Assembly: GCA_964587725.1 (NCBI GenBank)
Contig: CAZPLO010000002.1
Location: 55,597 to 119,596 of the forward strand
Length of the DNA stretch: 64,000 nt
Direction: 5' to 3'
DNA from: an uncultured archaeon
Lineage (GTDB): Archaea > Altiarchaeota > Altiarchaeia > IMC4 > SCGC-AAA252-I15
Shown here: positions 1 to 64,000 of the stretch, in pieces
How the letters are laid out: every line of letters begins with the position of its first letter
Numbering within the stretch: position 1 is the stretch's first letter
Program-made: the position numbers and the translations under genes
Notes under the pieces: model-generated
What the model saw: the letters and a program-made list of their open reading frames with translations, nothing else
Told to the model about the DNA's origin: nothing
Database searches by the model: none

Positions 1-146
1 AGGAACATGACGCCGACGTCGTATACGTTGCCGATGATGAATGCCATCGCCAGCGTCACAAACCCGAGGGTGACGGCTACCGCCACAATCAGTATCCACG
101 ACGCTCGTTTGTTCCGGTCTATCTGGTCGTAGAAGCTCCGCTTCAT
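1..146 (-). CDS. htpX: 5' part of probable M48 zinc metalloprotease HtpX (runs off window start)
   Basis: Manual translation from ATG at 146: MKRSFYDQIDRNKRASWILIVAVAVTLGFVTLAMAF..., typical HtpX N-terminus; directly downstream of lemA (common pairing). Catalytic HExxH lies outside the window. Confidence 0.6.
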   Translation of the reverse strand, partial: MKRSFYDQIDRNKRASWILIVAVAVTLGFVTLAMAFIIGNVYDVGVMF

Positions 147-148
147 CC

Positions 149-727
149 TCACTTCCTAAAGTCTACCTTCGGCACTTCCCGGGTTCCCTCCTCGGTTTCG
201 AAGTAGTCCCGGTCCGCGAAGTTGAACATGCCCGCGACGATGTTGCCCGGGAACGTCTGCCTGCTGGTGTCGTATCTCATGACGCTGTCGTTGTAGAACT
301 GCCGCGCATACGCTATCTTGTTCTCCGTGGTGGTTAATTCCTCCTGCAGTTGCATGAAGTTCTCGTTCGCCTTCAGCTCAGGATAGTTCTCGGCGACCGC
401 GAACAGACTCTTCAAAGCGCCGGTGAGCATGTTATCCGCCTTCTCGGTTTCCTTCACCGTCTCCGCCTTGGCCATCGCCGCCCGCGCCTCCGTCACGCGC
501 TGGAACGTCTCCTGCTCGTGGGCTGCGTAGCCCTTCACAGTATCCACGAGATTCGGTATTAAATCGTTCCGCCTGCGCAGCTGAACCTCTATCTGGCTCC
601 ACGCGTTCTCACACCTGTTACGTAACGTCACGAGGTTGTTGTAGATGAACACCACCGCTAAAACACCCAATACTACTGCTGCGGCGCCAGCCAACCCAAC
701 CAGTCCGATTACGGCTCCTAAGACCAT
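149..727 (-). CDS. lemA: LemA family protein
   Basis: N-terminal TM, [33 protein letters not shown], [15 protein letters not shown] motifs. Start placed at ATG 727 after a GGTGA RBS; ORF-track start 802 overlaps the upstream gene. Confidence 0.93.
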
Positions 728-770
728 GTCATTCACCGTCAACATATTACAGACTGCATATAAATAAGGG

Positions 771-2732
771 TCACCCGGCTCCCCCTCCACCGCCTCCCCC
801 ACCCCCGCCTCCGCCGCCGGAGAAGCCGCCGCTTCCGCCGGTGGACGTTGCTGTGGAGAATGCGCTGGAGAAGCTGCCCACAGCGGAGCCGAAGCTGGCG
901 GCGTTGAATCCGCCGACTCCGCCCACGAATATGTGGGAGCCTGTTTCGCCCGTGTAGTTTCGGAACACGTCGTCCATGGCCTTCTGCACAGTGCCTGCGA
1001 CCCCCAGGGGGATGGAGTATACGAGGTATTTCTCCCACAACACTATGGCGTCCGGCGGCACGTCTTTGAGGTTGCTGAAGTCGGACAGGAACTTCTTCAG
1101 CCTCGTCCATTTCACATGGTGTTCAGCGCCTTTTTGGGTTCTGTTGGGTAGGGCGTCCGGGAATATGGCGGCGAGGATGAATGCTTCACCGAGTACGGCG
1201 GCCGCCACCGGCAGGGTGAACAGGGCCGCAAGTATCGTGTTCGCCAGGCTCGCGGCTATGTAGGAGAGGTATCCCGTCTTCTTCGAAAAGAAACCCCGGT
1301 CTTTCGCCTCGTCCGACACGAGTTCCGTCCACTCCCTCAGCCACTTCTGTGTCTTGTAGGGTTTCGCCCGCAGGTACTTCTTCAGCTCATTCAACGTGAC
1401 TATGTCTGGGGTGTCGTCCCTCACCCCCTTCTTGAATATGAGTCCCTCATACCTGAACTTGGCTGCCTTCTTTATTATCTTGAACAACAGTCTCTCGCTC
1501 TCCGGCAGTCCCTCGTCGCTTTCGTCCGTTATTTGTATTTCATAGTCGCCTCCCCCGAACAGTCCCAGAACCCTATCCCCCTCAATCTTGCGTATCCTGG
1601 CTTTCCCCCGGAGGCAGATGTCCAGCAGCTCGGCTGCCATGCTCTCCTGCCTCGGCTTTTTGGTGACCTGGTGCATGAGCGCGTCCACGACTGCGGGGCT
1701 GTAGTCGTACGGCACATCCCGTTCGTACACGGACTGCACATCCACCTTGGGTTCGCGGCCGTAGGAATGCCAGATTCCTGCGAAGACTAGAATCTGAAGG
1801 GTGCCGAACACCGGCAGCCACAGGAAGTCGCCGACGGGGAACAGTCCTGCTACGAAGAAGATTGAGATGAACAGCATCATCATCCCCGCGAGCATCGCGG
1901 GCAGGAACACCCTCCCCAGTTTGTGGCCGAAGTCTGGGTTGACTCTCCGGAGTACGGCGAGGCCTATGCCTCCGAAGAAACCCATCCCCCAGACGAGCAG
2001 GAACAGGGGGAGGATGATTAACCACATAGTATCTTCAGTGTCCTGTGGAGGCCGGTAGTTCTCCTCTTCCTCAATGACCTCATCCAGACCCGGTCCCTCA
2101 TGCAGCACCGCCTCGGTCGGCTGCGGCAGCACATACCGGGGGAACACCGTCCGGACTTCAACCCACTGGCCTGCTGGAATGTTGAACGCCTGGAATATAA
2201 CCTTCTCATCGTCCACCATCGCGATTTTTCCGTTCAGTTCAGGGTGGCCCCATGTGTAGGCTTCAGAGGAATTCCCCACCTTACCTGGCAGCATTATGTG
2301 GCCTTCCAGTTCGCGTAGGCGGCGGTCCCATCCGCTCCCCCACACCCTCCAGTTGAGGTCGCAGACGTCACTGTAACAGTGCACGGCGTCCGTCAGATGA
2401 TAATGGATGGTGAACGTCCGCTCCTCGTCTACCGCGTTATAATACCATTTCGCCCGGATGTGGGCTCCTTGGCTGGACACCTCCTTCCTAAGGGGGACGC
2501 CGTCTTCCGTCACCTCCATGCCGGTGATGACCCAGTCGCCCAGCCGGACGTCCCTGTAGGCGTGGGTGAAGGAGCCGGTGAAGTCGTATGTGATGTCTTC
2601 GCGGACGTCAACGGACCCGTCGGGGTTGACGGTCAATGAGACGTAGGCTTTGTCGATGGTGTAGGATTTTGCGGAAGCGGCGGTTGACAGGATGAGAAGT
2701 AGGGCGGCGGCTGCGATAACCTTATCCTTCAT
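771..2732 (-). CDS. DUF2207 family membrane protein
   Basis: Signal peptide, N-terminal beta domain, TMs, [14 protein letters not shown] motif and Gly/Ser-rich C-tail; adjacent to lemA. Confidence 0.85.
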
Positions 2733-3234
2733 CTTCCACGGCCTCTTCGGCGTGTTTCTTCACCAGCTCCTTGGCGTCGTTTATGCGGAAGTACTGGTTG
2801 AAATTGGGTGTCGTAATCAGTATCTTGGTGTGGCCCTCCGGCTTGCGTTCAATCAGCTGCAGCCCCTCAAGGCGTTTCACGTACTCGTACACGCGGTTGC
2901 CGCGGAGCTTCACCACATAAGACTGTTTGATAGGTTGCTCGTACGCTATCATGGCCAGCGTCTTCAGCATCGCCTTCGGCATGTCGGTTTCTGGAATCAA
3001 CTGGGTGACGGTGTCCTCGTACTCCGGCTTAACGCGCATGCCGTAGGATTTACCGGACTTGAACACTTCGACGCCGCCGTCCCGCTGCGAGTACTCGCGG
3101 ACCAGGCCTTCCGCAATCTCCTTCACGGCCTTCACGTCCAGGCTGCCGCACACCCGCGCCAGCTTCTCAGCGCTCATGTTCTCGGAGGCCACGAACAACG
3201 CGGCCTCCACCACGCCTCTGTCCGACATGTCCAT
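2722..3234 (-). CDS. scpB: Segregation and condensation protein B (SMC-ScpAB kite subunit)
   Basis: VEAALF, KTLAMIAYEQPI, VKLRG, TTPNFNQYF motifs; start moved to MDMSD (3234). Confidence 0.9.
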   Translation of the reverse strand: MDMSDRGVVEAALFVASENMSAEKLARVCGSLDVKAVKEIAEGLVREYSQRDGGVEVFKSGKSYGMRVKPEYEDTVTQLIPETDMPKAMLKTLAMIAYEQPIKQSYVVKLRGNRVYEYVKRLEGLQLIERKPEGHTKILITTPNFNQYFRINDAKELVKKHAEEAVEDEG

Positions 3235-3260
3235 GAAAAATGGGAATGCGCGGATAAAAA

Positions 3261-4778
3261 CTATTCCACCGCAGCCAGCGGCAGCTTCGCAGCCACCGCG
3301 AAAGCCAATGCAAGCACCGCCGGCAGCATCGGCAGGCAGCAAAGTCCCCCCCCTCCTTCTTCAGGCACGGTGGTTGTGGTGGGCTGGGTTGTGGGTGGGG
3401 CAGCCAACGTCGTGGCAGTGCTTTCGGTCGTGGTGGTTTCCTCAAACACGGTTGTGGTCGTCGTCTCCGGGCTGTAGTCCTCGTCTATCTCGTATAAGCG
3501 GACGTCTGTGCTGTACTCGTTCCCTCTTACGGTGCTTTGCTCCCAGTTCCAGGCCGCAACCACTTCGGCTTCGCCGTCGCCGTCGAGGTCGCCCATGTAT
3601 GTGGCGACCGCGTTCGCGTCCCGTTCCTCATATGCTTTAGTCAGGCCCTGTATCTCTATGGTGTATTTCCAGCTGCCTATGAGGCTGCCGTCGTCGTCCA
3701 GCAGGTACAGGTATTTGGTTGTGCCGACCACCACCTCCATGCGTCCGTCCCCGTCCATGTCGTAGGCGCTCATACTGTATACTGTGCCTTCCACGGGTTC
3801 CGTCCACTCCCACAGCATCCTGCCGTTGCCCTCTAATGCGGTCACCCGCGGGGCTGAGCCGACCAGCACCTCCACGCCGCCCGAGCCGTCGAGGTTGACT
3901 GCGTGGACGCTGGAGACGATGTTGCCTGTGTCGTAGCTCCAGTCCAGGCTGCCGTCTCCGTCGTATGCGACTACTCCCTGCTCGGCCGTACCCACCACGA
4001 CCATGTCTGCGGCGGTTTCTATGAGGTTTCCGGCCAACATTGCAGTGTAAACTCCACCCTCGATGTTCTCCTCCCAGAGTATCGTGCCGTCGGAGGATAT
4101 GGCGTACACGTATGCGTCGCCGTAGCGGTGTGAGAGGGCGACCACTTCCGGGCTTCCGTCCCCGTCCAAGTCCACGGATTCAACATAGTATACGGGGTAC
4201 TGTCTGGTGTCGACGCTCCACAGCACCGGCTCCCGCTGCTTGGGGTCGTCTTTAAGCACGCACACCTTCTTGCTCTGCGTCCCCATTATGACGTTTAGTG
4301 TGCCTGTGCCGTCGAGGTCGGCTGCGTCGACGCTGTGGCTGAGACCGCATTCCTTGTCGAAGTTCCAGTCCTCTATGCTGGTGTCATGTATCACGCGCAC
4401 GTATTCGCTGGGCGTTTCGGAGCCGGGGTGACTGGACTTCACCGAGTTAACCACCACCTGCTTCCTCCCGTCTCCGTCGAGGTCCGCCACGGCGAAGCTT
4501 TTCACGTTGCCGTCGGTGTCGAAGGACCAGCCTCCGCTGGTCAACGCAGTCCACTCGCTGGTGCAGTCAACGCCTTTGTAGACGTAGTTGTAGAGTATCC
4601 CGTTCACCGAGGTGCCCATGAGTATGTTGGGTGTTCCGTCCCCGTCAAGGTCTTCTACTTCTATGACGTTGGCGAGGTCGTTTTTCAGGATGGACTGGCA
4701 CGCCGGCTGAAACAGTTCAGCCGATACCGTGCCTGCCAGCAGCACTATTAAGCCCAGGTAGAGTGCGCGGTATTTCAT
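3261..4778 (-). CDS. Secreted FG-GAP/PQQ-type beta-propeller surface protein with Thr-rich linker and C-terminal anchor
   Basis: Signal peptide MKYRALYLGL..., many D-L-D-G-D-G Ca-binding loops, TTTT linker, GGGGLCCLP + hydrophobic tail. Confidence 0.8.
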   Translation of the reverse strand: MKYRALYLGLIVLLAGTVSAELFQPACQSILKNDLANVIEVEDLDGDGTPNILMGTSVNGILYNYVYKGVDCTSEWTALTSGGWSFDTDGNVKSFAVADLDGDGRKQVVVNSVKSSHPGSETPSEYVRVIHDTSIEDWNFDKECGLSHSVDAADLDGTGTLNVIMGTQSKKVCVLKDDPKQREPVLWSVDTRQYPVYYVESVDLDGDGSPEVVALSHRYGDAYVYAISSDGTILWEENIEGGVYTAMLAGNLIETAADMVVVGTAEQGVVAYDGDGSLDWSYDTGNIVSSVHAVNLDGSGGVEVLVGSAPRVTALEGNGRMLWEWTEPVEGTVYSMSAYDMDGDGRMEVVVGTTKYLYLLDDDGSLIGSWKYTIEIQGLTKAYEERDANAVATYMGDLDGDGEAEVVAAWNWEQSTVRGNEYSTDVRLYEIDEDYSPETTTTTVFEETTTTESTATTLAAPPTTQPTTTTVPEEGGGGLCCLPMLPAVLALAFAVAAKLPLAAVE

Positions 4779-4788
4779 GTTATAAGCA

Positions 4789-5355
4789 TTACCGCCCGGT
4801 TTTATAAACGCCGGACAGCACACACAACGTTTCGAAGAACAGTTTCTCCTCCGCCGCAACCTCCACGGTGAACCCCAGCCTCCCCATCTTCTCCACAACC
4901 AAGCCGACGTCGTTGAAGCTTGATATCAGCAGCCGCATCCGCCCGCCCGGCTTCAGGTGCTCCGCCGCACCCGCCAGAAACCGGTCTATGACCTCCCTGC
5001 CCGTTCCGCCGCCGGACCACGCCCCGTCCTCGCCTTCCACCGGCAGATACGGGGGGTTGAAGACTATGAGGTCGAATACACCGTCCACGTTCTCAAAGAG
5101 GTCGCTAACCATGAACTCTACGTTGGCTATGCCGTTGGATTCTGCGTTCTTCCCCGCCAACTCCACCGCGTCTGGGTTAACGTCGACCCCCAGCACGTAC
5201 TCTGCCTTCTCCGCGGCAGTCAAAGCGATTACTCCGGTGCCGGTGCCCACCTCCAACACCCTGTCCCCCCGGCGGACGTCCAGGTTTTCTGCCAGCAGGA
5301 AACTATCCTCCGCCGGCTTATAGACGCCTTCGGAGGTCTCCAGCTCCATGGTCAT
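4789..5355 (-). CDS. hemK2: HemK2/Mtq2-type release factor N5-glutamine methyltransferase
   Basis: VYKPAEDSFLL, LEVGTGTG (SAM motif I), FNPPY motif. Confidence 0.88.
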   Translation of the reverse strand: MTMELETSEGVYKPAEDSFLLAENLDVRRGDRVLEVGTGTGVIALTAAEKAEYVLGVDVNPDAVELAGKNAESNGIANVEFMVSDLFENVDGVFDLIVFNPPYLPVEGEDGAWSGGGTGREVIDRFLAGAAEHLKPGGRMRLLISSFNDVGLVVEKMGRLGFTVEVAAEEKLFFETLCVLSGVYKTGR

Positions 5356-5385
5356 TTAATACTGTGCCGCATCCTATATACTCCC

Positions 5386-6207
5386 ATGGAACTGTACCTG
5401 GATCGGAACCTGATACTGGAGTCCGCCGCCCAGCTGGAGGACGCGGACTACGTGCTGTTGGGCGTGCCGTTCGACGGCACCTCCTCTTACAGGCCGGGGA
5501 GCAGGTTCGCGCCGCTGGAGATTAGGAAGGAGTTTCTGGAGCTGGAGGCCGGTTCCATCAGATTCCACGACCTCGGCAACGTCGACGTCGTATACGGGAA
5601 CGCCGCCGAAACCGTGAAGAGGGTTAGGGAGACGGTGTCGAAGGCGCTGGAGCGGAACAATTCAGCAGAGTACATTATCCTCGGCGGCGAACACCTCATC
5701 ACCTACCCTGTGGTGGAGGCGTTGAAGGAACGGGTGGATGCTGTGGTGTGGCTGGACGCCCACCCCGACCTGCGGGACGAATACCAGGGGGGGCGGCTGA
5801 GCCACGCGTGCGTCGCCCGCAGGATAACAGAGTTAGGCACTACATTGATCCAATACGGTGTTCGCAGCGGCAGCCCAGACCAGGAGGAGTTCATTCGGGA
5901 AAACGGCATACTGTCGCTGCCCCCGACGGCGGACTTCAAGGAGGTGATGGAGGCTGTCAGAGACAAAAGAGTGTATCTGAGCGTGGACTTGGACGTATTG
6001 GACCCCCGTGAAACCGACGGAGTGGGCAACCCGGAGCCGGGCGGCCTGTCCTTTAATACCCTGGAATCCATAGTAGAGTACGTGTCAGAGGGGTGTGAGG
6101 TCGCGGGCTTCGACGTCGTCGAGGCCTCGCCGGTATACGATTCCACGGCCGCCGTTTACGCGGCTAAGCTGCTCGCAACCCACATGATGAATGATGAAAA
6201 GCCATAA
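5386..6207 (+). CDS. speB: Agmatinase (arginase family)
   Basis: GVPFDGTSSYRPGSRFAP, GGEH, DAHPD, SVDLDVLD, PEPGG motifs; real start ATG 5386. Confidence 0.9.
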   Translation: MELYLDRNLILESAAQLEDADYVLLGVPFDGTSSYRPGSRFAPLEIRKEFLELEAGSIRFHDLGNVDVVYGNAAETVKRVRETVSKALERNNSAEYIILGGEHLITYPVVEALKERVDAVVWLDAHPDLRDEYQGGRLSHACVARRITELGTTLIQYGVRSGSPDQEEFIRENGILSLPPTADFKEVMEAVRDKRVYLSVDLDVLDPRETDGVGNPEPGGLSFNTLESIVEYVSEGCEVAGFDVVEASPVYDSTAAVYAAKLLATHMMNDEKP

Positions 6208-6712
6208 GGTAGCTATCGGGGGTTCCTTCTCAGGCAACACGTCGGAGCTGTTTCACAGTTTGTCGGACGAGGACATCCTCCAGTTCTCGCTCTGCGGCCG
6301 GGAAGTCACCCTGCAGGTGCGCAGCGAAAACCTCGAATCCATTATAGAATCGCTGAAACGGCACGGCGTCGACAACATCAGCATCCTGGAGTGGAAAAAA
6401 TACGGCACCACCGTCGCAGGCTCCGGCTCCGGCAACGACGACGGCACCTCAGTCAACGTCTCCTTGATTCCCGCCACACTAGGAGACGGCCTCCGGCCGC
6501 TGTCCGCCACCCATAGGGTGCCGTTGGACCGGAAACTATACATAGAGTTGCTGGCGAATCTGGAAGCAGTATTACTCGACGCAGGGGTCACCGACGTCCT
6601 GTATGCGGTGCAGATAGAGAAGGAGATGTCCAGACTAGAGTACTTGGATGCGGTGCGGGACGCCGCATTGAACGCTCTGTTCAACACCGGCGGCATCGTC
6701 GGCATAGAATAG
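6191..6712 (+). CDS. Hypothetical protein (possible S5-domain-2/EF-G domain IV-like C-terminal fold)
   Basis: 173-aa ORF overlapping the speB end, coding-like composition; family not recognised. Confidence 0.65.
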   Translation: MMKSHKVAIGGSFSGNTSELFHSLSDEDILQFSLCGREVTLQVRSENLESIIESLKRHGVDNISILEWKKYGTTVAGSGSGNDDGTSVNVSLIPATLGDGLRPLSATHRVPLDRKLYIELLANLEAVLLDAGVTDVLYAVQIEKEMSRLEYLDAVRDAALNALFNTGGIVGIE

Positions 6713-6755
6713 ATTTCCCACGCACTCTCCCCCGTTTTATTGTCCCTGTTTTCCT

Positions 6756-8618
6756 ATGGAATGTGTGGACTGTTTCCCCTACTCCGCCGTCCGCAGCGGC
6801 CAGGAGGAGTTCATGCGCGACTGCAGCGAAGCATTCAAGAAAGCGGACGTGCTTGTCGCCCACGCACCCACCGGCATTGGGAAAACCGCCGCCGTTTTGT
6901 CCGCCGCAGTCGACCACGCCCTGAAAAACCAGAAGACCATATTCTTTCTGACCCCCAAACACACCCAGCACACCATCGTCGTAGACACCGTGAAGAGGAT
7001 GCGGAAACGCCACGGAGTGTCGGCGTCGGTGGTGGACATAATAGGGAAGCAGTGGATGTGCCCACACCGCGTCCGCGACCTGAGCTCCCGGGAGTTCAAC
7101 GAGTTCTGCCGCAGCCGGAAGAAGGACGAGACATGCGAGTACTACAACAACACCCGCAGGAACAAACTGTCCAGGAATGGGTTGGACGCCGCCGCCAAGA
7201 TACTCGCGGAGCCCCTCCACAACGAGGAAGCGTTGAAAATATGTTCTGAATCAGGCCTCTGCCCGTATGAGGTGCTGCTGGAGGCCGGGCGGAAAGCGGA
7301 CGTCATAGTATGCGACTACTTTCACGTCTTCAGCCCGTCGGTGCGTCGGGCGTTCCTCAGCAAACTCGACCGCAGCGTAGAAGACAGCGTCCTCATAGTC
7401 GACGAAGCGCATAACCTGCCGGACCGTATACGGTCGATTATGTCCAACACACTCAGCACGTACACGCTCGACCGGGCGTCGAAGGAGGCTAAGGCGTTGG
7501 ACATGCGGCAGCTCGCCGACGACTTCATAGAAACCGTGAAGGTGCTGAAGAAGCTCGCAAGGAGCGTGAAGCCGGGCGGGGAGCGGTTCGTGGACAAGAC
7601 GGAGTTCGCGGACGAACTGGAGGCTGCGTTGAAGATGCCGTACGACGACTTCCACGGGGGCGTGGAGGCGTTGGGGGAGGAGGTGCTGAAGCTGCCGAAC
7701 CGCTACCGCTCCCACGCCAAGACCGCCGCACGGTTCCTGGAGTCGTGGCGGGGCCTGGACCTCGGTTACGCCCGCATACTTCGGAAGGAGAGGAAGGGAT
7801 TGAAATTGTCTTACCGGTGCTTGGACCCTGGCGTATCGTGCAGCGAGGTCTTCAACGCCGTTTACTCGGCTGTGCTGATGAGCGGCACCCTGACTCCATT
7901 GAGCATGTACTCGGACACCCTGGGTCTGCCTGGGAACAGGACCATGGAGCGCGCATACCGGAGCCCGTTCCCCAGGGAAAACCGCCTCACACTGCTGGTG
8001 CCGGGGCTGACGACGAAGTACGCGCAGCGCGGCGACTTCATGTACGGGAAGTACGCGTCCACGATTTCATCCGTCCTGTCCCACATACCCGGGAACGCGG
8101 CTGTCTTCTACCCGTCGTACAGGCTGCTGGCTGAGATCGGCGCGAGGGTGAAGTCGTCGAAGGAGGTGGTTGCGGAGCGGCAGGACATGAAGAAGGCGGA
8201 CAGACGCCGCGTATTCAACCGGCTGGTGAACCTGCGCGGGGACGGCGGGGGGGTGTTGATGGGCGTGCAGGCCGGCGGCTTCAGCGAAGGGCTCGACTAC
8301 GCAGGCAACCTGTTGGATGCGGTCGTCATCGTGGGGCTGCCGTTGGAGCACCCCACCCTGGAGACGCAGGCGCTGATAGACTACTACGACTTCCGTTTCG
8401 AACGCGGCTGGGACTACGGCTACATCTACCCTGCCATGAACCGCGCCCTCCAGGCTGCCGGAAGGTGCATCCGCAGCGAAACAGACCGCGGAGCCATCAT
8501 ATTGTTGGATGAACGCTTCAAATGGGGTAATTATAGGAAATGCTTCCCCTCCGACTTCGATTTCATTGTCACGGAGAAGCCGGGGAAGTATCTGCAGCGT
8601 TTTTTTCAAATAGTTTAG
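6756..8618 (+). CDS. xpd: XPD/Rad3-family Fe-S DNA helicase
   Basis: APTGIGKT Walker A, four Cys of the Fe-S domain, CPYE, DEAH, SGTL, QAAGRCIR motif VI. Confidence 0.93.
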   Translation: MECVDCFPYSAVRSGQEEFMRDCSEAFKKADVLVAHAPTGIGKTAAVLSAAVDHALKNQKTIFFLTPKHTQHTIVVDTVKRMRKRHGVSASVVDIIGKQWMCPHRVRDLSSREFNEFCRSRKKDETCEYYNNTRRNKLSRNGLDAAAKILAEPLHNEEALKICSESGLCPYEVLLEAGRKADVIVCDYFHVFSPSVRRAFLSKLDRSVEDSVLIVDEAHNLPDRIRSIMSNTLSTYTLDRASKEAKALDMRQLADDFIETVKVLKKLARSVKPGGERFVDKTEFADELEAALKMPYDDFHGGVEALGEEVLKLPNRYRSHAKTAARFLESWRGLDLGYARILRKERKGLKLSYRCLDPGVSCSEVFNAVYSAVLMSGTLTPLSMYSDTLGLPGNRTMERAYRSPFPRENRLTLLVPGLTTKYAQRGDFMYGKYASTISSVLSHIPGNAAVFYPSYRLLAEIGARVKSSKEVVAERQDMKKADRRRVFNRLVNLRGDGGGVLMGVQAGGFSEGLDYAGNLLDAVVIVGLPLEHPTLETQALIDYYDFRFERGWDYGYIYPAMNRALQAAGRCIRSETDRGAIILLDERFKWGNYRKCFPSDFDFIVTEKPGKYLQRFFQIV

Positions 8619-8659
8619 AGTAAACTTTAAACTGTTTATACTTTCTTTTAAACTGTTTC
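8607..8659. repeat. Three AAACWGTTT-like palindromic boxes at exact 21-bp period (site A)
   Basis: aaatagttta 8608-8617, aaactgttta 8629-8638, aaactgtttc 8650-8659; matches site B at 37936-37988. Confidence 0.8.
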
Positions 8660-9529
8660 AATTTGTATGGCGCCTTTGTAGACTTCCTCGGCGGGGCCGA
8701 TGAGGTAGGCTTTTCTGATGTCGTCTTTTTTGCCTTCCAGTTCTACTTTCACGTCTCCTCCGCGGGCGTGGAACAGCAGCGGCCTTCCGATGTCTGCCCT
8801 CCCGTTCAATACTGCGGCGACGGCGGACGCGCAGATGCCTGTGCCGCAGGCGAGGGTCTCGTCTTCCACGCCGCGTTCGTAAGTCCTTATCTTGAACTCG
8901 TTCTCCCCCGCTTCTTCGATGAAGTGGACGTTGACGCCGTTGGGGAACAGCTGCGTGTAATAGCGTATCCGGGGGCCGATGGTCTTCAGGTCGAGGTTGT
9001 CTATGTCGCCGTTGAATATTATGGCGTGGGGGTTGCCCATGCCCACGGCGGTTATCTCGTATTCGAACCCGTGTATCATAACCTTCTCTCCGACGAATTT
9101 TTCATCCGGGTCTCCTGTGACCTGGGCTTCCCCGCGTTTCACCTGCGGGCGGTCCATGTCCACCTTCACCTCCAACACCGCGTCCTCCACCACTGTGAGT
9201 TCGAGCGTCTTCACGCCCGCCAGGGTTTCGGCGGTCATAGCCGGCGTGTCGACGAGCAGGTGGTCGTGGACGTATTTGGCGAGGCAGCGTATGCCGTTGC
9301 CGCACATTTCAGCGCGGCTGCCGTCGGGGTTGTAGAACACGAAGTTCACGTCCGCTTTACCGGATTTCTGGACGAATATGGCTCCGTCGGCGCCGACGCC
9401 GGTGTGGCGCCTGCACATTTTCTCCACGAAACTCGGTTTATCCGTGTCCGGGACTACCTTATTATCCCATTCCTCGACCACGATAAAGTCGTTGCCGCTT
9501 CCGTGCATCTTCGTGAACCTGACTTCCAT
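8648..9529 (-). CDS. dapF: Diaminopimelate epimerase
   Basis: FTKMHGSGNDF, EMCGNGIRC, MGNPH, ERGVEDETLACGTG. Confidence 0.96.
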   Translation of the reverse strand: MEVRFTKMHGSGNDFIVVEEWDNKVVPDTDKPSFVEKMCRRHTGVGADGAIFVQKSGKADVNFVFYNPDGSRAEMCGNGIRCLAKYVHDHLLVDTPAMTAETLAGVKTLELTVVEDAVLEVKVDMDRPQVKRGEAQVTGDPDEKFVGEKVMIHGFEYEITAVGMGNPHAIIFNGDIDNLDLKTIGPRIRYYTQLFPNGVNVHFIEEAGENEFKIRTYERGVEDETLACGTGICASAVAAVLNGRADIGRPLLFHARGGDVKVELEGKKDDIRKAYLIGPAEEVYKGAIQIETV

Positions 9530-9584
9530 GTCCCATCCCTTTAGGCTTACAGATTATTAAAGCTTTGTTTAAGAATACTTTGAG

Positions 9585-11900
9585 ATGGTTAAGTGCCTGT
9601 TGGATGCGGACTACGTCACCCGCGCGGATAAGCCGGTGGTGAGGCTGTTCTATAAGACGGAATCCGGTGCTGTGACGGAGGAGGTGGAGGGTGTTGAACC
9701 CTACTTCTACGCCCTCCCCAGGGGCGATGTCGGCAGGTTGGCTGATGACGTGAATTCCCTGGGGGGTGTGGCCCGGGTGGAGGAGGTTGAGAAGCTCGAC
9801 TTCGGCCGCCGGGTTAAGGCGTTGAAGGTTATGTCGCAGCTGCCACATGACGTCCCGAAGCTGCGGGAGGCGGTTGCGCGGTTGGACAGTTCCGTCGGCT
9901 ACCGTGAAGCTGATATTCCGTTCGCCAGACGTTACATCATCGACTCTGGTGTGGTGCCGATGGAGGGGTGTGAATCTGTAGAGTTGAATGTCGCCGCATT
10001 GGACTTGGAGGTTGCTTCTGGCGGGGAGCCGGTCGCCTCCAGGCACCCGATTGCGATGATAAGCTACGCGGACTCCAGCGGCCTCCGTAGGGTGTGGACT
10101 TACGGGAAAGACGACCCTGGCGTCGACTACGTGGAGGTGTTGGGCAGTGAGGCGGAGATGCTGCGGAAGCTGGAGGATACCGTACGGGAGCGGGAGATAG
10201 ACGTACTCACAGGCTATAACACGGACAACTTCGACTTCCCGTATCTTCAGGAGCGCGCCAAACAGAACGGCTTCGAGCTGGCGTTGGGCGTGGACGGCCG
10301 CCCGTTCAAACTGGAGCGGCGTGGGATGAATATGGGCGCCCGCGTCACCGGCCGGCCGCACGTGGACATGTATCCCCTCTGCAGGCAGGTGTTCAACCTC
10401 CCCAGGTATCAGCTGGAGGACGTGTATGAGTCGTTGTTCGACGAGAAGAAGGTGGATATCAAGGTGGGTGAGATAACCGAGTTCTTCAACTCCCCGGACA
10501 GGGAAAAATTCGCCAGACTGTGCGAGTATTCGATGTCGGATGCGGACGCGACGTTGAAGATTGCGTTGAAGATGCTTCCGCTGGCGTATGAGCTGTCTAA
10601 GGTGATTAGGCAGCCGGTGTATGAGACGTCGCGGATGGGCAGCGGCCAGCGGGTGGAGTATCTGCTGATGGAGGAGGCTTACAGGCGCGGCATCATCGTG
10701 CCCAACAGGCCGTCGGACGAGGAATACGGCTACCGCGACGAGACGCCGTATGAGGGGGCGTTTGTGGTTGACCCGGACAGGGGCATACACGACAACATTA
10801 TCTTGTTTGACTTCCGCAGCCTGTATCCGAGCATCATCATCTCCCACAATGTGGACCCAGCCACATTGGACTGCAGCTGCTGCGGCGACAGAGCGCCTAA
10901 GGCGCCGAACGGCCACTACTTCTGCTTGAAGGAGCGGGGTTTCATCCCCGAGGTTCTGCAGGGGTTGATTGAGAAGCGGGTGGAGCTGAAGAAGCGTTTG
11001 AAGGCGGAGGAGGACCCTGAAGTGAAGTCTATGTTGGATGTGGAGCAGCAGGCGATGAAGCTGCTGGCTAACAGCATGTACGGTTATTATGGCTTCCAGC
11101 GGGCCCGCTGGTACTGCCGCGAATGCGCGGAGGCGATTGCCGGCTGGGGCCGCGAATACATTCAGAAGACGATTGAGTTGGCTGGAAAGCACGGGTTCAG
11201 GGTCATATACGGCGACACCGACAGCGTGTATCTGACGCGGCCGGACATGGACGACGTCGGCGAGATAATGCGTGTGTCGAAGGAGTTTCAGAAATCCATC
11301 AACAGCGAGCTGCCGGAGGCTATGGAGCTGGAGTTCGAAGGTTTTTACCCCCGGGGTGTGTTCATCACCAAGAAACGTTATGCGGTGGTGGACACGGAGG
11401 GTAAGCTGACGGTTAAGGGCTTGGAGACCCGGAGGAGGGACTGGTGTAACGTCGCCAAGGACACGCAGCGGAAGGTGTTGGATGCGTTGTTGCGTGACCG
11501 GGACCCGGATAAGGCGGCGCAGGTTGTGAAGGACGTGATAGAGGAGATTAAGGGCGGCGGCATCCTGTTGGAGGATTTGGCGATTAACACGCAGATGACC
11601 CGGAACATCGGCGGGTATGTGAGCGAGGGCCCGCATGTTGCGGCTGCGAAGAAGGCGATGAAGGAGGGTATGGACTTCAAGCAGGGCGACATCATAACCT
11701 ACGTTATTACTCGGCGTGGCGGGTCAAGCATCGGCGACAAAGCGGTTGTTATCGACTTGGCGGAGGAGGGCGAATACGACCCCGACTACTACGTCAACAA
11801 CCAGGTGCTGCCCGCCGTGATGAGGATTCTCGAAGCCCTGGGGTTCCAGGAGGATGAGTTGAAGGGCTACGGCCGTCAGATGAGTTTGGGCGACTGGTAG
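9585..11900 (+). CDS. polB: Family B DNA polymerase (PolB3 type), no intein
   Basis: Exonuclease DLE / GYNTDNFD, DFRSLYPSII, KLLANSMYGY, YGDTDS, KKRY motifs. Confidence 0.97.
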   Translation: MVKCLLDADYVTRADKPVVRLFYKTESGAVTEEVEGVEPYFYALPRGDVGRLADDVNSLGGVARVEEVEKLDFGRRVKALKVMSQLPHDVPKLREAVARLDSSVGYREADIPFARRYIIDSGVVPMEGCESVELNVAALDLEVASGGEPVASRHPIAMISYADSSGLRRVWTYGKDDPGVDYVEVLGSEAEMLRKLEDTVREREIDVLTGYNTDNFDFPYLQERAKQNGFELALGVDGRPFKLERRGMNMGARVTGRPHVDMYPLCRQVFNLPRYQLEDVYESLFDEKKVDIKVGEITEFFNSPDREKFARLCEYSMSDADATLKIALKMLPLAYELSKVIRQPVYETSRMGSGQRVEYLLMEEAYRRGIIVPNRPSDEEYGYRDETPYEGAFVVDPDRGIHDNIILFDFRSLYPSIIISHNVDPATLDCSCCGDRAPKAPNGHYFCLKERGFIPEVLQGLIEKRVELKKRLKAEEDPEVKSMLDVEQQAMKLLANSMYGYYGFQRARWYCRECAEAIAGWGREYIQKTIELAGKHGFRVIYGDTDSVYLTRPDMDDVGEIMRVSKEFQKSINSELPEAMELEFEGFYPRGVFITKKRYAVVDTEGKLTVKGLETRRRDWCNVAKDTQRKVLDALLRDRDPDKAAQVVKDVIEEIKGGGILLEDLAINTQMTRNIGGYVSEGPHVAAAKKAMKEGMDFKQGDIITYVITRRGGSSIGDKAVVIDLAEEGEYDPDYYVNNQVLPAVMRILEALGFQEDELKGYGRQMSLGDW

Positions 11901-11912
11901 CCTTCACACACT

Positions 11913-12878
11913 CTATTCTTGTTTGGTTAGTTCCAGCAGTTTCAGGTGGAATACTAGGGTTTTCCCAGCCAGTGGAGGGTTGAAGTCTAATGTTATCTCG
12001 TCGTCTGTTACATCAACCACCTTGGCGGGGCCGTTCAACGTGACTATGTCCTGGCCTTCTTCGGCGTTCACCTCTATCACCACCTCCCCTTCGGTGGAGT
12101 AGACGAGGGCGTCTCCGAAGACGGTTTCTATGGTGGCGTTGCTGCCTGGGTGGTATTTGAAGGTTATGGTGTCGTTGTACACCTGCAGCACCTCCATGGG
12201 CCATGCTAGTTCGTAGGCGGAGGTGTTGGGTACCGTGAAGTTCAGTCCCTCATAGGGTGTTACGTTCACGTCCTCGAGGAACTGCTCTAGGCTGACGTTC
12301 TGGACTACGGGGCTGGTCTGCTTCCGGTCGACGGTCTGTATGAGCTCCTCCTGCGGGTATCCGAAGCCTTTCTCCGGCGGTATCGTAACCGTTTTTTCTT
12401 CGCCGACCTCCATGTCCATCACGGCCTCCTCGAAACCGGGTATGAGTCCTTCGTATCCTAGTGTGAATATGACCGGCTCGTACGGTCGTGCGGGGTTGTA
12501 TATGCCCGCCTCCCGTGCGACGGATTCTATGCTGGTGTCGAATACGGTGCCGTTGGTGTATCTGCCCGTGTATTCGACTTCGACGATGTCGTATTGGTCT
12601 GCTACGTTCGGGTTCTCGGGAGCTGTGGGCAGCGTGGTGGCTGACGGTGGTTCTTCGGGGCCGCCCTGGCCCATCAGGTAGGCTATGCCCGCTAAAACAG
12701 CTAAAACCGCCACTACCCCTATTATTAGGTGTGTGGAGACCTTGAATTCCTCACCCTCTTCATCCTGTTCTTCGGCCTTCTTCTTGGTCTTCTTCTTACC
12801 GGCCTTTTTCCTTTTCTTCTTGGCTTCGGATTTCACCTGCTCCGAAGCCGCCTCCCCATTTTTTTCTTCGTCAGCCAT
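11913..12878 (-). CDS. FKBP-type peptidyl-prolyl isomerase with N-terminal membrane anchor
   Basis: VEYTGR..GTVFDTS, LIPGFEEA, PPEKGFG, LDFNPPLAGKTLVF; Lys-rich N-terminus plus one TM. Confidence 0.88.
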   Translation of the reverse strand: MADEEKNGEAASEQVKSEAKKKRKKAGKKKTKKKAEEQDEEGEEFKVSTHLIIGVVAVLAVLAGIAYLMGQGGPEEPPSATTLPTAPENPNVADQYDIVEVEYTGRYTNGTVFDTSIESVAREAGIYNPARPYEPVIFTLGYEGLIPGFEEAVMDMEVGEEKTVTIPPEKGFGYPQEELIQTVDRKQTSPVVQNVSLEQFLEDVNVTPYEGLNFTVPNTSAYELAWPMEVLQVYNDTITFKYHPGSNATIETVFGDALVYSTEGEVVIEVNAEEGQDIVTLNGPAKVVDVTDDEITLDFNPPLAGKTLVFHLKLLELTKQE

Positions 12879-12937
12879 CTTACAACGACTACATATTATA
12901 GATATATTAATTTAAAAACACAGGATTAACACACACA

Positions 12938-14989
12938 ATGAACTCCACAGTAAAGACACTTATAGCAGCCCTGATACTCCTCTCCGCAGCCTATTCAGCC
13001 ACAGCAGCAACCTGGGACACCGACTTCAAATGGAACAACAACCACCAGGGGAGGTATTACGTTTACGGAGGTGAGGCTCATCTTACCGGATACGCCGAAG
13101 TCACCCCTCAAAAACATATTGTGGGGAATTTCGTCTTACATCGTTGTAACGGGGATGCTGGCGTGTGGGATGATTTCACAGGCAACCAAATATATGTGAG
13201 AGTACCTAACACCAACCTCCTACAGGACTATATAATCCAAAATCCAACGGTCTCTGTTACTGGGGATATGATTTCAATATCGTTTGATCAGGAGGCGTCT
13301 CGTTTGGGTGCTCTTACCAGTGATGTATGGTATGTACGGTTCGACCTTCTGGTTCTGGAGGGTTCAACAACCCCTGGCTGCTCTGGCTGTAGCGTGCTGT
13401 GGCTGCCAACAGACCGAACTTTCGGTCCATACGAGGATTGTAACTTCTACGGCCCCCGTGTTAGGGATTTGGCCGCTTCTCCAAACGAGCTTGCATATGA
13501 TTCACTATCAGCTGTTGGTGTTTCCTGCTCGGTAACCGACGACACCGGTGTTTTGTCGGTTGATGGTGAGATATCCATACCTGGTGATGGAACCCAGCAG
13601 GTGTCGATGGTTCCTGCGTCGGTGGGGCCGACGGGCAACGGCACATACGAGTACACGATACCTGAGAGTCAGATGGAGGTGTGGAACGACTCCGGCTACT
13701 GGGGTGTCTACTGGTTCAGAGTTATTGCAGAGGATGTGGACGGTAACGTGAACGACTGGGTGAGGACGTCATTCAACCTTACCACTCCACCGGATGTGAC
13801 CACCACAACCTCCACCACGACCACGACGATACCGCAGCCCATACCGGACTCCATTAACGTCACATTCGAGTATTTTGAGGTGGAGCGTGACGTGATACAG
13901 TGGTGTGAGTTGTGGACCAACATCTCCGGCTCCTGGGGCGTTGACAAACTCAGCTACGAAGTCGAAAACCTGTCAATCAACCGGTTTATCAGGTACTATG
14001 TCCCCAACGGTACCTACATCTGGAATGTCCGTTGCAAGACAGACACCAACTACACATTCATAGCGGAACAGCCGTGGCTGTTCCACGTCTGCATAGGCTG
14101 CGAACCCTGCTACCAGGTCTGCAGGGGCAACGGGTTTGACTACGGCATATGCCGGTCGGACGACTCCTGCTTGGATTATGAGTCGTTGGGAGGTGGCGTA
14201 TGTACCTCCGGTGAACTATGCTGTTGTGGCAATGTTCAGACAACCACTACTACTACGGTGACCACTACGACCCTGTTCACCGCAACCACCATGACGATAC
14301 CGCAGGTCTGCGGTGACACCTTTATCATGGAACCTGAGGAATGTGACCCACCCAGATTTGATTCACCGGAATGCATGGCGGCGGGCTTCCAGAACTGCGA
14401 CCTCGACTGCATCTGCACCAATTCGCCGATTACAACATCCACAACGTCAACCCCGACCACGACGCCGCCGACTACATCAACCACCACTACGACGTCAACA
14501 ACATCAACCTCCACAACAACGACGTCGTCAACATCAACCACCACACTCGAAGTAAGCTGGAGTACTGGGTTCACTTGGAATCAGAATCACCAGGGTTCCA
14601 CATACGTCGAAGGCGGCGAAGCCAACATGGTTGGAATTGTTTCAGTAACAGGTGACAAGCATATTGTGGGGTCTTTCGAGTTAAATAGGTGTTCTGGCAA
14701 CCCGGACTTATGGGATGATTTCACAGGCAATAGCATCTACATTCGGATACCTAACACAAACCTCTTCCAGGATTTCATCCTATTCTCGCCCACAGTCACA
14801 GTCAACGATGATACAATAACCATCTCGTTTGACGAAGCTGCTCATACGTCAAGAATAGGCGATATAACCTCCGATGTGTGGTATGTCCGATTCGATTTGT
14901 TGTTGATGGAGGGTACCACCACACCAGGATGCAGTGGCTGCAGCACCATCTGGATGCCCTCAAACTACGATGAACCCATGTGCAATTGA
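12938..14989 (+). CDS. Secreted modular surface protein with a duplicated ~133-aa domain, Cys-rich modules and Thr-rich linkers
   Basis: Signal peptide; N- and C-terminal domains align (WDDFTGNxIY.R.PNTNL.QD, SDVWYVRFDLL..EG.TTPGCSGCS). Confidence 0.8.
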   Translation: MNSTVKTLIAALILLSAAYSATAATWDTDFKWNNNHQGRYYVYGGEAHLTGYAEVTPQKHIVGNFVLHRCNGDAGVWDDFTGNQIYVRVPNTNLLQDYIIQNPTVSVTGDMISISFDQEASRLGALTSDVWYVRFDLLVLEGSTTPGCSGCSVLWLPTDRTFGPYEDCNFYGPRVRDLAASPNELAYDSLSAVGVSCSVTDDTGVLSVDGEISIPGDGTQQVSMVPASVGPTGNGTYEYTIPESQMEVWNDSGYWGVYWFRVIAEDVDGNVNDWVRTSFNLTTPPDVTTTTSTTTTTIPQPIPDSINVTFEYFEVERDVIQWCELWTNISGSWGVDKLSYEVENLSINRFIRYYVPNGTYIWNVRCKTDTNYTFIAEQPWLFHVCIGCEPCYQVCRGNGFDYGICRSDDSCLDYESLGGGVCTSGELCCCGNVQTTTTTTVTTTTLFTATTMTIPQVCGDTFIMEPEECDPPRFDSPECMAAGFQNCDLDCICTNSPITTSTTSTPTTTPPTTSTTTTTSTTSTSTTTTSSTSTTTLEVSWSTGFTWNQNHQGSTYVEGGEANMVGIVSVTGDKHIVGSFELNRCSGNPDLWDDFTGNSIYIRIPNTNLFQDFILFSPTVTVNDDTITISFDEAAHTSRIGDITSDVWYVRFDLLLMEGTTTPGCSGCSTIWMPSNYDEPMCN

Positions 14990-15006
14990 GGTATAGTGCT
15001 CTGAAG

Positions 15007-16251
15007 ATGGTTTTTGAGCGTCCCCGCGGTGTGCGGGATTTCGGACCTGATGAGATGTCTGCGAGAGTGTCTGTAGAGTATGCTCTGTCGGATGTTTTCC
15101 GGTCGTTCGGTTATCGTCCCATATTGATGCCTACGTTTGAGTTCGTGGAGTTGTTCGAGCTGAAGTCCGGGGAAGACATACGGGAACACCTGTATGTGTT
15201 CAAGGACAAGGGTGGGCGGCGGCTCTGCCTCCGGCCTGAGGCCACGGCTTCAGTGGCGAGAATGTATGCGTCGGAGCTGCGGAGCCTGCCTAAGCCGCTG
15301 CGCCTCAGTTATTATGGGCCAATGTTCCGGTATGAGGAGCCTCAGCGCGGCCGTTACCGGGAGTTCTGGCAGGCCGGCGTCGAACTCTTCGGCGTGGAGG
15401 GGCCGGAGGCAGACGCTGAAATACTGCTGATGGCGTCCGAGTGCCTGAAGAAGCTGCGGCTGAAACACACTCTGCGGGTCAGCCACATAGGGGTTCTGCG
15501 TTCGCTTCTTGGGAATCAGGGTTTGGTTGAAGATGAGCAGGACAGTGTCCTACAGTCTCTGGACAGGGGCGACCTGGAGTCCGTTGAATCCAAGGTGGAC
15601 GAGTCCTTCATTAAGCTGCTGGAGCTCCGGGGTTCGTCGGGGGTTGTGGGTGAAGCGTTGAAGTTGGTGTCGGACAAGGGTGTGCAGGCGTTGTTATCCG
15701 CATTCAAACGGTCTCTGGAGCTGCTGGATTCCGCGGGCGTCGACTACGTAGTCGACTTCGGCATGGCCCGCGGCCTGGACTATTACACCGGCATGGTATT
15801 CGACGTCCGCGTGGAGGGCTTGGGTGCTCAGGACCAGGTCTGTGGCGGCGGCCGCTACGACAACCTGGTAGGCTTGTTCGGCGGCCCGGACACGCCCGCC
15901 GTAGGGTTTGCATTTGGAGTCGACCGCTTGTTGGAGGCTATGAAGGAGCAGGGTGTGCAGCCCGATATTGCTGCCGTTGACGTTTATGTTATACCCGTAT
16001 CCGATGATGTATCGTCCCCTGCCTTCAATATTGCCGCCGACCTCAGGCGCAGTCTGGAAGGTACGGTTGAGTGCGAAATATCCGGACGTAAACTGAACAA
16101 GGCGTTGAAGGTCGCCAGCGACACGGGAGTCAGATACGCGGTCATAGTCGGCCCCAAAGAGTTGGAGGAAGAGTCGGTCGTGCTCCGCGACATGAAGTCC
16201 GAGGAACAGTCGAACGTTAAACTGAAGGAGTTAGCCTCAAAAATCGGTTAG
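15007..16251 (+). CDS. hisS: Histidyl-tRNA synthetase
   Basis: RPRGVRDF, LRPEATA, FRYEEPQRGRYREFWQ, RGLDYYTG, GGGRYD; start placed at MVFERP. Confidence 0.97.
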   Translation: MVFERPRGVRDFGPDEMSARVSVEYALSDVFRSFGYRPILMPTFEFVELFELKSGEDIREHLYVFKDKGGRRLCLRPEATASVARMYASELRSLPKPLRLSYYGPMFRYEEPQRGRYREFWQAGVELFGVEGPEADAEILLMASECLKKLRLKHTLRVSHIGVLRSLLGNQGLVEDEQDSVLQSLDRGDLESVESKVDESFIKLLELRGSSGVVGEALKLVSDKGVQALLSAFKRSLELLDSAGVDYVVDFGMARGLDYYTGMVFDVRVEGLGAQDQVCGGGRYDNLVGLFGGPDTPAVGFAFGVDRLLEAMKEQGVQPDIAAVDVYVIPVSDDVSSPAFNIAADLRRSLEGTVECEISGRKLNKALKVASDTGVRYAVIVGPKELEEESVVLRDMKSEEQSNVKLKELASKIG

Positions 16252-16718
16252 CCCACCGGCCCCCATACGACTCCGTTGCTGACGTGTGCTAGCCCTGAGG
16301 AGGGGTTGGTGTAGCTTATGGTGACATTGACTCTGTAGTATTCTCCGTTGCTGGCTTCGACGTTGCAGCCGCTGAAGTTGAGCATCCTTGTGGAGGCGGG
16401 GCGGAAGTCGTCCATTGGCATGGTGGTGTCGAGGTTGCACCATCCGCTGCCGCCTGAGACAACCGAGGCGTCCGCGTCGCTGACATCCAGTATGCTGCCG
16501 GCGTTGTTCTGGACAACGACCACGAAGTCGCCATCATCGCTGAGTTTCCAGTCCAGCGGCGTTATCTGGCTGAAACCCCGTTTGTCGGGGGTTACGTTCT
16601 GGGTTATGTTCAACAAACCCATCTGCCACACCAGAACTCCAACAACCATTATGACGAGTATGGCCCACCCGTACGTCATCATGTACTCGACCGCACTCTG
16701 GCCTCTAACGGCTCTCAT
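16248..16718 (-). CDS. Type IV pilin-like protein 1 (class III signal peptide)
   Basis: RG|QSAVEYMMTYGWAILV hydrophobic helix after a basic leader. Confidence 0.85.
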   Translation of the reverse strand: MRAVRGQSAVEYMMTYGWAILVIMVVGVLVWQMGLLNITQNVTPDKRGFSQITPLDWKLSDDGDFVVVVQNNAGSILDVSDADASVVSGGSGWCNLDTTMPMDDFRPASTRMLNFSGCNVEASNGEYYRVNVTISYTNPSSGLAHVSNGVVWGPVG

Positions 16719-16740
16719 GATAATCTATGGTGTGGGAGGA

Positions 16741-16770
16741 AAATAAAAAGAAAAAGAGGGAAAAGGAGGC
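16741..16770 (-). terminator. T-rich archaeal terminator-like tract after pilin 2
   Basis: Pyrimidine/T-run on the minus strand immediately after the stop; similar tract follows pilin 4 (about 23211-23232). Confidence 0.45.
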
Positions 16771-16771
16771 C

Positions 16772-17281
16772 TTATTCGTAGGGGCCTCTTATGGTTCCGG
16801 ATTCGGTGTGTCCTACGGTCTGGCTGCCTATGGTGACGTCGTATTCTATTTCAACGTCGACGCTGTAGACGTCGCCTGAGGGTCCTGTCTGGCAGTCGCC
16901 TATCGATATCTTAAAGTTGTCTCCCCCGCCAACCGCTATTCCTCCACCATAGTCCCCAGCAACTGGATCAACACCGTCAGTGCTTCCAACGCAGGTTGTT
17001 GTGTCACCAGTTATCGTGACCTCGTATATCTCGATTTTGGTTCCTATTCCATTTGTGAAGGTTCCTACAAACAATCCAGGGTTCGGCGCACTGTTCCCCT
17101 GTAGTCCTGTTCCTGCTAGCTGCGGCTTTATTTTGGCGAAGCCGGTGAATGTTACGGTGGTTCCGCCCATGTTGAAGATGCCGAGCCTCCACATGGCTAT
17201 GCCGACGACCATGACCACTAGTATGGCCCAGCCGTATGTCATAAGGTACTCCATGGCACCCTGTCCCTTATTTTTTCTCAT
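16772..17281 (-). CDS. Type IV pilin-like protein 2 (probable major pilin)
   Basis: KG|QGAMEYLMTYGWAILVV, GAGGTG RBS, own promoter-like and terminator-like flanks. Confidence 0.88.
   Translation of the reverse strand: MRKNKGQGAMEYLMTYGWAILVVMVVGIAMWRLGIFNMGGTTVTFTGFAKIKPQLAGTGLQGNSAPNPGLFVGTFTNGIGTKIEIYEVTITGDTTTCVGSTDGVDPVAGDYGGGIAVGGGDNFKISIGDCQTGPSGDVYSVDVEIEYDVTIGSQTVGHTESGTIRGPYE
17189..17257. repeat. 69-bp exact repeat, copy 1 (pilin 2 N-terminal helix)
   Basis: Identical to 17747-17815 by direct comparison. Confidence 0.9.
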
Positions 17282-17362
17282 GTTTTACACCTCAAATATT
17301 TCGATAGAATCCAGCCAAACACCGATGTAATCTATTAAAACGGCGCATTTAAATACTGAGAA

Positions 17363-17842
17363 TCACTCGAATGGGCCGCGGATGGTGCCGAATTCGCTGT
17401 GGCGGCTCTGTACGTTACCGACCACCACGTCGTAGGGGATGGAGAACTGGAGGTCGTAGACTTCCCCCGGCAAACCTGTGGCGCAGCCGCTGGCGCTGAC
17501 CTTGAAATTCCGGCCCGCAGACACCGTCACAGGGCTGATTTCTACGGTGGCGCACTCCGAACCGGAGCCGAGTTCGCGTATCACCGCATTCTCGGTGTCC
17601 GCGTACATTAAAGTGCCTAATCCGTTGGTGAATATGCCCTTGAATTCGCCGTCCCTGCCGAGTCCGCAGGCGGCCAGCTGCGGCTTTATTTTGGCCCAGC
17701 CGGTGGATGATACGCTGGAGCTGCCCATGCTGAATATCCCCAGCTGCCACATGGCTATGCCGACGACCATGACCACTAGTATGGCCCAGCCGTATGTCAT
17801 AAGGTACTCCATGGCCGCCTGGCCGCGGGAACCAAATTTCAT
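17363..17842 (-). CDS. Type IV pilin-like protein 3
   Basis: RG|QAAMEYLMTYGWAILVV; AKIKPQLA and G.IRGP.E shared with pilins 2 and 4. Confidence 0.88.
   Translation of the reverse strand: MKFGSRGQAAMEYLMTYGWAILVVMVVGIAMWQLGIFSMGSSSVSSTGWAKIKPQLAACGLGRDGEFKGIFTNGLGTLMYADTENAVIRELGSGSECATVEISPVTVSAGRNFKVSASGCATGLPGEVYDLQFSIPYDVVVGNVQSRHSEFGTIRGPFE
17747..17815. repeat. 69-bp exact repeat, copy 2 (pilin 3 N-terminal helix)
   Basis: Identical to 17189-17257. Confidence 0.9.
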
Positions 17843-17882
17843 GTAAAGTATTAAGTTTATCTGTTAATTAATTACGGATATC

Positions 17883-18812
17883 ATGTATCGTGAACGCGTG
17901 GTTGGCGTGGTGGTGCCAGCATACAACGAGGGGGCTTTGATAACGCAGACGCTCGAATCAGTCCCCGGCTTCATAGACCACGTGTTCGTGGTCGACGACG
18001 GCAGCGAAGATAAGACATCGGAGAAGGCGAACTCCGTCGGGGACGGGCGGGTGCAAATCGTACGGCATGATGTCAACAGGGGGGTGGGCGCTGCCATAGT
18101 CTCCGGGTACCAGGCCGCCATAGAAGGAGGATGCGACCTGGTGGCGGTGATGGCCGGCGACCACCAGATGGACTCCAAATACTTGGCTCGGCTTCTGGAC
18201 CCGCTGGTCGACGGCAGGGCGGACTACAGCAAAGGCAACCGCCTGCTAAGCTCCCGCCGAAAGGGGATGCCGGGTTTCAGGCTGTTCGGCAACTCCCTCC
18301 TGTCTTTCCTCACCAAGGTGGCTTCCGGGTACTGGGATGTCATGGACCCCCAGAACGGGTACGCCGCAACAACCCGGGAGGTTCTGGAGGCCCTGCCGTT
18401 GGATAGGGTGTACCCACGTTACGGCTACCCGAACGACATGCTGGTTAAACTCAACGCCTACGGGTTCCGGGTCGTCGACGTGGTCATGCCCCCCCGATAC
18501 GGCGACGAGAAGTCGAAGATAAAAATCTGGAGCTACATACCGTCGGTGTCGTGGCTCCTCATAAAAGGGTTCTTCTGGAGGATGAAGGAGAAACACGTTT
18601 TACAGAGCTTCCACCCCCTCATACTATTCTACGCACTTGGCCTCACACTCCTCCCGCTCGGAGTCCTCTCAGGATTCTACATGCTGTACCTCCGCCTGTC
18701 CACCGGAGGCATCACCGCAGCGAGCGCAATCATACCAATGTTCCTGCTCATCACCGGCCTCCAGAGCCTGTTCTTCGCCATGCTGTTCGACATGCAGTCA
18801 ACCAAAAAATGA
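17883..18812 (+). CDS. GT2 glycosyltransferase (Dol-P-sugar synthase-like) with two C-terminal TMs
   Basis: VVVPAYNE, VVDDGSED, NRGVGAA, MAGDHQ, DPQNGY. Confidence 0.9.
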   Translation: MYRERVVGVVVPAYNEGALITQTLESVPGFIDHVFVVDDGSEDKTSEKANSVGDGRVQIVRHDVNRGVGAAIVSGYQAAIEGGCDLVAVMAGDHQMDSKYLARLLDPLVDGRADYSKGNRLLSSRRKGMPGFRLFGNSLLSFLTKVASGYWDVMDPQNGYAATTREVLEALPLDRVYPRYGYPNDMLVKLNAYGFRVVDVVMPPRYGDEKSKIKIWSYIPSVSWLLIKGFFWRMKEKHVLQSFHPLILFYALGLTLLPLGVLSGFYMLYLRLSTGGITAASAIIPMFLLITGLQSLFFAMLFDMQSTKK

Positions 18813-19984
18813 AGGTACTGATGCTCACCACATCATACCCTAGATGGGAGGGAGACTACGCTGGCTCTTTCATACATTCATTGTCAAAGAAGCTCATTGA
18901 AAAAGGATGTTCTGTTGTCGTTCTTGCCCCCCTCTACCAGTCTTCAAAGTCCTCCGAGGTGCTTGAAGGCGTATCTGTTAAACGTTTCAGTTATATGCCA
19001 CTGTCAGTTTGGCAAAAACTTGCTTATGGCGCGGGCTTCCACCGAAATCTCCGCAACCCATTAAACCTGTTACAGCTCCCTTTTTTCACATTAAACCACC
19101 TAATTCGAGCTACTATTATGGCCACCTCCTGCGACATAATACATGCCCACTGGCTGTTTTCAGGATTGATTGCAGTGTTAGCGGGGAAAATAACCAATAA
19201 GCCGGTGGTGTTAACGCTACACGGATCCGGCCTAAAAAATATGCCCGATTCTATTATATCCAAGGTCTTGATCAAGTGGATTCTTTCAATGTGCAGTAAA
19301 ACAATCACGGTCAACAGTAAAATGTGTGAAAGACTCATCTCATCTGGTGTAAATGCTGAAAAGATTACTTTCATACCTAATGGAGTTGACTGCAACCGGT
19401 TTAAGGAACCTCAGAAGACAGATAACACAAACAGGATAATATCCGTCGGTTCACTTGTCGAGGTTAAAGGCCACATGTATCTGCTTCAGGCGTTTAAACA
19501 CGTTTCCAAGGAATATCCTACGGCCCGGCTGGTCCTTGTTGGAGACGGTCCACTACGACATGAACTGGAAGACATTGCCTCCAAACTGGGTATTTCAGTG
19601 TCTGTTGAATTTGTTGGAGAAGTGGGCCACAATAGGGTTCCTTCGCTGCTGGAAAGTTCGGACCTGTTTGTACTGCCTTCGCTGAGCGAGGGAATGCCTT
19701 TAGCCCTACTAGAAGCCATGTGCGCTTCTATGGCGGTTATAGCCTCCAATATTGATGGAATACCCGACGTCGTGGAGGACGGTGTCACCGGATTAATCGT
19801 GGAGCCTGAAGACGCGTCCTCTCTGTCAGAATCTATTAAACGGCTTCTTGGGGATAATAAATTGAGATGTAAAATGGGTTTGGCTGCCAGGGCCCGGGTG
19901 ATGTCAAAGTTCACCTTAGACCGGGTGTCCGAGGATACGCTGCAAGTATACCAAAAAGTTTACGGTGTGCACGGTGAAACGTGA
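18809..19984 (+). CDS. GT4 glycosyltransferase
   Basis: Start MKVLMLTTSYPRW; HAHW, IPNGVD, KG, PSLSEGMPLALLEAM (EX7E). Confidence 0.92.
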   Translation: MKVLMLTTSYPRWEGDYAGSFIHSLSKKLIEKGCSVVVLAPLYQSSKSSEVLEGVSVKRFSYMPLSVWQKLAYGAGFHRNLRNPLNLLQLPFFTLNHLIRATIMATSCDIIHAHWLFSGLIAVLAGKITNKPVVLTLHGSGLKNMPDSIISKVLIKWILSMCSKTITVNSKMCERLISSGVNAEKITFIPNGVDCNRFKEPQKTDNTNRIISVGSLVEVKGHMYLLQAFKHVSKEYPTARLVLVGDGPLRHELEDIASKLGISVSVEFVGEVGHNRVPSLLESSDLFVLPSLSEGMPLALLEAMCASMAVIASNIDGIPDVVEDGVTGLIVEPEDASSLSESIKRLLGDNKLRCKMGLAARARVMSKFTLDRVSEDTLQVYQKVYGVHGET

Positions 19985-20498
19985 GGGGATAATACGCGAG
20001 CTCGCCGAGGGTAAGAGTGTCCTTGACGTCGGCAGCGTCGGCCAGAGCGGCGAATACTCCCTGTGGAACGAGTTGAAAGAGGTTGCCGGTTCACTGACCG
20101 GCATAGACGTGACCGACTCACCCGACGAAGACGTGGTAAAAGGGGATATGGAGTCTTACGACTTTAGCCGAGAATTCGATGTTATCGTTCTTGGTGACGT
20201 GCTGGAGCACGTGAAAAACCAGGGCCTGTTGCTTGACAACGTGAGACGCCATCTCTCTGATGAGGGTGTGTTGGTTGTGACGACTCCGAACGCGAAATGG
20301 TGGACTGTCTTCCTGAAGCCGAACCCCACACACACCCTATGGCACGACAGTTACACGTTAACGAGGATTCTGGAGGACCGCGGCTTCGCGGTGGAGCGTC
20401 TACTATACTACCCCGGCAACAAAAAAACCTACCCCCTGCCCCTCATTCCGTTCATCTGGCGTCAGGGCCTCCTTGCGATATGCAGAAAGCGGCTGTAG
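19965..20498 (+). CDS. Class I SAM-dependent methyltransferase
   Basis: VLDVG, FDVIVLGDVLEH, GVLVVTTPN; start may be GTG 19974. Confidence 0.85.
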   Translation: MCTVKREGIIRELAEGKSVLDVGSVGQSGEYSLWNELKEVAGSLTGIDVTDSPDEDVVKGDMESYDFSREFDVIVLGDVLEHVKNQGLLLDNVRRHLSDEGVLVVTTPNAKWWTVFLKPNPTHTLWHDSYTLTRILEDRGFAVERLLYYPGNKKTYPLPLIPFIWRQGLLAICRKRL

Positions 20499-21361
20499 AA
20501 TAGAAATGCTGTCGCCGTAGCAATCTCTGCGAGAATCATCACTGCCCTGCTGAGGATGGAGGCGGTGAAAGACTTCCCCCGGTCTATATTGAACAAGGCC
20601 GCGGACTCCGTGAATGCCACCTCCCTAACCCCCAACCCAGCGGGCAGGGGTGAGAAGAACCCGGACAAATAGCTCGTCTGGTCGGAGAACACGGTCTGCA
20701 TGAAACCTGCATCTGTCTCACCCAAACCATTCAACAGCACATAGTATGACGCTGAAGTGGATACTGCCATCAGGACGCCCAACAGCAGCACCTGCACGGC
20801 CTTCCCCGGGTTCACCATCTGTAGCAGCCTATGTTTCTTAATCTCATGCCGCCGCCGTCTGGCGACCGCATACAGTACGGCAGCGAAAACCAACGTCAAC
20901 ACCATCACATACCCTGATTCTCTGGTCAAATTAAATAACGAGATGGATGCTACAGCAAACACAATAGCCCTCGAGGCGATACCTGAAACCGATTGTAGCA
21001 AAAACAATGCTGTAGACTTTCTAGTGTCTCCCAACCGCTCCCTGATGAAGGCTATCTTGGGGAGGGAAAACAGAGAAGAGGCTATTCCGAGATTGAGCAT
21101 CATAGTGTAAACCTCTATCATCACACAGTCCGCCACAGGCAACATGTTGTCGGATAGCGCCCTCAGCATCAACGTCAGGCAAATGAACCCCACCACGGAA
21201 AAAAACAACGACTGGAGTAACGCAGCGGGCTCAACCAGCAGGAGCGTGTCAACTATCCCATACTCCCCGGCATACTGGACTATAACATACGCCGCCGCTG
21301 CTACCACAACCAACTTGAAAACAAAGAACATGCGCCTCCACAACCCACCCCCTCCAACCAT
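20462..21361 (-). CDS. LPG-synthase-TM/UPF0104 flippase-like membrane protein
   Basis: Multiple TMs; PLPAGLGVRE motif and terminal SR helix. Confidence 0.75.
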   Translation of the reverse strand: MVGGGGLWRRMFFVFKLVVVAAAAYVIVQYAGEYGIVDTLLLVEPAALLQSLFFSVVGFICLTLMLRALSDNMLPVADCVMIEVYTMMLNLGIASSLFSLPKIAFIRERLGDTRKSTALFLLQSVSGIASRAIVFAVASISLFNLTRESGYVMVLTLVFAAVLYAVARRRRHEIKKHRLLQMVNPGKAVQVLLLGVLMAVSTSASYYVLLNGLGETDAGFMQTVFSDQTSYLSGFFSPLPAGLGVREVAFTESAALFNIDRGKSFTASILSRAVMILAEIATATAFLFYSRFLHIARRP

Positions 21362-21395
21362 AGTTAATAATACAATCCCCTCCTAATATCTGAGG

Positions 21396-23219
21396 ATGGA
21401 AAAACCCGATATCCTACTGTGTTCATACGCCCTCATAACGTTTGTCCTGCTAACCTACACGTTGTCCCCGGGTGTGTGGGTGACCGACGAGTCAACGTAT
21501 CTGCTTATGGTGAAGTCCTTCGCCGTCGACGGTTCCTTGGAGGTGTGGAACGGGTTCGACGAGATTGTCTCCTCGGAGCTGTGGCTGCCGGGTATGCAGC
21601 TGGTTTCTAATGGAGAGGAGGTGCGGATGTACGGGATTCCAGCGCCTCTATATCCGCTACTGGTGTCACCCGTATTCAACGTACTGGGTGTCTGGGGCCT
21701 GAACCTGGTTAACGTGGTCGCCTTCTGCCTGTCCGTCGTCGTGGTCTACCTGCTGTCCCTCAGGTTAATGTCGAAGAAGACTTCGGTGTTGGCGGGACTC
21801 TTCTACTCCCTCACCTACGCGATCGGGTACTCGCAGATGCTGTGGCCCCACATGGTGTCGGTTCTCATTGTCCTGTCGTCCGCATACCTCATCCTGAGGT
21901 ATTACCTGTCTGACGCCACAGGCCCTACCCCTCTTTTTCTCGCCGGTCTTCTGTCCGGGCTGGCGGTGGGAGTCAGATACCCTAACGCCGTGTTCACTGC
22001 TGTGGCGCTGCTGTTCCTGTGGTTCACTTCTCGGCAGGGGATTAAGCCGTTCGCCACCGGGCTGATGTTGCCCGCTGCTGCATTGTCTTACCTGCATGTC
22101 CGACTGTACGGCAGCATCCTGGAGACATCGTATCCTTCTCACGTGATAAAGTATCTTTGGATGCTGCTGGCAGCCTCCACGGCAGCCTTGCTGGCGGTCG
22201 AGGTTCTGGGGAAAAAAGGATACCGGCTTAAAGCGTCTCACCTGCGTTATGGTGTGGTGGGTTTTGCGTTAGTCCTCCTGGTTCTCTCTTTTTCGAGCTG
22301 GGGGCGGGATATGTTGCTGACCGCGTACGCCAAGTTGTTCGACATGTCCCATATGCCTGACTACCCCGGCTTGTATAAGAAGGCTCTGCTGCAGTCGGTG
22401 CCCGCGTTCGCGTTGGCGGCATTCGCACCCTACCTGATGTGGAAAAAAGACGTGAACAAAAATGCGGTCCTCCTGCTGTCCTCTCTCGTGTTGGCGGAGT
22501 TCATGCTCACGCCGTTCACATCCATGGGCGGGTTGGACGAAACCTATGGTATGCGGTATCTCCTGGAATCCGTGCCTTTCTTGGCGGTACTCTCCATGTA
22601 TTCTGCATCAGTGTTCCTGGCTGGCGTGAAGAAAAAACACATGATACTGTCCTTCATGGTCTTCGTTGTGTTCACGGCGTTCATGCTGTCTTCGGGCCAT
22701 CGGCTGTACAGCAACGCAGGCCTCCACCGGACCCTCCCCCTGCTGCTGGCGGTTTCATTGTTTGTTTCATCGGCTGAGTGGTTCCGTGACCGCCGGGTGA
22801 AACTCGTCCTGCTGCTGTTCCTGGCGCTTTCAGCTGGCTACTCTGCGTCGGTGGGCTACGCGGACTTGAAGGTGATGAAGCTGACCCGGGACGTGGTGTG
22901 GGGGACGTCGGTGCAGCTGTTGGAGGGGGTGGAGGATGATTCCGTCATAGTGTATGCGAACAAACAGGCTTACCCGTACGTCGTCCTGCCAAAGGTTTAC
23001 AAAAGGGTTCGGCTGGTGTCGGCGTACGCCGACGGGGGAGCTGATTTGCCTGCCGTCCTCGACTATTACGCTGGAGAGGGGAAGAAAGTGTACGTCAGCA
23101 ACATGCTGGGTCCCGCATGGTATAACGCCACCATGAACTATGCGGTTGAAAACAACATGTCCAACATGTTCTTCCTCAACTACGAGTTCAGGAACCCAGT
23201 CTATGTTATGGAAAAATAA
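21396..23219 (+). CDS. GT-C (ArnT/PMT-like) membrane glycosyltransferase
   Basis: TM followed by DESTY, many TMs, P.YP, RY motifs, soluble C-domain. Confidence 0.75.
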   Translation: MEKPDILLCSYALITFVLLTYTLSPGVWVTDESTYLLMVKSFAVDGSLEVWNGFDEIVSSELWLPGMQLVSNGEEVRMYGIPAPLYPLLVSPVFNVLGVWGLNLVNVVAFCLSVVVVYLLSLRLMSKKTSVLAGLFYSLTYAIGYSQMLWPHMVSVLIVLSSAYLILRYYLSDATGPTPLFLAGLLSGLAVGVRYPNAVFTAVALLFLWFTSRQGIKPFATGLMLPAAALSYLHVRLYGSILETSYPSHVIKYLWMLLAASTAALLAVEVLGKKGYRLKASHLRYGVVGFALVLLVLSFSSWGRDMLLTAYAKLFDMSHMPDYPGLYKKALLQSVPAFALAAFAPYLMWKKDVNKNAVLLLSSLVLAEFMLTPFTSMGGLDETYGMRYLLESVPFLAVLSMYSASVFLAGVKKKHMILSFMVFVVFTAFMLSSGHRLYSNAGLHRTLPLLLAVSLFVSSAEWFRDRRVKLVLLLFLALSAGYSASVGYADLKVMKLTRDVVWGTSVQLLEGVEDDSVIVYANKQAYPYVVLPKVYKRVRLVSAYADGGADLPAVLDYYAGEGKKVYVSNMLGPAWYNATMNYAVENNMSNMFFLNYEFRNPVYVMEK

Positions 23220-23244
23220 AAAGGAAAAGGGGATGGAGTAAGTT

Positions 23245-23718
23245 TTACTCCATCGGCCCGCGTACGGTGCCTGATTCGGTGTGGTCTGACTGCACTCCAC
23301 CAACAGTCACGGTGTACGGTATGGAGACAACCACGTTGTAGATGTCTCCTGCACTTCCGCTGACACAGCCGCTGGCCGTTATCTGGAAGTTCTGTCCGGC
23401 AGCGATAGCGGATGGTGTCACATCGTATGCGCCGCAGGTTTCTGTGCCGACTTCACGGATTACCATCCCTGTTGTGGTCACAGCTATGTTGGTTCCGACG
23501 CCGTTGGTGAATATTCCCTTGAATACTCCGGTGTGGTCCAGTCCCGTTCCTGCCAGCTGTGGCTTTATTTTGGCGAAGCCGGTTGATGTTACGGTGGTTC
23601 CGCCCATGTTGAAGATGCCCAGCTGCCACATTACTATTCCCACGATCATGACCACTAGTATGGCCCAGCCGTAGGTCATAAGGTACTCCATGGCACCCTG
23701 TCCTTTTCTTCCGATCAC
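23245..23718 (-). CDS. Type IV pilin-like protein 4
   Basis: GTG start (MIGRKG|QGAMEYLMTYGWAIL) after GAGGTG RBS; close paralog of pilins 2 and 3. Confidence 0.88.
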   Translation of the reverse strand: MIGRKGQGAMEYLMTYGWAILVVMIVGIVMWQLGIFNMGGTTVTSTGFAKIKPQLAGTGLDHTGVFKGIFTNGVGTNIAVTTTGMVIREVGTETCGAYDVTPSAIAAGQNFQITASGCVSGSAGDIYNVVVSIPYTVTVGGVQSDHTESGTVRGPME

Positions 23719-23811
23719 GTTTTTCACCTCAGTTTTTTATAGAAACAGCCAACCAAATGGGTACTGATATCATATTAAAATGGTGTGTTTATAAATAGTG
23801 TTTGAGGGGCT

Positions 23812-24543
23812 ATGAGGGTTTTGTCGGATGGGGGCGCAGGGTATGTGTGGCGGAACACGCAGCTGGTGAAGAGCAGGGTACTATTGTTCCTCACGTTGCT
23901 GGTGTTGGCGTTCACCATGTTCCTACTTGACCAGGCCCCGTACTCCAGCGTCGGCCTCATCCTGGTGCCGCTGGCGTACGTGCTCGGCATATACTCGTAC
24001 AAAAGCTACCTCACATGGCGCGGCGGGTCCGTGGGGGAGGAAAGCGTAGCAGACGCCCTCAACGAGCTCGACGACTCCTACATACTGCTGAACGGACTCG
24101 TAGTCCCGCCGAACAGGGGGGACACCGACCACATAGTCGTAGGCCCCAACGGATTCTACGTGATGGAGTCTAAAAACTACGGCGGACGCATAAGCTGCGA
24201 CGGAGACCAGTGGAGTAAAGTGAAGGTGGGCCGCGGCGGCACAGTCTACACCCTCGAAATAGGCAGCCCCAGCAACCAGGTGAAACGGAACGCGAAAGTG
24301 TTGAAAGACTTCATACTGGAACATCAGGGTGAAATATTCGAGGATAAGGCGCCGCACCTGTGGGTTCACGGGCTGCTGGTGTTCACCAACCCCGACGCCG
24401 AAGTCGAACTACACAACCCCACCGTGGAGGTGGTGGAACTCGACCAGCTCGCCGAACACATACAGTCCACCGACTCCTGCTACACGCTAACGCCCGGTGA
24501 AGTCGACTCCGCCGGCAGGCTCCTCATGAAGCACTGCCGCTAG
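23812..24543 (+). CDS. Membrane-anchored NERD-domain nuclease-like protein
   Basis: Two TMs then GxxGE, DTDHIVVGPNG, ESKN, SPxxQ motifs of NERD (PD-(D/E)xK). Confidence 0.85.
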   Translation: MRVLSDGGAGYVWRNTQLVKSRVLLFLTLLVLAFTMFLLDQAPYSSVGLILVPLAYVLGIYSYKSYLTWRGGSVGEESVADALNELDDSYILLNGLVVPPNRGDTDHIVVGPNGFYVMESKNYGGRISCDGDQWSKVKVGRGGTVYTLEIGSPSNQVKRNAKVLKDFILEHQGEIFEDKAPHLWVHGLLVFTNPDAEVELHNPTVEVVELDQLAEHIQSTDSCYTLTPGEVDSAGRLLMKHCR

Positions 24544-25700
24544 AACACGATAATGCCGGAGAAGAATATGCCCAGCGCATACTTCAACGCCAGGAATATG
24601 GCCACCGAAGCCACTATGAACACCGGCGTATTCGGCACCCCCGACAAGACGTTGCCGGTTCGCAGCAGCCCCACCAGCAATGCGCCGAAGAACCCGGAGA
24701 TAACAAGTATCGCCACGGCGTACATCTGGAAGAACCCCGGGTCTATGCTCAGCGGCGACAACGCAATCATACCCTCCGGCGTCTCCTGAGCCAAGTCGGT
24801 GACGTTCAAGTTCTCCATCATCGTCGAGAAAATGGTTATGAACTGCAGCGACACCGCGAACAGCAGCGGCGCACCCACCATGATGGCGAAGATTATGAAG
24901 ATTGCGTGGGCGTTTGTTTCAGCAGCCATCTGCTTCTTCAGATTATGCTCGCGGCGCATGTCCGTGGCAATACCCTGGAGGACGTTCGGCAGGTCGCCGC
25001 CCGACTTCATCCCCTGGATGATAAGGCGGACGCTCCGGGACAGCTTCGTCGAACGCACGTGATTGGTCATACCCACCAACGCGTCCGTCAACGGTATCCC
25101 CGTCAACGTCGCCTTGGCCACGTCCTGTATCTCCACCGCCAGCGGTCCGAACTCCGGGCGTGCCGCACTCCACAGCGCGTTATACGATGTCATCCCCGCC
25201 GTCATGTTCTGGGACACCATACTCAGGACGTCCGGGAGCACGTTCTCCACCGACTCGCTGCGGCCGTTGATAAGCAGGCTTAATATGATGAACGGCATCA
25301 TAAACACCCCCACGAAACCAACCAACACAGCCACCCACGCCATGTACTCCGGGAAACCAAGGACATTCGCCGCCAGGTAGGCGACCGCAGCAACCACTAT
25401 ACTGTACACGGCGGTGACGCTCATCACCTCCTCCGAGGTCATGTCCACGCCCGCGTATATGAGCTGCTGGTTCATCCGGTTGCTGGACTTCCGGGGCATG
25501 AACCCCGCCATCAGCTTCGGAATGTGCACCATCACCACCTTCACGGTCTTGCTCATAATCTTGAAGAAGATGATGAACACCAATATCACAACGTTAACGG
25601 CCCTCAACAGAATCTGCACCAGACCCACCACCAGCTGGGACATGGTGCTGGAGGCCTCCTTCACGCCCTTCGGAACCGCAGGTTTCTTGTCATCAGCCAT
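24540..25700 (-). CDS. TadC/FlaJ-like (T2SS-F) pilus platform protein
   Basis: LPDVL, RPEFGPL, KSGG, multi-TM; in operon with the ATPase. Confidence 0.88.
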   Translation of the reverse strand: MADDKKPAVPKGVKEASSTMSQLVVGLVQILLRAVNVVILVFIIFFKIMSKTVKVVMVHIPKLMAGFMPRKSSNRMNQQLIYAGVDMTSEEVMSVTAVYSIVVAAVAYLAANVLGFPEYMAWVAVLVGFVGVFMMPFIILSLLINGRSESVENVLPDVLSMVSQNMTAGMTSYNALWSAARPEFGPLAVEIQDVAKATLTGIPLTDALVGMTNHVRSTKLSRSVRLIIQGMKSGGDLPNVLQGIATDMRREHNLKKQMAAETNAHAIFIIFAIMVGAPLLFAVSLQFITIFSTMMENLNVTDLAQETPEGMIALSPLSIDPGFFQMYAVAILVISGFFGALLVGLLRTGNVLSGVPNTPVFIVASVAIFLALKYALGIFFSGIIVF

Positions 25701-25703
25701 CTC

Positions 25704-26570
25704 TTACACCGCAGGCCTCTTGCCTTTAACGTACATTATGAACACCAGCTGGAATATCACCAACCCCACCATGATAATCCAGAACACATCCTCCGTAATC
25801 ACGCCCTCGCCCAGGAAACTGGAGAGTATGACAAGCAGCGTGACCCCCATCGACGGTATTATGACGCCCAGCATCATGTAGACGAGGCCGTAGAGGTTCA
25901 ATTCCTTCCCATAGGCTTTTATCCGGTTCTCCTTCTCCATGCGGATGTCGCTGGATATCGCCTCCAACGCCTTCACCACGTCGCTGCCGGTCTTCAACGC
26001 GTTCACAATCTGCCACATAGTCTTCCTGAAATACTCCGACGGACTCCACATTCCCACGTCGTCCAACACCTCAGTCATCGACTTCCCCTGCTGCACCTCC
26101 TGGATGATGCCCTCGCAGATTAACGAGCATTCCCCGTACTCCCCGCGGGCTATGTTGACCAGGCTGTCGAACAACGGAACGCCGGAATTCAACTGAATCT
26201 GTATGTCCTTCAACATGTACTCAAGGTCCTGGTCTATCAGCGTAGCCCTCCTCCTCATCTTCACCTTCGGCAGATAGATGAGGTAGAGTAGGGCGACGGC
26301 GGATATGAACAGCGTGAATATTATGCTGCCGTAGCTGGCCTGCAAGCCGTCGGCGAGTACGAACGGCACCACAGCAACAAGCATCACCCCCGTGAAAACC
26401 ACAAGGGTCAGGTATAAAGCCACCGACAGGTACTGGACGGAGTCGATGGTGTATCCGCTGCGTTTCAAATCCCACTCCATCTGCGGGAACAGCGGCTCCA
26501 GGTGGCGGGAGAAATCCAGCAGAGGCTCAGCCATGTGCAGCATGGTCCGGGACTCTAGTGTGGAAGCCAT
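25704..26570 (-). CDS. TadB/TadC-like (T2SS-F) pilus platform protein
   Basis: SGVPLFD, YGECS, WQIVNALKTG, YGKELN, VIIPSMG. Confidence 0.88.
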   Translation of the reverse strand: MASTLESRTMLHMAEPLLDFSRHLEPLFPQMEWDLKRSGYTIDSVQYLSVALYLTLVVFTGVMLVAVVPFVLADGLQASYGSIIFTLFISAVALLYLIYLPKVKMRRRATLIDQDLEYMLKDIQIQLNSGVPLFDSLVNIARGEYGECSLICEGIIQEVQQGKSMTEVLDDVGMWSPSEYFRKTMWQIVNALKTGSDVVKALEAISSDIRMEKENRIKAYGKELNLYGLVYMMLGVIIPSMGVTLLVILSSFLGEGVITEDVFWIIMVGLVIFQLVFIMYVKGKRPAV

Positions 26571-26571
26571 C

Positions 26572-28386
26572 CTACTGTACCAACTTGTTAATGTCTACTT
26601 TACTCTTACTCTTGGCAAGGTCTATGATTTTACCGCGGTCCAGGTAGTATTCCGTCACCATCCTGCCCACGCTGTTAACGTCCTTTATGTCGAGGTCGAG
26701 CATCCACTCCAGCACCTGCCTCTTGCCCTGCAGGTCCTCATCCACCTCCTTCTCCGTCATCCCCGTGAACAGCGCCAGCTCGTCCTTCACCCTGATGCTC
26801 GGATACATCCTGTTTATGCTGTCGCTGCGGGGGTCCCACTTGTAGAGGGTGTTCAACGTGGGGGTGTCGGATTCGTCCTTGGTGAGCTCGCATATCTCGA
26901 ACGTCCGCCGCTGCCTGGTCCTGCGGTTCCTGTACTGTATCACAATCAAGTGCAGGGACTTCATCACCGTCGGGGGAATGTCCATGGGCGGACTGGTTAT
27001 CCTGTCCACCACCTCCTGCGCGCGTTCCGCGTGGAATGTGGAGTAGACGCTGTGGCCGGTGTGCATGGACTCGAACAACACCTCCGTCTCCCGCTTCGCC
27101 CGGACCTCCCCCACTATAATCCTGTCGGGCCGCATACGCAGAGAGTTCTGCAGCAGCTCCAGCATCCCTATCCCGCCTTCGCCGTCGGGGTTAGGGGGCC
27201 GGATGGTCATGGGAATCCACTGCAGGTACTCCGGCAGATTCAGCTCCCGAGTATCCTCCAGAGAGATTATCCTCTGGTTCGCGGGCATGAACGGCATAAT
27301 CGCGTTCAACACCGTCGTCTTACCCGAGGCGGTCCCGCCGCCCACGAGTATGCTCATCTCGTACTCCACACCCATCCACAGGAAAGCCGCCACCTCCGGC
27401 GTCAGCGTGGCCGTATCCGGGTCTATCAAATGGACTGCGCTCCACGGCAGCCTCGAAAACCTCCGTATGGTAAGGGTGTTCCCTGAAGTGGATATGGGGA
27501 ATAATGTGGCGTTAACCCTGTCCCCAGTAACAAGGTGGGCGTCCAGCAGCGGGTTCAAATGCGTTATCTCCCTGCCGACCTCACGGGCCACCCGCGACGC
27601 ATAGTTCTGTATCAAATCCTCCGTCGGCAGTATGATGTTGGTTTTAAGCCAGCCCCGCTCCTTGTGGTAAACCCACACCACGTCCTGGCTGTTGTTGACC
27701 ACCACCTCCTCCAACCGGTTGTCCATAAGCAGGTACTCTATGTCTCCGAGCCCCAGCATCTCATTCACCAGTAGCCTGCTCAACGTCGCAATATACTCTT
27801 CAGACGACTTCTTCAGCACGTTCCGGAGCTTTTCCTTGGCGCGGCTGATGAACTTCACCTTCATCTTCTGGAACTTCATGGTGTCGAACACGTCCCTGGT
27901 CTCAATCTGGATTTCACCTATCAGCGCCCGCTTGGTCTCGTCCAGCAGCGCCCTGGTCACGAAGTCGATGTGGGGCATAGACACCATGTAGTGGGGGACG
28001 TAGTCTCCGCTGTCCACTACCTTCACGCCGACGCTGAAGTCGTCGCTGGTGAGTGTGTAACCGTCTAATTCCTCCTCTCCCTTTTCAGACGGCCGGGCCT
28101 TGGGGGCCTCCGGCGTGTGCATTTCAACCGACTCTGTCTCCCGCTCCTGGAGCTCATTCTTCCGCTCCTTGTAGTCGAGGGACTCCAGGTCAGGCTCCTT
28201 CAGGTAGTGGGACTCCACCCGTATCAGCTTCCGCTGCATCAAATCCTCCGCCAACCGGGTGACCATGGTCTTGTCTATTTCGAGTTTGTCTGAGGCTTCG
28301 GACACGTTTATCCTGCCGGAGGAGTTTATCAAGTCCAGAAGCCGTTTCCTCTGCCCCGTAACTCCAGAATCAGCGTTCTCCTCCAT
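26572..28386 (-). CDS. Type IV pilus assembly ATPase (VirB11/TadA/FlaI family) with N-terminal wHTH
   Basis: GGTASGKT, EDTREL, LRMRPDRIIVGEVR, TGH..YSTFHA. Confidence 0.95.
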   Translation of the reverse strand: MEENADSGVTGQRKRLLDLINSSGRINVSEASDKLEIDKTMVTRLAEDLMQRKLIRVESHYLKEPDLESLDYKERKNELQERETESVEMHTPEAPKARPSEKGEEELDGYTLTSDDFSVGVKVVDSGDYVPHYMVSMPHIDFVTRALLDETKRALIGEIQIETRDVFDTMKFQKMKVKFISRAKEKLRNVLKKSSEEYIATLSRLLVNEMLGLGDIEYLLMDNRLEEVVVNNSQDVVWVYHKERGWLKTNIILPTEDLIQNYASRVAREVGREITHLNPLLDAHLVTGDRVNATLFPISTSGNTLTIRRFSRLPWSAVHLIDPDTATLTPEVAAFLWMGVEYEMSILVGGGTASGKTTVLNAIMPFMPANQRIISLEDTRELNLPEYLQWIPMTIRPPNPDGEGGIGMLELLQNSLRMRPDRIIVGEVRAKRETEVLFESMHTGHSVYSTFHAERAQEVVDRITSPPMDIPPTVMKSLHLIVIQYRNRRTRQRRTFEICELTKDESDTPTLNTLYKWDPRSDSINRMYPSIRVKDELALFTGMTEKEVDEDLQGKRQVLEWMLDLDIKDVNSVGRMVTEYYLDRGKIIDLAKSKSKVDINKLVQ

Positions 28387-28429
28387 TTTCCGGTCGCTTT
28401 AATTATGCTTTCCGCGCAATAAATACATC

Positions 28430-29746
28430 CTAGTCCACGACGTCCAAGTGGAAGTCGCCGTCGTGGTCTGCGCACACTACAGTGTATGTTCCCGTCTCGT
28501 TGAACAGCCACTTGAAGCTGCTGCCGGCGTGTAATGTTCTGTCGCCCTCCCATGCGTCACCTCCGAAGCCTATGGCCACCAGGTGGTGCTCCACTCCGGC
28601 CGCCTCAACCCATGTGACTGTGGTGTCGACGGGCACAGTCATCCTCGGCGGTATGAACAAGTCCGTTCCCCCGTCGTGGGTTACCGTGGCCAGACAGTTC
28701 AGCCCCCTCACACCGTATTCGGTCGCGTGTTCTATGTCCAGTCGGAACCCAGGGTGCCGGGTCATCCCCTCCACCGTGCACCTGCTGGAGACGTTGCTCC
28801 AGTACAGGTAGTCTACCTGGCTGAGGTTACCGTTCACGGACACGTTGTATTCGCTCAGCAGGTCCAGGTTAACCAGGCTCTCCAGGCTTATGTTTCCGGG
28901 CCGGTCGCCGACCATGAACAGCGTGTCCGCCGCCCGGTCAAGGAACTTGCTGCTCAGGTTCGCCCGCCCCTCCATACGGTCGAAGAACGACGGCGCATCG
29001 TACTCGGTCGTTGAGGGGAGGTAGCAGCCGCTGTCTATCCAGTCGTCCAGTACGCTGCCGTTCACCACACCCGTATCAGGGCATCTTTTGAAGCCGTGTA
29101 TGGCCGCCGGCACGCCTGTCGTCGTATAATGCATGGGGTCCTCCAGCGGCTCAATGGACACAATCGACGTTACAGGGAGTCCGCGGCCAATGTAGCGGTT
29201 GCCGCTTGACTCATCCAACACCGTCAAATCGATTTCGCTCACTATGGCGTAGTGCCAGGGCTCGTATAATGCGATGCTCATGTTCCTGAACTCCACCGTC
29301 ACATTGTATCCTACGGCATCCACTCTGTCCGTCCAGTCCAATACGGTGTTGTTTCTCATGTACTTTCTGATGTCTGTTGCCGGCTGGACCGTGTTCTCTA
29401 GGGTGCCGCACACCATCAGCTCAGCCAGCGCCGCCTCCACGCCGTCGACGTGGTATCTGAAGGAGGTGCAGTTCTCCATCACGTAACCGTCGAATGTTTC
29501 GTTGGTTAATATTACGTGGTTGACGGCGTACGCTGTCGCCCGCTGCCCGGAGATGGCGAACGCCCGCCCAGCGTCCTCCATCAGTGACTCAACGTAGTAG
29601 TGGAGTTCGTCCAAGTCCATGCGGTTAGACACGTCCGCGTAGGCGGGGGAGGATATGGCTGTGTAGAAGAACGCTAGGGACAGGGCAATCAGGATAAGCA
29701 TTGTGGTAACCAGGGTGAAAACGTATCCGCGGGAGCCTAAACCCAT
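28430..29746 (-). CDS. Large pilin-like/pilus-associated protein with C-terminal cupredoxin-like domain
   Basis: SRG|YVFTLV class III-like signal; C-terminal F.P....V..DTTVTW...H...GTYTVVCADH. Confidence 0.7.
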   Translation of the reverse strand: MGLGSRGYVFTLVTTMLILIALSLAFFYTAISSPAYADVSNRMDLDELHYYVESLMEDAGRAFAISGQRATAYAVNHVILTNETFDGYVMENCTSFRYHVDGVEAALAELMVCGTLENTVQPATDIRKYMRNNTVLDWTDRVDAVGYNVTVEFRNMSIALYEPWHYAIVSEIDLTVLDESSGNRYIGRGLPVTSIVSIEPLEDPMHYTTTGVPAAIHGFKRCPDTGVVNGSVLDDWIDSGCYLPSTTEYDAPSFFDRMEGRANLSSKFLDRAADTLFMVGDRPGNISLESLVNLDLLSEYNVSVNGNLSQVDYLYWSNVSSRCTVEGMTRHPGFRLDIEHATEYGVRGLNCLATVTHDGGTDLFIPPRMTVPVDTTVTWVEAAGVEHHLVAIGFGGDAWEGDRTLHAGSSFKWLFNETGTYTVVCADHDGDFHLDVVD

Positions 29747-30408
29747 ACTATCAACCTCATCTCCATCGGCCCCCACAGCGTCTGCACGCCTATCCTGCCT
29801 TCGGCGTCGAAGGTCATGTTGTCCCTGTACGGTATGTCCATGACGCCGTCGCCGTCCAAATCAAGCGTTTCGTTGAGGAGGCGGTAGACTGCGTCGTCGA
29901 CCGCGTCGTCCGTGTTCGGGTGACTGTGCGATTCGAAGGTGTACTGGTGCACCCCCCCGTCGCAGCTGTAGCCCTGGGGAATGGGTGTGTCGGGGGTGAA
30001 CAGGTCCGGTTCCCTCCCATACTGTATCCTCCAGCATCCGCCGTCGCTGAAGCGGTGGGGCTCCCCGTACGCGACCTCACTCACCAGGGTGGAGCGTGAG
30101 AACGTGACCTTCACGTCGTCCACGGAGAGGTTGCCCGCCGCCTCGGACTTCAATACCGTCGGGACAGTGCAGTTGCCTGATGCGGGGTCGTATATGCAGC
30201 CTATGCACCAGCACCCACCCCTTACGTAGCGGTTCACGCTGCCGGTGGCCTCTACGGTTTCCGGGCCTGCGAAGGTTGTCGAGGCAGCCCATTCGTAGTC
30301 TGTGTCGTTGCCGACGTCCAGGAATATTCCCGACTGGGCGTGTGCTGTGAGCAGTGCCGCGGCGGCCAGCAAACCCGCCAGCAGGTAGAAACCAGACCTC
30401 ATATCCAA
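29737..30408 (-). CDS. Secreted pilus-locus protein
   Basis: Hydrophobic N-terminus, Cys pairs, C-terminal LWGPMEMRLIVW; overlaps the next gene. Confidence 0.65.
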   Translation of the reverse strand: MDMRSGFYLLAGLLAAAALLTAHAQSGIFLDVGNDTDYEWAASTTFAGPETVEATGSVNRYVRGGCWCIGCIYDPASGNCTVPTVLKSEAAGNLSVDDVKVTFSRSTLVSEVAYGEPHRFSDGGCWRIQYGREPDLFTPDTPIPQGYSCDGGVHQYTFESHSHPNTDDAVDDAVYRLLNETLDLDGDGVMDIPYRDNMTFDAEGRIGVQTLWGPMEMRLIVWV

Positions 30409-30442
30409 TCATATATATGTTCTTTTAAACAAATACCTGTGC

Positions 30443-30907
30443 ATGGTACTGGAGGACTGGCTGTGGGTTCTGCTCATCACATGCGTGCCGTGGATTGAGT
30501 TGCGGGGCAGCATACCCGCGGGCATAATCCGGTTCGGCTTGAATCCCGTGCTGGTGTTCGCGTCCGCCGTGTTGGTGAACATAGCGGTCATATACCCTGC
30601 GTTCGTGTTCCTGGACTGGTTCTTCGACTTGATGAACAGCACGCCCTTGAGGCACTTCATAGACCGGACGCAGCGTAAGGCACAGCCGTACGTGGAGAAA
30701 TACGGGATGCTGGGTCTGGCGTTGTTCGTGGCTGTTCCGCTGCCGGGCACCGGCGCATACTCCGGCTCCCTGGCGGCCCACATATTCGGGATTAAAAACA
30801 GGCGCGCGTTCCTCTCCATAGCGGCGGGGGTTACTGCAGCAGGTGTAGCCGTCACGTTGATGTCGACGCTGTTCAGGGACACGTTCGGCTGGCTGTTAGG
30901 ACTTTAG
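30443..30907 (+). CDS. Small multi-drug export family (COG2426-like) membrane protein
   Basis: PWIELRGSIP, FVAVPLPGTGAY motifs. Confidence 0.88.
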   Translation: MVLEDWLWVLLITCVPWIELRGSIPAGIIRFGLNPVLVFASAVLVNIAVIYPAFVFLDWFFDLMNSTPLRHFIDRTQRKAQPYVEKYGMLGLALFVAVPLPGTGAYSGSLAAHIFGIKNRRAFLSIAAGVTAAGVAVTLMSTLFRDTFGWLLGL

Positions 30908-31444
30908 GTCCCGGCGCATGCTCTGGAGGTACTCCTCCACTTCGCGGGTGAAGTCCTCTTTCATGGGCTTCCCCAGCAGGTTCTTCTTCGCCACAGAACG
31001 GTAAATCTGCTTCCTCAGCCTCCTGCTCTTCTTCGAATCACCCTCCCGTATCACTGGCAGGTTCTTCATCGGCGGGTAGATGACCTCCACCACCTTGTGT
31101 TTGTCGAGGAAACGCACCAGGTCGTTCAGCGCGTAGATGCTGACGTCCAGTTCCGTCGCTATCTCGGCCATGTCTATGGTCTTCCTCCTCTCCAGCAGAG
31201 TGAGTATGTGGAATATGAGCAGCTTCTTCTCTCGTTCGTCAAGGCCGCCTTCCTCCTTCTTCCCGGAGGGGCTGAAGGAGCCGGTGAGGTAGTTTATGTC
31301 GGAGTCTCGTGTGACGACCGCAATAAGTATGACGGCGACTACTACCACGTAGAGGCTCAGCTGGGAGCCGAAGCCGAGGAGCAGCACCAGCAATGCGGTG
31401 AACGCGACTATTACGCCCACCATCGTCTTGGTGTTCTCTTTCAC
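30896..31444 (-). CDS. Membrane protein (2 TM) with cytoplasmic winged-helix-like domain
   Basis: Two N-terminal TMs; ILTLLERRKTIDMAEIATELDV...FLDKHKVVEV. Confidence 0.7.
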   Translation of the reverse strand: MKENTKTMVGVIVAFTALLVLLLGFGSQLSLYVVVVAVILIAVVTRDSDINYLTGSFSPSGKKEEGGLDEREKKLLIFHILTLLERRKTIDMAEIATELDVSIYALNDLVRFLDKHKVVEVIYPPMKNLPVIREGDSKKSRRLRKQIYRSVAKKNLLGKPMKEDFTREVEEYLQSMRRDLKS

Positions 31445-31445
31445 C

Positions 31446-33785
31446 CTACACCTCCTCCTTCTCCAGGGCGGCGAGTTCCTCGTCTATTTCGTCGCGGGGC
31501 ATCCGCGGCCGCCCAGTCGAAGGCTTCTTAAGCCTAACATAAGCTACCGCGGCCACGGCCACGGCAAAAGCCAGTATCACGTAGATTGTGTAGTCCTGTC
31601 CTTCGCCGCCTCCGCCGTTGACGGGTTTGCCGATGCTCTGGTTCGCCCTCCGCACCAAATCCAGGGCGGTGTCGGAGGCGTTGTGGTAGTCCGCGCGCTC
31701 GTATAGTTCGCCGGCGGTTTCCGCATAGGACATGGCCTTGGGGTAGTCTCCGGACTCGTAGGCGGTCAGCGCAATCCTGTAGTGGCGGTCCGCTATCCTG
31801 ATGACCAGTATGTCCGACCGCACGGTTCCGTTGTAGTCGTCTATCTCGGCATATATCTCCTTGGCCCGGTCTATCATCATCAGCGCCCCGGAGTAGTTGC
31901 CGAAGTTACTCAGCGTGACGGCTTTGGTGTAGTATCCGTCCGCCGTAAGTCGCTTCTGCATCCTCATCTCGTCCCTGATGCTGTCCTCGAGTTCGTCGCA
32001 GTTTTCCACACCCGTTCCGTCGCCTATCTTCTCGTATATTCTGCGGGCGTCGTCTATCTTCCGCAGGGCGGCCTCCAGGTTGTTCATGGCGTAGTAGCTT
32101 AGGGCCTGCGAATAGTGGCGGTCCGCCTCCTCCTTGTTCTTCACCCTGAACTCGTCGTCTATCCTGGCCCTGAGCAGGTTCACCCGGGGAAGGCTGTCAC
32201 GGTCTCCTATGTCGTTGTAAAGTTCCGCAGCCTTGTCGACGTATATGCTGGCGTTGGTGACGTCGCCGGAGACGAGGTTGTCATAGGCTATGTTGTAGAA
32301 GTTGTCTGCCCGGAATTTCTTGATATAGTACTCTGTGGCTTCGAACCGGGTGACGTTGGCCGTGGTGTAGCCTATGAAGTCCGTGAGTCCGTTACCGTCC
32401 ACGTCAGCCACCCTGAATCCGTAAAGCGACTTGCCCGCGAAGTAGCTCCACTTGAGGCTGCCGACGGCGTTGTATACGTACACGTTGCCGTCCCTGGAAG
32501 AGACTATCACGTCCTTGAAACCGTCTAACTCCACGTCCTCCATACGTATGTCTGTGATGGCGTCGTCGACCCTCTGTTTCCACCGGAGTCTGCCGTTGCT
32601 CTCATACGTCTCTATGACGCCGCCGCTGCTCCCCGCCGTGACCTCCATGGTGCCCTGGCCGTCAACGTTGGCGGCGTACACCCGCCGCACCTGGCCCCCA
32701 AGGTCCGACCCCCACCTAGCTCCCATGGCACTCACGTTTGATGCGTTAATGACGTAGAACATTCCGTTATTGGATGCTATGACGAGCTCCCTCAGGATGT
32801 TGCCGTCTATGTCGCCCGCGTATATGTCGCGGACGCTGTTGTCCACCCCCTCCACGATTTTGCCGTCGTCGTCCCTCTTCCACACTTCGTATGTGCCGGC
32901 CACGCCACCGGCCTGGTCCAGTACGACTACTGTGCCGTTCATATCCTTGTATTCGACGTAACGCCACCCCAACACATCACCCGTAGACCCCTCCTCGCAT
33001 ATTATCTTCGTGTAGGTGCGGTAGCAGATGTCTTCGGTCTGGTTTCCCTCAATTTCCTCCTCAGACCATCTGCAGCTGCAGTCCCTCAACCCGGCGCAGC
33101 ATTTGCTGGGGTCGAGGCAGTCTGCTTCCGTCGCCCACCCGGATTCCTCGTCCACGACGTCCTCGCTGTAGCAGACCTGCCCCTCAATGGGCTCGTCGGT
33201 TTTCTCGTTGTATACGTATATGACGTTGTCTCCAACTCCGGCGGCCACGTACCTTTTACCCTGCTGCCTGAGGAACGAAACGGATTTTACGCTGTCAGGG
33301 GTTATGTGCCTCCACACGGGGCTGCCGTCCGGATTCACCACGTAAACCCCCCCGTGGTACCTTATAACACGGTACAGGACCCTGTTCTTTGGCAACACGC
33401 CCATGCCCTCCTCGTCAACCTCGAAGTCCTGGGGCGTGTAGGTGCGAACCTCCTTGGCGCCGCCGAGCCCGAATATAAGCTCTTCGACGCCGTCCCCGTC
33501 CACGTCTCCGGCGTCCATGCAGTATATCCTACCTATCATGCTGTGGTTTCCGAGCGCGAACTCGTCCACCAGCCTCCCGAACCGGTCCAGGACCACCACG
33601 GTGTTGTTCTGCAGGCCCACGTACACCTCACTGTATCCGTCTCCGTCGGCGTCAGCCAAAACCATGTCCCCCACGGACACCCTGGCGCCGTACGACCACT
33701 TCACGTCCAGGTTCATCCGCGGAGAGGCGGCCGACGCATACGACGCCAGCAGCACCACAGCCAATATGGTTAAAACGTGTTTCAT
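31446..33785 (-). CDS. Type I membrane protein: FG-GAP beta-propeller + TPR-like helical repeats + C-terminal TM
   Basis: Signal peptide, DxDGDG repeats, repeated A..YY..A......G.Y..A......A..IY..IGD, TM near the C-terminus. Confidence 0.8.
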   Translation of the reverse strand: MKHVLTILAVVLLASYASAASPRMNLDVKWSYGARVSVGDMVLADADGDGYSEVYVGLQNNTVVVLDRFGRLVDEFALGNHSMIGRIYCMDAGDVDGDGVEELIFGLGGAKEVRTYTPQDFEVDEEGMGVLPKNRVLYRVIRYHGGVYVVNPDGSPVWRHITPDSVKSVSFLRQQGKRYVAAGVGDNVIYVYNEKTDEPIEGQVCYSEDVVDEESGWATEADCLDPSKCCAGLRDCSCRWSEEEIEGNQTEDICYRTYTKIICEEGSTGDVLGWRYVEYKDMNGTVVVLDQAGGVAGTYEVWKRDDDGKIVEGVDNSVRDIYAGDIDGNILRELVIASNNGMFYVINASNVSAMGARWGSDLGGQVRRVYAANVDGQGTMEVTAGSSGGVIETYESNGRLRWKQRVDDAITDIRMEDVELDGFKDVIVSSRDGNVYVYNAVGSLKWSYFAGKSLYGFRVADVDGNGLTDFIGYTTANVTRFEATEYYIKKFRADNFYNIAYDNLVSGDVTNASIYVDKAAELYNDIGDRDSLPRVNLLRARIDDEFRVKNKEEADRHYSQALSYYAMNNLEAALRKIDDARRIYEKIGDGTGVENCDELEDSIRDEMRMQKRLTADGYYTKAVTLSNFGNYSGALMMIDRAKEIYAEIDDYNGTVRSDILVIRIADRHYRIALTAYESGDYPKAMSYAETAGELYERADYHNASDTALDLVRRANQSIGKPVNGGGGEGQDYTIYVILAFAVAVAAVAYVRLKKPSTGRPRMPRDEIDEELAALEKEEV

Positions 33786-33789
33786 CTTC

Positions 33790-34734
33790 CTATCCCACCG
33801 GCGCCTTCACCTTATCCAATACTTTGGAGATTATGTCGTCCGGGGTGATGCCGAAGTCTCTCGAGTCCGGATTCAATATTATCCTGTGCCGGAGCACCGG
33901 GAACGCCAGGTTCTTAATGTCTTCGGCGTTGACGCTGTCCCTGCCCTTGAAGAACGCCCTCGCCTTAGCCGCCTTCGTGAAGTCCACCGTCGCCCGGGGG
34001 CTGCCGCCAGTCGCAACCTCCCTGCGGGTGCGGGTGCCCTCCACAATCTTTATCAGGTACTCCAGCATGCTGTCTGACATGGCTATGCTGTTCTCTATCT
34101 CCTCCCTTATGATAAGTATCTCCGGCGGATTGAATATCTTGCTTATTTTAATCTCCTCGGCCTTCGACTTCACAATCATCATCTCCTGTTCCAGCGTCAA
34201 ATACTGCATCACGGACTTGAACATGAAACGGTCCTTCTGGGCCTCCGGAAGCGGATAGGTGCCGAGCTGCTCCACAGGGTTCTGTGTCGCCAACACGGTG
34301 AACGGCTGCGGCAGCTTATGGGTCGTGCCGCCCAGCGTCACAGCCTGCTCCGCCATGGCCTCCAGCAGCGCCGACTGCGTCTTCGGCTGCGCACGGTTTA
34401 TCTCGTCCACCAGAAGCAGGTTGGTGAAGATGGGGCCCTTCTCCAAAACCTTCTCCTTCTTGGCTTCCTCGTATTTCACCTTCCCGAGGATGTCGGAGGC
34501 GGTGACGTCCGGAGTGCACTGAATACGCTTGAAAACCATGTCCATGGTTTCCGCGATGGTTTTCGTCAGCACGGTCTTTCCCATGCCCGGAACGCTCTCC
34601 AGCAGGATGTGTCCGCCGGCGAAGACAGCGATTAATATGTCCTCTATGACCTCATCGTTGCCTATGACGCGCTTGTGGACTTCGTCTCCCAGCTGCCGGA
34701 ACTGCTGGAACACGTCCTTGTCTCTCTCAACCAT
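33790..34734 (-). CDS. moxR: MoxR-family AAA+ ATPase
   Basis: ESVPGMGKT, RIQCTPD, DEINRA, ATQNPVEQLGTYPLPEAQKDRF, GGSPRA, VLRHRI. Confidence 0.95.
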   Translation of the reverse strand: MVERDKDVFQQFRQLGDEVHKRVIGNDEVIEDILIAVFAGGHILLESVPGMGKTVLTKTIAETMDMVFKRIQCTPDVTASDILGKVKYEEAKKEKVLEKGPIFTNLLLVDEINRAQPKTQSALLEAMAEQAVTLGGTTHKLPQPFTVLATQNPVEQLGTYPLPEAQKDRFMFKSVMQYLTLEQEMMIVKSKAEEIKISKIFNPPEILIIREEIENSIAMSDSMLEYLIKIVEGTRTRREVATGGSPRATVDFTKAAKARAFFKGRDSVNAEDIKNLAFPVLRHRIILNPDSRDFGITPDDIISKVLDKVKAPVG

Positions 34735-34757
34735 CGCTAATGTATTTACTTTACCTT

Positions 34758-37700
34758 TTAATTACCGGCCCCCGCCTTCACGTTAACGGGCTCGCTGCTC
34801 TTGAAATACCGTTTTCCGTCCGGGTCCCTGTAAAACAGCTCCACCAGCTTAGCCGGGTAACTGCCTTCCCGACTGGACTTGAACTTAACCTTCACCGTAC
34901 GTTCCCCGCCCGCCGGGAGGGACTTGATTTCCTCCGGAGCCTCGGATACTTCGAAATCGTCTGTGGTGTTGCCGAGGAACCGGACTCCGGTGACGTCCAC
35001 GCCGCCGTCGTTGACGACCAGCCCGTCAACCCCCACCTCACTACCCACTTTCACATCCAAAGTGTCGCCGAAATCCAGCGTCACAGACGGCGTGTCGCCG
35101 GCCGGAGCCTTCTCCTCCACGGCCCCTGTAGCTTCCCCACCCCTCGCCTGCTCATCCGGCTTCTCCTCGTCGGGCGCTCCGGTGTCCAGCATGGTCCGCG
35201 CCTCCGCAGCTCCGCCCTCCAAAACCTCCAGTTCGCGTCCGCTGAATCCACCGGACTTGACCGCCTCGTTCAAATACTTCAGCGCCTCCTCCAGTTTCTC
35301 AGAGCCTCCGGCATCCCCCTCCTTCAGCATTTTAGTTCCCTCGGCCTTCAGCCTGTAGCCGGCGGAGCGGTTGACGCGGTCGTCCATGCGGCTGCGGCGG
35401 TAATAGGGTATGGACTCCTGGTAGTGTTGGGCCGCTCCTGCGGGGTCCCCTATCGCATCCAGGGCCTGTCCGATAAACCAGTGGGCGTCTCCCAGGCGTT
35501 TCACGGTTGTCTCATCCTCCACTTCACGGCCGGCCCCGATGTAACGTGTGTAGCAGTCTATTGCCTTCCGGTAGTGTTTCTCCAGCTGCTCGTCGGTCCT
35601 GAACTTACCGTATGTTTCAGCCATCTGGCGGTAGCCGTCGCCGGCCTGGAACCAGTTGCCGTTCCGCTCCTGCGACTCACCGTATCTCCTGTAGGATTCG
35701 ACGGCCTTCATGTAGTTTTTGAAGTCGGCCGCCGGCCGTTCAATGACCTCCACGCTGACTTCGCTGCTGGCTTTGACGTATTTGTGGCCTTTCTGGTCCT
35801 CGTAGTAGACTTCAATAGGCTTTATCCTGTATTCCCCCGTCCTGCTGGCCGTCAACTCCACCGAAGCCTTCCTTTCGCCGCCGGGCTCCAGCTCCGGCAC
35901 ATCGTCCGGCAGCTTCAGCAACTCCATCTCCTCGGGCAGATGCTCCAGAAACGTTATCCCCTTCATGGTGTAGCTTCCGTTGTTGCTGAGCTTCAAATTC
36001 AGCACTACGGGGACGCCGGAGAATGTTACCGTACGCTGGTCCATATCCAATGTGACGTCCGGCTTCAGTTTTATCTTGTTCACCATCGCCCTGCCTTCGT
36101 CGACGTTCTCCCCCAGTATCCTAACATACTCTCTCTTCCAGTCGCCGCCCTCGATTGCCTCGTTGAAAAGTTTCTCCGACTCCGACACCAGCTTCTCAGC
36201 CGCGTTGTAGTCGCCGCGGTCCAGGGCCTTCACAGCCTCCACGCTCACCCGGAAAGCGGATGTCACCTTCACCCTCCCCTCCTCTCCGGCTTCCCCGTAT
36301 ATCCCCTCTGCCTTGGAGAAGTGCTGCAACGCGTTGTTAAAGTCCCCCAGGGTCTTGTAGCACTCACCTATTTTGCGGTGGGCGTCGCCTAACAGGACTT
36401 TGTTGTCTCCGGCTGCGGCGTACTTGCTGAAATACGACACCGCCTTGTCCAGCCGGTTCTTCATCATGGGGTGGTCGTGCAGTCGCCGGTAGCAGTTGCC
36501 GGCCTCCATGTAGGCGAGTCCGGCCCCGTACAGGTCTTTCTCCTCCTCTTTGGCGGCGGCGTGCCGGTCATACAGTTCGGCGGCCCGCCCGTAGTCTCCG
36601 TGGTCGACGTATGATTCAGCGGCGTCCCACAGCATCCCCCCCTCCACGTAGGCTTCCGCAGCCTCTCTGAAGGCCTCTTCGGAGCCTTCATTATCCCCTG
36701 CCTTATCCAGCAGCTCAGCCCGCCTCCTGTAGGTTTCAGCCGACTTCTCATGCAACCCTATTTCACCGTAGGCTTCAGCCGCCTTCCCCATCAAATCCGC
36801 CGCATCCCCTCCTCCAGACTTTTCAGCCGCCTTCACGTAAGCGTCCGCCGCCTTCATATAAGCGTCCCGGGTCACCCCATCGTTTTTGGCTAGTTCGCTG
36901 GCCTTAGCAGCATCCACGTACCTGTCGCCGGCGGTTTTCAAATCGCCTTTCAACGCATATGCTGCCGCGGCTTGGGAGTAGGACGCCGCCGCCTGCGCCA
37001 CAGAGTCTATGCCGTAGTATGTCTCCGCGGACTTCAGGTAGTATCCTATGGCGTTGTCCACCTCCCCGCCGTTCTGGTAGACTCCCCCGACCTCCCGGTA
37101 GCTGGCTGCGGCTTTGGCTTGGTTGTCGTTCGCAGCTCGTAGGTCGGCGGCTTTGAGGTGATAGTATATCGCGTTTTTCTGGTCGTCCAGTTCATAGTAT
37201 GCCTCGGCCATCCTCTCGTAGGTGTCAGCGACTTCAAGATATTGTCTGTTGAGGGTGTCTATCTCCACCGCCCCCGCGTAGCCGTCTATGGCATCCTTCC
37301 ACCTCCCAGCCCGCTCATAGTTTTGGGCGGCCTTCTTGAAGCTGAGGCCGGCGCTGGCCTTGTCCTTTATCTTCAGGTCCACGACCGCAGACTTCTCGTA
37401 CATCTGGGCTGCGCTGCCGTGTTCTCCGTCTTTCTCATAGTATTCTGCGGCAGCATGGTATGCGTAGCTGGCGTTGAAGAAGTCGCCGACGTCCTCGAAC
37501 ATTATCCCCGACTTTTCATAGAATTCTCCCGCCCGTTTGAAGTTGTCGAGTTCCTCGAACGTTTTAGCGCCTTTCTCATATACCTCCCCCGCCTTCTCGT
37601 GGTCGCCCAGCACCCTGTAGCGGTCGGCGCATCGGATATAGTATTCGCCGGCCTTCTCATGGTCTTTGACTCTGTCTTCATGGCTTTCGTGGTCGAGTTT

Positions 37701-37880
37701 CTCGTAGCAGTCGCCGACCTTCTCCTCGTAGAAGGCCACCTCCCGTTCGTCGCCCCCCTTAAGCGCGGTCTTCAGCAGCTCCTCGTATTTCTTCAATGCT
37801 GCACGGAAGTGCTTTCCCTTGAAGCTGCTTTCGGCTTGATGATGCAGCAGCTCCCGCCTGGCCTGCTGGAGGAGGTCCAT
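34758..37880 (-). CDS. Cytoplasmic SNAP/TPR-like alpha-solenoid protein with two Ig-like domains
   Basis: Dozens of ~20-aa A...Y..AA..Y repeats; two aligned beta-sandwich domains (PxVTLD...N.G...PGGER...Y.D..G..Y); no signal peptide or TM. Confidence 0.8.
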   Translation of the reverse strand: MDLLQQARRELLHHQAESSFKGKHFRAALKKYEELLKTALKGGDEREVAFYEEKVGDCYEKLDHESHEDRVKDHEKAGEYYIRCADRYRVLGDHEKAGEVYEKGAKTFEELDNFKRAGEFYEKSGIMFEDVGDFFNASYAYHAAAEYYEKDGEHGSAAQMYEKSAVVDLKIKDKASAGLSFKKAAQNYERAGRWKDAIDGYAGAVEIDTLNRQYLEVADTYERMAEAYYELDDQKNAIYYHLKAADLRAANDNQAKAAASYREVGGVYQNGGEVDNAIGYYLKSAETYYGIDSVAQAAASYSQAAAAYALKGDLKTAGDRYVDAAKASELAKNDGVTRDAYMKAADAYVKAAEKSGGGDAADLMGKAAEAYGEIGLHEKSAETYRRRAELLDKAGDNEGSEEAFREAAEAYVEGGMLWDAAESYVDHGDYGRAAELYDRHAAAKEEEKDLYGAGLAYMEAGNCYRRLHDHPMMKNRLDKAVSYFSKYAAAGDNKVLLGDAHRKIGECYKTLGDFNNALQHFSKAEGIYGEAGEEGRVKVTSAFRVSVEAVKALDRGDYNAAEKLVSESEKLFNEAIEGGDWKREYVRILGENVDEGRAMVNKIKLKPDVTLDMDQRTVTFSGVPVVLNLKLSNNGSYTMKGITFLEHLPEEMELLKLPDDVPELEPGGERKASVELTASRTGEYRIKPIEVYYEDQKGHKYVKASSEVSVEVIERPAADFKNYMKAVESYRRYGESQERNGNWFQAGDGYRQMAETYGKFRTDEQLEKHYRKAIDCYTRYIGAGREVEDETTVKRLGDAHWFIGQALDAIGDPAGAAQHYQESIPYYRRSRMDDRVNRSAGYRLKAEGTKMLKEGDAGGSEKLEEALKYLNEAVKSGGFSGRELEVLEGGAAEARTMLDTGAPDEEKPDEQARGGEATGAVEEKAPAGDTPSVTLDFGDTLDVKVGSEVGVDGLVVNDGGVDVTGVRFLGNTTDDFEVSEAPEEIKSLPAGGERTVKVKFKSSREGSYPAKLVELFYRDPDGKRYFKSSEPVNVKAGAGN

Positions 37881-37935
37881 TGTAATAAAAAAGTATTTGT
37901 TATACGGCGGTTAAATAGCGGCTTCCACGGGTGTT

Positions 37936-37988
37936 TAAACTATTTAAAATTTCTTTTAAACAGTTTATACTTTATTCCAAACAGTTTA
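37936..37988. repeat. Three AAACWGTTT-like palindromic boxes at exact 21-bp period (site B)
   Basis: aaactattta 37937-37946, aaacagttta 37958-37967, aaacagttta 37979-37988. Confidence 0.8.
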
Positions 37989-38014
37989 ATACCTGCCTCA
38001 TCAAATATTCCATC

Positions 38015-39694
38015 ATGCGCGACGTGAAGGACGAGGTTGCCGGAATCCTCGCGGAGGCGGCTGGCTCGGAAGTCACGGTGGACGACGTTAGGGAGTCTCC
38101 GGTGGCGGACTACGGAAGTCCCGTAGCGTACCGCCTCGCCAGCGAACTCAAGAAAAAACCGCAGGACATAGCCGCCGACATAGCCTCGAAGGTGAAGCCG
38201 TCGGACCTGGTGAAGTCCGCTTCGGCCGACGGCGGCTACGTCAACTTCACCCTCGACTACGGCGCGCTGACGGAGAAGCTGCTGTCAGAGACCCGGGAAA
38301 CACAATCCAGGAAGGAAAAGGTCATACTAGAGCACACGTCGGTGAACCCGTCGGGTCCGGTGCACGTTGGGAGGATGCGGAACACGGTCATAGGCGACAG
38401 CCTGCGCAGAATCCTCGAACACGTTGGATACGAAGTGGAAACCCATTACTACGTCAACGACCTGGGGAAGCAGATCGCGATAATAGCGGCGGGATTCGAC
38501 GAGGGTGTGGAACCCAGCGGGGAGCTGGTGGAAAAATACGAGGCGTACGCGGGCCGCGAAGACTACAGCACATTCTTCACGTACGTGGAAGCCAACCGGC
38601 TTTATGAGGAGGACGAGGGCTTCCAGGAGAAGGTGCAGTCCCTGATTCAGGCGGCGGAGTCCGGCGACGAAAAAGCGTTGGAGAAGATAACGTCTGCTGC
38701 ATCCAGGTGTTTGAAGGGGCAGATGAAGACCTTCGGCCGCCTTCACGTGCGGTTCGACGTCTTCGACCTGGAAAGCTCTGACTTACGTGACGGTGGAGTC
38801 GACAGAGTATTGGAGGCTGCGAGGGAACACCCCCTCTCCAAAAAAACCGACTTCGGCGAAGGCCTGGACCTGAGCGGTCAAGGCATCGAGAAACGCGGGG
38901 GCATGTCGGTGCTGGCGCGCGCCGACGGAACCAGCGTGTATCTGGCTCGGGACATCGCATACCACCTGAGGAAGATTAAGCTGGGGGACCGCATAATCAA
39001 CGTCTTGGGTGAAGACCATAAGCTGGAGTTCAAGGAGCTCACCACCATACTGTCGGAGGTGTTCGGCGTGGAGAAGCCGCTGGAGGTCGTGCACTTCAGC
39101 TTCGTCAGCTTCGAGGGCTTGAAGTTCTCCACCCGCAGGGGGGAGATTGCGGCGGTCGACGAGCTGTTGGACGAGGCGGTGGAAAAAGCGCGCGAGGAAG
39201 TTGAGAAGCGAAAACTCGGAGACGAGTCCACGCCTCCGATTGTGGGTGTGGGTGCGGTGAAATTCCACATAGTGAAGACCACACCCAACAAGCAGATAAC
39301 GTTCCGTTGGGATGACGCACTCAGCTTTGAAGGCGAGTCCGCCCCGTACATACAGTACGCGCACGCCCGCAGCTGCAGGATACTGGAGAAGGCCGGCCGC
39401 GGTTCCAGTGAAGTCGACTACGTCGTCGAAGACAAGCATGAGAGAGCTTTGGTGCGGAAGCTGCTGGAGTTCGAAGATGTGGTGGAGGACGCAGCCCGCC
39501 AGCTCCGCCCCGACTTGGTCGCCACCTACCTGATTGAGTTGACCGGCGCATACGGCCGCTTCTACATGAACTGTCCGGTCCTGGATTCCAAGGGCGGAGT
39601 TCGGGGGAGGCGGCTGAAGCTGGTGGAGAAACTAAGGGACACCGTGAAAACAGGACTGGGTTTGCTGGGGATAGAGGCTCCGGAGAGGATGTAG
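38015..39694 (+). CDS. argS: Arginyl-tRNA synthetase
   Basis: EHTSVNPSGPVHVGR (HIGH), YYVND, KFSTRRG, YIQYAHAR, ERM terminus; start at MRDVK. Confidence 0.96.
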   Translation: MRDVKDEVAGILAEAAGSEVTVDDVRESPVADYGSPVAYRLASELKKKPQDIAADIASKVKPSDLVKSASADGGYVNFTLDYGALTEKLLSETRETQSRKEKVILEHTSVNPSGPVHVGRMRNTVIGDSLRRILEHVGYEVETHYYVNDLGKQIAIIAAGFDEGVEPSGELVEKYEAYAGREDYSTFFTYVEANRLYEEDEGFQEKVQSLIQAAESGDEKALEKITSAASRCLKGQMKTFGRLHVRFDVFDLESSDLRDGGVDRVLEAAREHPLSKKTDFGEGLDLSGQGIEKRGGMSVLARADGTSVYLARDIAYHLRKIKLGDRIINVLGEDHKLEFKELTTILSEVFGVEKPLEVVHFSFVSFEGLKFSTRRGEIAAVDELLDEAVEKAREEVEKRKLGDESTPPIVGVGAVKFHIVKTTPNKQITFRWDDALSFEGESAPYIQYAHARSCRILEKAGRGSSEVDYVVEDKHERALVRKLLEFEDVVEDAARQLRPDLVATYLIELTGAYGRFYMNCPVLDSKGGVRGRRLKLVEKLRDTVKTGLGLLGIEAPERM

Positions 39695-39724
39695 CTTATT
39701 TCAACACACCCCATATATTACAGT

Positions 39725-40438
39725 ATGTCCAGGCTTAAGCAGCCATCTGACGGCGACAACCTCCTTCCGCCGATGCACATACGCAGGGTTCTCGCCAACA
39801 AGGAGATAGTTGACGCGGGCATCACATACTCTGGTGTCAAACCGGAGGAGCACGACATCCTCGGCGAATCCCTGCTCCGTTACGTAGAAGCCAGGTTTCC
39901 GGAGGAATACCGTAGGGAGCACCTGGGCGACGCTGACCGGCCGTTCTCATTCCACATCGGCCCCGGAAGAAGCTCCCTGCCGCGCATCGACGCGTTATGC
40001 GGGTGCGAAGTCATAGTGTCCGAACCCGACCTCAAGGCGTTGGGCGTTCAGGACAGGCTGCGTCGTTCCGCCGAGCCTGAAATAGCTTCCGCATGCGGGC
40101 ACATGTTCCTGTTCCCCGAGCGGGCGGCCGGCATACTCATGCGCTATGACTCCCGCATAGACCACCTCACCGCAAGGAACGTCTTCGACAGACACCCTAT
40201 GCCGGAGGTCGCTGACATGATACTTAATGCGGTGAAGCACGGCGGCACCGTGTTGGTGGACTCCGAGCACGGGCGGAGCGGTTTCACGGGCACGCGCTCC
40301 ACAGGCGGGGAGCGCACGCTGTTGAACGCGGCGGAACGAAACCCCCGCGTGCGGCTGGAGGAGCAGGCCGAGCTGGCGATACCAACCGGATTCAACGTGC
40401 CGCGCGACTGCAAACTATTCAAGGTAATAAAGGATTGA
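39725..40438 (+). CDS. Hypothetical protein, degenerate class I methyltransferase-like
   Basis: FHIGPG (motif I-like), VIVSEPD, RNVFD, VKHGGTVLV. Confidence 0.5.
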   Translation: MSRLKQPSDGDNLLPPMHIRRVLANKEIVDAGITYSGVKPEEHDILGESLLRYVEARFPEEYRREHLGDADRPFSFHIGPGRSSLPRIDALCGCEVIVSEPDLKALGVQDRLRRSAEPEIASACGHMFLFPERAAGILMRYDSRIDHLTARNVFDRHPMPEVADMILNAVKHGGTVLVDSEHGRSGFTGTRSTGGERTLLNAAERNPRVRLEEQAELAIPTGFNVPRDCKLFKVIKD

Positions 40439-40453
40439 ATTTAATCTTCTCTT

Positions 40454-41080
40454 ATGCGTTCAACACTCCTGATCGTATTTGTGCTGTTGTGCGGGTGCGT
40501 GGAGGAGAAGGCTCCGGTGGAAGCTGTTGAGGTTCCGCCGGATGTGCACTTCAGCGAAGACTTCAGCTCCGGCCTGGACGGTTGGAGCATCAGTTCGCAG
40601 GGCGGCGGGAGCATGACCGTATCCAGTCACGAGGCTTTGGGTGTGGACGCCGCTGTGGAGATGCGGAGCCCCATGTTCCGTTCCGTCACCGCGGAGGCCC
40701 CCGCATTCGACCTCGACTATGACAGCGACTACGCTGTTTCCTTCGATTTGATGCTGCCGCACCGTGAAAACTACGGCTTCACGGTGTTCCAGAACCGTCA
40801 GGTGAAGCTGGTGCTTGAACACGGCACCGGCATAGCGTGTTTGGACGGCGACGAAGTGGACTTCCTCGGCCGGTTCAGCAACAACGAGTGGCACACCATC
40901 TCCTTGAAGGTTCAGCCGGAGTGGAGTGAATACGACGTCTACCTGGACGGGGAGCTGAAGAAAACATGCGACTTCCACGACAGCGACGTCGAAACCTTCC
41001 TGTTCGGCGACCCGGACCCCACCGACAAAGTATACGGCGACGGCTTCTGGGACAACTTCAAGGTAACCGACAGGTTATAA
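40454..41080 (+). CDS. Lipoprotein with probable ConA/LamG-like beta-sandwich
   Basis: LLCGC lipobox; FSEDF, NEWHTI, YDVYLDG, WDNFKV. Confidence 0.65.
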   Translation: MRSTLLIVFVLLCGCVEEKAPVEAVEVPPDVHFSEDFSSGLDGWSISSQGGGSMTVSSHEALGVDAAVEMRSPMFRSVTAEAPAFDLDYDSDYAVSFDLMLPHRENYGFTVFQNRQVKLVLEHGTGIACLDGDEVDFLGRFSNNEWHTISLKVQPEWSEYDVYLDGELKKTCDFHDSDVETFLFGDPDPTDKVYGDGFWDNFKVTDRL

Positions 41081-41105
41081 AACCTCCCTTCCCCTATTGT
41101 TTACG

Positions 41106-41489
41106 ATGGCTGACAAGAAGCACGGCATCCGACCCGTCGGAAAACACCGTAAAATCCACGTGCGGGAGGAATGCGAGAAATGCGGCCGCTTCGAATGTGT
41201 TTCAGTGTACGAGGACCAGGTGGAGGGCGCCGACTTCAAAGTCTCCTTCTACGAGTGCCCTGAGTGTCGTAAAACATTCTGCGACATCTGCGTAGCGGAC
41301 CAGGGGGGCGACCACATAGAATGCCCGTTCTGCCATCGACTGAAACCTGAAAAAGTTAAGCCGTTCGACATCTACGTCTGCGGAGTCTGCTTCGAGGAAT
41401 GGTGGCGTGAAGGCGGATTCTGCCACGAATGCAAGTACCACCCTGCACCAGAACCGTCCCCTCCACACTACAAGGGGCCGGAGGAGTAA
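41106..41489 (+). CDS. Cys-rich multi-zinc-finger protein (C4C4 RING-like)
   Basis: Six CxxC pairs; start MADKKH. Confidence 0.7.
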   Translation: MADKKHGIRPVGKHRKIHVREECEKCGRFECVSVYEDQVEGADFKVSFYECPECRKTFCDICVADQGGDHIECPFCHRLKPEKVKPFDIYVCGVCFEEWWREGGFCHECKYHPAPEPSPPHYKGPEE

Positions 41490-41497
41490 TAACGCGT

Positions 41498-41884
41498 TCA
41501 CAGCCTCTTCTGTTCCCCGACTACTGTGTCGAAGCTGAGGCAGTCGTCTGTTTGTTTGATGGTGTATGTGTTTTTCTTCAATAGGTCGTCTATCCGGTAG
41601 AAGCGAGGGTGTTTGCGGTAGAAGCGTATGGCGATGTAGCCTGTGCCGCCGGAGACGCGTGTGAACTCCGCAAGCTGCTGTATGGCTGTCTTCAGACTCA
41701 GCCTGTCCTTCTTCGTCGTCTTGCACTCGACCACAATCACTTTACCGTCTTTGACGGCGACGACGTCTGGCACCGGCTCCTTTCGGGTGCCGCTGCCCGC
41801 CGCCCTTACAGCAGCCCAACCCCTGCTCCAGAACATCGAAACAAGCTTTCGTTCGAAGTCCGCGCCGCGGCTGTAGATGCTCAT
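41498..41884 (-). CDS. hjc: Holliday junction resolvase Hjc
   Basis: G..FER.L, RAAGSG, PDVVA, VECK. Confidence 0.93.
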   Translation of the reverse strand: MSIYSRGADFERKLVSMFWSRGWAAVRAAGSGTRKEPVPDVVAVKDGKVIVVECKTTKKDRLSLKTAIQQLAEFTRVSGGTGYIAIRFYRKHPRFYRIDDLLKKNTYTIKQTDDCLSFDTVVGEQKRL

Positions 41885-41920
41885 GCGACTTAATTATTTG
41901 TCTTACCCCTTATTTTATTG

Positions 41921-43480
41921 ATGAAACAGCATTCTGCGGAAAAAGGCCATCTGGAGGGGCCGTTGAATCCTCATGAAGGCCTCCTTGACCCTATGCCCTC
42001 CACGGCCGCCAACGTTCCTGAAAACATATTCGGGCGGGTGGTGGATAGGGGGGGTGGGTGTGTCTTCACAGAGTCTGGGGCTATACTGGTTCCGGCCAGA
42101 ACCGTATTGGCTGCTGAAGGACGGGACAGGGGATTGCTTAAATCGTATCTCGGCTGGGATCCGGCAGTCATCCGCGACATGGTTCAGTTCCCGCCGGACC
42201 CTCTTCAGATCACCCAGCGTTACCTGACAGAAGACCCTCATGGGCTGAGGGTGCTGCCGCAGCAGCTGCGCTCAATGTCCGTCGGCGTTGAGGCGGCGGA
42301 CGGCTCCGTGAAACGGCTCTACACCAAAGGCAACATGATAGCGTTGTCCCGGGATATGCTGAAGGGGATGCAGGAGAAGGTTTTCGTGCGTAAAATATCC
42401 GGCGGCCAGTTAGGTGAACGCGCGGTAAAACAGTTCCAAAACGCAGCGACGATACAGGAAATAGCTTATGATGTCCTTGGCAGGCCAACCTACGCGCCCA
42501 TCCCCCTGCAGGTGGTTGAATACGACAGAGTGTACGTTCCCGGCGCAGGGTTGACGGGCCTGGTCGAGTTCTTCGGGAAGGGCGAGCACATGTCACACCA
42601 GGCGCATGAATTCCTTAAGACTTGGGTGAGGGGGAAATTCCGCTTCGACGAACAGTGCAGGGGCGTCAGAGACGCGTTCAGGAAACAGGGGATGTCCGAC
42701 GAAGACGTGGCATCCGACCCCGCCGCATTGGGTGAGGCTTATGTCCGGATGACCCGGCCTGCAGTGTTCAACTACCTGGCTGGAGCAGACATGCGTGTGG
42801 GCCACGTGCACTCCGACCTTAACACGCCCGCCGCGGTTCTGAGGGTGATTGGCGCCGAAGTAACTCCTGAAAGCTCTAGGGATGTGGTTGAGAAAGCGTT
42901 ATCCTACATCTTCAACGTGCACGGTCTTGACCCGGCACTGCCAGGCGAACCCGATGTCTTCACCGACTCCGGAAGATTCAACCCCCCGGCTTACATGGAC
43001 GCCTTCAGGTCCGGGAACAGCCAGTCGCTGGCCAACGTTGTTGAGAGTTTCTGCGCGAGGCATGGTGAGGTGGTGGGTTTATGCCATGGCGCGGGGTACG
43101 AGTTGGGTGCCGCGTTCGTGAAAACGAACACGGGCGGGGCGACGGCCGCCCGCAACGTCGCCGTCGACGGCTCCATAATGGATTTGGACCCGATATCCCA
43201 TGAACGTGATTTCGTAGGATCTGAAAGTCCCATCACCGGCGAGCATGTTTCATCGTTAAGCGCGAAGTCGGCTGACATACGGTTTTCTGTGGATTCCATA
43301 CGGACGTTCGCCTCCATGTTGGGTGTGTCGGATGCTTCCGCACACGCGTTGTCTGTGGCCGCTGACTCCTACGAAAAACACTATGTGCTGGCTGCAGAGA
43401 AATACGCGGGCCTCGGCAGAAGCCAGTACGGTGACGAACTCAGTTATCTAGTTGAGAAATTACGGTCTGGAAAGAATTAA
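41921..43480 (+). CDS. Hypothetical protein (ORFan; possible kinase-like fold)
   Basis: ~520-aa ORF filling the space between hjc and nadA; no family recognised. Confidence 0.6.
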   Translation: MKQHSAEKGHLEGPLNPHEGLLDPMPSTAANVPENIFGRVVDRGGGCVFTESGAILVPARTVLAAEGRDRGLLKSYLGWDPAVIRDMVQFPPDPLQITQRYLTEDPHGLRVLPQQLRSMSVGVEAADGSVKRLYTKGNMIALSRDMLKGMQEKVFVRKISGGQLGERAVKQFQNAATIQEIAYDVLGRPTYAPIPLQVVEYDRVYVPGAGLTGLVEFFGKGEHMSHQAHEFLKTWVRGKFRFDEQCRGVRDAFRKQGMSDEDVASDPAALGEAYVRMTRPAVFNYLAGADMRVGHVHSDLNTPAAVLRVIGAEVTPESSRDVVEKALSYIFNVHGLDPALPGEPDVFTDSGRFNPPAYMDAFRSGNSQSLANVVESFCARHGEVVGLCHGAGYELGAAFVKTNTGGATAARNVAVDGSIMDLDPISHERDFVGSESPITGEHVSSLSAKSADIRFSVDSIRTFASMLGVSDASAHALSVAADSYEKHYVLAAEKYAGLGRSQYGDELSYLVEKLRSGKN

Positions 43481-43481
43481 C

Positions 43482-44396
43482 TTATTTGATGTCCAGCATC
43501 CGCTGTATTGCGTCCCTCGCCTTCCCAGCGATGTCTTCTGGTACGGTGACTTCATACTGCATTTTGTCGAGGGCGTCGTACACGTGCTGGAGGGTTATCT
43601 TCTTCATGTTCTGGCATATGGCTGTTTCGCAGGCTGGGTAGAATTTCTTCCCGGACGTCTCCTTCTCCATGCGGTGTATCATCCCCGGCTCCGTGCCTAT
43701 GATGAACTCCTGGTGGTCTGTTTCCTTAACGTATTTTAGCATCTGACTGGTGCTGCCCACGTGGTCCGATATCGCCTGCACTTCAGGAGGCACTTCCGGG
43801 TGAACGGTCACCAGCGCGTCGGGGTGTTCTTTCTTGGCTTTTTCAACATCCTCCAAACGTATTTTGTTGTGGACGACGCACACACCCTTCTCCGGCACCA
43901 TGATGAGTTTCTTGCTGGTCTGCTGTTGCACATAGTGTCCGAGGTGGCGGTCCGGCGCGAACAATATGGTGTCGGAGTCCATGGCCTCCACCACCTTCAA
44001 CGCATTGGATGAAGTGCATACGCAGTCCGCATAGGCTTTTGCTGCGGCGTGGGTGTTGATGTACATCACCACCTCCGCCTGTGGGTGCTCTTCCCTGGCT
44101 TTCTTAATTGTCTCCGGCGGGAGCAGAGCCGCCATGGGACACTGTGCCGTGTGCTCTGGCAGCAGCACAGTCTTGCCGGGGTTCACGATGGCTGCGGTCT
44201 CCGCCATGAAGTCGACTCCGCAGAACACTATCACGTCTGCTTTGGTTTCACCGGCCTTCCGCGACAGCCCCAGACTGTCTCCGAGGAAGTCGCCTATGTC
44301 CTGAACCTCCCCCCGCTGGTAGTTGTGGGCGAGTATGACTGCGTTACGCCCCTCCTTCAGCTCCTTTATGGCATCTACCAGCTCCTCGTTGTCCAC
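43482..44396 (-). CDS. nadA: Quinolinate synthase
   Basis: LAHNYQ, GDSL, CGVDFMAE, CPMA, CTSSNA, HPE, CQNMK. Confidence 0.96.
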   Translation of the reverse strand: MDNEELVDAIKELKEGRNAVILAHNYQRGEVQDIGDFLGDSLGLSRKAGETKADVIVFCGVDFMAETAAIVNPGKTVLLPEHTAQCPMAALLPPETIKKAREEHPQAEVVMYINTHAAAKAYADCVCTSSNALKVVEAMDSDTILFAPDRHLGHYVQQQTSKKLIMVPEKGVCVVHNKIRLEDVEKAKKEHPDALVTVHPEVPPEVQAISDHVGSTSQMLKYVKETDHQEFIIGTEPGMIHRMEKETSGKKFYPACETAICQNMKKITLQHVYDALDKMQYEVTVPEDIAGKARDAIQRMLDIK

Positions 44397-44431
44397 GGTC
44401 TTATTATATGCTCCACATACTATAAATTGTC

Positions 44432-44944
44432 ATGAAAGTCCTCGTGGGCGTGTGCGGCAGCGTAGCCGCCGTCAGAACGCCGGAACTGGTCCGTGAGCTG
44501 GTCAGACGAGGCCATACGGTGGAGTGCGTGATGTCCGAGGCCGCGCACCAGATAATCCACCCGTATGTGCTGGAGTGGGCGAGCGAGAAGAAGGTGGTTA
44601 CGCGGCTGACGGGGATGATAGAGCACGTGCGGCTGCTGGGCATCGGAGGTGAAGCGGACGTGCTGCTGATATGCCCCGCCACGTCCAACACCATAGGCAA
44701 GATAGCTAATGGAATAGACGACACGCCGGTGACCACGATGGCCGCCACCGCGTTAGGCTCCGGCAAAAAAGTGATAATAGTGCCTGCGATGCACTGGAGC
44801 ATGTACGACAACCCGTTCGTGAAGGAAAACATCGAAAAACTGAAGAAGGCGGGTGTAGTATTCGTCGGCCCCCGCAGGGAAGAGAGCAAAGCGAAGATAG
44901 CCGACGAGGAAGAGATAATCGAAGCAGTGGAGGCGCTGAAGTGA
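44432..44944 (+). CDS. coaC: Stand-alone phosphopantothenoylcysteine decarboxylase-like flavoprotein (N-half of archaeal CoaBC)
   Basis: GSVAA, EHV, PATSNTIGKIANGIDD, PAMH..MY. Confidence 0.8.
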   Translation: MKVLVGVCGSVAAVRTPELVRELVRRGHTVECVMSEAAHQIIHPYVLEWASEKKVVTRLTGMIEHVRLLGIGGEADVLLICPATSNTIGKIANGIDDTPVTTMAATALGSGKKVIIVPAMHWSMYDNPFVKENIEKLKKAGVVFVGPRREESKAKIADEEEIIEAVEALK

Positions 44945-45540
44945 CGTTGACGCTGGAGCAGGGCGGGGATCTGGTGAAATACGCCCGCGCCGTAATCGAA
45001 GGATACTTCACCAGCGGGAAGCCGGAGCCGCCCGGCAGCCTCCGTGAAGTGTTCGCGGAGAAACGCGGGGTGTTCGTGACACTGCATAAGAGCGGGGGCC
45101 TCCGCGGATGCATCGGACTGCCGGAGCCCACCCATCCTTTGGGTTTGGCGGTGGAGAAGGCTGCATTGTCCGCTGCGTTGGAGGATCCACGGTTCCCGGA
45201 CGTCAAACAAGATGAATTAGACGACATAGTGGTGGAGGTGTCGGTGCTCACCCACCCGAAGCTGGTGGAGGTCGGCGACCCCAAGGAATACATGGAGAAC
45301 GTTTGTGTAGGCAGGGACGGACTGATTGCTGAGAAGGACTGGGCTCGCGGTCTGCTGCTCCCGCAGGTCCCGGGCGAGTGGGGATGGGACAGCGAGGATT
45401 TCATATGCCACACCTGCAGCAAAGCCGGCCTCCCTTCGACGGCGTGGCTCGACAAAGGTTTCAGGTTATACAGTTTTCAGGCGCAGGTGTTCAGCGAGGA
45501 AAGCCCCCGCGGCGAAGTGGTTGAGAAACGGCTCACCTGA
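44941..45540 (+). CDS. AMMECR1-domain protein (TIGR00296)
   Basis: GVFVTL, LRGCIG, DPRF, GLLLPQV, KAG. Confidence 0.93.
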   Translation: MTLTLEQGGDLVKYARAVIEGYFTSGKPEPPGSLREVFAEKRGVFVTLHKSGGLRGCIGLPEPTHPLGLAVEKAALSAALEDPRFPDVKQDELDDIVVEVSVLTHPKLVEVGDPKEYMENVCVGRDGLIAEKDWARGLLLPQVPGEWGWDSEDFICHTCSKAGLPSTAWLDKGFRLYSFQAQVFSEESPRGEVVEKRLT

Positions 45541-46186
45541 CTTCTACCACGGCTTTGTCGCCGTCCCGGATATTGTGTTTGCGGCGGAGGTTGTGTCCGG
45601 CTATCAACTCCAGCTCATTCTGATGGTGTGTCCGCTCCGGGACTATGGCGTAGCAGTCCAGGGTTTTTCCCCGGACCTTCAACGCCACGGCAGTCAGCTG
45701 TATGCCTCCGAAGCTCCGCCCCCCGGAGGTGAAGGATTCGATGTCCACGGTCTCGCATGCGGTGAGTTCCGGCCGCCCCTCTTCGAAGCTCACGTTCAAC
45801 GTCCCATAGTAGGGGTGGTAGCCGACCGCATCCTTTATCCTGTCCGCGTACTCCTTCACGTAGTATGCGCCCTCCCCGATGCCGGACACGATGACTCCCT
45901 CAAAGGACTGCCTGGCCTTGCCATCCAGCACGCGGTTGAGTTGGGATTGAATGCTCTTCAGCACACCCACGCCCTTCGGGGTGAGCTTCACCTCGAAGCC
46001 TCTTCCGATGCGCCGCCGCGTAATCAGTCCGTCGTCCTCCAACTCTGTTAGGTACCGGGAGGTGGTCTGCTGGGACACGTCGAGCAGCTCGCCCAATTCC
46101 GTTGTCGTTAACGTGGTGGAGTCCGACGGCGACTTCAGCCGCCCCGCCAACGCAATCAACACAGGCTCCAGAGAAACCATACTCAA
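45533..46186 (-). CDS. ribK: CTP-dependent riboflavin kinase with N-terminal wHTH
   Basis: SQQT.SR.L wHTH; G.IVSGIGEG.YY, PYYGTLN, PERTHH, LELIA. Confidence 0.92.
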   Translation of the reverse strand: MSMVSLEPVLIALAGRLKSPSDSTTLTTTELGELLDVSQQTTSRYLTELEDDGLITRRRIGRGFEVKLTPKGVGVLKSIQSQLNRVLDGKARQSFEGVIVSGIGEGAYYVKEYADRIKDAVGYHPYYGTLNVSFEEGRPELTACETVDIESFTSGGRSFGGIQLTAVALKVRGKTLDCYAIVPERTHHQNELELIAGHNLRRKHNIRDGDKAVVEVR

Positions 46187-46221
46187 AAATAAGTAAGACG
46201 GGAATATAAGGTGGAGGGCAT

Positions 46222-47202
46222 CTATATTTCGATGCCCAGTTCCCTCGCTATCTCCTCGTAGCGGTTGCGGATGGTGACTTCCGTGACGCCCGCTAGCCGG
46301 CCGGCGATGCCCTTCTGGGTTTGTTTGTCGTTGGTTATCTTCCCAGCCAGGTATATGGCGGCCGCGGCGACGCCGGTGGGGCCTCTCCCTGATGTGACGC
46401 CCTTCTCCCGCGCCTTCTCCAGTATCTCAATCGCCTTCGCCTCCGTTTCACCCGACAAACCGAGTTCCGAAGCGAACCGGGGGACGTAGTCCATGGGCGT
46501 GGCCACCGGCATCCTCAGCCCCAGACGCCTGCACGCGAACCGGTAGCTTCTGCCGATGTCCTTCTTCTTCACGCCGCTGGCTTCCTCCAGCTCCTCCAGC
46601 GTCTTCGGAAGCTGATGCTTACGGGAAATCAGGTAGATGATTGCAGCCACCACGGACTCGATGCTGCGGCCCCGGACCAAACCCTTGTTGACGGCCTTCC
46701 GGTACCACATCGCGCACTCCTCCTTGATGTTGTTTGGTATGTTGAGGTACGCGCACATCCTGTCCAGCTCAGGCAACGCGATGCTAAGGTTCCTCTGCAC
46801 GCTGTCGCTCATCCTGCTCCTGCGCTGCCACTTCCGCAGACGGTAAAGCTGGGCCTTCCGCTCCGGCTGTATGGCTCCGCCGCGGATGTCGCGGTCGTAA
46901 CGGTCTATCTCTGTTGTAAGTCCCTTGTTGAGTTTCGCGAACTTCACAGGCCCGCCGGTTCTCGCGCGCTTGCTCTTCTGCTCCTCGTCGAACGCCCTCC
47001 ACTCCGGGCCGAAGTCGAACATCCCAGCCTCCAATACAAGGCCGCAGTCCTTGCACACCAGCTCCCCGTGTTTGTAGTCTGTAATAAGATTCGCGCCGCC
47101 GCAGTCCGGGCACCTGACTTCTCCGTCGCCGCCGGACGGTGTCCTGTCCGCAGACGCCTCCTCCGTATCGTCCGACTTTTTCCCGCCCGTTGATTTAACC
47201 AT
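46222..47202 (-). CDS. tfb: Transcription initiation factor IIB
   Basis: CPDC...CKDCG ribbon, GPEWRAF, RLRKWQ, two cyclin repeats, GVTEVTIRNRY. Confidence 0.97.
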   Translation of the reverse strand: MVKSTGGKKSDDTEEASADRTPSGGDGEVRCPDCGGANLITDYKHGELVCKDCGLVLEAGMFDFGPEWRAFDEEQKSKRARTGGPVKFAKLNKGLTTEIDRYDRDIRGGAIQPERKAQLYRLRKWQRRSRMSDSVQRNLSIALPELDRMCAYLNIPNNIKEECAMWYRKAVNKGLVRGRSIESVVAAIIYLISRKHQLPKTLEELEEASGVKKKDIGRSYRFACRRLGLRMPVATPMDYVPRFASELGLSGETEAKAIEILEKAREKGVTSGRGPTGVAAAAIYLAGKITNDKQTQKGIAGRLAGVTEVTIRNRYEEIARELGIEI

Positions 47203-47221
47203 GATGCGTTCCTCCCATTAG

Positions 47222-47434
47222 TTATCTTGAAGTGAGCGTGTCACCCACAGATACGCCCGAACCCGGCTGCGCCTTGACCACCAGGTACGGGTCATCCACC
47301 CTCCCGATTACGTCCGAGACCACGCCCGCCTTCAGCTTACCCCTGTACACCGGGGACCCTATCGCAGGGGGATTAGGGTTCGACTTCACAACCACCTGTT
47401 CCCCCACTATAGAAGCTACTTCTCCGGCAGTCAA
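47222..47434 (-). CDS. gar1: Gar1/Naf1 H/ACA RNP protein
   Basis: P.IGS.V...G.V.DVIG.V..PY..VK; conserved archaeal gar1-tfb adjacency. Confidence 0.8.
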   Translation of the reverse strand: MTAGEVASIVGEQVVVKSNPNPPAIGSPVYRGKLKAGVVSDVIGRVDDPYLVVKAQPGSGVSVGDTLTSR

Positions 47435-47615
47435 TGCAGCACCTGTATAGAATCCACGTCAAATCTTAGGGATAATATACGCAGAAGTCATTTAAATACT
47501 GGTGTACAGGGTGTTCAAGCCCTTAAAGCGATTTACGGGGTGGTTTTGTCCAGGGGATGCCGTCGGCCGGCCCATGCTCTGCCGTATTTATTACGGCCTC
47601 TGCCTATTCTTTAAG

Positions 47616-48194
47616 GTGAAAGTCACGCTGCTCAGGATTACGGACGACCCGGAGGACTTGATTGCTGCGAGCGCCCGCATATGCTATGCGTCTGAGCCTA
47701 AGGCGGAGGGCGCCAACGAGAAACTGGTTAAGAACCTCCGGAACTGGGGTCACTTGAGCACGTTCGAGCACGCGTCCGCGACCTTCCTCATAGAGGGTGT
47801 TTCGAGGGCGTGCACGCACCAGCTGGTGCGGCACCGCCTCGCATCCTACAGTCAGCAGAGCCAGCGTTACGTCAACGAGGAAGGTTTCGACTACGTTACG
47901 CCCCCGACGATAGAAAAGGACGACGACGCCAGGACAAAATTCGACGACGCGGTGGAGCACGCGCGGAAGGCCTACAAGGATTTGATAGACTCAGGCGTCC
48001 CCAAAGAGGACGCCCGGTTCCTGCTGCCGAACGCGGTGTCGTCCAAGATTGTTGTGACAATGAACTTCCGCGAACTACGGCACTTCATCCAGCTGCGGAG
48101 CGCCAAGGGCGCGCAGTGGGAGATAAGGGAGCTGGCTAGGGAGATTCTCAAGCTGCTTAAGGAGAAGGCTCCCCACGCATTCGACGATTTATGA
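47616..48194 (+). CDS. thyX: Flavin-dependent thymidylate synthase
   Basis: GHLSTFEH, RHRLASYSQQSQRY, EDARFLLP, AQWEIR; start GTG 47616. Confidence 0.96.
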   Translation: MKVTLLRITDDPEDLIAASARICYASEPKAEGANEKLVKNLRNWGHLSTFEHASATFLIEGVSRACTHQLVRHRLASYSQQSQRYVNEEGFDYVTPPTIEKDDDARTKFDDAVEHARKAYKDLIDSGVPKEDARFLLPNAVSSKIVVTMNFRELRHFIQLRSAKGAQWEIRELAREILKLLKEKAPHAFDDL

Positions 48195-49222
48195 AAATGG
48201 ACTTGCTTGAGAGACTATGCAGGGCACCCGGCGTGTCAGGGTTCGAAGACGCCGTAGTGGATGTGATGAAGGCTGAGCTGAAGAAGTCATGCGACGAAGT
48301 TGGTGTGGACAACTTCGGCAACCTGATAGGGCGGAGGGGCAGCGGTCCAAAGAAAATCATGATTGCCGCCCACATGGACGAGGTGGGGTTGATGGTGAAG
48401 CACATCACCAATGAAGGCTTCATCTACTTCGTCAAAGTCGGCGGCATAGACGACCGCGTATTGCTGGGGCAGCGGGTGATAGTGAAGGGGAAGAAGGGGG
48501 ATGTCCCGGGGGTTATAGGGTCTAAGCCTCCTCACCTCCAGAAGCAGGAGGAGCGGAAGAAGGTGATAAAACACGACAGCATGTTCATAGATATTGGCGC
48601 CGCGTCGAAGAAGGAGGCTGAAAAGCAGGTCAGGATAGGCGACCCCGTCGTGTATGAGCCTAACTATGGCGCGTTGAGCAAGGACGTGTACTACGGTAAG
48701 GCTGTGGACAACCGCGTCGGCTGCTACGCCCTGCTGAAGGTGATGGAGAAGCTGCCGAAGAAACTCAACGCCACCGTTTACGCGGTCGGGTCCGCGCAGG
48801 AGGAGGTGGGGTTGAAGGGTGCCAGGGTTGCCGCGTACAAGCTGAACCCCGACTACTCGATTGCGTTGGACACCAACTTGGCGGGCGGGACGCCGGAGAC
48901 CAAGGAGACCGAAACCAATTTGAAGCTGGGCGGGGGTCCGGCCATAACCATCATCGAGGCGTCGGGCCGCGGAGTAATCACCCACCCGAAGGTTCGGGAA
49001 GTCATGATGAAGGCTGCGAAGTCGGCGAAGATACCTGTGCAGATAGACGTGCTGGAGGGTGGGATGACCGACGCAGCGATAATATATCTGACTCGGGAGG
49101 GCATACCGTCCGGCGTAATAAGCATCCCCACCCGCTACATACACAGCAGCACCGGCGTGTTCAGCATGAAGGACGTCGACAACGCGGTGAAGCTGACGCT
49201 GGAAACAATTAAGAGAATGTAA
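48191..49222 (+). CDS. M42 family (TET) aminopeptidase
   Basis: GVSGFE, AAHMDEVG, KAVDNR, QEEVGLKGA, GGMTD, RYIHS. Confidence 0.93.
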   Translation: MKMDLLERLCRAPGVSGFEDAVVDVMKAELKKSCDEVGVDNFGNLIGRRGSGPKKIMIAAHMDEVGLMVKHITNEGFIYFVKVGGIDDRVLLGQRVIVKGKKGDVPGVIGSKPPHLQKQEERKKVIKHDSMFIDIGAASKKEAEKQVRIGDPVVYEPNYGALSKDVYYGKAVDNRVGCYALLKVMEKLPKKLNATVYAVGSAQEEVGLKGARVAAYKLNPDYSIALDTNLAGGTPETKETETNLKLGGGPAITIIEASGRGVITHPKVREVMMKAAKSAKIPVQIDVLEGGMTDAAIIYLTREGIPSGVISIPTRYIHSSTGVFSMKDVDNAVKLTLETIKRM

Positions 49223-49223
49223 C

Positions 49224-49712
49224 ATGGTCGTCTGGAAGACTATCCTGCGTTCGGCCGCTTCGGTCGCGGTCGGCGCCCTCCTGTACCCTGTCTTCAACTG
49301 GGTTCCCATACTGGGGGCTCTGGCTGTCGGGTTGTCGGTCGGCTACGCCGTGGGCGGCGGGTTCAGACGCGGGTTCAACCACGCCATAGTGTCGTCGCTT
49401 CTTGGTGCACTGGCGCTCGCATACGTGATACTGTATTCGAACGTGCTTGCGGGCTTGGGCAACGCGCTGACGCTGTTCATCGTATGGGTGCTGGTGGTGT
49501 GGAACACCGTCTCCATAGCCTTTGCCGGGGTGGGTGGAGGATTCGGGGCGGTGGGGAAAGAAATCCACTCCCTGATTCCGTGGGAGATACGTGAGTTCAT
49601 GTTCCCCCGGCGGGAGCGGTCGGGCACGGACTACATAATATGTCCCATATGTGGGCAGGGCAACGTGCAGTCAGCCACCACCTGTGTGTCATGTGGCCAC
49701 CAGCTAAGATGA
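49224..49712 (+). CDS. Membrane protein with C-terminal zinc ribbon
   Basis: Four TMs; CPICG...CVSCG. Confidence 0.7.
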   Translation: MVVWKTILRSAASVAVGALLYPVFNWVPILGALAVGLSVGYAVGGGFRRGFNHAIVSSLLGALALAYVILYSNVLAGLGNALTLFIVWVLVVWNTVSIAFAGVGGGFGAVGKEIHSLIPWEIREFMFPRRERSGTDYIICPICGQGNVQSATTCVSCGHQLR

Positions 49713-50272
49713 AGTCGCTGAAACAGGTTCTTTCGGAGAATAAACGGCTGTTCGTGGCGGCGGCGGCCGCATTCCTCGTCGGGGTTCCGGCGGGAATGCT
49801 AGCCTATCCTCTGGTGGAGGACCAGCTTCCAGCCCTGCTGGAGGAGGCGTTCGGGGACGTCATGGACGGCTCCACCCTCGACGTTGTCGTTAAGGTGTTT
49901 CTGAGGAACACGTCCGCGTCCCTTATCATGTTGTTCCTGGGCATGACTGTCTTGTTGGCGGTGGCTTCACTGTTCCTGAACGGCTTCGTCGTGGGGTTGG
50001 TGTTCATGCTGTCGCTGTCCAAGGGCCTGGGGTTGTCCACCATCTTTCTGGGGGTGGCCCCCCACGGCATCTTTGAACTGCCCGCGATATTCCTGTCCGT
50101 GGCTGCAGGCATCCGCGTGGGATTGGCGGTATTCCAATCCAAGGGCAGGCGGGTGGCGGCGGCGTCGCAGGCTATACGGGAGGCCGCCGCAGTCTACCTC
50201 ACCGTGGTCCTGCCTCTTCTGGCGGTGGCGGCCGCGGTCGAAGTCCTGGTTTCCCTGGCGTTGGTCAAGTAG
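49709..50272 (+). CDS. SpoIIM-family membrane protein
   Basis: FLRN, NGFVVG, PHGIFELPA, AAAVE motifs; start ATG 49709. Confidence 0.88.
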   Translation: MKSLKQVLSENKRLFVAAAAAFLVGVPAGMLAYPLVEDQLPALLEEAFGDVMDGSTLDVVVKVFLRNTSASLIMLFLGMTVLLAVASLFLNGFVVGLVFMLSLSKGLGLSTIFLGVAPHGIFELPAIFLSVAAGIRVGLAVFQSKGRRVAAASQAIREAAAVYLTVVLPLLAVAAAVEVLVSLALVK

Positions 50273-50669
50273 CCTTCAATGTAGAGAGCTTGCAGTTAAT
50301 GACCCCCCGTATGGCGCTCAAGCCCCCGTAGAGTTTCTGGATTTCAGTGGATGAGCCCTCAACAATCAACACCTCTATGCACAGGCTGTGTGTGATGTGG
50401 CTGTGCATGGTCGAACGGATGTTGTGTTCGAAGCCGTGCTGCAGGTCCACCAGTCTGCCGTTGACGTCCGGCACGTGGTGGTCGTACAGGTAGGATATGG
50501 TTCCCATCAATTCGCAGTCTTCAACTTTTTTCTGTGTTATGAACTCGGTCACCGCGTCCCCCAATGCTTTGCTCCTGTTCCGGTACCCCAGTTCCGCTAT
50601 GACGGCGTCAAAGCGGTCCAACAGACTTTTGGGCAGTGAAACCCCGAATCGTGTCACCCGCTCCACCAT
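50265..50669 (-). CDS. nikR: Nickel-responsive regulator NikR
   Basis: RHH domain RFGVSL...GYRNRSKA; YDHH, QH, H-x-H and C Ni ligands. Confidence 0.92.
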   Translation of the reverse strand: MVERVTRFGVSLPKSLLDRFDAVIAELGYRNRSKALGDAVTEFITQKKVEDCELMGTISYLYDHHVPDVNGRLVDLQHGFEHNIRSTMHSHITHSLCIEVLIVEGSSTEIQKLYGGLSAIRGVINCKLSTLKAT

Positions 50670-50670
50670 G

Positions 50671-50704
50671 TTGTGTCACCACACTTATATAACATGTGAC
50701 ACAA
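50671..50704. promoter_or_regulatory. Probable NikR operator enclosing a TATA box (TTGTGTCAC-N16-GTGACACAA)
   Basis: Perfect 9-bp inverted repeat with 16-bp spacer containing TTATATAA (50685-50692), between divergent nikR and 50724. Confidence 0.75.
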
Positions 50705-50723
50705 TACTAAAAAAGGTGTTACT

Positions 50724-51008
50724 ATGTGGCTGATTACATCCTCTGCGGCGGCGGTCATCGTAACCGCCATATGGGCTTATGCTCCGAAGAAATACAGGCT
50801 AAGCAACCTGGCGTTGATGCTGTGGGGCCTCACCCTCCTCGTGTTCGTGGACCACGTTCTGGGCTACGAGGGCGGGCCGTTCATCGAAATGGAAACCGAC
50901 GGACTCATCGAGAACGGGACGGTGTTGGGGGTTGCCATGCTTATCCCGGTCTTTATAATCTGGGAAATCCAGTTAGTAATCTCAAAAATCAAAAACGAGG
51001 TAAGTTAA
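50724..51008 (+). CDS. Small 3-TM membrane protein A (NikR-divergent)
   Basis: 94 aa hydrophobic; paralog of the next gene. Confidence 0.8.
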   Translation: MWLITSSAAAVIVTAIWAYAPKKYRLSNLALMLWGLTLLVFVDHVLGYEGGPFIEMETDGLIENGTVLGVAMLIPVFIIWEIQLVISKIKNEVS

Positions 51009-51009
51009 G

Positions 51010-51339
51010 ATGGCGTGTTTTACAGCACCCGCCGCCGCGGCGGCGGTGACGACAGTGTTCAGGAATAAGATACCGGCTAAGTACCACATCGAATGGTTCA
51101 ACGCCCTCGTATGGGGCGGCAGCGCAGGCCTGCTTCTAGAACATTTGGCCAGCGGCGAAATAGTCCCCTACCCGCCGTTCCTCACCGCGATGGCGTCTCC
51201 CGCCGAAACAGCGGTGATGGTGGCTGAGATAATTTCCATAGGGGTGCCGATGCTTCTCGCATGCGCCACCGTGTGGGCTGTCATGGTCGTAGCCGTTAAC
51301 AGGATAGGGCAGTCGGCGAAGACCGTGCAGACCGCGTGA
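51010..51339 (+). CDS. Small 3-TM membrane protein B (N-terminal MACF)
   Basis: 109 aa; GAGGT RBS; WGG...LEH...GE..P.PPFLTAM. Confidence 0.8.
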   Translation: MACFTAPAAAAAVTTVFRNKIPAKYHIEWFNALVWGGSAGLLLEHLASGEIVPYPPFLTAMASPAETAVMVAEIISIGVPMLLACATVWAVMVVAVNRIGQSAKTVQTA

Positions 51340-51397
51340 AAAGACTCTCCGAAGCCCGTATGCCTTATTAACCCTGGGTTTCTATTGGGTAAGGCAA

Positions 51398-52276
51398 ATG
51401 GATTCAGAGGCGGAAGACTCGGGGAGCGTGTCCCTGGAGGAGTTCATAACCTCCAACTGGCAGATACTCACCATATTCGGGGTGTTCGCAGGCATAACAA
51501 ACTACATGAGCGGCCTGGGGAGTACCTGGCTGGTGACATCAGGGGTTCTACTCACGTTCATCGTGGGGTTGGAGATACTGCAGCTGCTCCTGAGGATAAA
51601 AAACCGCAGCATCACGTTGAACGCGTTCACAGTGTTGTCGGTGTTGTTTATCGTGTTGTTCGCGGGCTTCATATACTCGCAGCATTTATCCGACATGCTG
51701 GAGGGCTTCGGACTCGCCGTCTACCCCTGGGTGAACCAACACCATGTGCTGCTGCTGCGCACCATATTCTTCGCATCCATTATGGTGGTGCTGCTGGGCC
51801 TCTACCGCCACCTCCGCTCAGCGGTCACCGCGGCGTTGAAGATGCTGGGCAGGGACAAGGTTATTATGGCGGGGTTCCTGTCCACGGTTGTGCTCGCAGC
51901 TGCAGGAGTCGTAGTCCTCGCATTCCTCAGCCTCGCACCCGAAGGCACGGTGCCGGCTGAGACTACCACGACCACGTTGGAGGCTCCGACGACAACCACG
52001 TCTTCAACCACGACCTCAACCACCGTCACGACGACCTCATCAACCCTCCCTCCTACAGCCTGCACCACAAACAGCGACTGCGGCAATCAGACGTCAGAGA
52101 GAATATGCTACCGCGGCGACGTCTACGTCCAGGTGACTACGCCCCTCTGCCAGCGCCCGGGCACACCCGAAGCAAGGTGCGTGTACCGCACCCGCCTGGA
52201 AGGAGAAACCATAGCCCAGGAAGCCACGCCCGAGGAACGCTGCTCCCATGGATGTGAGAACGGGGAATGCATCTGA
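51398..52276 (+). CDS. Multi-TM membrane protein with Thr-rich linker and Cys-rich extracellular domain
   Basis: About five TMs, TTTT linker, six-Cys C-terminal module. Confidence 0.7.
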   Translation: MDSEAEDSGSVSLEEFITSNWQILTIFGVFAGITNYMSGLGSTWLVTSGVLLTFIVGLEILQLLLRIKNRSITLNAFTVLSVLFIVLFAGFIYSQHLSDMLEGFGLAVYPWVNQHHVLLLRTIFFASIMVVLLGLYRHLRSAVTAALKMLGRDKVIMAGFLSTVVLAAAGVVVLAFLSLAPEGTVPAETTTTTLEAPTTTTSSTTTSTTVTTTSSTLPPTACTTNSDCGNQTSERICYRGDVYVQVTTPLCQRPGTPEARCVYRTRLEGETIAQEATPEERCSHGCENGECI

Positions 52277-52685
52277 TATCCGGCATTTTTATGTTGTCGT
52301 CCCTCTTTTACAGTGGGGTCTACTCCGGGTGTTTTGGAGTTGGTTACGGCGCCGTTCCTGTTCGCAATAGTATTCCCGCTGGTGGCGGGCGCGTTGCTGG
52401 TGGTTGGTGAAAAAGGCTCGTTCGAACCATTGGGTTTCATTTTTGCAGCCACCAGTATATCTCTACATGTGGGAAATACACCTCGAGAACCTAGTGCAAA
52501 ACCCATTTCAGAGTACCTTTAGCGGAAACCGGTTCAGGGGGGTCTCCATAAGCTCCGTGGCCGATGCTTTGGTGGGGGAAGATGCACTTTTTAGACGTCT
52601 TTTTCAGGCTTCCTGTTTTTGCATTTTTAAGTGTTGGATACGTGTAGTAAACAGATTTTTGCCTTATTCGGCATAACCGTCGGAG

Positions 52686-53111
52686 ATGGAATATAACAAC
52701 AAAGTCGGCAGGCCCAAGTGCCTGCGCAAAGTCCAGGAAACCCCGGAATTCAACTACTTCAAACCCAGGGGCATCCCGGTGACCGAACTGGATTCGATAA
52801 GACTTAAGGTAGAGGAACTGGAGGCCATGAAGATGGTGTGCTATGACGGGTTAAGCCGTGTGGAGGCTGCTGAACAGATGGGCATATCCCCCAGGACGCT
52901 GGGGAGAGAACTGAACTCGGGTCTGGTGAAAGTGGTTGACGCCCTTTTGAACGGAAAGGCTATCGAAATAAGTGGCGGATACTATGTGTCAGAGGGGGAA
53001 ATCGTTTTCCGATGCCTGAACGAAGGACACCAGTGGAAGGCCGACAAACTCATGGGCAAACCACTGGAATGCCCTGAATGCGGAAGCCAAAGTATCACGA
53101 AAGTGGGATGA
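52686..53111 (+). CDS. DUF134 (UPF0251) DNA-binding protein with C-terminal zinc ribbon
   Basis: GRPK..R, YFKPRG, EELEA, AAEQMGIS..T..R, AIEISGG, C..EGH.W...CPECGS. Confidence 0.9.
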   Translation: MEYNNKVGRPKCLRKVQETPEFNYFKPRGIPVTELDSIRLKVEELEAMKMVCYDGLSRVEAAEQMGISPRTLGRELNSGLVKVVDALLNGKAIEISGGYYVSEGEIVFRCLNEGHQWKADKLMGKPLECPECGSQSITKVG

Positions 53112-53152
53112 TACTAAACCATTAATCGATAAAACAAAGGAGGTGAATAAAA

Positions 53153-53323
53153 ATGGAAGTACTGACCTTATGTGATGGGCCTGGACCAAACCCCAATTGT
53201 CCGCAGTTGGTTGTGAACGACGACGGCAGCGCCATAATAGGTGAAGACAAGGAAGGCATTGGACTATGCAGGCTGGATAGAGACCAGTTCGAGAAATTGA
53301 AGGAGGCCATAAACGCTTTCTGA
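53153..53323 (+). CDS. Small Cys-containing hypothetical protein (56 aa, absent from ORF track)
   Basis: Strong AGGAGGTGA RBS; MEVLTLCDGPGPNPNCPQLVVNDDGSAIIGEDKEGIGLCRLDRDQFEKLKEAINAF. Confidence 0.7.
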   Translation: MEVLTLCDGPGPNPNCPQLVVNDDGSAIIGEDKEGIGLCRLDRDQFEKLKEAINAF

Positions 53324-53343
53324 AAACAAAGAGAGTGGATGTG

Positions 53344-53475
53344 ATGCCTATATCGTATGGGACGGAGCCTATGGCAGGCGAAGGATTAGGTTACTGCACC
53401 GGTTACGCAACCGGGGGTGAACCGCCTGCAAGGCCGTCCGGGTTGGGGTGGGTATTTTCCAAGAGAGGATTATAA
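53344..53475 (+). pseudogene. Degenerate DUF5320-like Gly-rich small ORF
   Basis: MPISYGTEPMAGEGLGYCTGY resembles the MPxxDGTGP..GRGxGYCxGY pattern. Confidence 0.45.
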
Positions 53476-53636
53476 AACGGAGGATTGACGATGTTCAGAG
53501 GAGATGAAGAAGACTAATCTGGGTCTTTGATCAGGGGTTAGAGGCCGCTGACAAGATTTATTATCCAGCGGCCTCGGCAACATATTTGCCGTAGTTTAAC
53601 TAAACGTTATCAAACGATAGACGGGAGGAGCGAAAA

Positions 53637-53723
53637 ATGCCAGACGGAGACGGTACCTGGCCACGCGCCAGGAGCCCCAGACCCTCCGGGAAAAAAGGGG
53701 GTCGAGGTGAAGGAAACTGCTGA
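53637..53723 (+). CDS. DUF5320-like micro-ORF (28 aa)
   Basis: GGAGG RBS; MPDGDGTWPRARSPRPSGKKGGRGEGNC. Confidence 0.5.
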   Translation: MPDGDGTWPRARSPRPSGKKGGRGEGNC

Positions 53724-53759
53724 AAAAAACTAGGGCATACATGAGGAGGCGTATGTAGG

Positions 53760-54503
53760 TTGAGTACACTAGCATGGGTTATGGGAGGCACGCTCGCCAT
53801 GAGTTTTCTGGCGTTCACCGGAGTGGCCGCCCTGTCGTTGAGGGAGAGGACGCTGAAGAAAATACTTTTGCCTCTGGTTGCGTTTTCAGCCGGTGCGCTG
53901 CTGGGCGGAGCGTTCCTGCACCTGATACCCGAAACAACCGCCAAAAGAGGGTCGGATGTGTCAATGTTCATCTGGGTTCTGGTCGGATTCTCCATATTCT
54001 TCCTGATGGAGCAGTTCCTCCACTGGCACCACTGCCATAAGGTGCCGTCGGAGCATAGAAGGCCTGTAACCTACCTGATTCTACTGGCTGACGGACTGCA
54101 CAACTTCATCGGGGGATTGGCTATAGGGGGCAGCTTCATGGTCAGCGTTAAACTAGGGTTGGTGACCTGGATTGCGTGCGCCGCCCACGAAATCCCCCAG
54201 GAAATGGGAGACTTCGGAGTACTGGTCCATGGCGGCTGGGAGAAGAAGAAGGCGTTGTGGTTTAACTTCCTGTCAGCCCTCACAATAGTCCCCGGGGGAC
54301 TGCTGGTATACCTTGTGTCACCCACCATCGACACCACCTTCCTGCTGCCGTTCGCCGCGGGAAACTTCATCTACATAGCATCCAGCGACCTGATACCTGA
54401 GGTGAAGCACGGGGAACTGAGGAAAGGCCTGCTTCACTTCACCGCCTTCGTATCTGGCATACTGCTGTTACTGGCAGTGAAACTGGTTTTCGGAGGCGGA
54501 TAA
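53760..54503 (+). CDS. ZIP family metal transporter
   Basis: FLHLIPE, HWHHCH loop, DGLHNF, AHEIPQEMGDF, ASSDLIPE. Confidence 0.93.
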   Translation: MSTLAWVMGGTLAMSFLAFTGVAALSLRERTLKKILLPLVAFSAGALLGGAFLHLIPETTAKRGSDVSMFIWVLVGFSIFFLMEQFLHWHHCHKVPSEHRRPVTYLILLADGLHNFIGGLAIGGSFMVSVKLGLVTWIACAAHEIPQEMGDFGVLVHGGWEKKKALWFNFLSALTIVPGGLLVYLVSPTIDTTFLLPFAAGNFIYIASSDLIPEVKHGELRKGLLHFTAFVSGILLLLAVKLVFGGG

Positions 54504-55222
54504 TGGGTGTGCTAACAATCATTTCATTGATTTTCGCCGGACAGACGGTGGGGGCGCTCACCGGGTTAATCTGGAAGCCGGGGGAGAAGTTTCTCCGTCT
54601 CTCCCTTTCTTTCGCCGCAAGTATGATGGTGGGAATCTCGCTACTGCAGTTGGTGCCCGAAGCTCTAGGTCTTGTTTCAGCCGAGGTCGCGGTCGCGGCT
54701 TTTTTCTCTGGCGTGCTCATCATGTCGGCCATCAACTGGGTTATCCCGCACATGCATCCGGGGTTCGGCAGAATGGATTCGCTACAGAAAACCGCTTTAA
54801 TGCTCACAGTGGGAATAGCATTGCATAACCTGCCTGAAGGCCTGGCGATAGGTTCGGGTTTCGCCGTCACGGGTTCGCTGGGGCTTGTGGTCGCGTTGGG
54901 GATAGCGGTTCAGGACGTCCCCGAGAACATAGCAACCATAATCCCATTGTATGCTGTGACCAAAAGCAGGGTTAAATCCTTTGCCATAACGTCTCTGACC
55001 ATAATGTTCGAGTTAGCGGGCTTCATCGTCGCCTATTTCATACTAAAAGACGTCTCCCCGGGGATGCTGGGGGGTTCGTTGGCTATGGCGGCTGGGTTCA
55101 TGACGCACATATCATTCCACGAGCTGATACCAGAAGCACGGATAAGAGAATGCCCTGCGGCTTCCGCAGCAAGCATCTTATTGGGGCTGGCGTGTGTGAT
55201 GTTAACGGGTTTGTTGCACTAG
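54503..55222 (+). CDS. ZIP family metal transporter (ZupT-like)
   Basis: LHNLPEGLAIG, QDVPE, AAGFM..IS..ELIP. Confidence 0.9.
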   Translation: MGVLTIISLIFAGQTVGALTGLIWKPGEKFLRLSLSFAASMMVGISLLQLVPEALGLVSAEVAVAAFFSGVLIMSAINWVIPHMHPGFGRMDSLQKTALMLTVGIALHNLPEGLAIGSGFAVTGSLGLVVALGIAVQDVPENIATIIPLYAVTKSRVKSFAITSLTIMFELAGFIVAYFILKDVSPGMLGGSLAMAAGFMTHISFHELIPEARIRECPAASAASILLGLACVMLTGLLH

Positions 55223-55267
55223 TATTTAAAATGATTGGACTGGAAGCAGGTCATGTGGTGGTGGGTT

Positions 55268-55630
55268 GTGGCTGACTTGAAGATAGAGGTTTTCACGGGG
55301 CCCAGGTGCCCTCACTGCCCCCACGCAGTTAAGGCTACGAAAAAACTGCTTAAAGACAACCCGCGTCTGCGGGAGAGGGTGAAGTGGGTGGAGGTCAGCA
55401 CGGGAACGAAGAAGGGGAGCAGGAGAGCTCAGAGATACGGCATAAGGAGTGTGCCCACGATAATCCTCACCAACAAGGAGGGGGATAAGGGGGGGATACG
55501 TGGAACTCCATCTCAGCGAAAGTATCTGGAGTACGTATACGAGATGCTGGGGGAGGAAATGCCGGCGGAAAAATCCCGCATAGAAAACGGAGGTTTAATC
55601 GAACGATTGTTTAAAAAATGGGGGAGTTGA
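55268..55630 (+). CDS. Thioredoxin/glutaredoxin-like protein (CPHC)
   Basis: IEVFTGPRCPHC, YGIRSVPT; start moved to GTG 55268. Confidence 0.85.
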   Translation: MADLKIEVFTGPRCPHCPHAVKATKKLLKDNPRLRERVKWVEVSTGTKKGSRRAQRYGIRSVPTIILTNKEGDKGGIRGTPSQRKYLEYVYEMLGEEMPAEKSRIENGGLIERLFKKWGS

Positions 55631-55935
55631 TTAGAGAATTCCTGGATAAGGGGAATGTTTTCGCGGTGGTGGGAGCATCCAGGAATCCGGATAAATACGG
55701 TTATCAGGTATGCCGGGAACTAAAGGGGGCGGGCTACGGCGTATACCCTGTTAACCCAAGCAGCCGCGAGATACTGGGGGATGAATGCTATCCGTCTCTA
55801 ACCAGTCTGCCGGTTAAACCGGATGTTGTTGACTTCGTGGTGCCGCCGGCGGTCACGGAGAAAGTGGTCAGAGAGTGTGTGAGTCTGGGCGTGGATAAGG
55901 TGTGGATGCAGCCTGGTTCGGAGTCTGTGGCATAG
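55618..55935 (+). pseudogene. CoA-binding (YccU-like) protein, C-terminally truncated
   Basis: AVVGASRNPDKYG, YPVNP, VWMQPG then a stop after 5 residues. Confidence 0.7.
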
Positions 55936-56045
55936 CCTTTAACGCAGACGAAATCCTGGAAGACAAGGAAACCCTGGATTCAACAGCAAAACTCGGCGAA
56001 CGAATACTAGGGCTAATGAAACAAAAAAGACAGCCGCCGGCTTAG
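55929..56045 (+). pseudogene. C-terminal remnant of a flavodoxin/iron-sulfur flavoprotein-like gene
   Basis: Startless frame GIAFNADEILEDKETLDSTAKLGERILGLMKQKRQPPA*. Confidence 0.45.
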
Positions 56046-56278
56046 AAAGCAGCAGATTCACGCACGGAACCCCTCACCCTGACTGCATGTTCAAGCATCT
56101 TAAGCCCCCCTCAGTATATCCTGAAGCCCCAAATCCAATTGCCAGTGGCACATGATGTTCTTATCAATGCTTGGGTCAAACACCAAAATCCTTGTATTCT
56201 TACCGACTTTGATAGCACAGTGTATTAGCTAATAACGGTGTTATCCTGTTGGTGTTTTTCTGCTTGCTGGTTGGTTTT

Positions 56279-57382
56279 TTATAGGTTTCCGAATATGAGT
56301 CCGGCGGTGGTTGCGTAGATTACGACGAATGTTACGTATACGATTGTTTTTTTGGTTCCCAGCACTGATTTTATGACGAGCATGTTTGGCAGGCTCAGGG
56401 AGGGTCCTGCCAGAAGGAGTGCGAGTGCGGGGCCTTGATTCATGCCTTTGGATATGAGTGTCTGGAGTATGGGTATTTCGGTTAGGGTGCTGAAGTACAT
56501 GAAGGCTCCGAATATTGCCGCCGTCACGTTTCCTATTACATTGTTCTGTCCGACCAGTCTTTCAACCAAATCGCGGGGGAGATATGGGTCTATGAATCCG
56601 GCTATGAATACTCCGGCGAACAGGTAGGGGGTCAATAGTTTTGTGAACCCCCATACTTCAGTTAGCCATTCGTTTCTCTCCTCCTTCTTGAATTTCGTTG
56701 ACACGGTTGCCAAGGTCACCAGTGCAAACACCCCCATCAACAAGTATTTTAGGGTTGTGTTAATCTGCAGTCCGTTTACTACTAAGACTGCTATCATGCT
56801 GCCAAAGAATAACGCCATGACCGGTTTGGACAGTTCGAAGCTGCCGTCACCCATTACTAGCTCTTGTTCCTTGTGTTTTTCCCTGAAAACCAGCTCCATC
56901 GATAGCCCCGTGATTAATGCCAACACTATCGCAGCTATCGCCCGTGCCAAACCAATCTTGACTCCCAGCACGCTCCATGTTAGGAATATTGCCGCGATGT
57001 TTATGGCAGGGCCGGAGAAAAGGAATGTTACGGCCGGACCAAGCCCTGCGCCTCTTTTGTATATTCCCGCAAATAGCGGGAGGATTGTGCATGAGCATAC
57101 TGCGAGTATTGCCCCGGATACGGAGGCTATCGCGTATGCCAAGGCTTTGTTGGCTTTGCCGCCCAGGTATTTGAGTACGAAGTCTTTTTTTATGAATACT
57201 GCTATGCCACCTGCTATGAAGAACGCGGGTACAAGGCAGGTGAGGACGTGCTTTTGGGCGTAGTCGTTCAGAAGATACACTCCGTTCTGGATTGCCTGCT
57301 GGAATGTTTGACTTCCAACCGGCATGAAGTATATGCCGATGAAAAACAACAGCAGCCCGATTAGTTTCGTCCTCTCCTTCAC
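56279..57382 (-). CDS. ArsP/DUF318 family permease
   Basis: HVLTCLVPAFFIAG, AVCSCTILPLF, MYFSTLTE, GPSLSLP. Confidence 0.9.
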   Translation of the reverse strand: MKERTKLIGLLLFFIGIYFMPVGSQTFQQAIQNGVYLLNDYAQKHVLTCLVPAFFIAGGIAVFIKKDFVLKYLGGKANKALAYAIASVSGAILAVCSCTILPLFAGIYKRGAGLGPAVTFLFSGPAINIAAIFLTWSVLGVKIGLARAIAAIVLALITGLSMELVFREKHKEQELVMGDGSFELSKPVMALFFGSMIAVLVVNGLQINTTLKYLLMGVFALVTLATVSTKFKKEERNEWLTEVWGFTKLLTPYLFAGVFIAGFIDPYLPRDLVERLVGQNNVIGNVTAAIFGAFMYFSTLTEIPILQTLISKGMNQGPALALLLAGPSLSLPNMLVIKSVLGTKKTIVYVTFVVIYATTAGLIFGNL

Positions 57383-57618
57383 TTTCTCGCCCTTTCAATC
57401 AGCTTCTCGATTTCTTCAGCATCCAATACTTTTCCCGCAGACACGACTTTCCCGTCTATGACTAATGCGGGCGTCATCATCACGCCATAAGAGAGTATCT
57501 TGTCCATGTCCTGGGTCTTAACGACATCCACATTTTCAATTTCTTCCACCGCTTTTATTGCATTCTCCTCAAGCTTCTTGCATTTCGGGCAGCCTGTCCC
57601 CAGTATTTCAATCTTCAT
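57379..57618 (-). CDS. MTH895/ArsE-family small thioredoxin-like protein
   Basis: ILGTGCPKC, YGVMMTPALVIDG. Confidence 0.92.
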   Translation of the reverse strand: MKIEILGTGCPKCKKLEENAIKAVEEIENVDVVKTQDMDKILSYGVMMTPALVIDGKVVSAGKVLDAEEIEKLIERARK

Positions 57619-57940
57619 TTTGTTTCTCCTCCATTAATTTTTTCTTTACCGTGGAGAGCAATGAATTTTCCCGTATAATATCCCGTACATACTCTTTGTC
57701 CGGGAAGCTTATTGCATCCTGTATGCAGGTTACCTGGCAGGTGGTACAGCCGACCATGCAGTTTTTAGGTCTTGCCACCGTCGGCTTGTTTTCTTCAAAA
57801 TCAAAGTCATAGACGTTTCTGCCACAGCCTACTGCACACATGCCGCATCCCACGCACTTATCTGTGTCAACTGTTGGGTTCCAATCTATCTTTTCCCTGG
57901 GTATTCCATGCCATTGAGTAAATTTTTTATCTGAATCCAT
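57608..57940 (-). CDS. 2[4Fe-4S]-type ferredoxin family protein
   Basis: CVGCGMCAVGC and CMVGCTTCQVTC. Confidence 0.88.
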   Translation of the reverse strand: MDSDKKFTQWHGIPREKIDWNPTVDTDKCVGCGMCAVGCGRNVYDFDFEENKPTVARPKNCMVGCTTCQVTCIQDAISFPDKEYVRDIIRENSLLSTVKKKLMEEKQNED

Positions 57941-57943
57941 TTT

Positions 57944-58318
57944 TTAGAGTTTTTTCATAACGTCGTCCACTATCTTGCAAACATCTTCTTTTTTGACTGG
58001 TTCGGATGATTTCTCCACCCCTGCTTCTGTGGCAACACAGTATAAGTCTGCTTTAAGCCCTGCCTGCTCTAACGTCTTTAAAGCGCATTTCACCGGGCAG
58101 CCGTCCAAGACTATTCTTTTTTCCGCGTCCCTTGCACCAACTATCATGCCTTCCACGCCCCCGCCTATCCCGGCCAGGCAATACATCCTCCCCGCTCTGT
58201 TTTCTGCGAGTTTGAGGGCTGCTTGGTTTGTCGCCTGCCCGCAGTTTGACGCACCGCTGCACGCGAAAATCAGGGTTTCGCCCCCAGAGCAACTACATTG
58301 CGCACACATCTTCACCAC
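57944..58318 (-). CDS. DGC-domain putative zinc-binding protein
   Basis: FACSGASN.GQ, MYCLAG, LDGCPVKC. Confidence 0.9.
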   Translation of the reverse strand: MVKMCAQCSCSGGETLIFACSGASNCGQATNQAALKLAENRAGRMYCLAGIGGGVEGMIVGARDAEKRIVLDGCPVKCALKTLEQAGLKADLYCVATEAGVEKSSEPVKKEDVCKIVDDVMKKL

Positions 58319-58321
58319 ATA

Positions 58322-58343
58322 TATATTGATACATTTGAATATA
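58322..58343. promoter_or_regulatory. Imperfect 8-N6-8 palindrome (candidate ArsR/SmtB-type operator)
   Basis: TATATTGA-tacatt-TGAATATA just upstream of the DGC gene; second copy at 59615-59636. Confidence 0.5.
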
Positions 58344-58355
58344 AAAATTTAGTGG

Positions 58356-59063
58356 TTACATGAACATTATTAGGGTATAGTATATCCCGACTGCCAGGAA
58401 GACGTAGGCTACTAGTCTTCTGACTGTTTTCTCCACCTTCTGGGCCTTATTTATCATGCCACCGATTTTTGACGCGCTTTTCACCAAGAGTATTGAGGAT
58501 AATATGACTGGCAACCCGGTAGCGAACGCGAATATCGATGGCACGAGTATTCCGTCGTTTGACTTTAAGGCAAGGGGTATGAGCATTCCAAAGTATAATA
58601 CTGCGCTGAACGGGCAAAACGAGAGTGCGAATATCACTCCCAGAAGGAATGCGCCGATGTATCCTTTCTCGCCGAGTTTCTCCTTCAGGCCCTCTAACTT
58701 GCCTTCTCCACTGATGTCAAACTGTATTATCTCAAGCATCACTAAACCGATGACAAGAAGTAGGGGTCCCAAAATCTTTTCCCCATATGCCTGCAGAAAC
58801 AATGCTATTTCCTGGCTGTTCATACCCACATAGACAATTAGGCTTGCCAATCCCGCATAGGACACCATCCTGCCAAAGGTGTAGACTAGGCCGACAAGTA
58901 TCGTATGCCTGCTGTTGTCTATTTTCCGGGATATGTAGGCTACTGCAGTAATGTTTGTGGCAAGGGGGCAGGGGCTGAATGCCGTCATCAAGCCGATGAA
59001 GAATGCTGCAACAACAGGTATGTTGCTTGAACCCATCGACTCCATAAAAGACATCAAATCCAT
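58356..59063 (-). CDS. ArsG/CcdA-like (DsbD_2) membrane protein
   Basis: SPCPLATN, GR..SY, LSFCPFS, TGLPV. Confidence 0.88.
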   Translation of the reverse strand: MDLMSFMESMGSSNIPVVAAFFIGLMTAFSPCPLATNITAVAYISRKIDNSRHTILVGLVYTFGRMVSYAGLASLIVYVGMNSQEIALFLQAYGEKILGPLLLVIGLVMLEIIQFDISGEGKLEGLKEKLGEKGYIGAFLLGVIFALSFCPFSAVLYFGMLIPLALKSNDGILVPSIFAFATGLPVILSSILLVKSASKIGGMINKAQKVEKTVRRLVAYVFLAVGIYYTLIMFM

Positions 59064-59064
59064 T

Positions 59065-59592
59065 TTAGCTTAGGTCTCCGTTGAGTCTCTTGTCCAGTAT
59101 GCCCTTCAGATAGCTCATATAATCTTCTTCGTTGTTGAGCTTGTACCAGACTTGAACGTTCTCCTCCTTGTGGAATTCCCCATTGACATAGGTTCCTATG
59201 AAAAGAGAGGAACCCCTTGCACCGTATTTCATCACCAAATCTCCGTTTTCAGCTTTCTGGCCGTCTATGTGCCCAAAAACCAGTTTCCCAGAGGCTAACT
59301 CATCCTTGTAGTATGTGTCCACCGTCTTTTCCGCCAGCTCCCCCAGCCTGATACATGACCAGCACTGGTTTGTGGCATGAAAATGAATGACTTCCACCTT
59401 CACGCCCAAATCATCCTTTTTTTCCAAAACCGTGGTTGATGGCGAAGGCTGGGGGGTTGTCGGGGTTGTTTCTTGTGGTGTTTCACTGTTTTTCAAAAGC
59501 GGCATCGCCGCCACCGCCAACACCATCACCGCCATCAACCCTAACACAGCGTATCCCCTTTGTTTGTCAATCATGATTTTCATCTTATCCAA
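59065..59592 (-). CDS. ArsF-like membrane-anchored thioredoxin-fold protein
   Basis: N-terminal TM; VIHFH..QCWSC, SSL motif. Confidence 0.8.
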   Translation of the reverse strand: MDKMKIMIDKQRGYAVLGLMAVMVLAVAAMPLLKNSETPQETTPTTPQPSPSTTVLEKKDDLGVKVEVIHFHATNQCWSCIRLGELAEKTVDTYYKDELASGKLVFGHIDGQKAENGDLVMKYGARGSSLFIGTYVNGEFHKEENVQVWYKLNNEEDYMSYLKGILDKRLNGDLS

Positions 59593-59614
59593 AATACTAT
59601 GTCACCTATATTTA

Positions 59615-59636
59615 TATATTCAAATACTTAAATCTA
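59615..59636. promoter_or_regulatory. Second copy of 8-N6-8 palindrome
   Basis: TATATTCA-aatact-TAAATCTA upstream of the ArsF-like gene. Confidence 0.45.
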
Positions 59637-59654
59637 TATCTTCTGTGCCTGTTC

Positions 59655-59945
59655 TTAGCAACAGCCCCCTGGTGGATTAGTGCTGTTGCATCCGTAGCTT
59701 GAAGAATTGGCTTTTTGAGAGCACAATTTTTCAGCAATGCCAAGTATGGAATTTGCAGGCATTTGCTTCACCCTGCAGGCCATATCCACTGCCAGCCATA
59801 TATATTCTTTGGATACTCCAAGCTGCATTGCCTCATTAAAATGATATTTCAGGCACACGTCACAATTACATCCAATCGCGGCTCCAATCGCAACCAACTC
59901 TCTTGTCTTATCATCAAAAATGCTTTCTTTTGCGTCTCCATTCAT
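59655..59945 (-). CDS. Carboxymuconolactone decarboxylase/AhpD-family protein
   Basis: RELVAIGAAIGCNCDVCLKYH; GCC C-terminus. Confidence 0.85.
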   Translation of the reverse strand: MNGDAKESIFDDKTRELVAIGAAIGCNCDVCLKYHFNEAMQLGVSKEYIWLAVDMACRVKQMPANSILGIAEKLCSQKANSSSYGCNSTNPPGGCC

Positions 59946-59951
59946 TTTTTT

Positions 59952-60134
59952 TTAACCTCCTGAGTCTAACCCCTGCATTAATTCTTCAAGCTCTTCCCGG
60001 GCTTTCTGTAACACATTATTTTTCTTGATAAAATTCTTAACAATCTTCTTGTCATGAAAGTTTATTGCGTCAAATATACGCCAAACCTCACAGGAACTGC
60101 AGCCCATCATACACTGCAAAGGACTTGCCGACAT
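59952..60134 (-). pseudogene. Truncated paralog of the 57608-57940 ferredoxin
   Basis: PLQCMMGCSSCEVWRIFDAINF aligns to PKNCMVGCTTCQVTCIQDAISF; N-half is missing and one Cys is replaced by Arg. Confidence 0.65.
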
Positions 60135-60136
60135 AC

Positions 60137-60781
60137 CTATACCTCCAAGTCCTGGATTTTCTCTTGATTGTAGGAATAAATGACTGGGATTCTGAATTTT
60201 TCTATCTTGTTTCCTGCATCATCAACAGGTATGACCAGCGCAAGACCGCCTGCATAATCTCTCCAGTCAATCAATACAATCTCGTTTATCCCCTCCCTGA
60301 TTGCGGATTCTACCGAATCGTAGAACAGGATATTCTCTGTATCTTGAAGGTATTCCCTGGCAAGCTGTTCATCTACTGATGTGTGAATCCTGTTGTTTTT
60401 CAATCGAGAAACGTGTATCAACCTCTTTTCTCTGCCTGCCAGCGTCAAACCTTGCCTTAACCTTTTTTCAAAAGCATTATCTAATTCATCATTTTCTGCA
60501 AGCCGTCCAACAAGAACTAGATCAACAGAACCTTTATTTAACTCATTGAGTGCTTGGGCTGTATAGTCAAATGCTTGTAATGAAACATGACTGTTTTTTG
60601 ACGCAGTCTCCTTGGCCAAGTCAGCCATTGTCGGGCAGTAGCCGACAGTCACCCGCTCTTTTACAGTAACATTTACTTCAAGACCTTCTTTTGCTCTAAC
60701 ATTTCCTTCAAAAGTGAGTCCACCCAACAGCAGTAATAGTATGATTGTTGGCAGGCTTAAAACAATGATTGTTTTCTTCAT
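60137..60781 (-). CDS. Hypothetical membrane-anchored/secreted protein (possible binding-protein-like)
   Basis: N-terminal hydrophobic helix; GYCPTM, ALNELNKGSVDLVL. Confidence 0.65.
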   Translation of the reverse strand: MKKTIIVLSLPTIILLLLLGGLTFEGNVRAKEGLEVNVTVKERVTVGYCPTMADLAKETASKNSHVSLQAFDYTAQALNELNKGSVDLVLVGRLAENDELDNAFEKRLRQGLTLAGREKRLIHVSRLKNNRIHTSVDEQLAREYLQDTENILFYDSVESAIREGINEIVLIDWRDYAGGLALVIPVDDAGNKIEKFRIPVIYSYNQEKIQDLEV

Positions 60782-60785
60782 TTTT

Positions 60786-61052
60786 TTAGATTGTCCTCAA
60801 TGCGTTAGTTAAATCCACGGCATTAAAACCAACAAGTTTAATATGGTTTTCTTCAATGAACTTGTTTACGACATCAGTTACATCATCCCTGCTTTTTCCC
60901 TCAAGCATTTTTTCTATCTGAGTGATTGCTGTTTCTGGATGCACGAAAAAATCCCCTGATATTTTTATGGATTTTATGCTGTCTTTTTTCATATCGACTT
61001 CGAGCCTGAGCAGTTTTCCGTTTGGCACCTTGTAATCAATATCTTGTTTCAT
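60786..61052 (-). CDS. lplB: Lipoate-protein ligase small subunit (C-terminal domain, LplB-like)
   Basis: YKVPNGKLL, IKISGDFF.HPE; overlaps the lplA stop. Confidence 0.85.
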   Translation of the reverse strand: MKQDIDYKVPNGKLLRLEVDMKKDSIKSIKISGDFFVHPETAITQIEKMLEGKSRDDVTDVVNKFIEENHIKLVGFNAVDLTNALRTI

Positions 61053-61813
61053 CGTAGTTCCATCCACCCCGTTGTAGCGTATTTTTCCCGGCATAATTTC
61101 TCAGCTAATTCCCACTCTCCTTGAAGTAATCCACTTTCTTCAAGCTTGATGTTAAATACATCTTCAAACCCGGTTATCATAGAGTTCCTCAGTTCATCAA
61201 AGGATGGTTCCCGGCCTAATTCTGAAGCTAGAGACGTGACTCTTTCTTCAACAGCCTTTATCAGCTTGTCTTTAATCTTTTCATCAGGCACTTTCAAGAG
61301 AGTGAACATTCTCTTTACATCGACATCAATAAGAATAGTCCCATGCTGCAAGACGGCTCCTTCTTTTCTTGTCTGGGCGTTGCCCGATATTTTCTTGTTA
61401 TTAACGACAATATCATTTATCGGTTTGAATCCTGAATGAACACCGATTAAATCCAAGCCCCTTGTGATAGCGCCACAGATTATTCTATAAGATTCGATTA
61501 TGTTTTGGGGGACATCTTTTTCAGAGACCGCTAATGAATAAGTCAGTTCCTTATCATGGAAAACCGCCCCTCCGCCAGTATATCTCCGCACTATATCCAC
61601 TCCCTGCCTTTCTGCAGTTTTAGCATCAACTTCTTTTTCAACTGACTGGAAATACCCAATTGTAACGCACTTTGGATTCCATGTGAAGAATCTTAATGTG
61701 TTTGGCACTTTATTTTTGATCCTATAAGTCAGTATGGCCTCGTCTATTGCCATCTGCATCGCCCCGTTTGCCTCGATTGTATTAATTAATCTCCATGTTT
61801 TCATTTTCTGCAT
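61049..61813 (-). CDS. lplA: Lipoate-protein ligase catalytic subunit
   Basis: MAIDEA, RRYTGGGAVFHD, ND, KKISGNAQ, LQHGT. Confidence 0.93.
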   Translation of the reverse strand: MQKMKTWRLINTIEANGAMQMAIDEAILTYRIKNKVPNTLRFFTWNPKCVTIGYFQSVEKEVDAKTAERQGVDIVRRYTGGGAVFHDKELTYSLAVSEKDVPQNIIESYRIICGAITRGLDLIGVHSGFKPINDIVVNNKKISGNAQTRKEGAVLQHGTILIDVDVKRMFTLLKVPDEKIKDKLIKAVEERVTSLASELGREPSFDELRNSMITGFEDVFNIKLEESGLLQGEWELAEKLCREKYATTGWMELR

Positions 61814-62259
61814 TAATGATCGACCAGATTTATGGTTGTGCTGGAATTGACAACCAGCCCCCCAGTTATAAGTATTTCCACGTTAAGGTCATAAGGGCCT
61901 GGATAGACGCCTCCACAGCCTGAAGTACAGTAAGGCGTTTTTGCATTAAACACTATCTCGTTTTCGCCCTGGGAGAGATTCACGATTTTTGATTCTTTTA
62001 CATAAGCGCGGTTGTATGGCTTTATTCCAGACAGACTCACAGTAGCCTTTTCAAGGCTTTCTGAACTTCTGATAAGAACCGAAACCCTCATGTCTTCATG
62101 GGAGCCGTAGGTGTTTTTGTCCGTCGTGAGCATGGCGATTTCAATGCCTGGAGTTCCGTTTTCGAATGTGTTTGTATTCTGAATGCACCCAGAAATAGAG
62201 GCCAAGACGGCAAGCATCAATGCCAGAGAAAATAATTTGCAGATATTTAACGCCTTCAT
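61813..62259 (-). CDS. Hypothetical lipoprotein
   Basis: ISGC lipobox; TPYCTSGCGG; Ig-like beta pattern. Confidence 0.7.
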   Translation of the reverse strand: MKALNICKLFSLALMLAVLASISGCIQNTNTFENGTPGIEIAMLTTDKNTYGSHEDMRVSVLIRSSESLEKATVSLSGIKPYNRAYVKESKIVNLSQGENEIVFNAKTPYCTSGCGGVYPGPYDLNVEILITGGLVVNSSTTINLVDH

Positions 62260-63095
62260 ATAACATCCCCTGCCTTGTATGAGCTTCTCACTAAAGGTCC
62301 TGCAATAACCTGCTTTACCCTCATTTCTTTCGTTCTTTCCTCGATTTTCTTGAATTCTTTAGGAGTATAATACTTTTTTACCTCAAAATGTTTTTCGCTT
62401 GGCTGTAAATATTGCCCGATTGTCACGATATCACAGCCAGCATCCTTTAGATCGGTTATAGTCTGGACGACTTGGCTCATTTCCTCTCCAAATCCCAGCA
62501 TAAGGCCTGATTTGATTTTCATATCTGGATTAAATTCCTCTGCCTTTTTTAACAGCATCAAGGAAATAGCATAACTTCCCTTAGGCCTTAATGTAGGGAA
62601 CAAGTCCCTTACGGTTTCGATGTTGTGGTTTAATACATCCGGTCTTGCATCGATTATTTCCTTTAGTGAATTCCAGTCTCCATTAAGGTCGGAAATCAAC
62701 ACCTCGATTCTGCAGTCAGGAGTTAACTTTCTGATTTCTTTTATTGTATTAACAAATTGTTTGGCTCCTCCGTCTGGAAGATCATCCCTTGTAACACAAG
62801 TGATTACCGCGTATTTCAGGTTTAGTTTCTTAATTGCTTTTGCTATCCTTGCTGGCTCACCAGCATCAACCTCTGCAGGTATGCCGCTTTTGACGTTGCA
62901 GTAAAGGCAGTTTCTTGTGCACGTATCCCCCAGTATCATGAATGTAGCTGTCCTTTTTGAAAAGCATTCATATCTATTAGGGCAATTCGCCTCAACACAC
63001 ACCGTCGTCAAATTATTCTGTTCAATCAGCTCCTTTGTTTCCACATATGCTGTTCTGTCATATTCAGGAATCTGAATATTTTTTAGCATAAGCAT
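62256..63095 (-). CDS. lipA: Lipoyl synthase
   Basis: CVEANCPNRYEC (auxiliary cluster), CTRNCLYC (radical SAM), HNIETV, GQYLQPS, RSSY. Confidence 0.96.
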   Translation of the reverse strand: MLMLKNIQIPEYDRTAYVETKELIEQNNLTTVCVEANCPNRYECFSKRTATFMILGDTCTRNCLYCNVKSGIPAEVDAGEPARIAKAIKKLNLKYAVITCVTRDDLPDGGAKQFVNTIKEIRKLTPDCRIEVLISDLNGDWNSLKEIIDARPDVLNHNIETVRDLFPTLRPKGSYAISLMLLKKAEEFNPDMKIKSGLMLGFGEEMSQVVQTITDLKDAGCDIVTIGQYLQPSEKHFEVKKYYTPKEFKKIEERTKEMRVKQVIAGPLVRSSYKAGDVI

Positions 63096-63097
63096 CT

Positions 63098-63373
63098 TTA
63101 AGAAAACACCTTCTCGGTTTCTATCAATTCAACAAAGCCCGGATAATCAATAAGCTCGACCCCTGCATTATTCTGGATTCCCCGAAGCTCCAAGTCTTCT
63201 TTTAATGCCGATACTTCAACGTTTTTCTCTGTGAGTGTTTGGATGCCGGACTCATCTTTATTCAATATCAGCACTCCATCCTGTATCAGCAGCACCTTGT
63301 CTTTAGGATTCAAATGCTTAGTCATGCTAGGTTCTCCTTTCAGCAAAGATTCTTTTATTATGAATAACACCAT
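63098..63373 (-). CDS. dsrH: DsrH/TusB-family sulfur relay protein
   Basis: VLLIQDGV, LKEDLELRG, IDYPGFVEL. Confidence 0.88.
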   Translation of the reverse strand: MVLFIIKESLLKGEPSMTKHLNPKDKVLLIQDGVLILNKDESGIQTLTEKNVEVSALKEDLELRGIQNNAGVELIDYPGFVELIETEKVFS

Positions 63374-63382
63374 TCTTTCACC

Positions 63383-63733
63383 TCAAAAATTAATGATTGC
63401 TTCAGCTTCATCGATGAAGCCCCTAATCTGTTGTTGGGTTGCCTGTTTTACGTCAATCAAACTATCGTTTTTAAGATTCCGCTCGGATACGGACTCTGCA
63501 TCGGCAAATATTTTCAGCCCGAACTCTCCAGCATTGCTAAATCCTTCTGCCAAGCTGGTCATTTCAGCAATTTCCGGGTGCTGGTTTTTTGTAAGGCAAA
63601 ACACCCCCTCGTCTGCAAAAACAAGCTTTGCCTCCAAGTCCATGCCCGCGAAAGCAATTCCTGCCCTCAATGCTTCTGCCGCAAAAACGCTTCCAAAAGG
63701 AGCCTTATTAACTATCAATAATACTTTTTTCAT
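63383..63733 (-). CDS. dsrF: DsrF/TusC-like sulfur relay protein
   Basis: KAPFGS...EALR, F.DEGV, ESVSER; between dsrE and dsrH. Confidence 0.8.
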   Translation of the reverse strand: MKKVLLIVNKAPFGSVFAAEALRAGIAFAGMDLEAKLVFADEGVFCLTKNQHPEIAEMTSLAEGFSNAGEFGLKIFADAESVSERNLKNDSLIDVKQATQQQIRGFIDEAEAIINF

Positions 63734-63742
63734 TTTAACACC

Positions 63743-64000
63743 TCATATGTTCACGAATTTGTCGCAATCCTTTATCATATCTGCAAGTCCTGGAAGGCCT
63801 TCAAGCTCTCCTTTTTCGATAAGCTGGTCTCTTCTTATCCCCCGGTATTGGACGCAGACTCCACAGATCTTTACCTCAACCCCTAATCTTGTCAGTTCAT
63901 CAAGCTTTTTTGCAAGGTTTCTCTCACTGCCGGAGTTTATCTCTTTATTTGCTGCTATTACGCTGTCTACATAAAGAAATATTTTAACTTCATGTTTTTT
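63743..64000 (-). CDS. dsrE: DsrE/TusD-like sulfur relay protein (3' part; runs off window end)
   Basis: Manual translation ...HEVKIFLYVDSV...ICGVCVQYRGI...GLPGLADMIKDCDKFVNI*. Confidence 0.8.
   Translation of the reverse strand, partial: KKHEVKIFLYVDSVIAANKEINSGSERNLAKKLDELTRLGVEVKICGVCVQYRGIRRDQLIEKGELEGLPGLADMIKDCDKFVNI

Follow-up and report, generated by a model that had tools for sequence, protein, structure and literature searches.

The DNA analysed here is a stretch of 64,000 nucleotides from an uncultured archaeon (hereafter the window; positions are counted from its first letter), in which the gap between two convergent genes is entirely occupied by a palindromic element. An XPD/Rad3-type helicase gene (xpd) runs from 6756 to 8618 on the plus strand and ends with the stop codon TAG at 8616-8618, and a diaminopimelate epimerase gene (dapF) runs from 8648 to 9529 on the minus strand, with its stop codon at 8648-8650. 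The element between them, site A (8596-8670, no strand assigned; detector span C2:64192-64266), comprises three phased boxes with 12-bp spacers, located at 8608-8616 (AAATAGTTT, one mismatch compared with AAACWGTTT), 8629-8637 and 8650-8658 (both AAACTGTTT). The xpd stop codon shares the last base of the first box, the dapF stop codon shares the first base of the third one, and the final three codons of dapF lie within this third box. The distance from stop to stop is 29 bp, all of which is taken up by site A, and the element extends into both genes. A preliminary description of this DNA had placed the boxes between the 3' ends of xpd and dapF, in an AT-rich patch of a GC-rich genome. Both points agree with our data: the flanking genes were recovered in this arrangement, and the A+T content was 76% at site A and 82% at a second copy (site B), in a genome with 56.8% G+C. 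The gene for ScpB (SMC segregation protein B; 2758-3213, minus strand), which had been put at about 5 kb from the boxes, was found 5.4 kb away from site A. Because such arrays recur approximately every 27 kb (see below), this proximity is most simply a coincidence, and the position of the ScpB gene is probably unrelated to site A.

Site B (37937-37987, no strand assigned) also contains three phased boxes, 37937-37945 (AAACTATTT), 37958-37966 and 37979-37987 (both AAACAGTTT), in the divergent intergenic region between a TPR/SNAP-repeat protein gene (34758-37880, minus strand, its 5' end 57 bp from the site) and the arginyl-tRNA synthetase gene argS (38015-39694, plus strand), which lies downstream of the site. 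At both sites all neighbouring AAAYWRTTT boxes were exactly 21 bp apart, as had been reported, and the match of 18 out of 21 positions between the units at 8628-8648 and 37957-37977 proved correct on re-reading the sequence. In the window, exact AAACWGTTT was present four times (0.30 expected; none of 100 shuffles reached this number), and a two-box pattern with up to two mismatches was matched four times (0.00 expected). The suggestion that the element is unlikely to be a promoter operator could be retained for site A only. Directly after the last box of site B there is a TTTAATA (37984-37990) located 31 bp upstream of the argS start codon (ATG), where a TATA box usually lies in this genome. 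Thus, site B lies in the promoter region of argS, and its last box together with TTTAATA probably doubles as the argS promoter.

To place the two sites in context, we examined the assembly that contains the window (1.56 Mb in 48 contigs, 56.8% G+C, 92% complete). Besides XPD, the organism encodes a family-B polymerase, Hjc, a histone and Orc1/Cdc6, which mark it as an archaeon, and mcrA was not found in the genome. Genome-wide, 42 exact AAACWGTTT boxes were detected, with seven distances of 21 bp and three of 42 bp between them. With the more general form AAAYWRTTT (142 copies), there were 34 pairs at 21 bp and 13 pairs at 42 bp, and any other distance between 9 and 70 bp occurred at most four times. 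A phase-controlled detector, which requires two 21-bp units in phase on one strand, identified 44 arrays, compared with 0, 2, 2 and 0 at control phases of 17, 19, 23 and 25 bp, respectively, and a looser matrix scan returned 53 strong clusters. In total, 44-51 arrays were distributed over 26 contigs and were present on every large contig. The consensus of 27 oriented units was AAACWGTTTAAACTTTTCTTT, in which TTTAAA hexamers alternate at distances of 9 and 12 bp. The outer A3 and T3 of the box were invariant in all 27 units, and the centre was a degenerate W. Such a combination of invariant outer triplets and a degenerate centre is the pattern of a dimer that makes no contact with the centre.

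The different copies had only the consensus in common, and no flanking identity, terminal repeats or target duplications were observed among them. Six of the 96 contig ends and one scaffold gap fell within arrays, and the number of units varied from array to array; the breaks inside arrays suggest heterogeneity in copy number. We also considered a hairpin element. No compensatory pattern could be observed in neighbouring boxes: 17 of 44 pairs had complementary centres, a number also reached by 932 of 1000 shuffles (expectation, 21.8). The favourable RNA folds follow from the palindromes themselves, and the hairpin element was rejected. No Rfam family was found in the window.

The location of arrays relative to genes was analysed by using our own gene calls (1492 genes, 88% coding). 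Of the 44 phase-controlled arrays, 16 were at convergent, 18 at tandem and 4 at divergent junctions, 3 were at contig ends and 3 were inside doubtful ORF calls. When normalized to the number of junctions, arrays occurred at 6.1% of convergent (16/262), 2.0% of tandem (18/920) and 1.5% of divergent junctions (4/262), and the enrichment at convergent junctions was significant against both divergent (Fisher's exact test, P = 0.010) and tandem junctions (P = 0.001). For the 50 gene 3' ends that face an array, the median gap was -3 bp and 37 were within 20 bp; stop codons frequently form part of a box, and a tRNA-Ser gene is followed by an array after 15 bp. Synteny breakpoints were examined as a further trait of arrays (5 of 15 array junctions broken versus 52 of 503 others, P = 0.017), which was dismissed as such an excess is expected at any transcription-unit boundary.

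The TATA-like appearance of TTTAAA raises the question of whether the arrays might be stacked core promoters, in which this hexamer and an upstream element drive flanking or antisense transcripts. TTTAAA is indeed among the hexamers enriched around -30, several tandem gaps have an array as their only intergenic DNA, and the end of site B is well placed for argS as described above. However, the box word was the top non-trivial 8-mer in convergent gaps, whereas divergent gaps, which contain promoters only, were dominated by other TATA variants (TTTTTATA, TTTAAAAA and TTTATATA). Moreover, the A+T content of the genome peaks 26-30 bp upstream of starts, where TTTAAAC showed no positional peak. Both the different words in divergent gaps and the lack of such a peak indicate that the box is not a generic promoter. 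In addition, the 16 arrays located between convergent genes have nothing there to promote, and the promoter explanation appears highly improbable for the family as a whole.

The same positional bias is what would be expected if the arrays were transcription terminators or 3'-end insulators, often bidirectional, whose T-tracts and AU-rich inverted repeats stop RNA polymerase after the stop codon. The excess at convergent over divergent junctions, the short distance to most facing 3' ends and the array behind the tRNA-Ser gene all fit this explanation. T-runs point in the same direction: four or more T were present at 75% and five or more at 42% of 40 array-associated 3' ends, compared with 36% and 22% of 411 other 3' ends with a spacer of at least 40 bp. 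At site A, the plus-strand RNA could form a hairpin of 13 bp with a U-rich tract behind it (-11.4 kcal/mol, z = -2.45). However, the dapF-sense RNA of the same site is unstructured (z = +0.46) and contains no T-run longer than three, the sense strand of the arrays is equally A- and T-rich (0.38 each), and only ∼3% of gene ends carry an array. A terminator also needs neither a palindromic box nor an exact 21-bp phase, and neighbouring boxes show none of the compensatory change already looked for in the hairpin analysis; 4 of the 44 arrays are in divergent promoter regions, and the even spacing described below would be left unexplained. Thus, many arrays are likely to terminate or insulate transcription, but this does not explain palindrome, phase and spacing, and termination or insulation is unlikely to be what the arrays are primarily.

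The 51 strong arrays define 25 within-contig gaps with a median of 26.7 kb, a coefficient of variation (CV) of 0.32 and only one gap below 10 kb. Given this median, the distance of 29.3 kb that separates sites A and B is a typical gap. When the same number of intergenic junctions was chosen at random, the CV was 1.00 and 44% of gaps were below 10 kb, and none of 2000 permutations was as regular. The result was similar with other thresholds for array calling (CV 0.22-0.41), with the phase-controlled set of 44 arrays (CV 0.42; 1 of 24 gaps below 10 kb versus 41% expected) and with a seven-base box definition (CV 0.49). It should be noted that the gaps were determined in an assembly of 48 contigs and in two thirds of one further genome, and that the regularity had been noticed before it was tested; for this reason, the test was repeated in a second genome, that of a sister species (see below). 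The even spacing of the array family is a new finding and is far from random in both species. In the main texts covered by our literature search, no description of such evenly spaced arrays was found.

Intervals of this size recall the replicon spacing of eukaryotes, and the arrays might be related to replication, as easily melted unwinding elements at which replication either pauses or initiates in dormant or secondary zones. Besides the spacing of ∼27 kb, the A+T content of 76-82% over 50-75 bp in a genome with 57% G+C and the preference for convergent gaps would suit such roles, and one array is located 41 bp before orc1/cdc6. At this locus the array stands beside three direct repeats of about 80-97 bp that were found nowhere else, and the locus is probably oriC. 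However, it is only there that long direct repeats of the origin type occur. In the sister genome, G001, GC skew was one-directional over 537 kb and 511 kb, stretches with 15 and 20 arrays, which speaks against a large number of origins, and in both genomes the GC-skew step at arrays was equal to that at random positions. The arrays showed no orientation polarity along contigs, and no large-scale strand switch was observed at them beyond local gene convergence. A role in replication is thus very unlikely. The preliminary description had offered an iteron, a parS or SMC-loading-like site, a terminus or a nucleoid-organising site for a dimeric protein. The dispersed, palindromic and strictly 21-bp-phased nature of the element stands, but iteron, parS and terminus do not agree with arrays on all large contigs, with neither polarity nor change in skew; the nucleoid-organising option is the one favoured by the even spacing of ∼27 kb. 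A parS/ParB-type centromere was rejected on the same distribution, as 44-51 arrays at such intervals on 26 contigs are not a few sites near the origin.

We then searched for the arrays in 41 genomes of the order. The exact two-box pattern was found in one of them, namely the genome of the window. With two mismatches allowed, there were 34 matches in this genome and 4 in G001, which belongs to the same genus, and the remaining genomes were at the control level. A sequence model built from 14 arrays (R1) gave 65 matches here and 22 in G001; of the other genomes, four had a single match each and 35 had none. When one genome for each GTDB species was scanned, only single chance matches in AT-rich bacteria were returned. 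Thus, among the 41 relatives searched, the array family is confined to this genus.

In G001, of which 1.19 of 1.81 Mb were analysed, the seven-base core AAYWRTT formed 30 pairs at 21 bp and at most four pairs at any other distance. The unit consensus aAATTATTTnnAnTTTTtTtT has the same architecture as that of the window's genome, with mostly TWA in the centre. There were 42 arrays, compared with 1-5 at control phases, and the median gap was 20.6 kb. Only 8% of the 39 gaps were below 10 kb (31% expected), and none of 1000 permutations gave so few, although G001 was less regular overall (CV 0.71 versus 0.96, P = 0.019; across tests, CV 0.71-0.76 and P = 0.02 to 0.11). The two species share 724 reciprocal best hits with a median protein identity of 67%. 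At 386 strictly syntenic junctions, arrays were present at five in the window's genome and at six in G001, with two in common, where ∼0.08 would be expected (Fisher's exact test, P = 0.002). At three more syntenic junctions, array-like AT stretches could be seen by eye. Conservation does not extend to site A: 5 of the 10 relatives examined have kept the xpd-dapF junction, as has one metagenome contig, but none of them has a box array there. When metagenomes were searched for more closely related dapF junctions, only two distant contigs were obtained, one of which has a G+C-rich gap without array. With many further copies in the genome and the family also present in a sister species, the outcomes that had been named as refuting the preliminary proposal did not occur. 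The element is a member of a genome-wide family that is distinct from a generic promoter motif and is conserved in the sister species.

Such a narrow distribution is also compatible with selfish or slippage-generated extragenic repeats, similar to REP/BIME elements or decayed MITEs, which would persist behind genes where they are least harmful. REP and BIME elements of bacteria are short dispersed palindromes that occur in small clusters behind or between convergent genes, typically with a 3' and convergent bias, and are lineage-specific; they have been proposed as gyrase or IHF sites and as transcript-end elements. The arrays resemble them in their short dispersed palindromic units, clustering, 3' and convergent location and lineage restriction (with R1 giving no or one match in each of the other 39 genomes), and the variable unit number, the contig ends and scaffold gap in arrays and the array-free xpd-dapF junctions are further points in favour of selfish repeats. 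On the other hand, REPs are G+C-rich stem-loops that number in the hundreds and are associated with RAYT transposases, whereas the arrays are AT-rich, exactly phased at 21 bp, evenly spaced and devoid of hairpin covariation. No Y1/RAYT transposase (PF01797) matched in the 92%-complete genome, while the control genomes were detected. REP elements occur in archaea as well, according to the part of the literature consulted (PMC12306157). Further points against selfish repeats are that copies lack shared flanks, terminal repeats and target duplications, that the unit architecture and some positions have been kept at the protein divergence given above, and that a deficit of short gaps is unexpected for neutral repeats unless target immunity acts. 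On balance, we consider a selfish origin decidedly unlikely. If the arrays were nevertheless terminators or selfish repeats, their even spacing would still have to be explained, for instance by target immunity or by selection against copies close to each other.

A close structural parallel is with operators of archaeal Lrp/AsnC (FFRP) proteins. In the parts of two reports considered here, targets of archaeal Lrp-type proteins have a palindromic sequence of 13 bp (abcdeWWWe'd'c'b'a') whose inner arms are AAA/TTT, and TTAAAWWWTTTAA is the predicted optimum for one such protein (PMC2715240, PMC2995911). Targets may be clustered on one face of the DNA at a centre-to-centre distance of two or three helical turns (PMC2995911), and the dimers interact with one another and bend or wrap the operator DNA (PMC2715240, PMC2995911). 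The arrays share the arms T-N-A-A-A / T-T-T-N-A and, with their pairs at 21 and 42 bp, the spacing by whole helical turns. The centre agrees less well. An A/T-only centre is typical of the Lrp class, and C-W-G centres were rarely selected in vitro by Lrp-type proteins, as tabulated in this literature; the sister species has mostly TWA, but the window's genome has CWG in 28 of 88 boxes (besides 27 TAG/CTA and 16 TWA). In addition, Lrp targets are mostly promoters of regulated genes, the Lrp gene's own among them, whereas the arrays are mostly behind genes (16 of 44 convergent, only 4 divergent), and Lrp systems control a metabolic regulon, which differs from about fifty evenly spaced sites. The 29 proteins whose genes have 5' ends facing arrays showed no common functional theme.

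Several candidate binders were considered. The genome has two genes of the Lrp family. One of them, on contig 9, is preceded in both species by a single unit-like element before its start, which is specific to the genus. Orthologues of this gene were found in 40 of 41 relatives, and the recognition helix AEGTVYN was identical in 24 of 26 aligned orthologues (Ser replaces the first Ala in the remaining two), including those of genera without arrays. With a recognition helix that is nearly invariant across genera with and without arrays, the specificity of this protein does not track the box. Thus, its role as the specific binder is unsupported, the helix being nearly invariant across the order and the promoter element restricted to the genus. 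Since the recognition residues are the same in relatives lacking arrays, the resemblance described above also does not establish that the arrays belong to the Lrp operator class. A small winged-helix gene beside an array on contig 16 was dropped as a candidate, as it has a paralogue in this genome and lacks a clear orthologue in the sister species. The genome additionally contains genes for ScpB, histone-fold and TrmB-like proteins.

Taken as a whole, the anatomy of the unit, its phasing and dispersal, the 3'-end bias, the even spacing and the retention of both the unit and some array positions by the sister species lead us to a reading in which the arrays would be phased sites for a dimeric architectural protein, resembling the operator clusters of archaeal Lrp proteins, that organises the chromosome. 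We give this reading a probability of roughly 45%; protein binding, the nature of the protein and the function of the complexes are inferred from those features. Each array would be a row of two to four predicted sites for a dimeric DNA-binding protein, with one dimer per palindromic box (arms T-N-A-A-A and a three-base centre YWR). About fifty such complexes might form in the gaps behind gene ends, evenly distributed at intervals of ∼27 kb, and could act as architectural points, that is, as boundaries of domains or loops, sites of SMC stalling or topological barriers. Insulation or termination of transcription would then likely be a side effect of the complexes.

To our knowledge, known chromosome-organising sites in prokaryotes are either few and clustered (parS), limited to one macrodomain (matS) or defined by binding data only (Smc/TrmBL2 peaks). 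In yeast, cohesin-associated regions and ARS elements are AT-rich, lie preferentially between convergent genes and recur at intervals of roughly 10-40 kb. The arrays are similar to these eukaryotic sites in AT-richness, convergent gaps and interval, although GC skew argues against many origins. The nearest functional analogue is the TrmBL2/Smc-ScpAB sites of Thermococcus kodakarensis, which are likewise tens of AT-rich sites in an archaeal genome of moderately high G+C content. In this species, 90 Smc peaks were reported, 66 of them with TrmBL2, at AT-rich and A-tract-rich sites; convergent genes flank the main boundary, and SMC is positioned by an architectural protein (PMC11840125). The sections of that report consulted here describe only broad AT-rich motifs at these peaks, with no mention of phased palindromes or even spacing (PMC11840125), whereas the arrays are known from sequence alone.

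A more far-reaching form of the chromosome-organising reading, which we regard as possible but doubtful, is that the genus encodes a regular scaffold in which arrays at ∼27 kb would nucleate wrapped complexes that anchor loops or stall SMC and so delimit units of similar size, a prokaryotic boundary system similar to CTCF. The box would co-evolve with its binder in such a system, as may be suggested by the different AT-rich palindrome carried by a neighbouring genus. As it stands, about fifty sharply defined and helically phased sites are marked by sequence alone, and if a protein does bind them, they would offer a direct test of sequence-encoded partitioning of archaeal chromosomes. A three-box array provides a compact 63-bp probe for fishing the factor. 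Finally, the AT-rich palindrome observed in the neighbouring genus is TTATATWATATAA.

The arrays of the window's own genome (AT-rich rows of palindromic AAAYWRTTT boxes spaced 21 bp apart) seem to have broken its assembly. Six of the 96 contig ends, namely the starts of C1, C4, C17 and C32 and the ends of C12 and C34, were no more than 150 bp away from a strong array, compared with approximately 0.5 expected. C34 and C32 overlapped each other within an array, the former with its end and the latter with its start, and a run of N marking a scaffold gap (C17:22519-22609) was flanked on either side by array sequence. Variation of the number of 21-bp units in the population is perhaps the cause of these breaks.

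An array was also found immediately upstream of the orc1/cdc6 gene on C11, outside the window. Upstream of the same gene, three direct repeats of approximately 80-97 bp (at 156, 1645 and 2226) were present, two of which were separated by a small HicAB-like gene pair, and the rest of the genome contained no further copies of these repeats. The region C11:156-2410 is probably oriC. In addition, the two species of the genus shared a unit-like element, composed of nine box-like bases, a T-rich spacer and AATTAAA, in the promoter of a highly conserved Lrp/AsnC gene (C9:21609-21653 in G000, the window's genome, and C3:379039-379085 in its sister species, G001); other genera lacked this element.

The box of G000 was absent from the relatives in the neighbouring genus g2 (G002 and G012), in which another AT-rich palindrome, TTATATWATATAA, was enriched. 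Exact copies numbered 9 in G002 and 17 in G012, and allowing up to one mismatch yielded 30 in G002 versus 9 in the control. Some pairs were separated by approximately 20 bp. Moreover, the dapF-xpd gap of G012 contained an AT-rich element at the same junction as site A, the array at window 8596-8670. The palindrome TTATATWATATAA may belong to a comparable system that uses another box. At site A itself, the XPD helicase gene ended with TAG, and an in-frame TAA followed three codons downstream, within the array (window 8607-8630).

With regard to gene calling, the ScpB gene (window 2758-3213, minus strand) was overlooked by the simple caller and occupied the gap between its calls at 2732 and 3261. 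The number of genes is thus slightly underestimated, and uncalled genes are possible in some of the long gaps beside arrays. A long gene-free stretch outside the window, at approximately 37-47 kb of C5, in which 8-mers were repeated approximately 40 times, looks like a CRISPR array and was left out of the array statistics. The window also encoded a NERD nuclease, an Hjc resolvase and a secretion/pilus-type cluster with one T2SSE ATPase and two T2SSF proteins, adjoined by a MoxR-type AAA ATPase together with giant FG-GAP/beta-propeller and TPR/SNAP-repeat proteins (cluster and adjoining genes, 24543-30408 and 31449-37880).

Follow-up and report, generated by a model that had tools for sequence, protein, structure and literature searches.

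A solenoid–MoxR gene pair encoded apart from vWA and DUF58 partners in one order of Candidatus Altiarchaeota

INTRODUCTION

Canonical MoxR-proper (Bat-like) operons encode an AAA+ ATPase with AAA_3 and AAA_lid_2 domains together with DUF58 and vWA proteins, and Bat-type operons also include a TPR component and an Ig-like (BatD/CARDB-type) domain. A different pairing of a helical-hairpin solenoid with an AAA+ ATPase is that of alpha-SNAP/Sec17 with NSF, in which SNAP has about 9 helices plus a C-terminal bundle and the ATPase (NSF/Cdc48) belongs to the classical clade with an N domain. MoxR proteins also occur in the MoxR-vWA-beta-propeller ternary conflict systems outlined by Kaur et al. (2020, PMC7159879), whose core, as described, includes the vWA partner. 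In archaea, the survey of Makarova et al. (2016, PMC4858521), as far as it bears on regulation, places KaiC-family ATPases, vWA plus MoxR/GvpN pairs and membrane-associated regulators such as ArnR at type IV pilus (T4P) loci or in their control. Here, we compare these systems with a four-gene MoxR locus in a 64,000-nt stretch of DNA from an uncultured archaeon (hereafter the window).

RESULTS

Four closely packed genes

The cluster consists of four open reading frames (ORFs), all on the minus strand and separated by gaps of 23, 4 and 1 bp. This tight packing, described in an earlier note on the window, was confirmed at the coordinates given below, together with two neighbours. We refer to the solenoid protein as sol and to the propeller protein as prop.

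34758-37880, minus strand: sol, 1040 aa, cytoplasmic scaffold without signal peptide or transmembrane (TM) segment
33790-34734, minus strand: MoxR-type AAA+ ATPase, 314 aa
31446-33785, minus strand: prop, 779 aa, type I surface protein
30896-31444, minus strand: wHTH gene, 182-aa membrane protein
30443-30907, plus strand: Sm_multidrug_ex membrane protein gene (Pfam), a neighbour outside the module
23245-30408, minus strand: type IV pilus-like gene set, a neighbour

Upstream of the sol start, the frame stays open for just 10 codons (1050 aa in all). The cluster genes are real, since orthologues are present in most of 41 related genomes.

A MoxR paralogue outside the canonical locus

With Pfam matches to AAA_3 (1.5e-57, 193.5 bits) and AAA_lid_2 (3.6e-19), a PDB match to 2r44 (E 2.3e-77), and Walker A (GMGKT) and Walker B (DEINR) positions that were invariant in 21 aligned MoxR sequences, the cluster MoxR is, judged by its sequence, a catalytically intact MoxR-proper-type AAA+ ATPase of the same domain make-up as in Bat-like operons. 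In contrast to those operons, neither vWA nor DUF58 was detected in the four genes by Pfam or a six-frame search, and the AF2 models of sol and prop had no vWA-like alpha/beta fold. A six-frame search of the whole genome found DUF58 nowhere but on contig C19, and vWA on C19 and at C8:21350-21769 alone; none was on the contig of the window. The description of the locus as a MoxR operon lacking a vWA partner thus holds for the operon and for its contig.

The genome does contain a standard Bat-like MoxR-DUF58-vWA set, a kind of finding that the earlier note had named as counting against its own reading, but at another locus (G000:C19, in the order DUF7502-MoxR-DUF58-BatA_N/vWA-vWA) and with a MoxR paralogue of its own. 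Both ATPases are intact and they are 47% identical. In a tree of 39 rows, the sol-linked MoxRs and two long-branch duplicates formed one clade (support 100/100), separate from the canonical MoxR clade (100/99), inside which the sequences of family f9 fell. The canonical locus carries its own MoxR in every genome examined. For the MoxRs of five f8/f9 genomes, identity was at most 48%, and the four that were fetched, all from f9, lie in MoxR-DUF58-BatA loci, preceded by DUF7502 in three cases. The cluster MoxR and the DUF58/vWA-linked MoxR of the same genomes are separate paralogues.

As a counterpoint to vWA independence, the DUF58 and vWA proteins of the canonical locus could still serve the sol-linked MoxR in trans.

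A superhelix followed by Ig-like modules

Pfam assigned SNAP (PF14938, 2.2e-35, 122.9 bits) to four stretches of sol, along with TPR_12 (2.1e-25) and the Ig-like NPCBM_assoc (26.7 bits, cut-off 24.4). The AF2 model (pLDDT 89.6) fits these calls and divides the protein as follows.

36069..37874, minus strand, sol residues 3-604: uninterrupted superhelix of TPR/SNAP type, 29 helices, period ~20 aa (AF2, Pfam, PDB profile matches)
35742..36056, minus strand, sol residues 609-713: first Ig-like beta-sandwich (AF2, NPCBM_assoc)
35181..35714, minus strand, sol residues 723-900: a further 8 TPR-like helices forming the second helical block (AF2)
34770..35084, minus strand, sol residues 933-1037: second Ig-like domain (AF2)

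A linker that is disordered in the model (residues 902-928) precedes the second Ig domain, and topology analysis found no hydrophobic segment. Sol is made up solely of protein-interaction modules. The second helical block belongs to a repeated 'helical cap + Ig' module: across the family, whose members span 770-1800 aa, a superhelix of ~600 aa precedes this unit of helical cap and Ig-like sandwich, which is present one to four times. The best-conserved part is the first Ig domain, which closes with the motif KPLEVxYxDxxGNKYVKASNEV. Pfam BatD (PF13584) matches sol orthologues; unlike in canonical Bat-like operons, however, a single cytoplasmic fusion protein without a TM segment combines the TPR and Ig parts. 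Many orthologues also carry a C-terminal inactivated KaiC (iKaiC) domain (DUF835/DUF7504), which is absent from the sol of the window; PMC5847659 places DUF835 among the output domains of archaeal signalling, as an inactivated form of KaiC.

The label 'SNAP-like' was not supported on closer comparison; the similarity is of the generic TPR-clan kind. A sol family profile searched against the PDB did recover alpha-SNAP (residues 41-206, E 4e-20) and Sec17 (4e-13), but both were outscored by consensus TPRs (5e-78) and LGN (1e-22). Searched singly, the sequence retrieved no SNAP from the PDB at E≤0.001, and no SNAP appeared among the Foldseek matches listed, down to rank 50. The 29 helices of the solenoid also differ from the count in SNAP, and its ATPase is a MoxR instead of a member of the classical clade. 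The likeness to alpha-SNAP and NSF, a solenoid encoded with an AAA+ ATPase, is best regarded as analogy, not membership.

Conservation of the pair and of its neighbours

Among the 41 related genomes, sol and MoxR were adjacent (same contig, within 2.1 kb) in 31, with 17 of 21 in family f1, 2 of 2 in f3, the single genome of f4 and 11 of 14 in f5; spacing in 18 fetched loci was mostly −4 to +90 bp. They form a conserved, tightly spaced pair, and the pairing is kept even where sol orthologues have diverged to 27-30% identity. The same cannot be said of all four genes as a unit: prop adjoined MoxR in 21/41 genomes (0/14 in f5), covering four of seven families, and the wHTH gene followed in 10/41. 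In G031 and G037, sol and MoxR were on different contigs, and G026 has a MoxR-prop pair without an adjacent sol, sol-like ORFs lying 65 kb and 350 kb away.

A tally by hand found both genes in 35 of the 41 genomes, a sol fragment alone in three (fragmented assemblies), this MoxR type alone in none and neither in three. On a wider set of 61 genomes of the phylum, the sol N-terminus was present in 46, with 0/8 in f9 and weak generic TPR matches only in f8. Searches in further Altiarchaeota families recovered neither sol nor the sol-linked type of MoxR, and every named sol homologue was altiarchaeal. Sol and its MoxR type thus appear to be restricted to the same one order of Altiarchaeota. That phylum had also been guessed correctly for the window. 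A literature search for a sol-MoxR module returned nothing.

A secreted propeller protein and a small membrane protein

Prop matched FG-GAP_3 (3.4e-10), Beta-prop_CGLA (6.8e-17) and TPR families in Pfam. In its AF2 model (pLDDT 82.9), a signal helix is followed by the propeller (26-483), whose long-hairpin insert near residues 188-281 is rich in Cys, then by a domain of helical repeats (485-717) and a TM helix (733-752). The predicted topology, a signal peptide and a single C-terminal TM followed by a 27-aa acidic tail, bears out the extracellular location proposed for it. The cytoplasmic tails of prop proteins range from 5 to 50 aa and are acidic in five of ten orthologues; the remaining five have tails that are short and basic or depart in some other way. 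A tail so little conserved would hardly suit a conserved contact with sol or MoxR in the cytoplasm.

The last gene of the cluster encodes a protein with an N-terminal hydrophobic hairpin (~residues 8-45, two TM segments) and a cytoplasmic domain. It matched no Pfam family at E≤0.01, yet residues 78-113 show sub-threshold wHTH similarity, and a wHTH is probable. This 182-aa protein is possibly a membrane-bound regulator, present in part of the family to which the window belongs.

DISCUSSION

We favour, at roughly even odds (about 0.5), a lineage-specific, vWA-independent MoxR-scaffold module with a two-gene core, sol and MoxR, in one order of Candidatus Altiarchaeota. Sol would take the place held by DUF58/vWA co-factors in canonical systems, binding the MoxR ring and presenting client proteins for ATP-driven remodelling. 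More tentatively, these clients may belong to the cell envelope, because the next gene encodes a Sec-secreted, anchored propeller-plus-helical-repeat protein in four of seven families, and because these archaea have an expanded prop family, which is represented beside the canonical MoxR-vWA locus as well. Prop cannot be a universal client, since it is missing at the locus in all 14 f5 genomes. The adaptor role of sol and the trans-envelope complex, both put forward in the earlier note, are inferences.

Adjacency by itself says little among related genomes, because the gene order of the region is inherited anyway: the gene for ArgRS, an unrelated housekeeping enzyme, divergent to sol and with at most one gene between them, adjoins it in 13 of 19 loci viewed, nearly as often as MoxR does. 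That the sol-MoxR pair likewise reflects inherited order without coupling, with MoxR working instead with the full DUF58/vWA set encoded elsewhere in the genome, is nevertheless quite improbable, given that sol and MoxR, unlike the divergent ArgRS and sol, run in one direction with minimal spacers, that the sol family and the sol-linked MoxR clade share one restricted distribution, and that the canonical locus has its own MoxR. Inherited regional synteny likewise bears on the pilus genes, which the cluster had been said to adjoin in the same orientation; both points stand, but the opposite-strand Sm_multidrug_ex gene lies between the two sets. The pilus set encodes 223-aa and 448-aa pilin-like proteins, a T2SSE ATPase, two T2SSF/TadC proteins and a 160-aa pilin, with an opposite-strand 243-aa gene inside it (23812-24543). 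MoxR and sol/iKaiC could, by analogy, be accessories that tune the assembly of ATPase and TadC, with the wHTH protein controlling pilus expression. This would agree with the MarR-type domain at the N-terminus of the pilus ATPase (Pfam), with the iKaiC domain of sol orthologues and with G016, where the wHTH gene and the first pilus gene overlap, no gene lies between and the two sets look like one operon. A MoxR-class ATPase, iKaiC (in orthologues) and a membrane-anchored probable wHTH beside a T4P operon also recall the regulators outlined by Makarova et al. (PMC4858521), although the vWA plus MoxR/GvpN pairs mentioned there differ in having a vWA, and the ATPase here is of the AAA_3 type, not GvpN-like. 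The association is confined to 11/41 genomes (f1 9, f3 1, f4 1), in which the orthologue of the pilus ATPase is encoded on the same contig, no more than 15 kb downstream. In 14/14 f5 genomes the pilus operon and sol-MoxR are on different contigs, in G008, G011 and G026 the operon is likewise found elsewhere, and the fetched stretches of eight separate pilus loci held no prop, wHTH, sol or MoxR. As the sol of the window also lacks the iKaiC domain, we consider a pilus accessory unlikely; adjacency to the pilus operon is positional, and a functional tie may or may not exist.

How far the module extends is a related question. That only sol and MoxR cooperate, prop and wHTH being unrelated neighbours held by inherited gene order, with no four-gene system or trans-envelope complex, is a minority possibility that we rate as doubtful. 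It would fit the absence of prop from the locus in 20/41 genomes and of the wHTH gene in 31/41, the 19 matches of the prop query within its own genome, which mark a family of many paralogues, the unconserved prop tail and the presence of an aminoacyl-tRNA synthetase gene as another conserved neighbour. However, the spacing between MoxR and prop is tight, at 4 bp here and from −38 to +43 bp across the nine further fetched loci that carry the two genes, the prop paralogue found here is the one fixed beside the MoxR gene in four families, and prop follows MoxR also in G008, G011 and G026, all three with the pilus operon elsewhere and the last without an adjacent sol as well. In G000, G002 and G023, a prop paralogue also lies convergent to the canonical vWA locus, and coordinates suggest the same for G001, G004 and G013; a propeller/TPR surface protein thus adjoins both kinds of MoxR locus, a recurrence that is hard to ascribe to chance. 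A propeller gene beside MoxR, with a weak match to Pfam bpMoxR (PF20030, 39 bits, cut-off 27), could also point to a conflict or defence system akin to the ternary type outlined in PMC7159879, a reading that is already disfavoured and that we regard as very improbable. AAA_3 scores 193.5 bits over the same region, and the canonical paralogue matches bpMoxR equally. The vWA that is central to the systems described there is absent here, as are effector domains; the propeller is secreted and not fused to a vWA, and no PADLOC family matched except for one partial match of 20.6 bits. Inheritance also looks vertical, because the MoxR tree follows the families.

The Sm_multidrug_ex gene shares 12 bp with the 3′ end of the wHTH gene. 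Its insertion is missing from locus L017 and recurs in L018, L021 and L031.

Gene order of the cluster and its MoxR ATPase

Four tightly packed minus-strand open reading frames (ORFs), separated by gaps of 23, 4 and 1 bp, make up the cluster, exactly as the earlier note had placed and spaced them. Pfam also upheld the domain calls made there for sol, MoxR and prop.

34758–37880, minus strand: sol, 1040 aa, TPR/Ig-like scaffold
33790–34734, minus strand: MoxR, 314 aa
31446–33785, minus strand: prop, 779 aa, propeller plus helical-repeat protein
30896–31444, minus strand: 182-aa protein, a likely winged helix-turn-helix (wHTH) protein
30443–30907, plus strand: Sm_multidrug_ex gene, sharing 12 bp with the end of the 182-aa gene

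ArgRS is the divergent gene upstream of sol. Downstream of the cluster are type IV pilus (T4P) genes for a T2SSE ATPase, two T2SSF proteins and pilin-like proteins. These are co-oriented with the cluster, as had been noticed, but the opposite-strand Sm_multidrug_ex gene intervenes.

Few AAA+ chaperones are as widespread as the MoxR ATPases, or as poorly understood. The MoxR of the cluster matched AAA_3 with 193.5 bits (1.5e-57; cut-off 27) and AAA_lid_2 with 68.7 bits (cut-off 22.7), and its best sequence match in the PDB was 2r44 (E 2.3e-77). Residues G50, G52, K53, T54, D110, E111, N152, R169 and R247 were invariant in 21 aligned sequences; we take them to be the Walker A (GxxGxGKT), Walker B (DE), sensor and arginine residues. 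Judged from this alignment, the nucleotide-binding and hydrolysis motifs are intact, and domains and motifs together place the protein in the MoxR AAA+ family. Snider and Houry reportedly described, in 2006, a neighbouring DUF58 and/or vWA gene as the usual context of MoxR proper. Neither DUF58 nor vWA was found in the four cluster proteins or on the contig of the window, in agreement with the missing partner remarked on earlier.

sol is a TPR-clan solenoid with Ig-like domains

The label 'SNAP-like' given to sol in the earlier note reflects a real Pfam match (SNAP, PF14938; 2.2e-35, 122.9 bits, above the cut-off) in four separate stretches, the best of which spans profile positions 19–164 of 282. 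TPR_12 was also matched (2.1e-25), as was, barely above its cut-off, the Ig-like NPCBM_assoc. However, a profile of the sol family scored higher against consensus TPR (5e-78) and LGN (1e-22) than against alpha-SNAP (4e-20), and phmmer with the single sol sequence against the PDB returned no SNAP. The top listed Foldseek matches were the generic solenoids Ctr9, Ski3, IFT-A, LGN and OGT. Whereas SNAP has about 290 aa, a C-terminal helical bundle and NSF as its partner, sol has an uninterrupted solenoid of 29 helices and about 600 aa followed by Ig domains, and its neighbour encodes a MoxR. sol is a solenoid of the TPR clan, not a SNAP, and the comparison with SNAP–NSF is an analogy of logic only.

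The AF2 models of sol (built with an alignment of 31 orthologues; pLDDT 89.6) and prop (pLDDT 82.9) predicted the following elements, none of them a vWA-like fold:

sol, residues 3–604: superhelix of 29 unbroken helices
sol, residues 609–713: first Ig-like sandwich
sol, residues 723–900: second helical block, eight helices
sol, residues 902–928: disordered linker
sol, residues 933–1037: second Ig-like sandwich
prop, N-terminus: signal helix
prop, residues 26–483: propeller with a Cys-rich long-hairpin insert
prop, residues 485–717: helical-repeat domain
prop, residues 733–752: single transmembrane (TM) helix
prop, C-terminal to the TM helix: acidic tail, 27 aa

We found no signal peptide or hydrophobic segment in sol, and the open frame upstream of its start extends for ten codons only, indicating that sol is cytoplasmic. 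The best-conserved part of the family comprises the last few helices and the first Ig domain, ending in KPLEVxYxDxxGNKYVKASNEV, and this 'cap + Ig' module is present in two to four copies in sol orthologues. Many orthologues of 900–1800 aa carry a C-terminal DUF835 or DUF7504 domain, also matching KaiC. DUF835 reached 82.6, 93.5 and 121.1 bits in three of them (loci L018, L019 and L034), and DUF7504 reached 32.6 bits in L031, with L017 (26.8) and L028 (25.2) just under the cut-off of 27. DUF835 is classed as an inactivated KaiC (iKaiC) output domain of archaeal signalling in passages of Galperin et al. 2018 (PMC5847659). In the sol of the window, neither DUF835 (PF05763) nor DUF7504 (PF24336) was found above the Pfam cut-off, and the window holds no stand-alone iKaiC gene that could substitute for the missing domain; the genome as a whole has at least 10 DUF835/DUF7504 ORFs. 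BatD (PF13584) scored 23.8–43 bits (cut-off 24.1) in four sol orthologues, with no single stretch passing, and was not reported at E ≤ 0.01 in the sol of the window. No specific NCBIfam match emerged for sol, prop or the 182-aa protein.

prop is a surface protein and the 182-aa protein is likely a wHTH protein

prop matched FG-GAP and beta-propeller families as well as TPR in Pfam. With its signal peptide and one C-terminal TM helix it is a type I surface protein, which confirms the extracellular propeller proposed earlier. Its cytoplasmic tail can be as short as 5 or as long as about 50 aa, and five of ten orthologues have an acidic one; given this variability, a conserved trans-membrane contact is not apparent. 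An EEVD-like tail for a TPR clamp was dropped as a general mechanism on the same count. The Cys-rich insert (residues about 188–281, about 11 Cys), modelled as two very long beta-hairpins off the propeller, was present in five of ten orthologues (window, L017, L018, L020 and L029) and absent from the other five.

Foldseek with prop gave only designed propellers, BBS1, IFT-A and ITFG2, that is, generic propellers and solenoids. We rejected a kinship of sol and prop with IFT-A, BBS or coat proteins, as the resemblance is architectural only: prop is alike solely in joining a propeller to a solenoid, and it is extracellular.

At the N-terminus of the 182-aa protein is a hydrophobic hairpin, and a cytoplasmic domain follows it. 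For the wHTH assigned to it earlier, only sub-threshold matches were obtained, all of them to HTH families (LrpA, E 0.039; MarR, 0.0097; Rrf2, 0.0063; HTH_24, 0.01), and the Pfam domain search gave no family at E ≤ 0.01. The Atlas led to HTH_IclR and MarR clusters (scores 0.80–0.82), and a wHTH is likely from these matches.

The sol–MoxR pair is confined to one order and vertically inherited

We surveyed 41 related genomes from one order and seven families (f1–f7, with the genome of the window in f1), tallying coordinates by hand. sol and MoxR were found within 2.1 kb on one contig in 31 of them (f1 17/21, f2 0/1, f3 2/2, f4 1/1, f5 11/14, f6 0/1, f7 0/1). In the ten others, the two genes were on different contigs (G031, G037, G040) or far apart (G026), the assembly was fragmented with a sol fragment only (G005, G009, G015), or neither sol nor this MoxR was present (G019, G021, G025). 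Co-conservation of the four genes thus held for sol and MoxR but not for the whole set: prop directly followed MoxR in 21 of the 41 genomes (f1 17, f3 2, f4 1, f7 1; f5 0/14), and the 182-aa gene followed prop in 10, all in f1. The MoxR–prop pair persisted without an adjacent sol or pilus operon in G026 and was also kept in G008 and G011, where the pilus operon lies elsewhere. None of the four genes was found in the fetched stretches of eight separate pilus loci.

In most of the 18 loci fetched, between −4 and about +90 bp separate sol and MoxR. In one locus (L017:10129–10640, from G016), a cassette of two convergent genes (80 aa and 90 aa) that share a few bases lies between them; it is toxin–antitoxin-like by size and arrangement only, widens the spacer to 615 bp and leaves gene order intact. 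Certain f5 genomes have, directly upstream of sol and co-directional with it, in the usual place of ArgRS, the gene of a conserved 422-aa protein without an assigned family (L026:2080–3348, L033:7947–9215, L036:9628–10899).

Across 61 genomes of the phylum, the N-terminus of sol was found in 0/8 genomes of family f9 and had only weak generic TPR matches in family f8, and the MoxRs found in five f8 and f9 genomes were ≤48% identical, the four whose loci were viewed, all from f9, being of the canonical DUF58-linked type. A word-based search, meant to look beyond the phylum, returned 23 true homologues of sol and then generic TPR proteins, and an exhaustive search with the cap + Ig profile gave 48 at E ≤ 1e-30; of the 150 matches listed, about 38 span the whole module, the rest being TPR-only or Ig-only. 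Among ten homologues looked up, every organism name given (five) was Altiarchaeota or Altiarchaeales, and such source names point to Candidatus Altiarchaeota/Altiarchaeales as the lineage of the window. The literature, with subscription journals outside the scope of the search, yielded no paper on MoxR in Altiarchaeota or, among the results listed, on TPR, AAA+ or T4P in Altiarchaeales.

A maximum-likelihood tree of 39 MoxRs grouped the sol-linked ones in one clade (support 100/100) whose internal branching follows the families, and placed the canonical MoxRs, including those of f9, in a separate clade (100/99). Two long-branch duplicates from one genus nest inside the sol-linked clade. Sol-type MoxRs share a conserved C-terminal xEAPVx tail that 12 canonical MoxRs lack; we rejected it as a sol-docking mark because DUF58-linked 'tandem/alt' MoxRs end in a similar VPVx, and the tail is therefore no marker of sol partnership. 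The fast-evolving duplicates (L047:3355–7968, G016:C24; L048:3–4437, G013:C14; branch length 1.1) adjoin a 900–1000-aa TraG/HerA/FtsK-like P-loop ATPase, and the G013 copy is also near a second T2SSE-type ATPase; at these loci, MoxR may have been captured by a mobile or conjugation-like element.

A canonical vWA system with its own MoxR is present in the same genome

A six-frame search of the 1.56-Mb genome (92% complete) detected DUF58 only on contig C19, and vWA there and, as the sole other case, in a 1129-aa ORF on contig C8. On C19, a second MoxR, 47% identical, is part of a DUF7502–MoxR–DUF58–BatA_N/vWA–vWA array. A vWA/DUF58 set of the kind that the earlier note proposed to look for elsewhere therefore exists, but with a MoxR of its own and away from the cluster. 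The DUF7502–MoxR–DUF58–BatA/vWA core recurs in relatives, including three f9 genomes; among the MoxR systems of the phylum it is the ancestral one.

In three genomes from two families (G000, that of the window, G002 and G023), and only in these, a prop paralogue with an FG-GAP propeller, helical repeats and a TM helix was seen in convergent orientation to the final vWA gene of the canonical locus, in G000 just downstream of the array:

G000:C19:12554–14671 (L032): prop paralogue
L042:7666–9807: prop paralogue
L046:8527–10764: prop paralogue

By analogy only, an FG-GAP propeller paired with vWA proteins calls to mind the alpha/beta architecture of integrins. The vWA on C8 (21350–21769), the only one outside the canonical MoxR locus, is about 6 kb from a paralogous T4P-type ATPase (C8:13610–15094), and its ORF may encode a TadG-like pilus-associated vWA protein. 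A third MoxR arrangement was seen in G007 (C51; L049:1582–6908), with a MoxR, two KaiC-family ATPases, a second MoxR, and DUF58-like and BatA-like genes, all on the contig of the sol cluster and about 10 kb upstream of it, and in G031 (C24; L050), where tandem MoxRs precede a DUF58-like gene.

sol as a candidate MoxR co-factor

The solid result is a two-gene unit of sol and a dedicated MoxR paralogue, tightly spaced, vertically inherited and found in one order only, which coexists with the canonical vWA system. What is new is a vWA-less MoxR clade with a lineage-specific TPR–Ig (optionally iKaiC) scaffold. Of the components of a Bat-like system, the DUF58 and BatA_N/vWA membrane proteins are missing from the cluster and present on C19 with another MoxR; as to a TPR protein and a BatD-type Ig-like domain, sol has TPRs and its family the BatD scores given above. 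Current MoxR models assign client capture to the vWA protein (sections of Kaur et al. 2020, PMC7159879), as do parts of Zhang and Aravind 2012 (PMC3495828) for the vWA co-factor. Since sol consists only of interaction modules, it would be the partner of this MoxR, recruiting clients in place of vWA/DUF58. In four families the most plausible client or co-worker is prop, judging from the MoxR–prop pairs retained in G026, G008 and G011 and from its paralogue at the canonical locus; against this, it is absent from the locus in all f5 genomes. We put at roughly one in four the probability that sol represents a new class of MoxR co-factor, in which a TPR–Ig (optionally iKaiC) adaptor took over from the otherwise near-universal vWA/DUF58 partner and, in Altiarchaeota, links a putative dedicated MoxR ring to anchored propeller-type surface proteins, and perhaps to the neighbouring pilus, in their biogenesis, turnover or signalling. 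The data speak neither for nor against the trans-envelope complex put forward in the earlier note; overall, the observation made there stands and its interpretation is partly supported.

The main rival reading is that the cluster is a T4P-associated regulator. Archaeal T4P loci attract KaiC-like ATPases, vWA and MoxR/GvpN pairs and membrane-bound regulators (sections of PMC4858521), and such regulators are the nearest precedent for the neighbourhood of the cluster, but an orthologous pilus ATPase is encoded ≤15 kb downstream in only 11 of the 41 genomes. The adjacency of sol and MoxR might instead stem from a regional gene order conserved among non-independent kin, in line with ArgRS being a neighbour of sol in 13 of 19 loci. 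A further possibility is that this MoxR works in trans with the canonical DUF58/vWA proteins. A conflict or defence system of the MoxR–vWA–beta-propeller kind is unlikely, as the vWA–propeller fusion and effectors of that system are absent here, the propeller of prop follows a signal peptide, inheritance is vertical, and PADLOC was negative on the cluster save for one partial match (20.6 bits).

If true, the co-factor reading would mean that the 'solenoid adaptor plus AAA+ ring' logic of SNAP–NSF arose a second time, independently. A vWA/DUF58-free, vertically inherited MoxR clade fixed beside a large TPR–Ig scaffold would amount to a natural experiment in rewired client recognition, and the two MoxR systems would be directly comparable because they share the same cells. 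Altiarchaeota are known for unusual envelopes and appendages, and the sol–MoxR unit would give a first handle on their large family of propeller-plus-helical-repeat surface proteins. Practical value is limited in these uncultivated organisms, with function reachable through recombinant proteins.

Domain composition of the neighbouring pilus proteins

The pilus T2SSE ATPase (26572–28386, minus strand) carries an N-terminal MarR-type wHTH (MarR_2, residues 7–59; 26 bits, cut-off 27). Its f5 orthologues match only from about residue 70–105 onward, so many of them seem to be without this domain. A 448-aa protein of the pilus operon (28430–29776, minus strand) combines a pilin-like N-terminus, in which a hydrophobic helix follows ...SRGYVFTL, with a cupredoxin-like domain at the C-terminus (Pfam Copper-bind, 18.8 bits, under the cut-off; NCBIfam halocyanin domain, 7.8e-07, well short of its cut-off). 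It is unusual for a pilin-like protein to have a possible copper-protein domain, and orthologues were present in all pilus loci viewed.

Follow-up and report, generated by a model that had tools for sequence, protein, structure and literature searches.

To our knowledge, no member of the Altiarchaeota is both in culture and amenable to genetics, and genome organisation and regulation are unstudied in the group. The described systems closest to the locus reported here come from bacteria and from other archaea. In bacteria, the REP/BIME and REPIN-RAYT families are short, lineage-specific, clustered extragenic palindromes that are frequent at the 3' ends of genes and in convergent gaps. REPs are G+C-rich stem-loops that occur in hundreds of copies and are tied to a Y1 (RAYT) transposase, and REP/BIME sequences are bound by host architectural proteins and are hot spots of rearrangement. 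In archaea, Ss-LrpB is said to have regularly spaced operator boxes. More generally, cooperative dimers of archaeal Lrp-type regulators are described as binding clustered imperfect sites, which recur every two or three helical turns along one DNA face, and as wrapping the DNA (PMC2995911). The Lrp/AsnC clusters lie in the control regions of few targets, including the regulator's own gene. A third precedent is the symmetric BRE-TATA-BRE bidirectional promoter of Thermococcales, documented for Pyrococcus furiosus, in which a TATA-centred core serves both directions (PMC6640164).

Here, we describe a family of short A/T palindromic arrays that is confined to one genus of uncultured Altiarchaeota and marks junctions of altered gene order. 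The arrays resemble REP/BIME sequences in being dispersed, clustered, lineage-specific extragenic palindromic units, but differ from REPs in that they are A/T palindromes phased at 21 bp, with at most three units and about 40 copies, in an archaeal genome in which no Y1 transposase was found. As putative protein-binding sites they resemble Lrp/AsnC operator clusters, with clustered imperfect palindromes of ~15 bp, an A/T-rich centre and two-turn spacing. Unlike those clusters, the ~40 arrays lie mostly at 3' ends or fill gaps and define no regulon, and the Lrp genes of the genome are neither genus-specific nor near an array. Tentatively, and with less than even confidence, we read the arrays as phased docking sites for a putative dimeric, sequence-specific DNA-binding protein at the borders of transcription units, which would also serve as recombination-prone dispersed repeats.

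Results

The genome is an Altiarchaeota metagenome-assembled genome (GCA_964587725.1, here G000) of 1.56 Mb in 48 contigs, with 56.8% G+C and 92% completeness. The window is a stretch of 64,000 nt from contig CAZPLO010000002.1 (55,597-119,596, forward strand), and positions below are those of the window unless a contig is named. The array that prompted the analysis, site B, lies in the 134-bp divergent spacer (37881-38014) between argS and a TPR/SNAP-like gene. Its three 15-bp palindromes are imperfect (TTTAAAC-W-RTTTAAA) and have their centres at 37941, 37962 and 37983, a period of exactly 21 bp. The box starts given in the original prediction (37937, 37958 and 37979) are exact as the starts of the 9-bp cores, which read AAACTATTT, AAACAGTTT and AAACAGTTT, respectively, and the predicted 21-bp period is likewise exact. 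The features of the locus are:

33790-34734, minus strand: MoxR AAA ATPase, the gene after TPR/SNAP in the operon
34758-37880, minus strand: TPR/SNAP-like protein, 1040 aa, heading the MoxR operon and divergent from argS
37911-37918, no strand: lone half-box TTAAATAG, an inverted repeat of 37940-37947; candidate TATA region of the leftward TPR/SNAP-MoxR operon
37934-37948, no strand: box 1, TTTAAACTATTTAAA, centre 37941, 0 mismatches to TTTAAAYWRTTTAAA
37949-37954, plus strand: spacer 1, ATTTCT, T-rich on the plus strand, which gives the array its polarity
37955-37969, no strand: box 2, TTTAAACAGTTTATA, centre 37962; right half, together with ACTT, aligned to the promoter core GTTATATACTT of relatives
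37970-37975, plus strand: spacer 2, CTTTAT
37976-37990, no strand: box 3, TCCAAACAGTTTAAT, centre 37983, 3 mismatches
37985-37991, plus strand: TTTAATA, at -30..-24 of the argS ATG, overlapping the right half of box 3; putative TATA
38015-39694, plus strand: argS, arginyl-tRNA synthetase, 559 aa, ATG at 38015

The repetition is visible both as a 21-nt direct repeat (37934-54 and 37955-75, 76% identity) and as inverted symmetry with 27-nt arms (70%). With at most one mismatch, AAACAGTTTA occurs 10 times in the 64-kb window against 2.36 expected, a count that none of 100 shuffles reaches; four matches are in site B, four in a second array, site A (8608-8658), and two elsewhere (4710 and 19953). 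The contigs of four DNA runs from one microbial-mat study, three of which may be the source of this DNA, were aligned over 36500-39500 and contain no variant, indel or joint at site B, which shows that the site B array is stable in the assemblies of those four runs, and no more than that.

Site A fills a 29-bp gap between two convergent genes and overlaps both stop codons:

6756-8618, plus strand: XPD-like helicase, convergent with dapF
8605-8661, no strand: site A, 21-bp period as in site B, box centres 8612, 8633 and 8654
8648-9529, minus strand: dapF, convergent with the XPD-like helicase

The two sites had been predicted to share period, core, spacer and orientation, and they do: blastn aligns 33 nt of the two in the same direction at 88% identity, the spacer words 'ATACTTT' and 'TTTCTTTT' are common to both, and the T-rich spacer strand is the same, with weak polarity at site A (T5/A3). 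The predicted gene map holds as well, with TPR/SNAP-MoxR divergent from argS, and dapF, polB, hisS and type IV pilus genes between the sites.

A genome-wide scan shows that this is not a two-copy element. Allowing at most three mismatches, TTTAAACNGTTTAAA matches 131 sites in G000, and 30 pairs of matches are 21 bp apart and 11 are 42 bp apart, compared with three at 20 bp and one at 22 bp. The core AAAYWRTTT occurs 142 times, including 10 triples; 34 pairs are spaced at exactly 21 bp, two at 20 bp and one at 22 bp, with none at 19, 23, 10 or 31 bp. Chaining of boxes gives 40 arrays, a number that hangs on the mismatch threshold chosen, against two in five genomes shuffled in 60-bp blocks (~0.4 each). 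When the arrays are extended outwards at a looser threshold, 15 have two units, 25 have three and none is longer, a ceiling to be expected of a complex of fixed size rather than of free slippage. Sites A and B are thus just two of ~40 arrays, which leaves little of the earlier idea that they bracket a 29-kb domain.

The repeating unit is 21 bp long, a 15-bp imperfect palindrome followed by a 6-nt T-rich spacer. In 67 oriented units the consensus is T-N2-AAA-YWR-TTT-N2-A, in which the best-kept positions are T(-7), AAA(-4..-2), TTT(+2..+4) and A(+7) around the YWR centre; A(-2) and T(+2) are conserved in 100% of units, and every box fits the consensus by itself. The boxes are A/T only except for one C and one G. 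In blastn comparisons among arrays, identity is 86-95% over 30-51 nt. An iterative 21-mer position weight matrix drifted into generic A/T-rich DNA and was abandoned.

We searched the doublet pattern in 61 Altiarchaeota genomes from 31 genera. Exact doublets number 34 in G000 and eight in the sole other genome of the same genus (G001, 90% complete), the only sister available for comparison. Of the remaining genomes, the 19 from the same family have no match and the 40 from other families have one, which looks like chance. Across the whole of G001 there are 25 arrays (23 doublets and two triplets) against one in three shuffles, with pairs at 21 bp only. Of three matches in metagenome contigs, two are attributable to chance in A/T-rich DNA and one, on the G+C-rich contig L173, looks like a real array; viral contigs gave no match. 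A full-text search of the non-subscription literature returned nothing on such arrays, either for intergenic repeats of Altiarchaeota or for archaeal REP sequences and convergent genes.

Placement was assessed with gene calls and start codons from a simple codon-usage caller (1556 genes in G000). The 40 arrays comprise 15 in convergent, 18 in tandem and four in divergent contexts and three at contig edges, in line with the original prediction of an element that occurs irrespective of the orientation of its neighbours. Convergent junctions are over-represented, at 15/37 arrays compared with 270/1508 (18%) genome-wide (binomial p 0.001). Most AAAYWRTTT cores (119/142) lie between genes or at their edges; 81 fall within -20..+60 of a stop codon. 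The median convergent gap in G000 is -4 bp, and arrays account for 7/17 convergent gaps of 30-70 bp; in those seven the array is practically the entire spacer. The 77 proteins flanking arrays are mixed housekeeping products (prefoldin, DnaJ, Hef, XPD, dapF, lysA, TGT, purE, Cdc48, eRF1-like, RpoE and others), among which no regulon or functional theme is visible. The location at unit edges favours a boundary role over regulation of a pathway. Boxes are also in excess within 200 bp of contig ends (12 compared with 2.6 expected), as expected of a dispersed repeat.

Comparison with G001 shows both retention and turnover. In G001, one or more boxes are present at 11/54 orthologous gene ends against a background of 81/1823 (odds ratio 5.5, p 4e-5); counted by orthologous flanks, a box is found at 11/57 and a full array at only 3/57. 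The convergent TGT/AIR-synthase pair (C8:45971 in G000, C6:28376 in G001) has arrays in both genomes, in which the sequence has drifted while boxes and spacing persist. No array is present at the dapF 3' end of G001, the counterpart of site A, where XPD and dapF are separated by an extra epimerase gene. The same comparison bears out the suggestion that arrays coincide with synteny breakpoints, in statistics that cover 23 informative array junctions and one sister genome. The fractions of junctions with adjacency kept in G001, with Fisher p values against array junctions, are:

Array junctions: 7/23
All junctions without an array: 689/831, p 7e-8
Junctions without an array, gap 20-400 bp: 267/337, p 2e-6
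Junctions without an array, 40-bp window of at least 80% A+T: 43/58, p 4e-4
Junctions without an array, at least 85% A+T: 15/23, p 0.04
Stricter criterion: array junctions 4/23, junctions without an array 650/831, p 1.9e-9

Seen from the other side, arrays are present at 16/158 broken and 7/696 conserved junctions, and only 6/23 array junctions of G001 have orthologues on both sides.

Two cases were dissected. The first is an exchange of partners: in G000, arrays lie both at C1:120114, between lysA plus a small gene and PPIase, and at C9:33683, between two genes here called B and D, whereas in G001 lysA and the small gene are joined to B, PPIase overlaps D and there are no arrays. Both lysA and PPIase were found in 11 outgroup genomes and are neighbours in none of these, so the G000 junction is derived. 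The second case, at C24:7931, has the order FMN reductase, dapB, purE, array, GATase in G000. This order is common to three outgroups; in G001 the FMN reductase-dapB-purE block lies inverted, and each new junction has one degenerate box. Judged from these gene orders, the array-bearing purE/GATase junction is the ancestral one, and it is this junction that was broken. Both cases are compatible with recombination that takes place at arrays or between them, whether general homologous recombination or one involving a dedicated protein.

Much of this would also be expected of a selfish or repair-templated junction repeat of the REP/BIME or MITE kind, a ~60-bp palindromic module copied into tolerated gaps at gene ends, which would need no cellular function, would decay from three units to two and would provoke rearrangements simply as a dispersed repeat. 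Such a repeat would account for the restriction to one genus with an unequal load (40 compared with 25 arrays), the similarity among arrays, the filling of convergent gaps that are otherwise near zero, the missing regulon, the excess at contig ends, the low adjacency at array junctions and the reciprocal exchange with arrays at both G000 junctions. Against it, similarity ends at the array edges with unrelated flanks (blastn), and there are no terminal inverted repeats, target duplication or larger element; with similarity confined to the arrays themselves, we ruled out a MITE identity. Y1 (RAYT/TnpA) transposases (PF01797) number zero in G000 and G001, with a model that detects them in 6/14 control genomes, and the viral contigs hold no match. 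Nor would such a repeat account for units that never exceed three, for orthologous sites that keep their boxes as the intervening sequence drifts, or for the antiquity of the site B junction, where box 2 is orthologous to the ancestral promoter (see below). We consider a purely selfish origin possible if somewhat unlikely; it would still make the arrays a rare REP-like family in archaea.

The site B junction brings in the relation to promoters. Upstream of start codons in G000 there is a T/A-rich signal at -30..-24, a sign that many mRNAs are leaderless. The hexamers TTTAAA and TTTATA have their peak at -32..-28, so that the half-sites of the boxes match the genome's TATA consensus. The 14 heterogeneous tRNA upstream regions yielded no promoter consensus. 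The AAAYWR core is missing from 51 ordinary promoters that have TTTAWA at -33..-26, and on this evidence the array box is not the generic promoter of G000. At argS, TTTAATA in box 3 occupies the same place as the genome-wide signal, and the argS mRNA is probably leaderless, with box 3 supplying its putative TATA. The original prediction had allowed that the boxes might be merely TATA/BRE elements; copies elsewhere are many, though box 3 does overlie the likely argS TATA.

The divergent adjacency of the TPR gene and argS is kept in six Altiarchaeota relatives. The nearest argS homologues (66% and 63% identity) are from Candidatus Altiarchaeota MAGs, and the two closest relatives have TTATATA 22-24 nt ahead of the argS start. 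One of them has two TATA elements back to back, CTTTAAG-CCG-TTATATAC, with 62 nt between the divergent genes, and the other a single shared TATA; the array is absent from the argS promoters of both. What the alignment shows as conserved with GTTATATACTT of the relatives is the right half of box 2 together with ACTT. From the adjacency in six relatives and this alignment, we conclude that site B is an ancient bidirectional promoter region that in this genus carries family boxes, one extra 21-bp unit separating the ancestral TATA from argS. The query used did not recover argS from G001.

Several of these observations are what a factor-free basal module would lead one to expect: a pair of TATA-like TTTAAA half-sites with a spacer that is A-rich (BRE-like) on one strand and T-rich (oligo-T terminator-like) on the other, a bidirectional core promoter duplicated in tandem and acting as promoter and/or terminator through TBP/TFB and RNA polymerase alone. 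Besides the TTTAAA/TTTATA peak, the place of box 3 and the TATA elements of the relatives, its favour is argued by the A-rich strand, which faces the downstream gene in nine tandem contexts and not in four, by a box centre at -25..-33 in 9/20 arrays adjoining a 5' end, and by the BRE-TATA-BRE promoters documented in Pyrococcus furiosus (PMC6640164). The likeness to those promoters extends to the shared TATA or back-to-back pair in the relatives' argS spacer and to box 3 at a TATA position; a TATA ~24-30 nt before a leaderless start is supplied by box 3 of site B only. In contrast, the AAA-YWR-TTT core, which includes the best-conserved part of the box, is missing from ordinary promoters, and the arrays, as tandem triplets, are commonest where a promoter is unneeded, with 15/37 convergent. 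The register between boxes and start codons is non-significant. In just 4/13 tandem cases does the T-rich strand of the spacer coincide with the sense strand of the gene upstream, an orientation that may be poor for an oligo-T terminator; arrays occur in both orientations, with no firm rule relating spacer orientation to gene direction. Exact 21-bp phasing with a maximum of three units is also left unexplained. We regard a basal module acting without a dedicated factor as unlikely. Both it and a selfish repeat are compatible with docking sites, and the readings are not mutually exclusive.

A structured RNA, in which adjacent boxes pair as a 3'-UTR or leader hairpin, seems very improbable. Boxes 1 and 2 can pair at -11.6 kcal/mol on the plus strand (z -2.5) and -14.8 kcal/mol on the minus strand (z -3.2), but across arrays neighbouring boxes show no compensatory relation (10.79 compared with 10.81 complementary positions of 15, permutation p 0.54), Rfam has no match in the 64-kb window, the stems would be A/U only, and the elements lie in both orientations relative to genes. 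Least credible is the prediction of an operator local to argS or to the MoxR operon, whose copy at site A would be a non-functional orphan. The overlap of the boxes with the argS core promoter would suit this reading; 40 arrays genome-wide, the missing functional theme and the closest relatives' array-free argS promoters contradict it.

We also looked for genes whose distribution follows that of the motif. TBP genes number two in G000 and one in G001, and TFB genes two in G000 with none found in G001. Lrp/AsnC genes number two in each, and one to three in 10/11 other same-family genomes searched; the two in G000 (C9:21192 and C4:46591) adjoin no array. As gene numbers do not track the motif, TBP, TFB and Lrp/AsnC were set aside as genus-specific binders. 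A gene found only in G000 and G001 (C9:33749-34171) was also set aside, since its translation looks by eye like a membrane protein and not a DNA binder.

Discussion

Docking sites for a dimeric protein remain the reading we prefer. It draws on a palindrome that operates at the DNA level, two-turn phasing, the maximum of three units, retention at the level of the motif and restriction to one genus. Phasing by two helical turns would let as many as three dimers line up along one side of the helix and so bind cooperatively, and the bound dimers could bend or wrap ~60 bp into one nucleoprotein plug at the border of a transcription unit. At site B, such a plug would cover the argS TATA in box 3 and the ancestral bidirectional core in box 2, and might throttle or insulate both divergent promoters. 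In a convergent setting such as site A, its role would be that of a roadblock or boundary. Arrays of ~60 bp that are 86-95% alike, possibly bridged by protein, would in addition be substrates for ectopic recombination. Our confidence stays below even because no binder was found, TBP, TFB and Lrp counts do not correlate with the motif, the half-sites equal the TATA consensus and turnover is high. For a regulator, convergent enrichment and a missing functional theme are unusual; basal factors could bind TTTAAA half-sites that are the genome's own TATA consensus; and the turnover of arrays between G000 and G001 fits a selfish or neutral repeat equally well.

A stronger version of the docking reading, which we judge quite unlikely, is an undescribed archaeal border system in which a genus-specific protein on the phased triple palindromes insulates units, bridges arrays and promotes exchange between them. 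If true, gene blocks would be inverted or swapped exactly at unit borders with the genes undamaged, and the arrays would be functional counterparts of integron attC or BIME sites, made of promoter-like DNA.

The arrays are a compact and recognisable DNA signal and so offer a handle on the predicted DNA-binding factor. A 60-bp array with a clear consensus could be used as bait for pull-down or DAP-type work and as a marker for tracing rearrangements in metagenomes. Since an array coincides with most of the gene-order differences that it touches, the family also gives a handle on archaeal rearrangement that spares genes.

The position-independent function envisaged in the original prediction divides accordingly: the recombination part is supported by the breakpoints, whereas the replication part is not, given 40 loci and no link to orc1/cdc6. 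A part in chromosome organisation is conceivable. We rejected a replication origin on the same grounds, with no other repeats at the Cdc6-like gene. One array does lie 50 bp upstream of that gene, and the gap is occupied by a small ORF that, by eye, we take to be HicA-like.

Start-codon signals, TFB and TBP genes

Across the window's own genome (G000, an Altiarchaeota MAG), a T/A-rich signal lies 5' of the start codons, at -30 to -24 (for example, window 37985-38015, before argS), and no Shine-Dalgarno-like signal was found before them genome-wide. Together, the two observations suggest leaderless mRNAs for many genes of this Altiarchaeota genome. Divergent spacers in relatives are 56-62 nt long and hold either a single TATA used in common or two TATAs placed back to back. 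The following TFB and TBP genes were located in G000:

Window about 46243-46785 (G000 C2:101839-102381), minus strand: TFB gene, one of two in the genome
G000 C8:48724-49239 and C26:76-582: the two TBP genes

In the other genome of the genus (G001), Pfam models recovered one TBP gene and no TFB gene. Despite a completeness rating of 90%, G001 also lacks an argS match to the window's protein; with that protein as query, eight candidates were scored and none passed.

Genes beside the arrays

In G000, arrays of imperfect 15-bp palindromes (boxes), with centres 21 bp apart, stand at gene borders near several small genes, the last of which is listed with its G001 counterpart:

G000 C11:2000-2220 (stretch L053, about 225-447): small ORF that precedes a Cdc6/Orc1-like AAA gene
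G000 C10:3330-3640, minus-strand context of stretch L051: small cysteine/histidine-rich ORF, read by eye
G000 C9:33749-34171 and G001 C11:79909-80376: gene for a 141-aa protein

The first ORF we take, by eye, to be HicA-like, and a two-box array lies 50 bp before the start of the AAA gene. The second, overlooked by the gene caller used for G000, is divergent from an NFACT-R gene with a three- or four-box array between them; judged by eye, it resembles an AN1-type zinc finger and has a hydrophobic helix at its C terminus. The 141-aa protein, which by eye looks like a membrane protein, was matched only in G000 and G001 (39% identity), with no match in 13 other genomes of the same family. Its gene lies behind an array in G000 and overlaps a PPIase gene in G001.

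Hairpins and contig ends

Immediately after a pair of orthologous arrays, one in each genome, comes a G+C-rich hairpin:

G000 C8:46030-46055 (stretch L049, about 616-640): hairpin after array
G001 C4:65895-65920 (stretch L024, about 1535-1560): hairpin after array

The hairpins are present in both genomes but differ in sequence (CCGGCGGCC...GGCCGCCGG-like versus GGCGGGTGGG...CACCCGCC), so that the stem appears to be preserved through compensatory change. Two further G+C-rich hairpins, similar to each other (CCGCCGGTCATAGACCGACGG and CCACCGGTCAATAGACCGGTGG), occur at G000 C1:119990-120100 (stretch L031, about 1440-1550); a small membrane-protein gene flanks them on one side and the array at C1:120107 on the other.

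Contigs C32 (at its start, C32:1-77) and C34 (at its end, C34:11278-11332) of G000 have 55 identical bases in common, array included, and therefore probably adjoin. In the same genome, an N-run (scaffold gap) begins immediately past the array at C17:22509.
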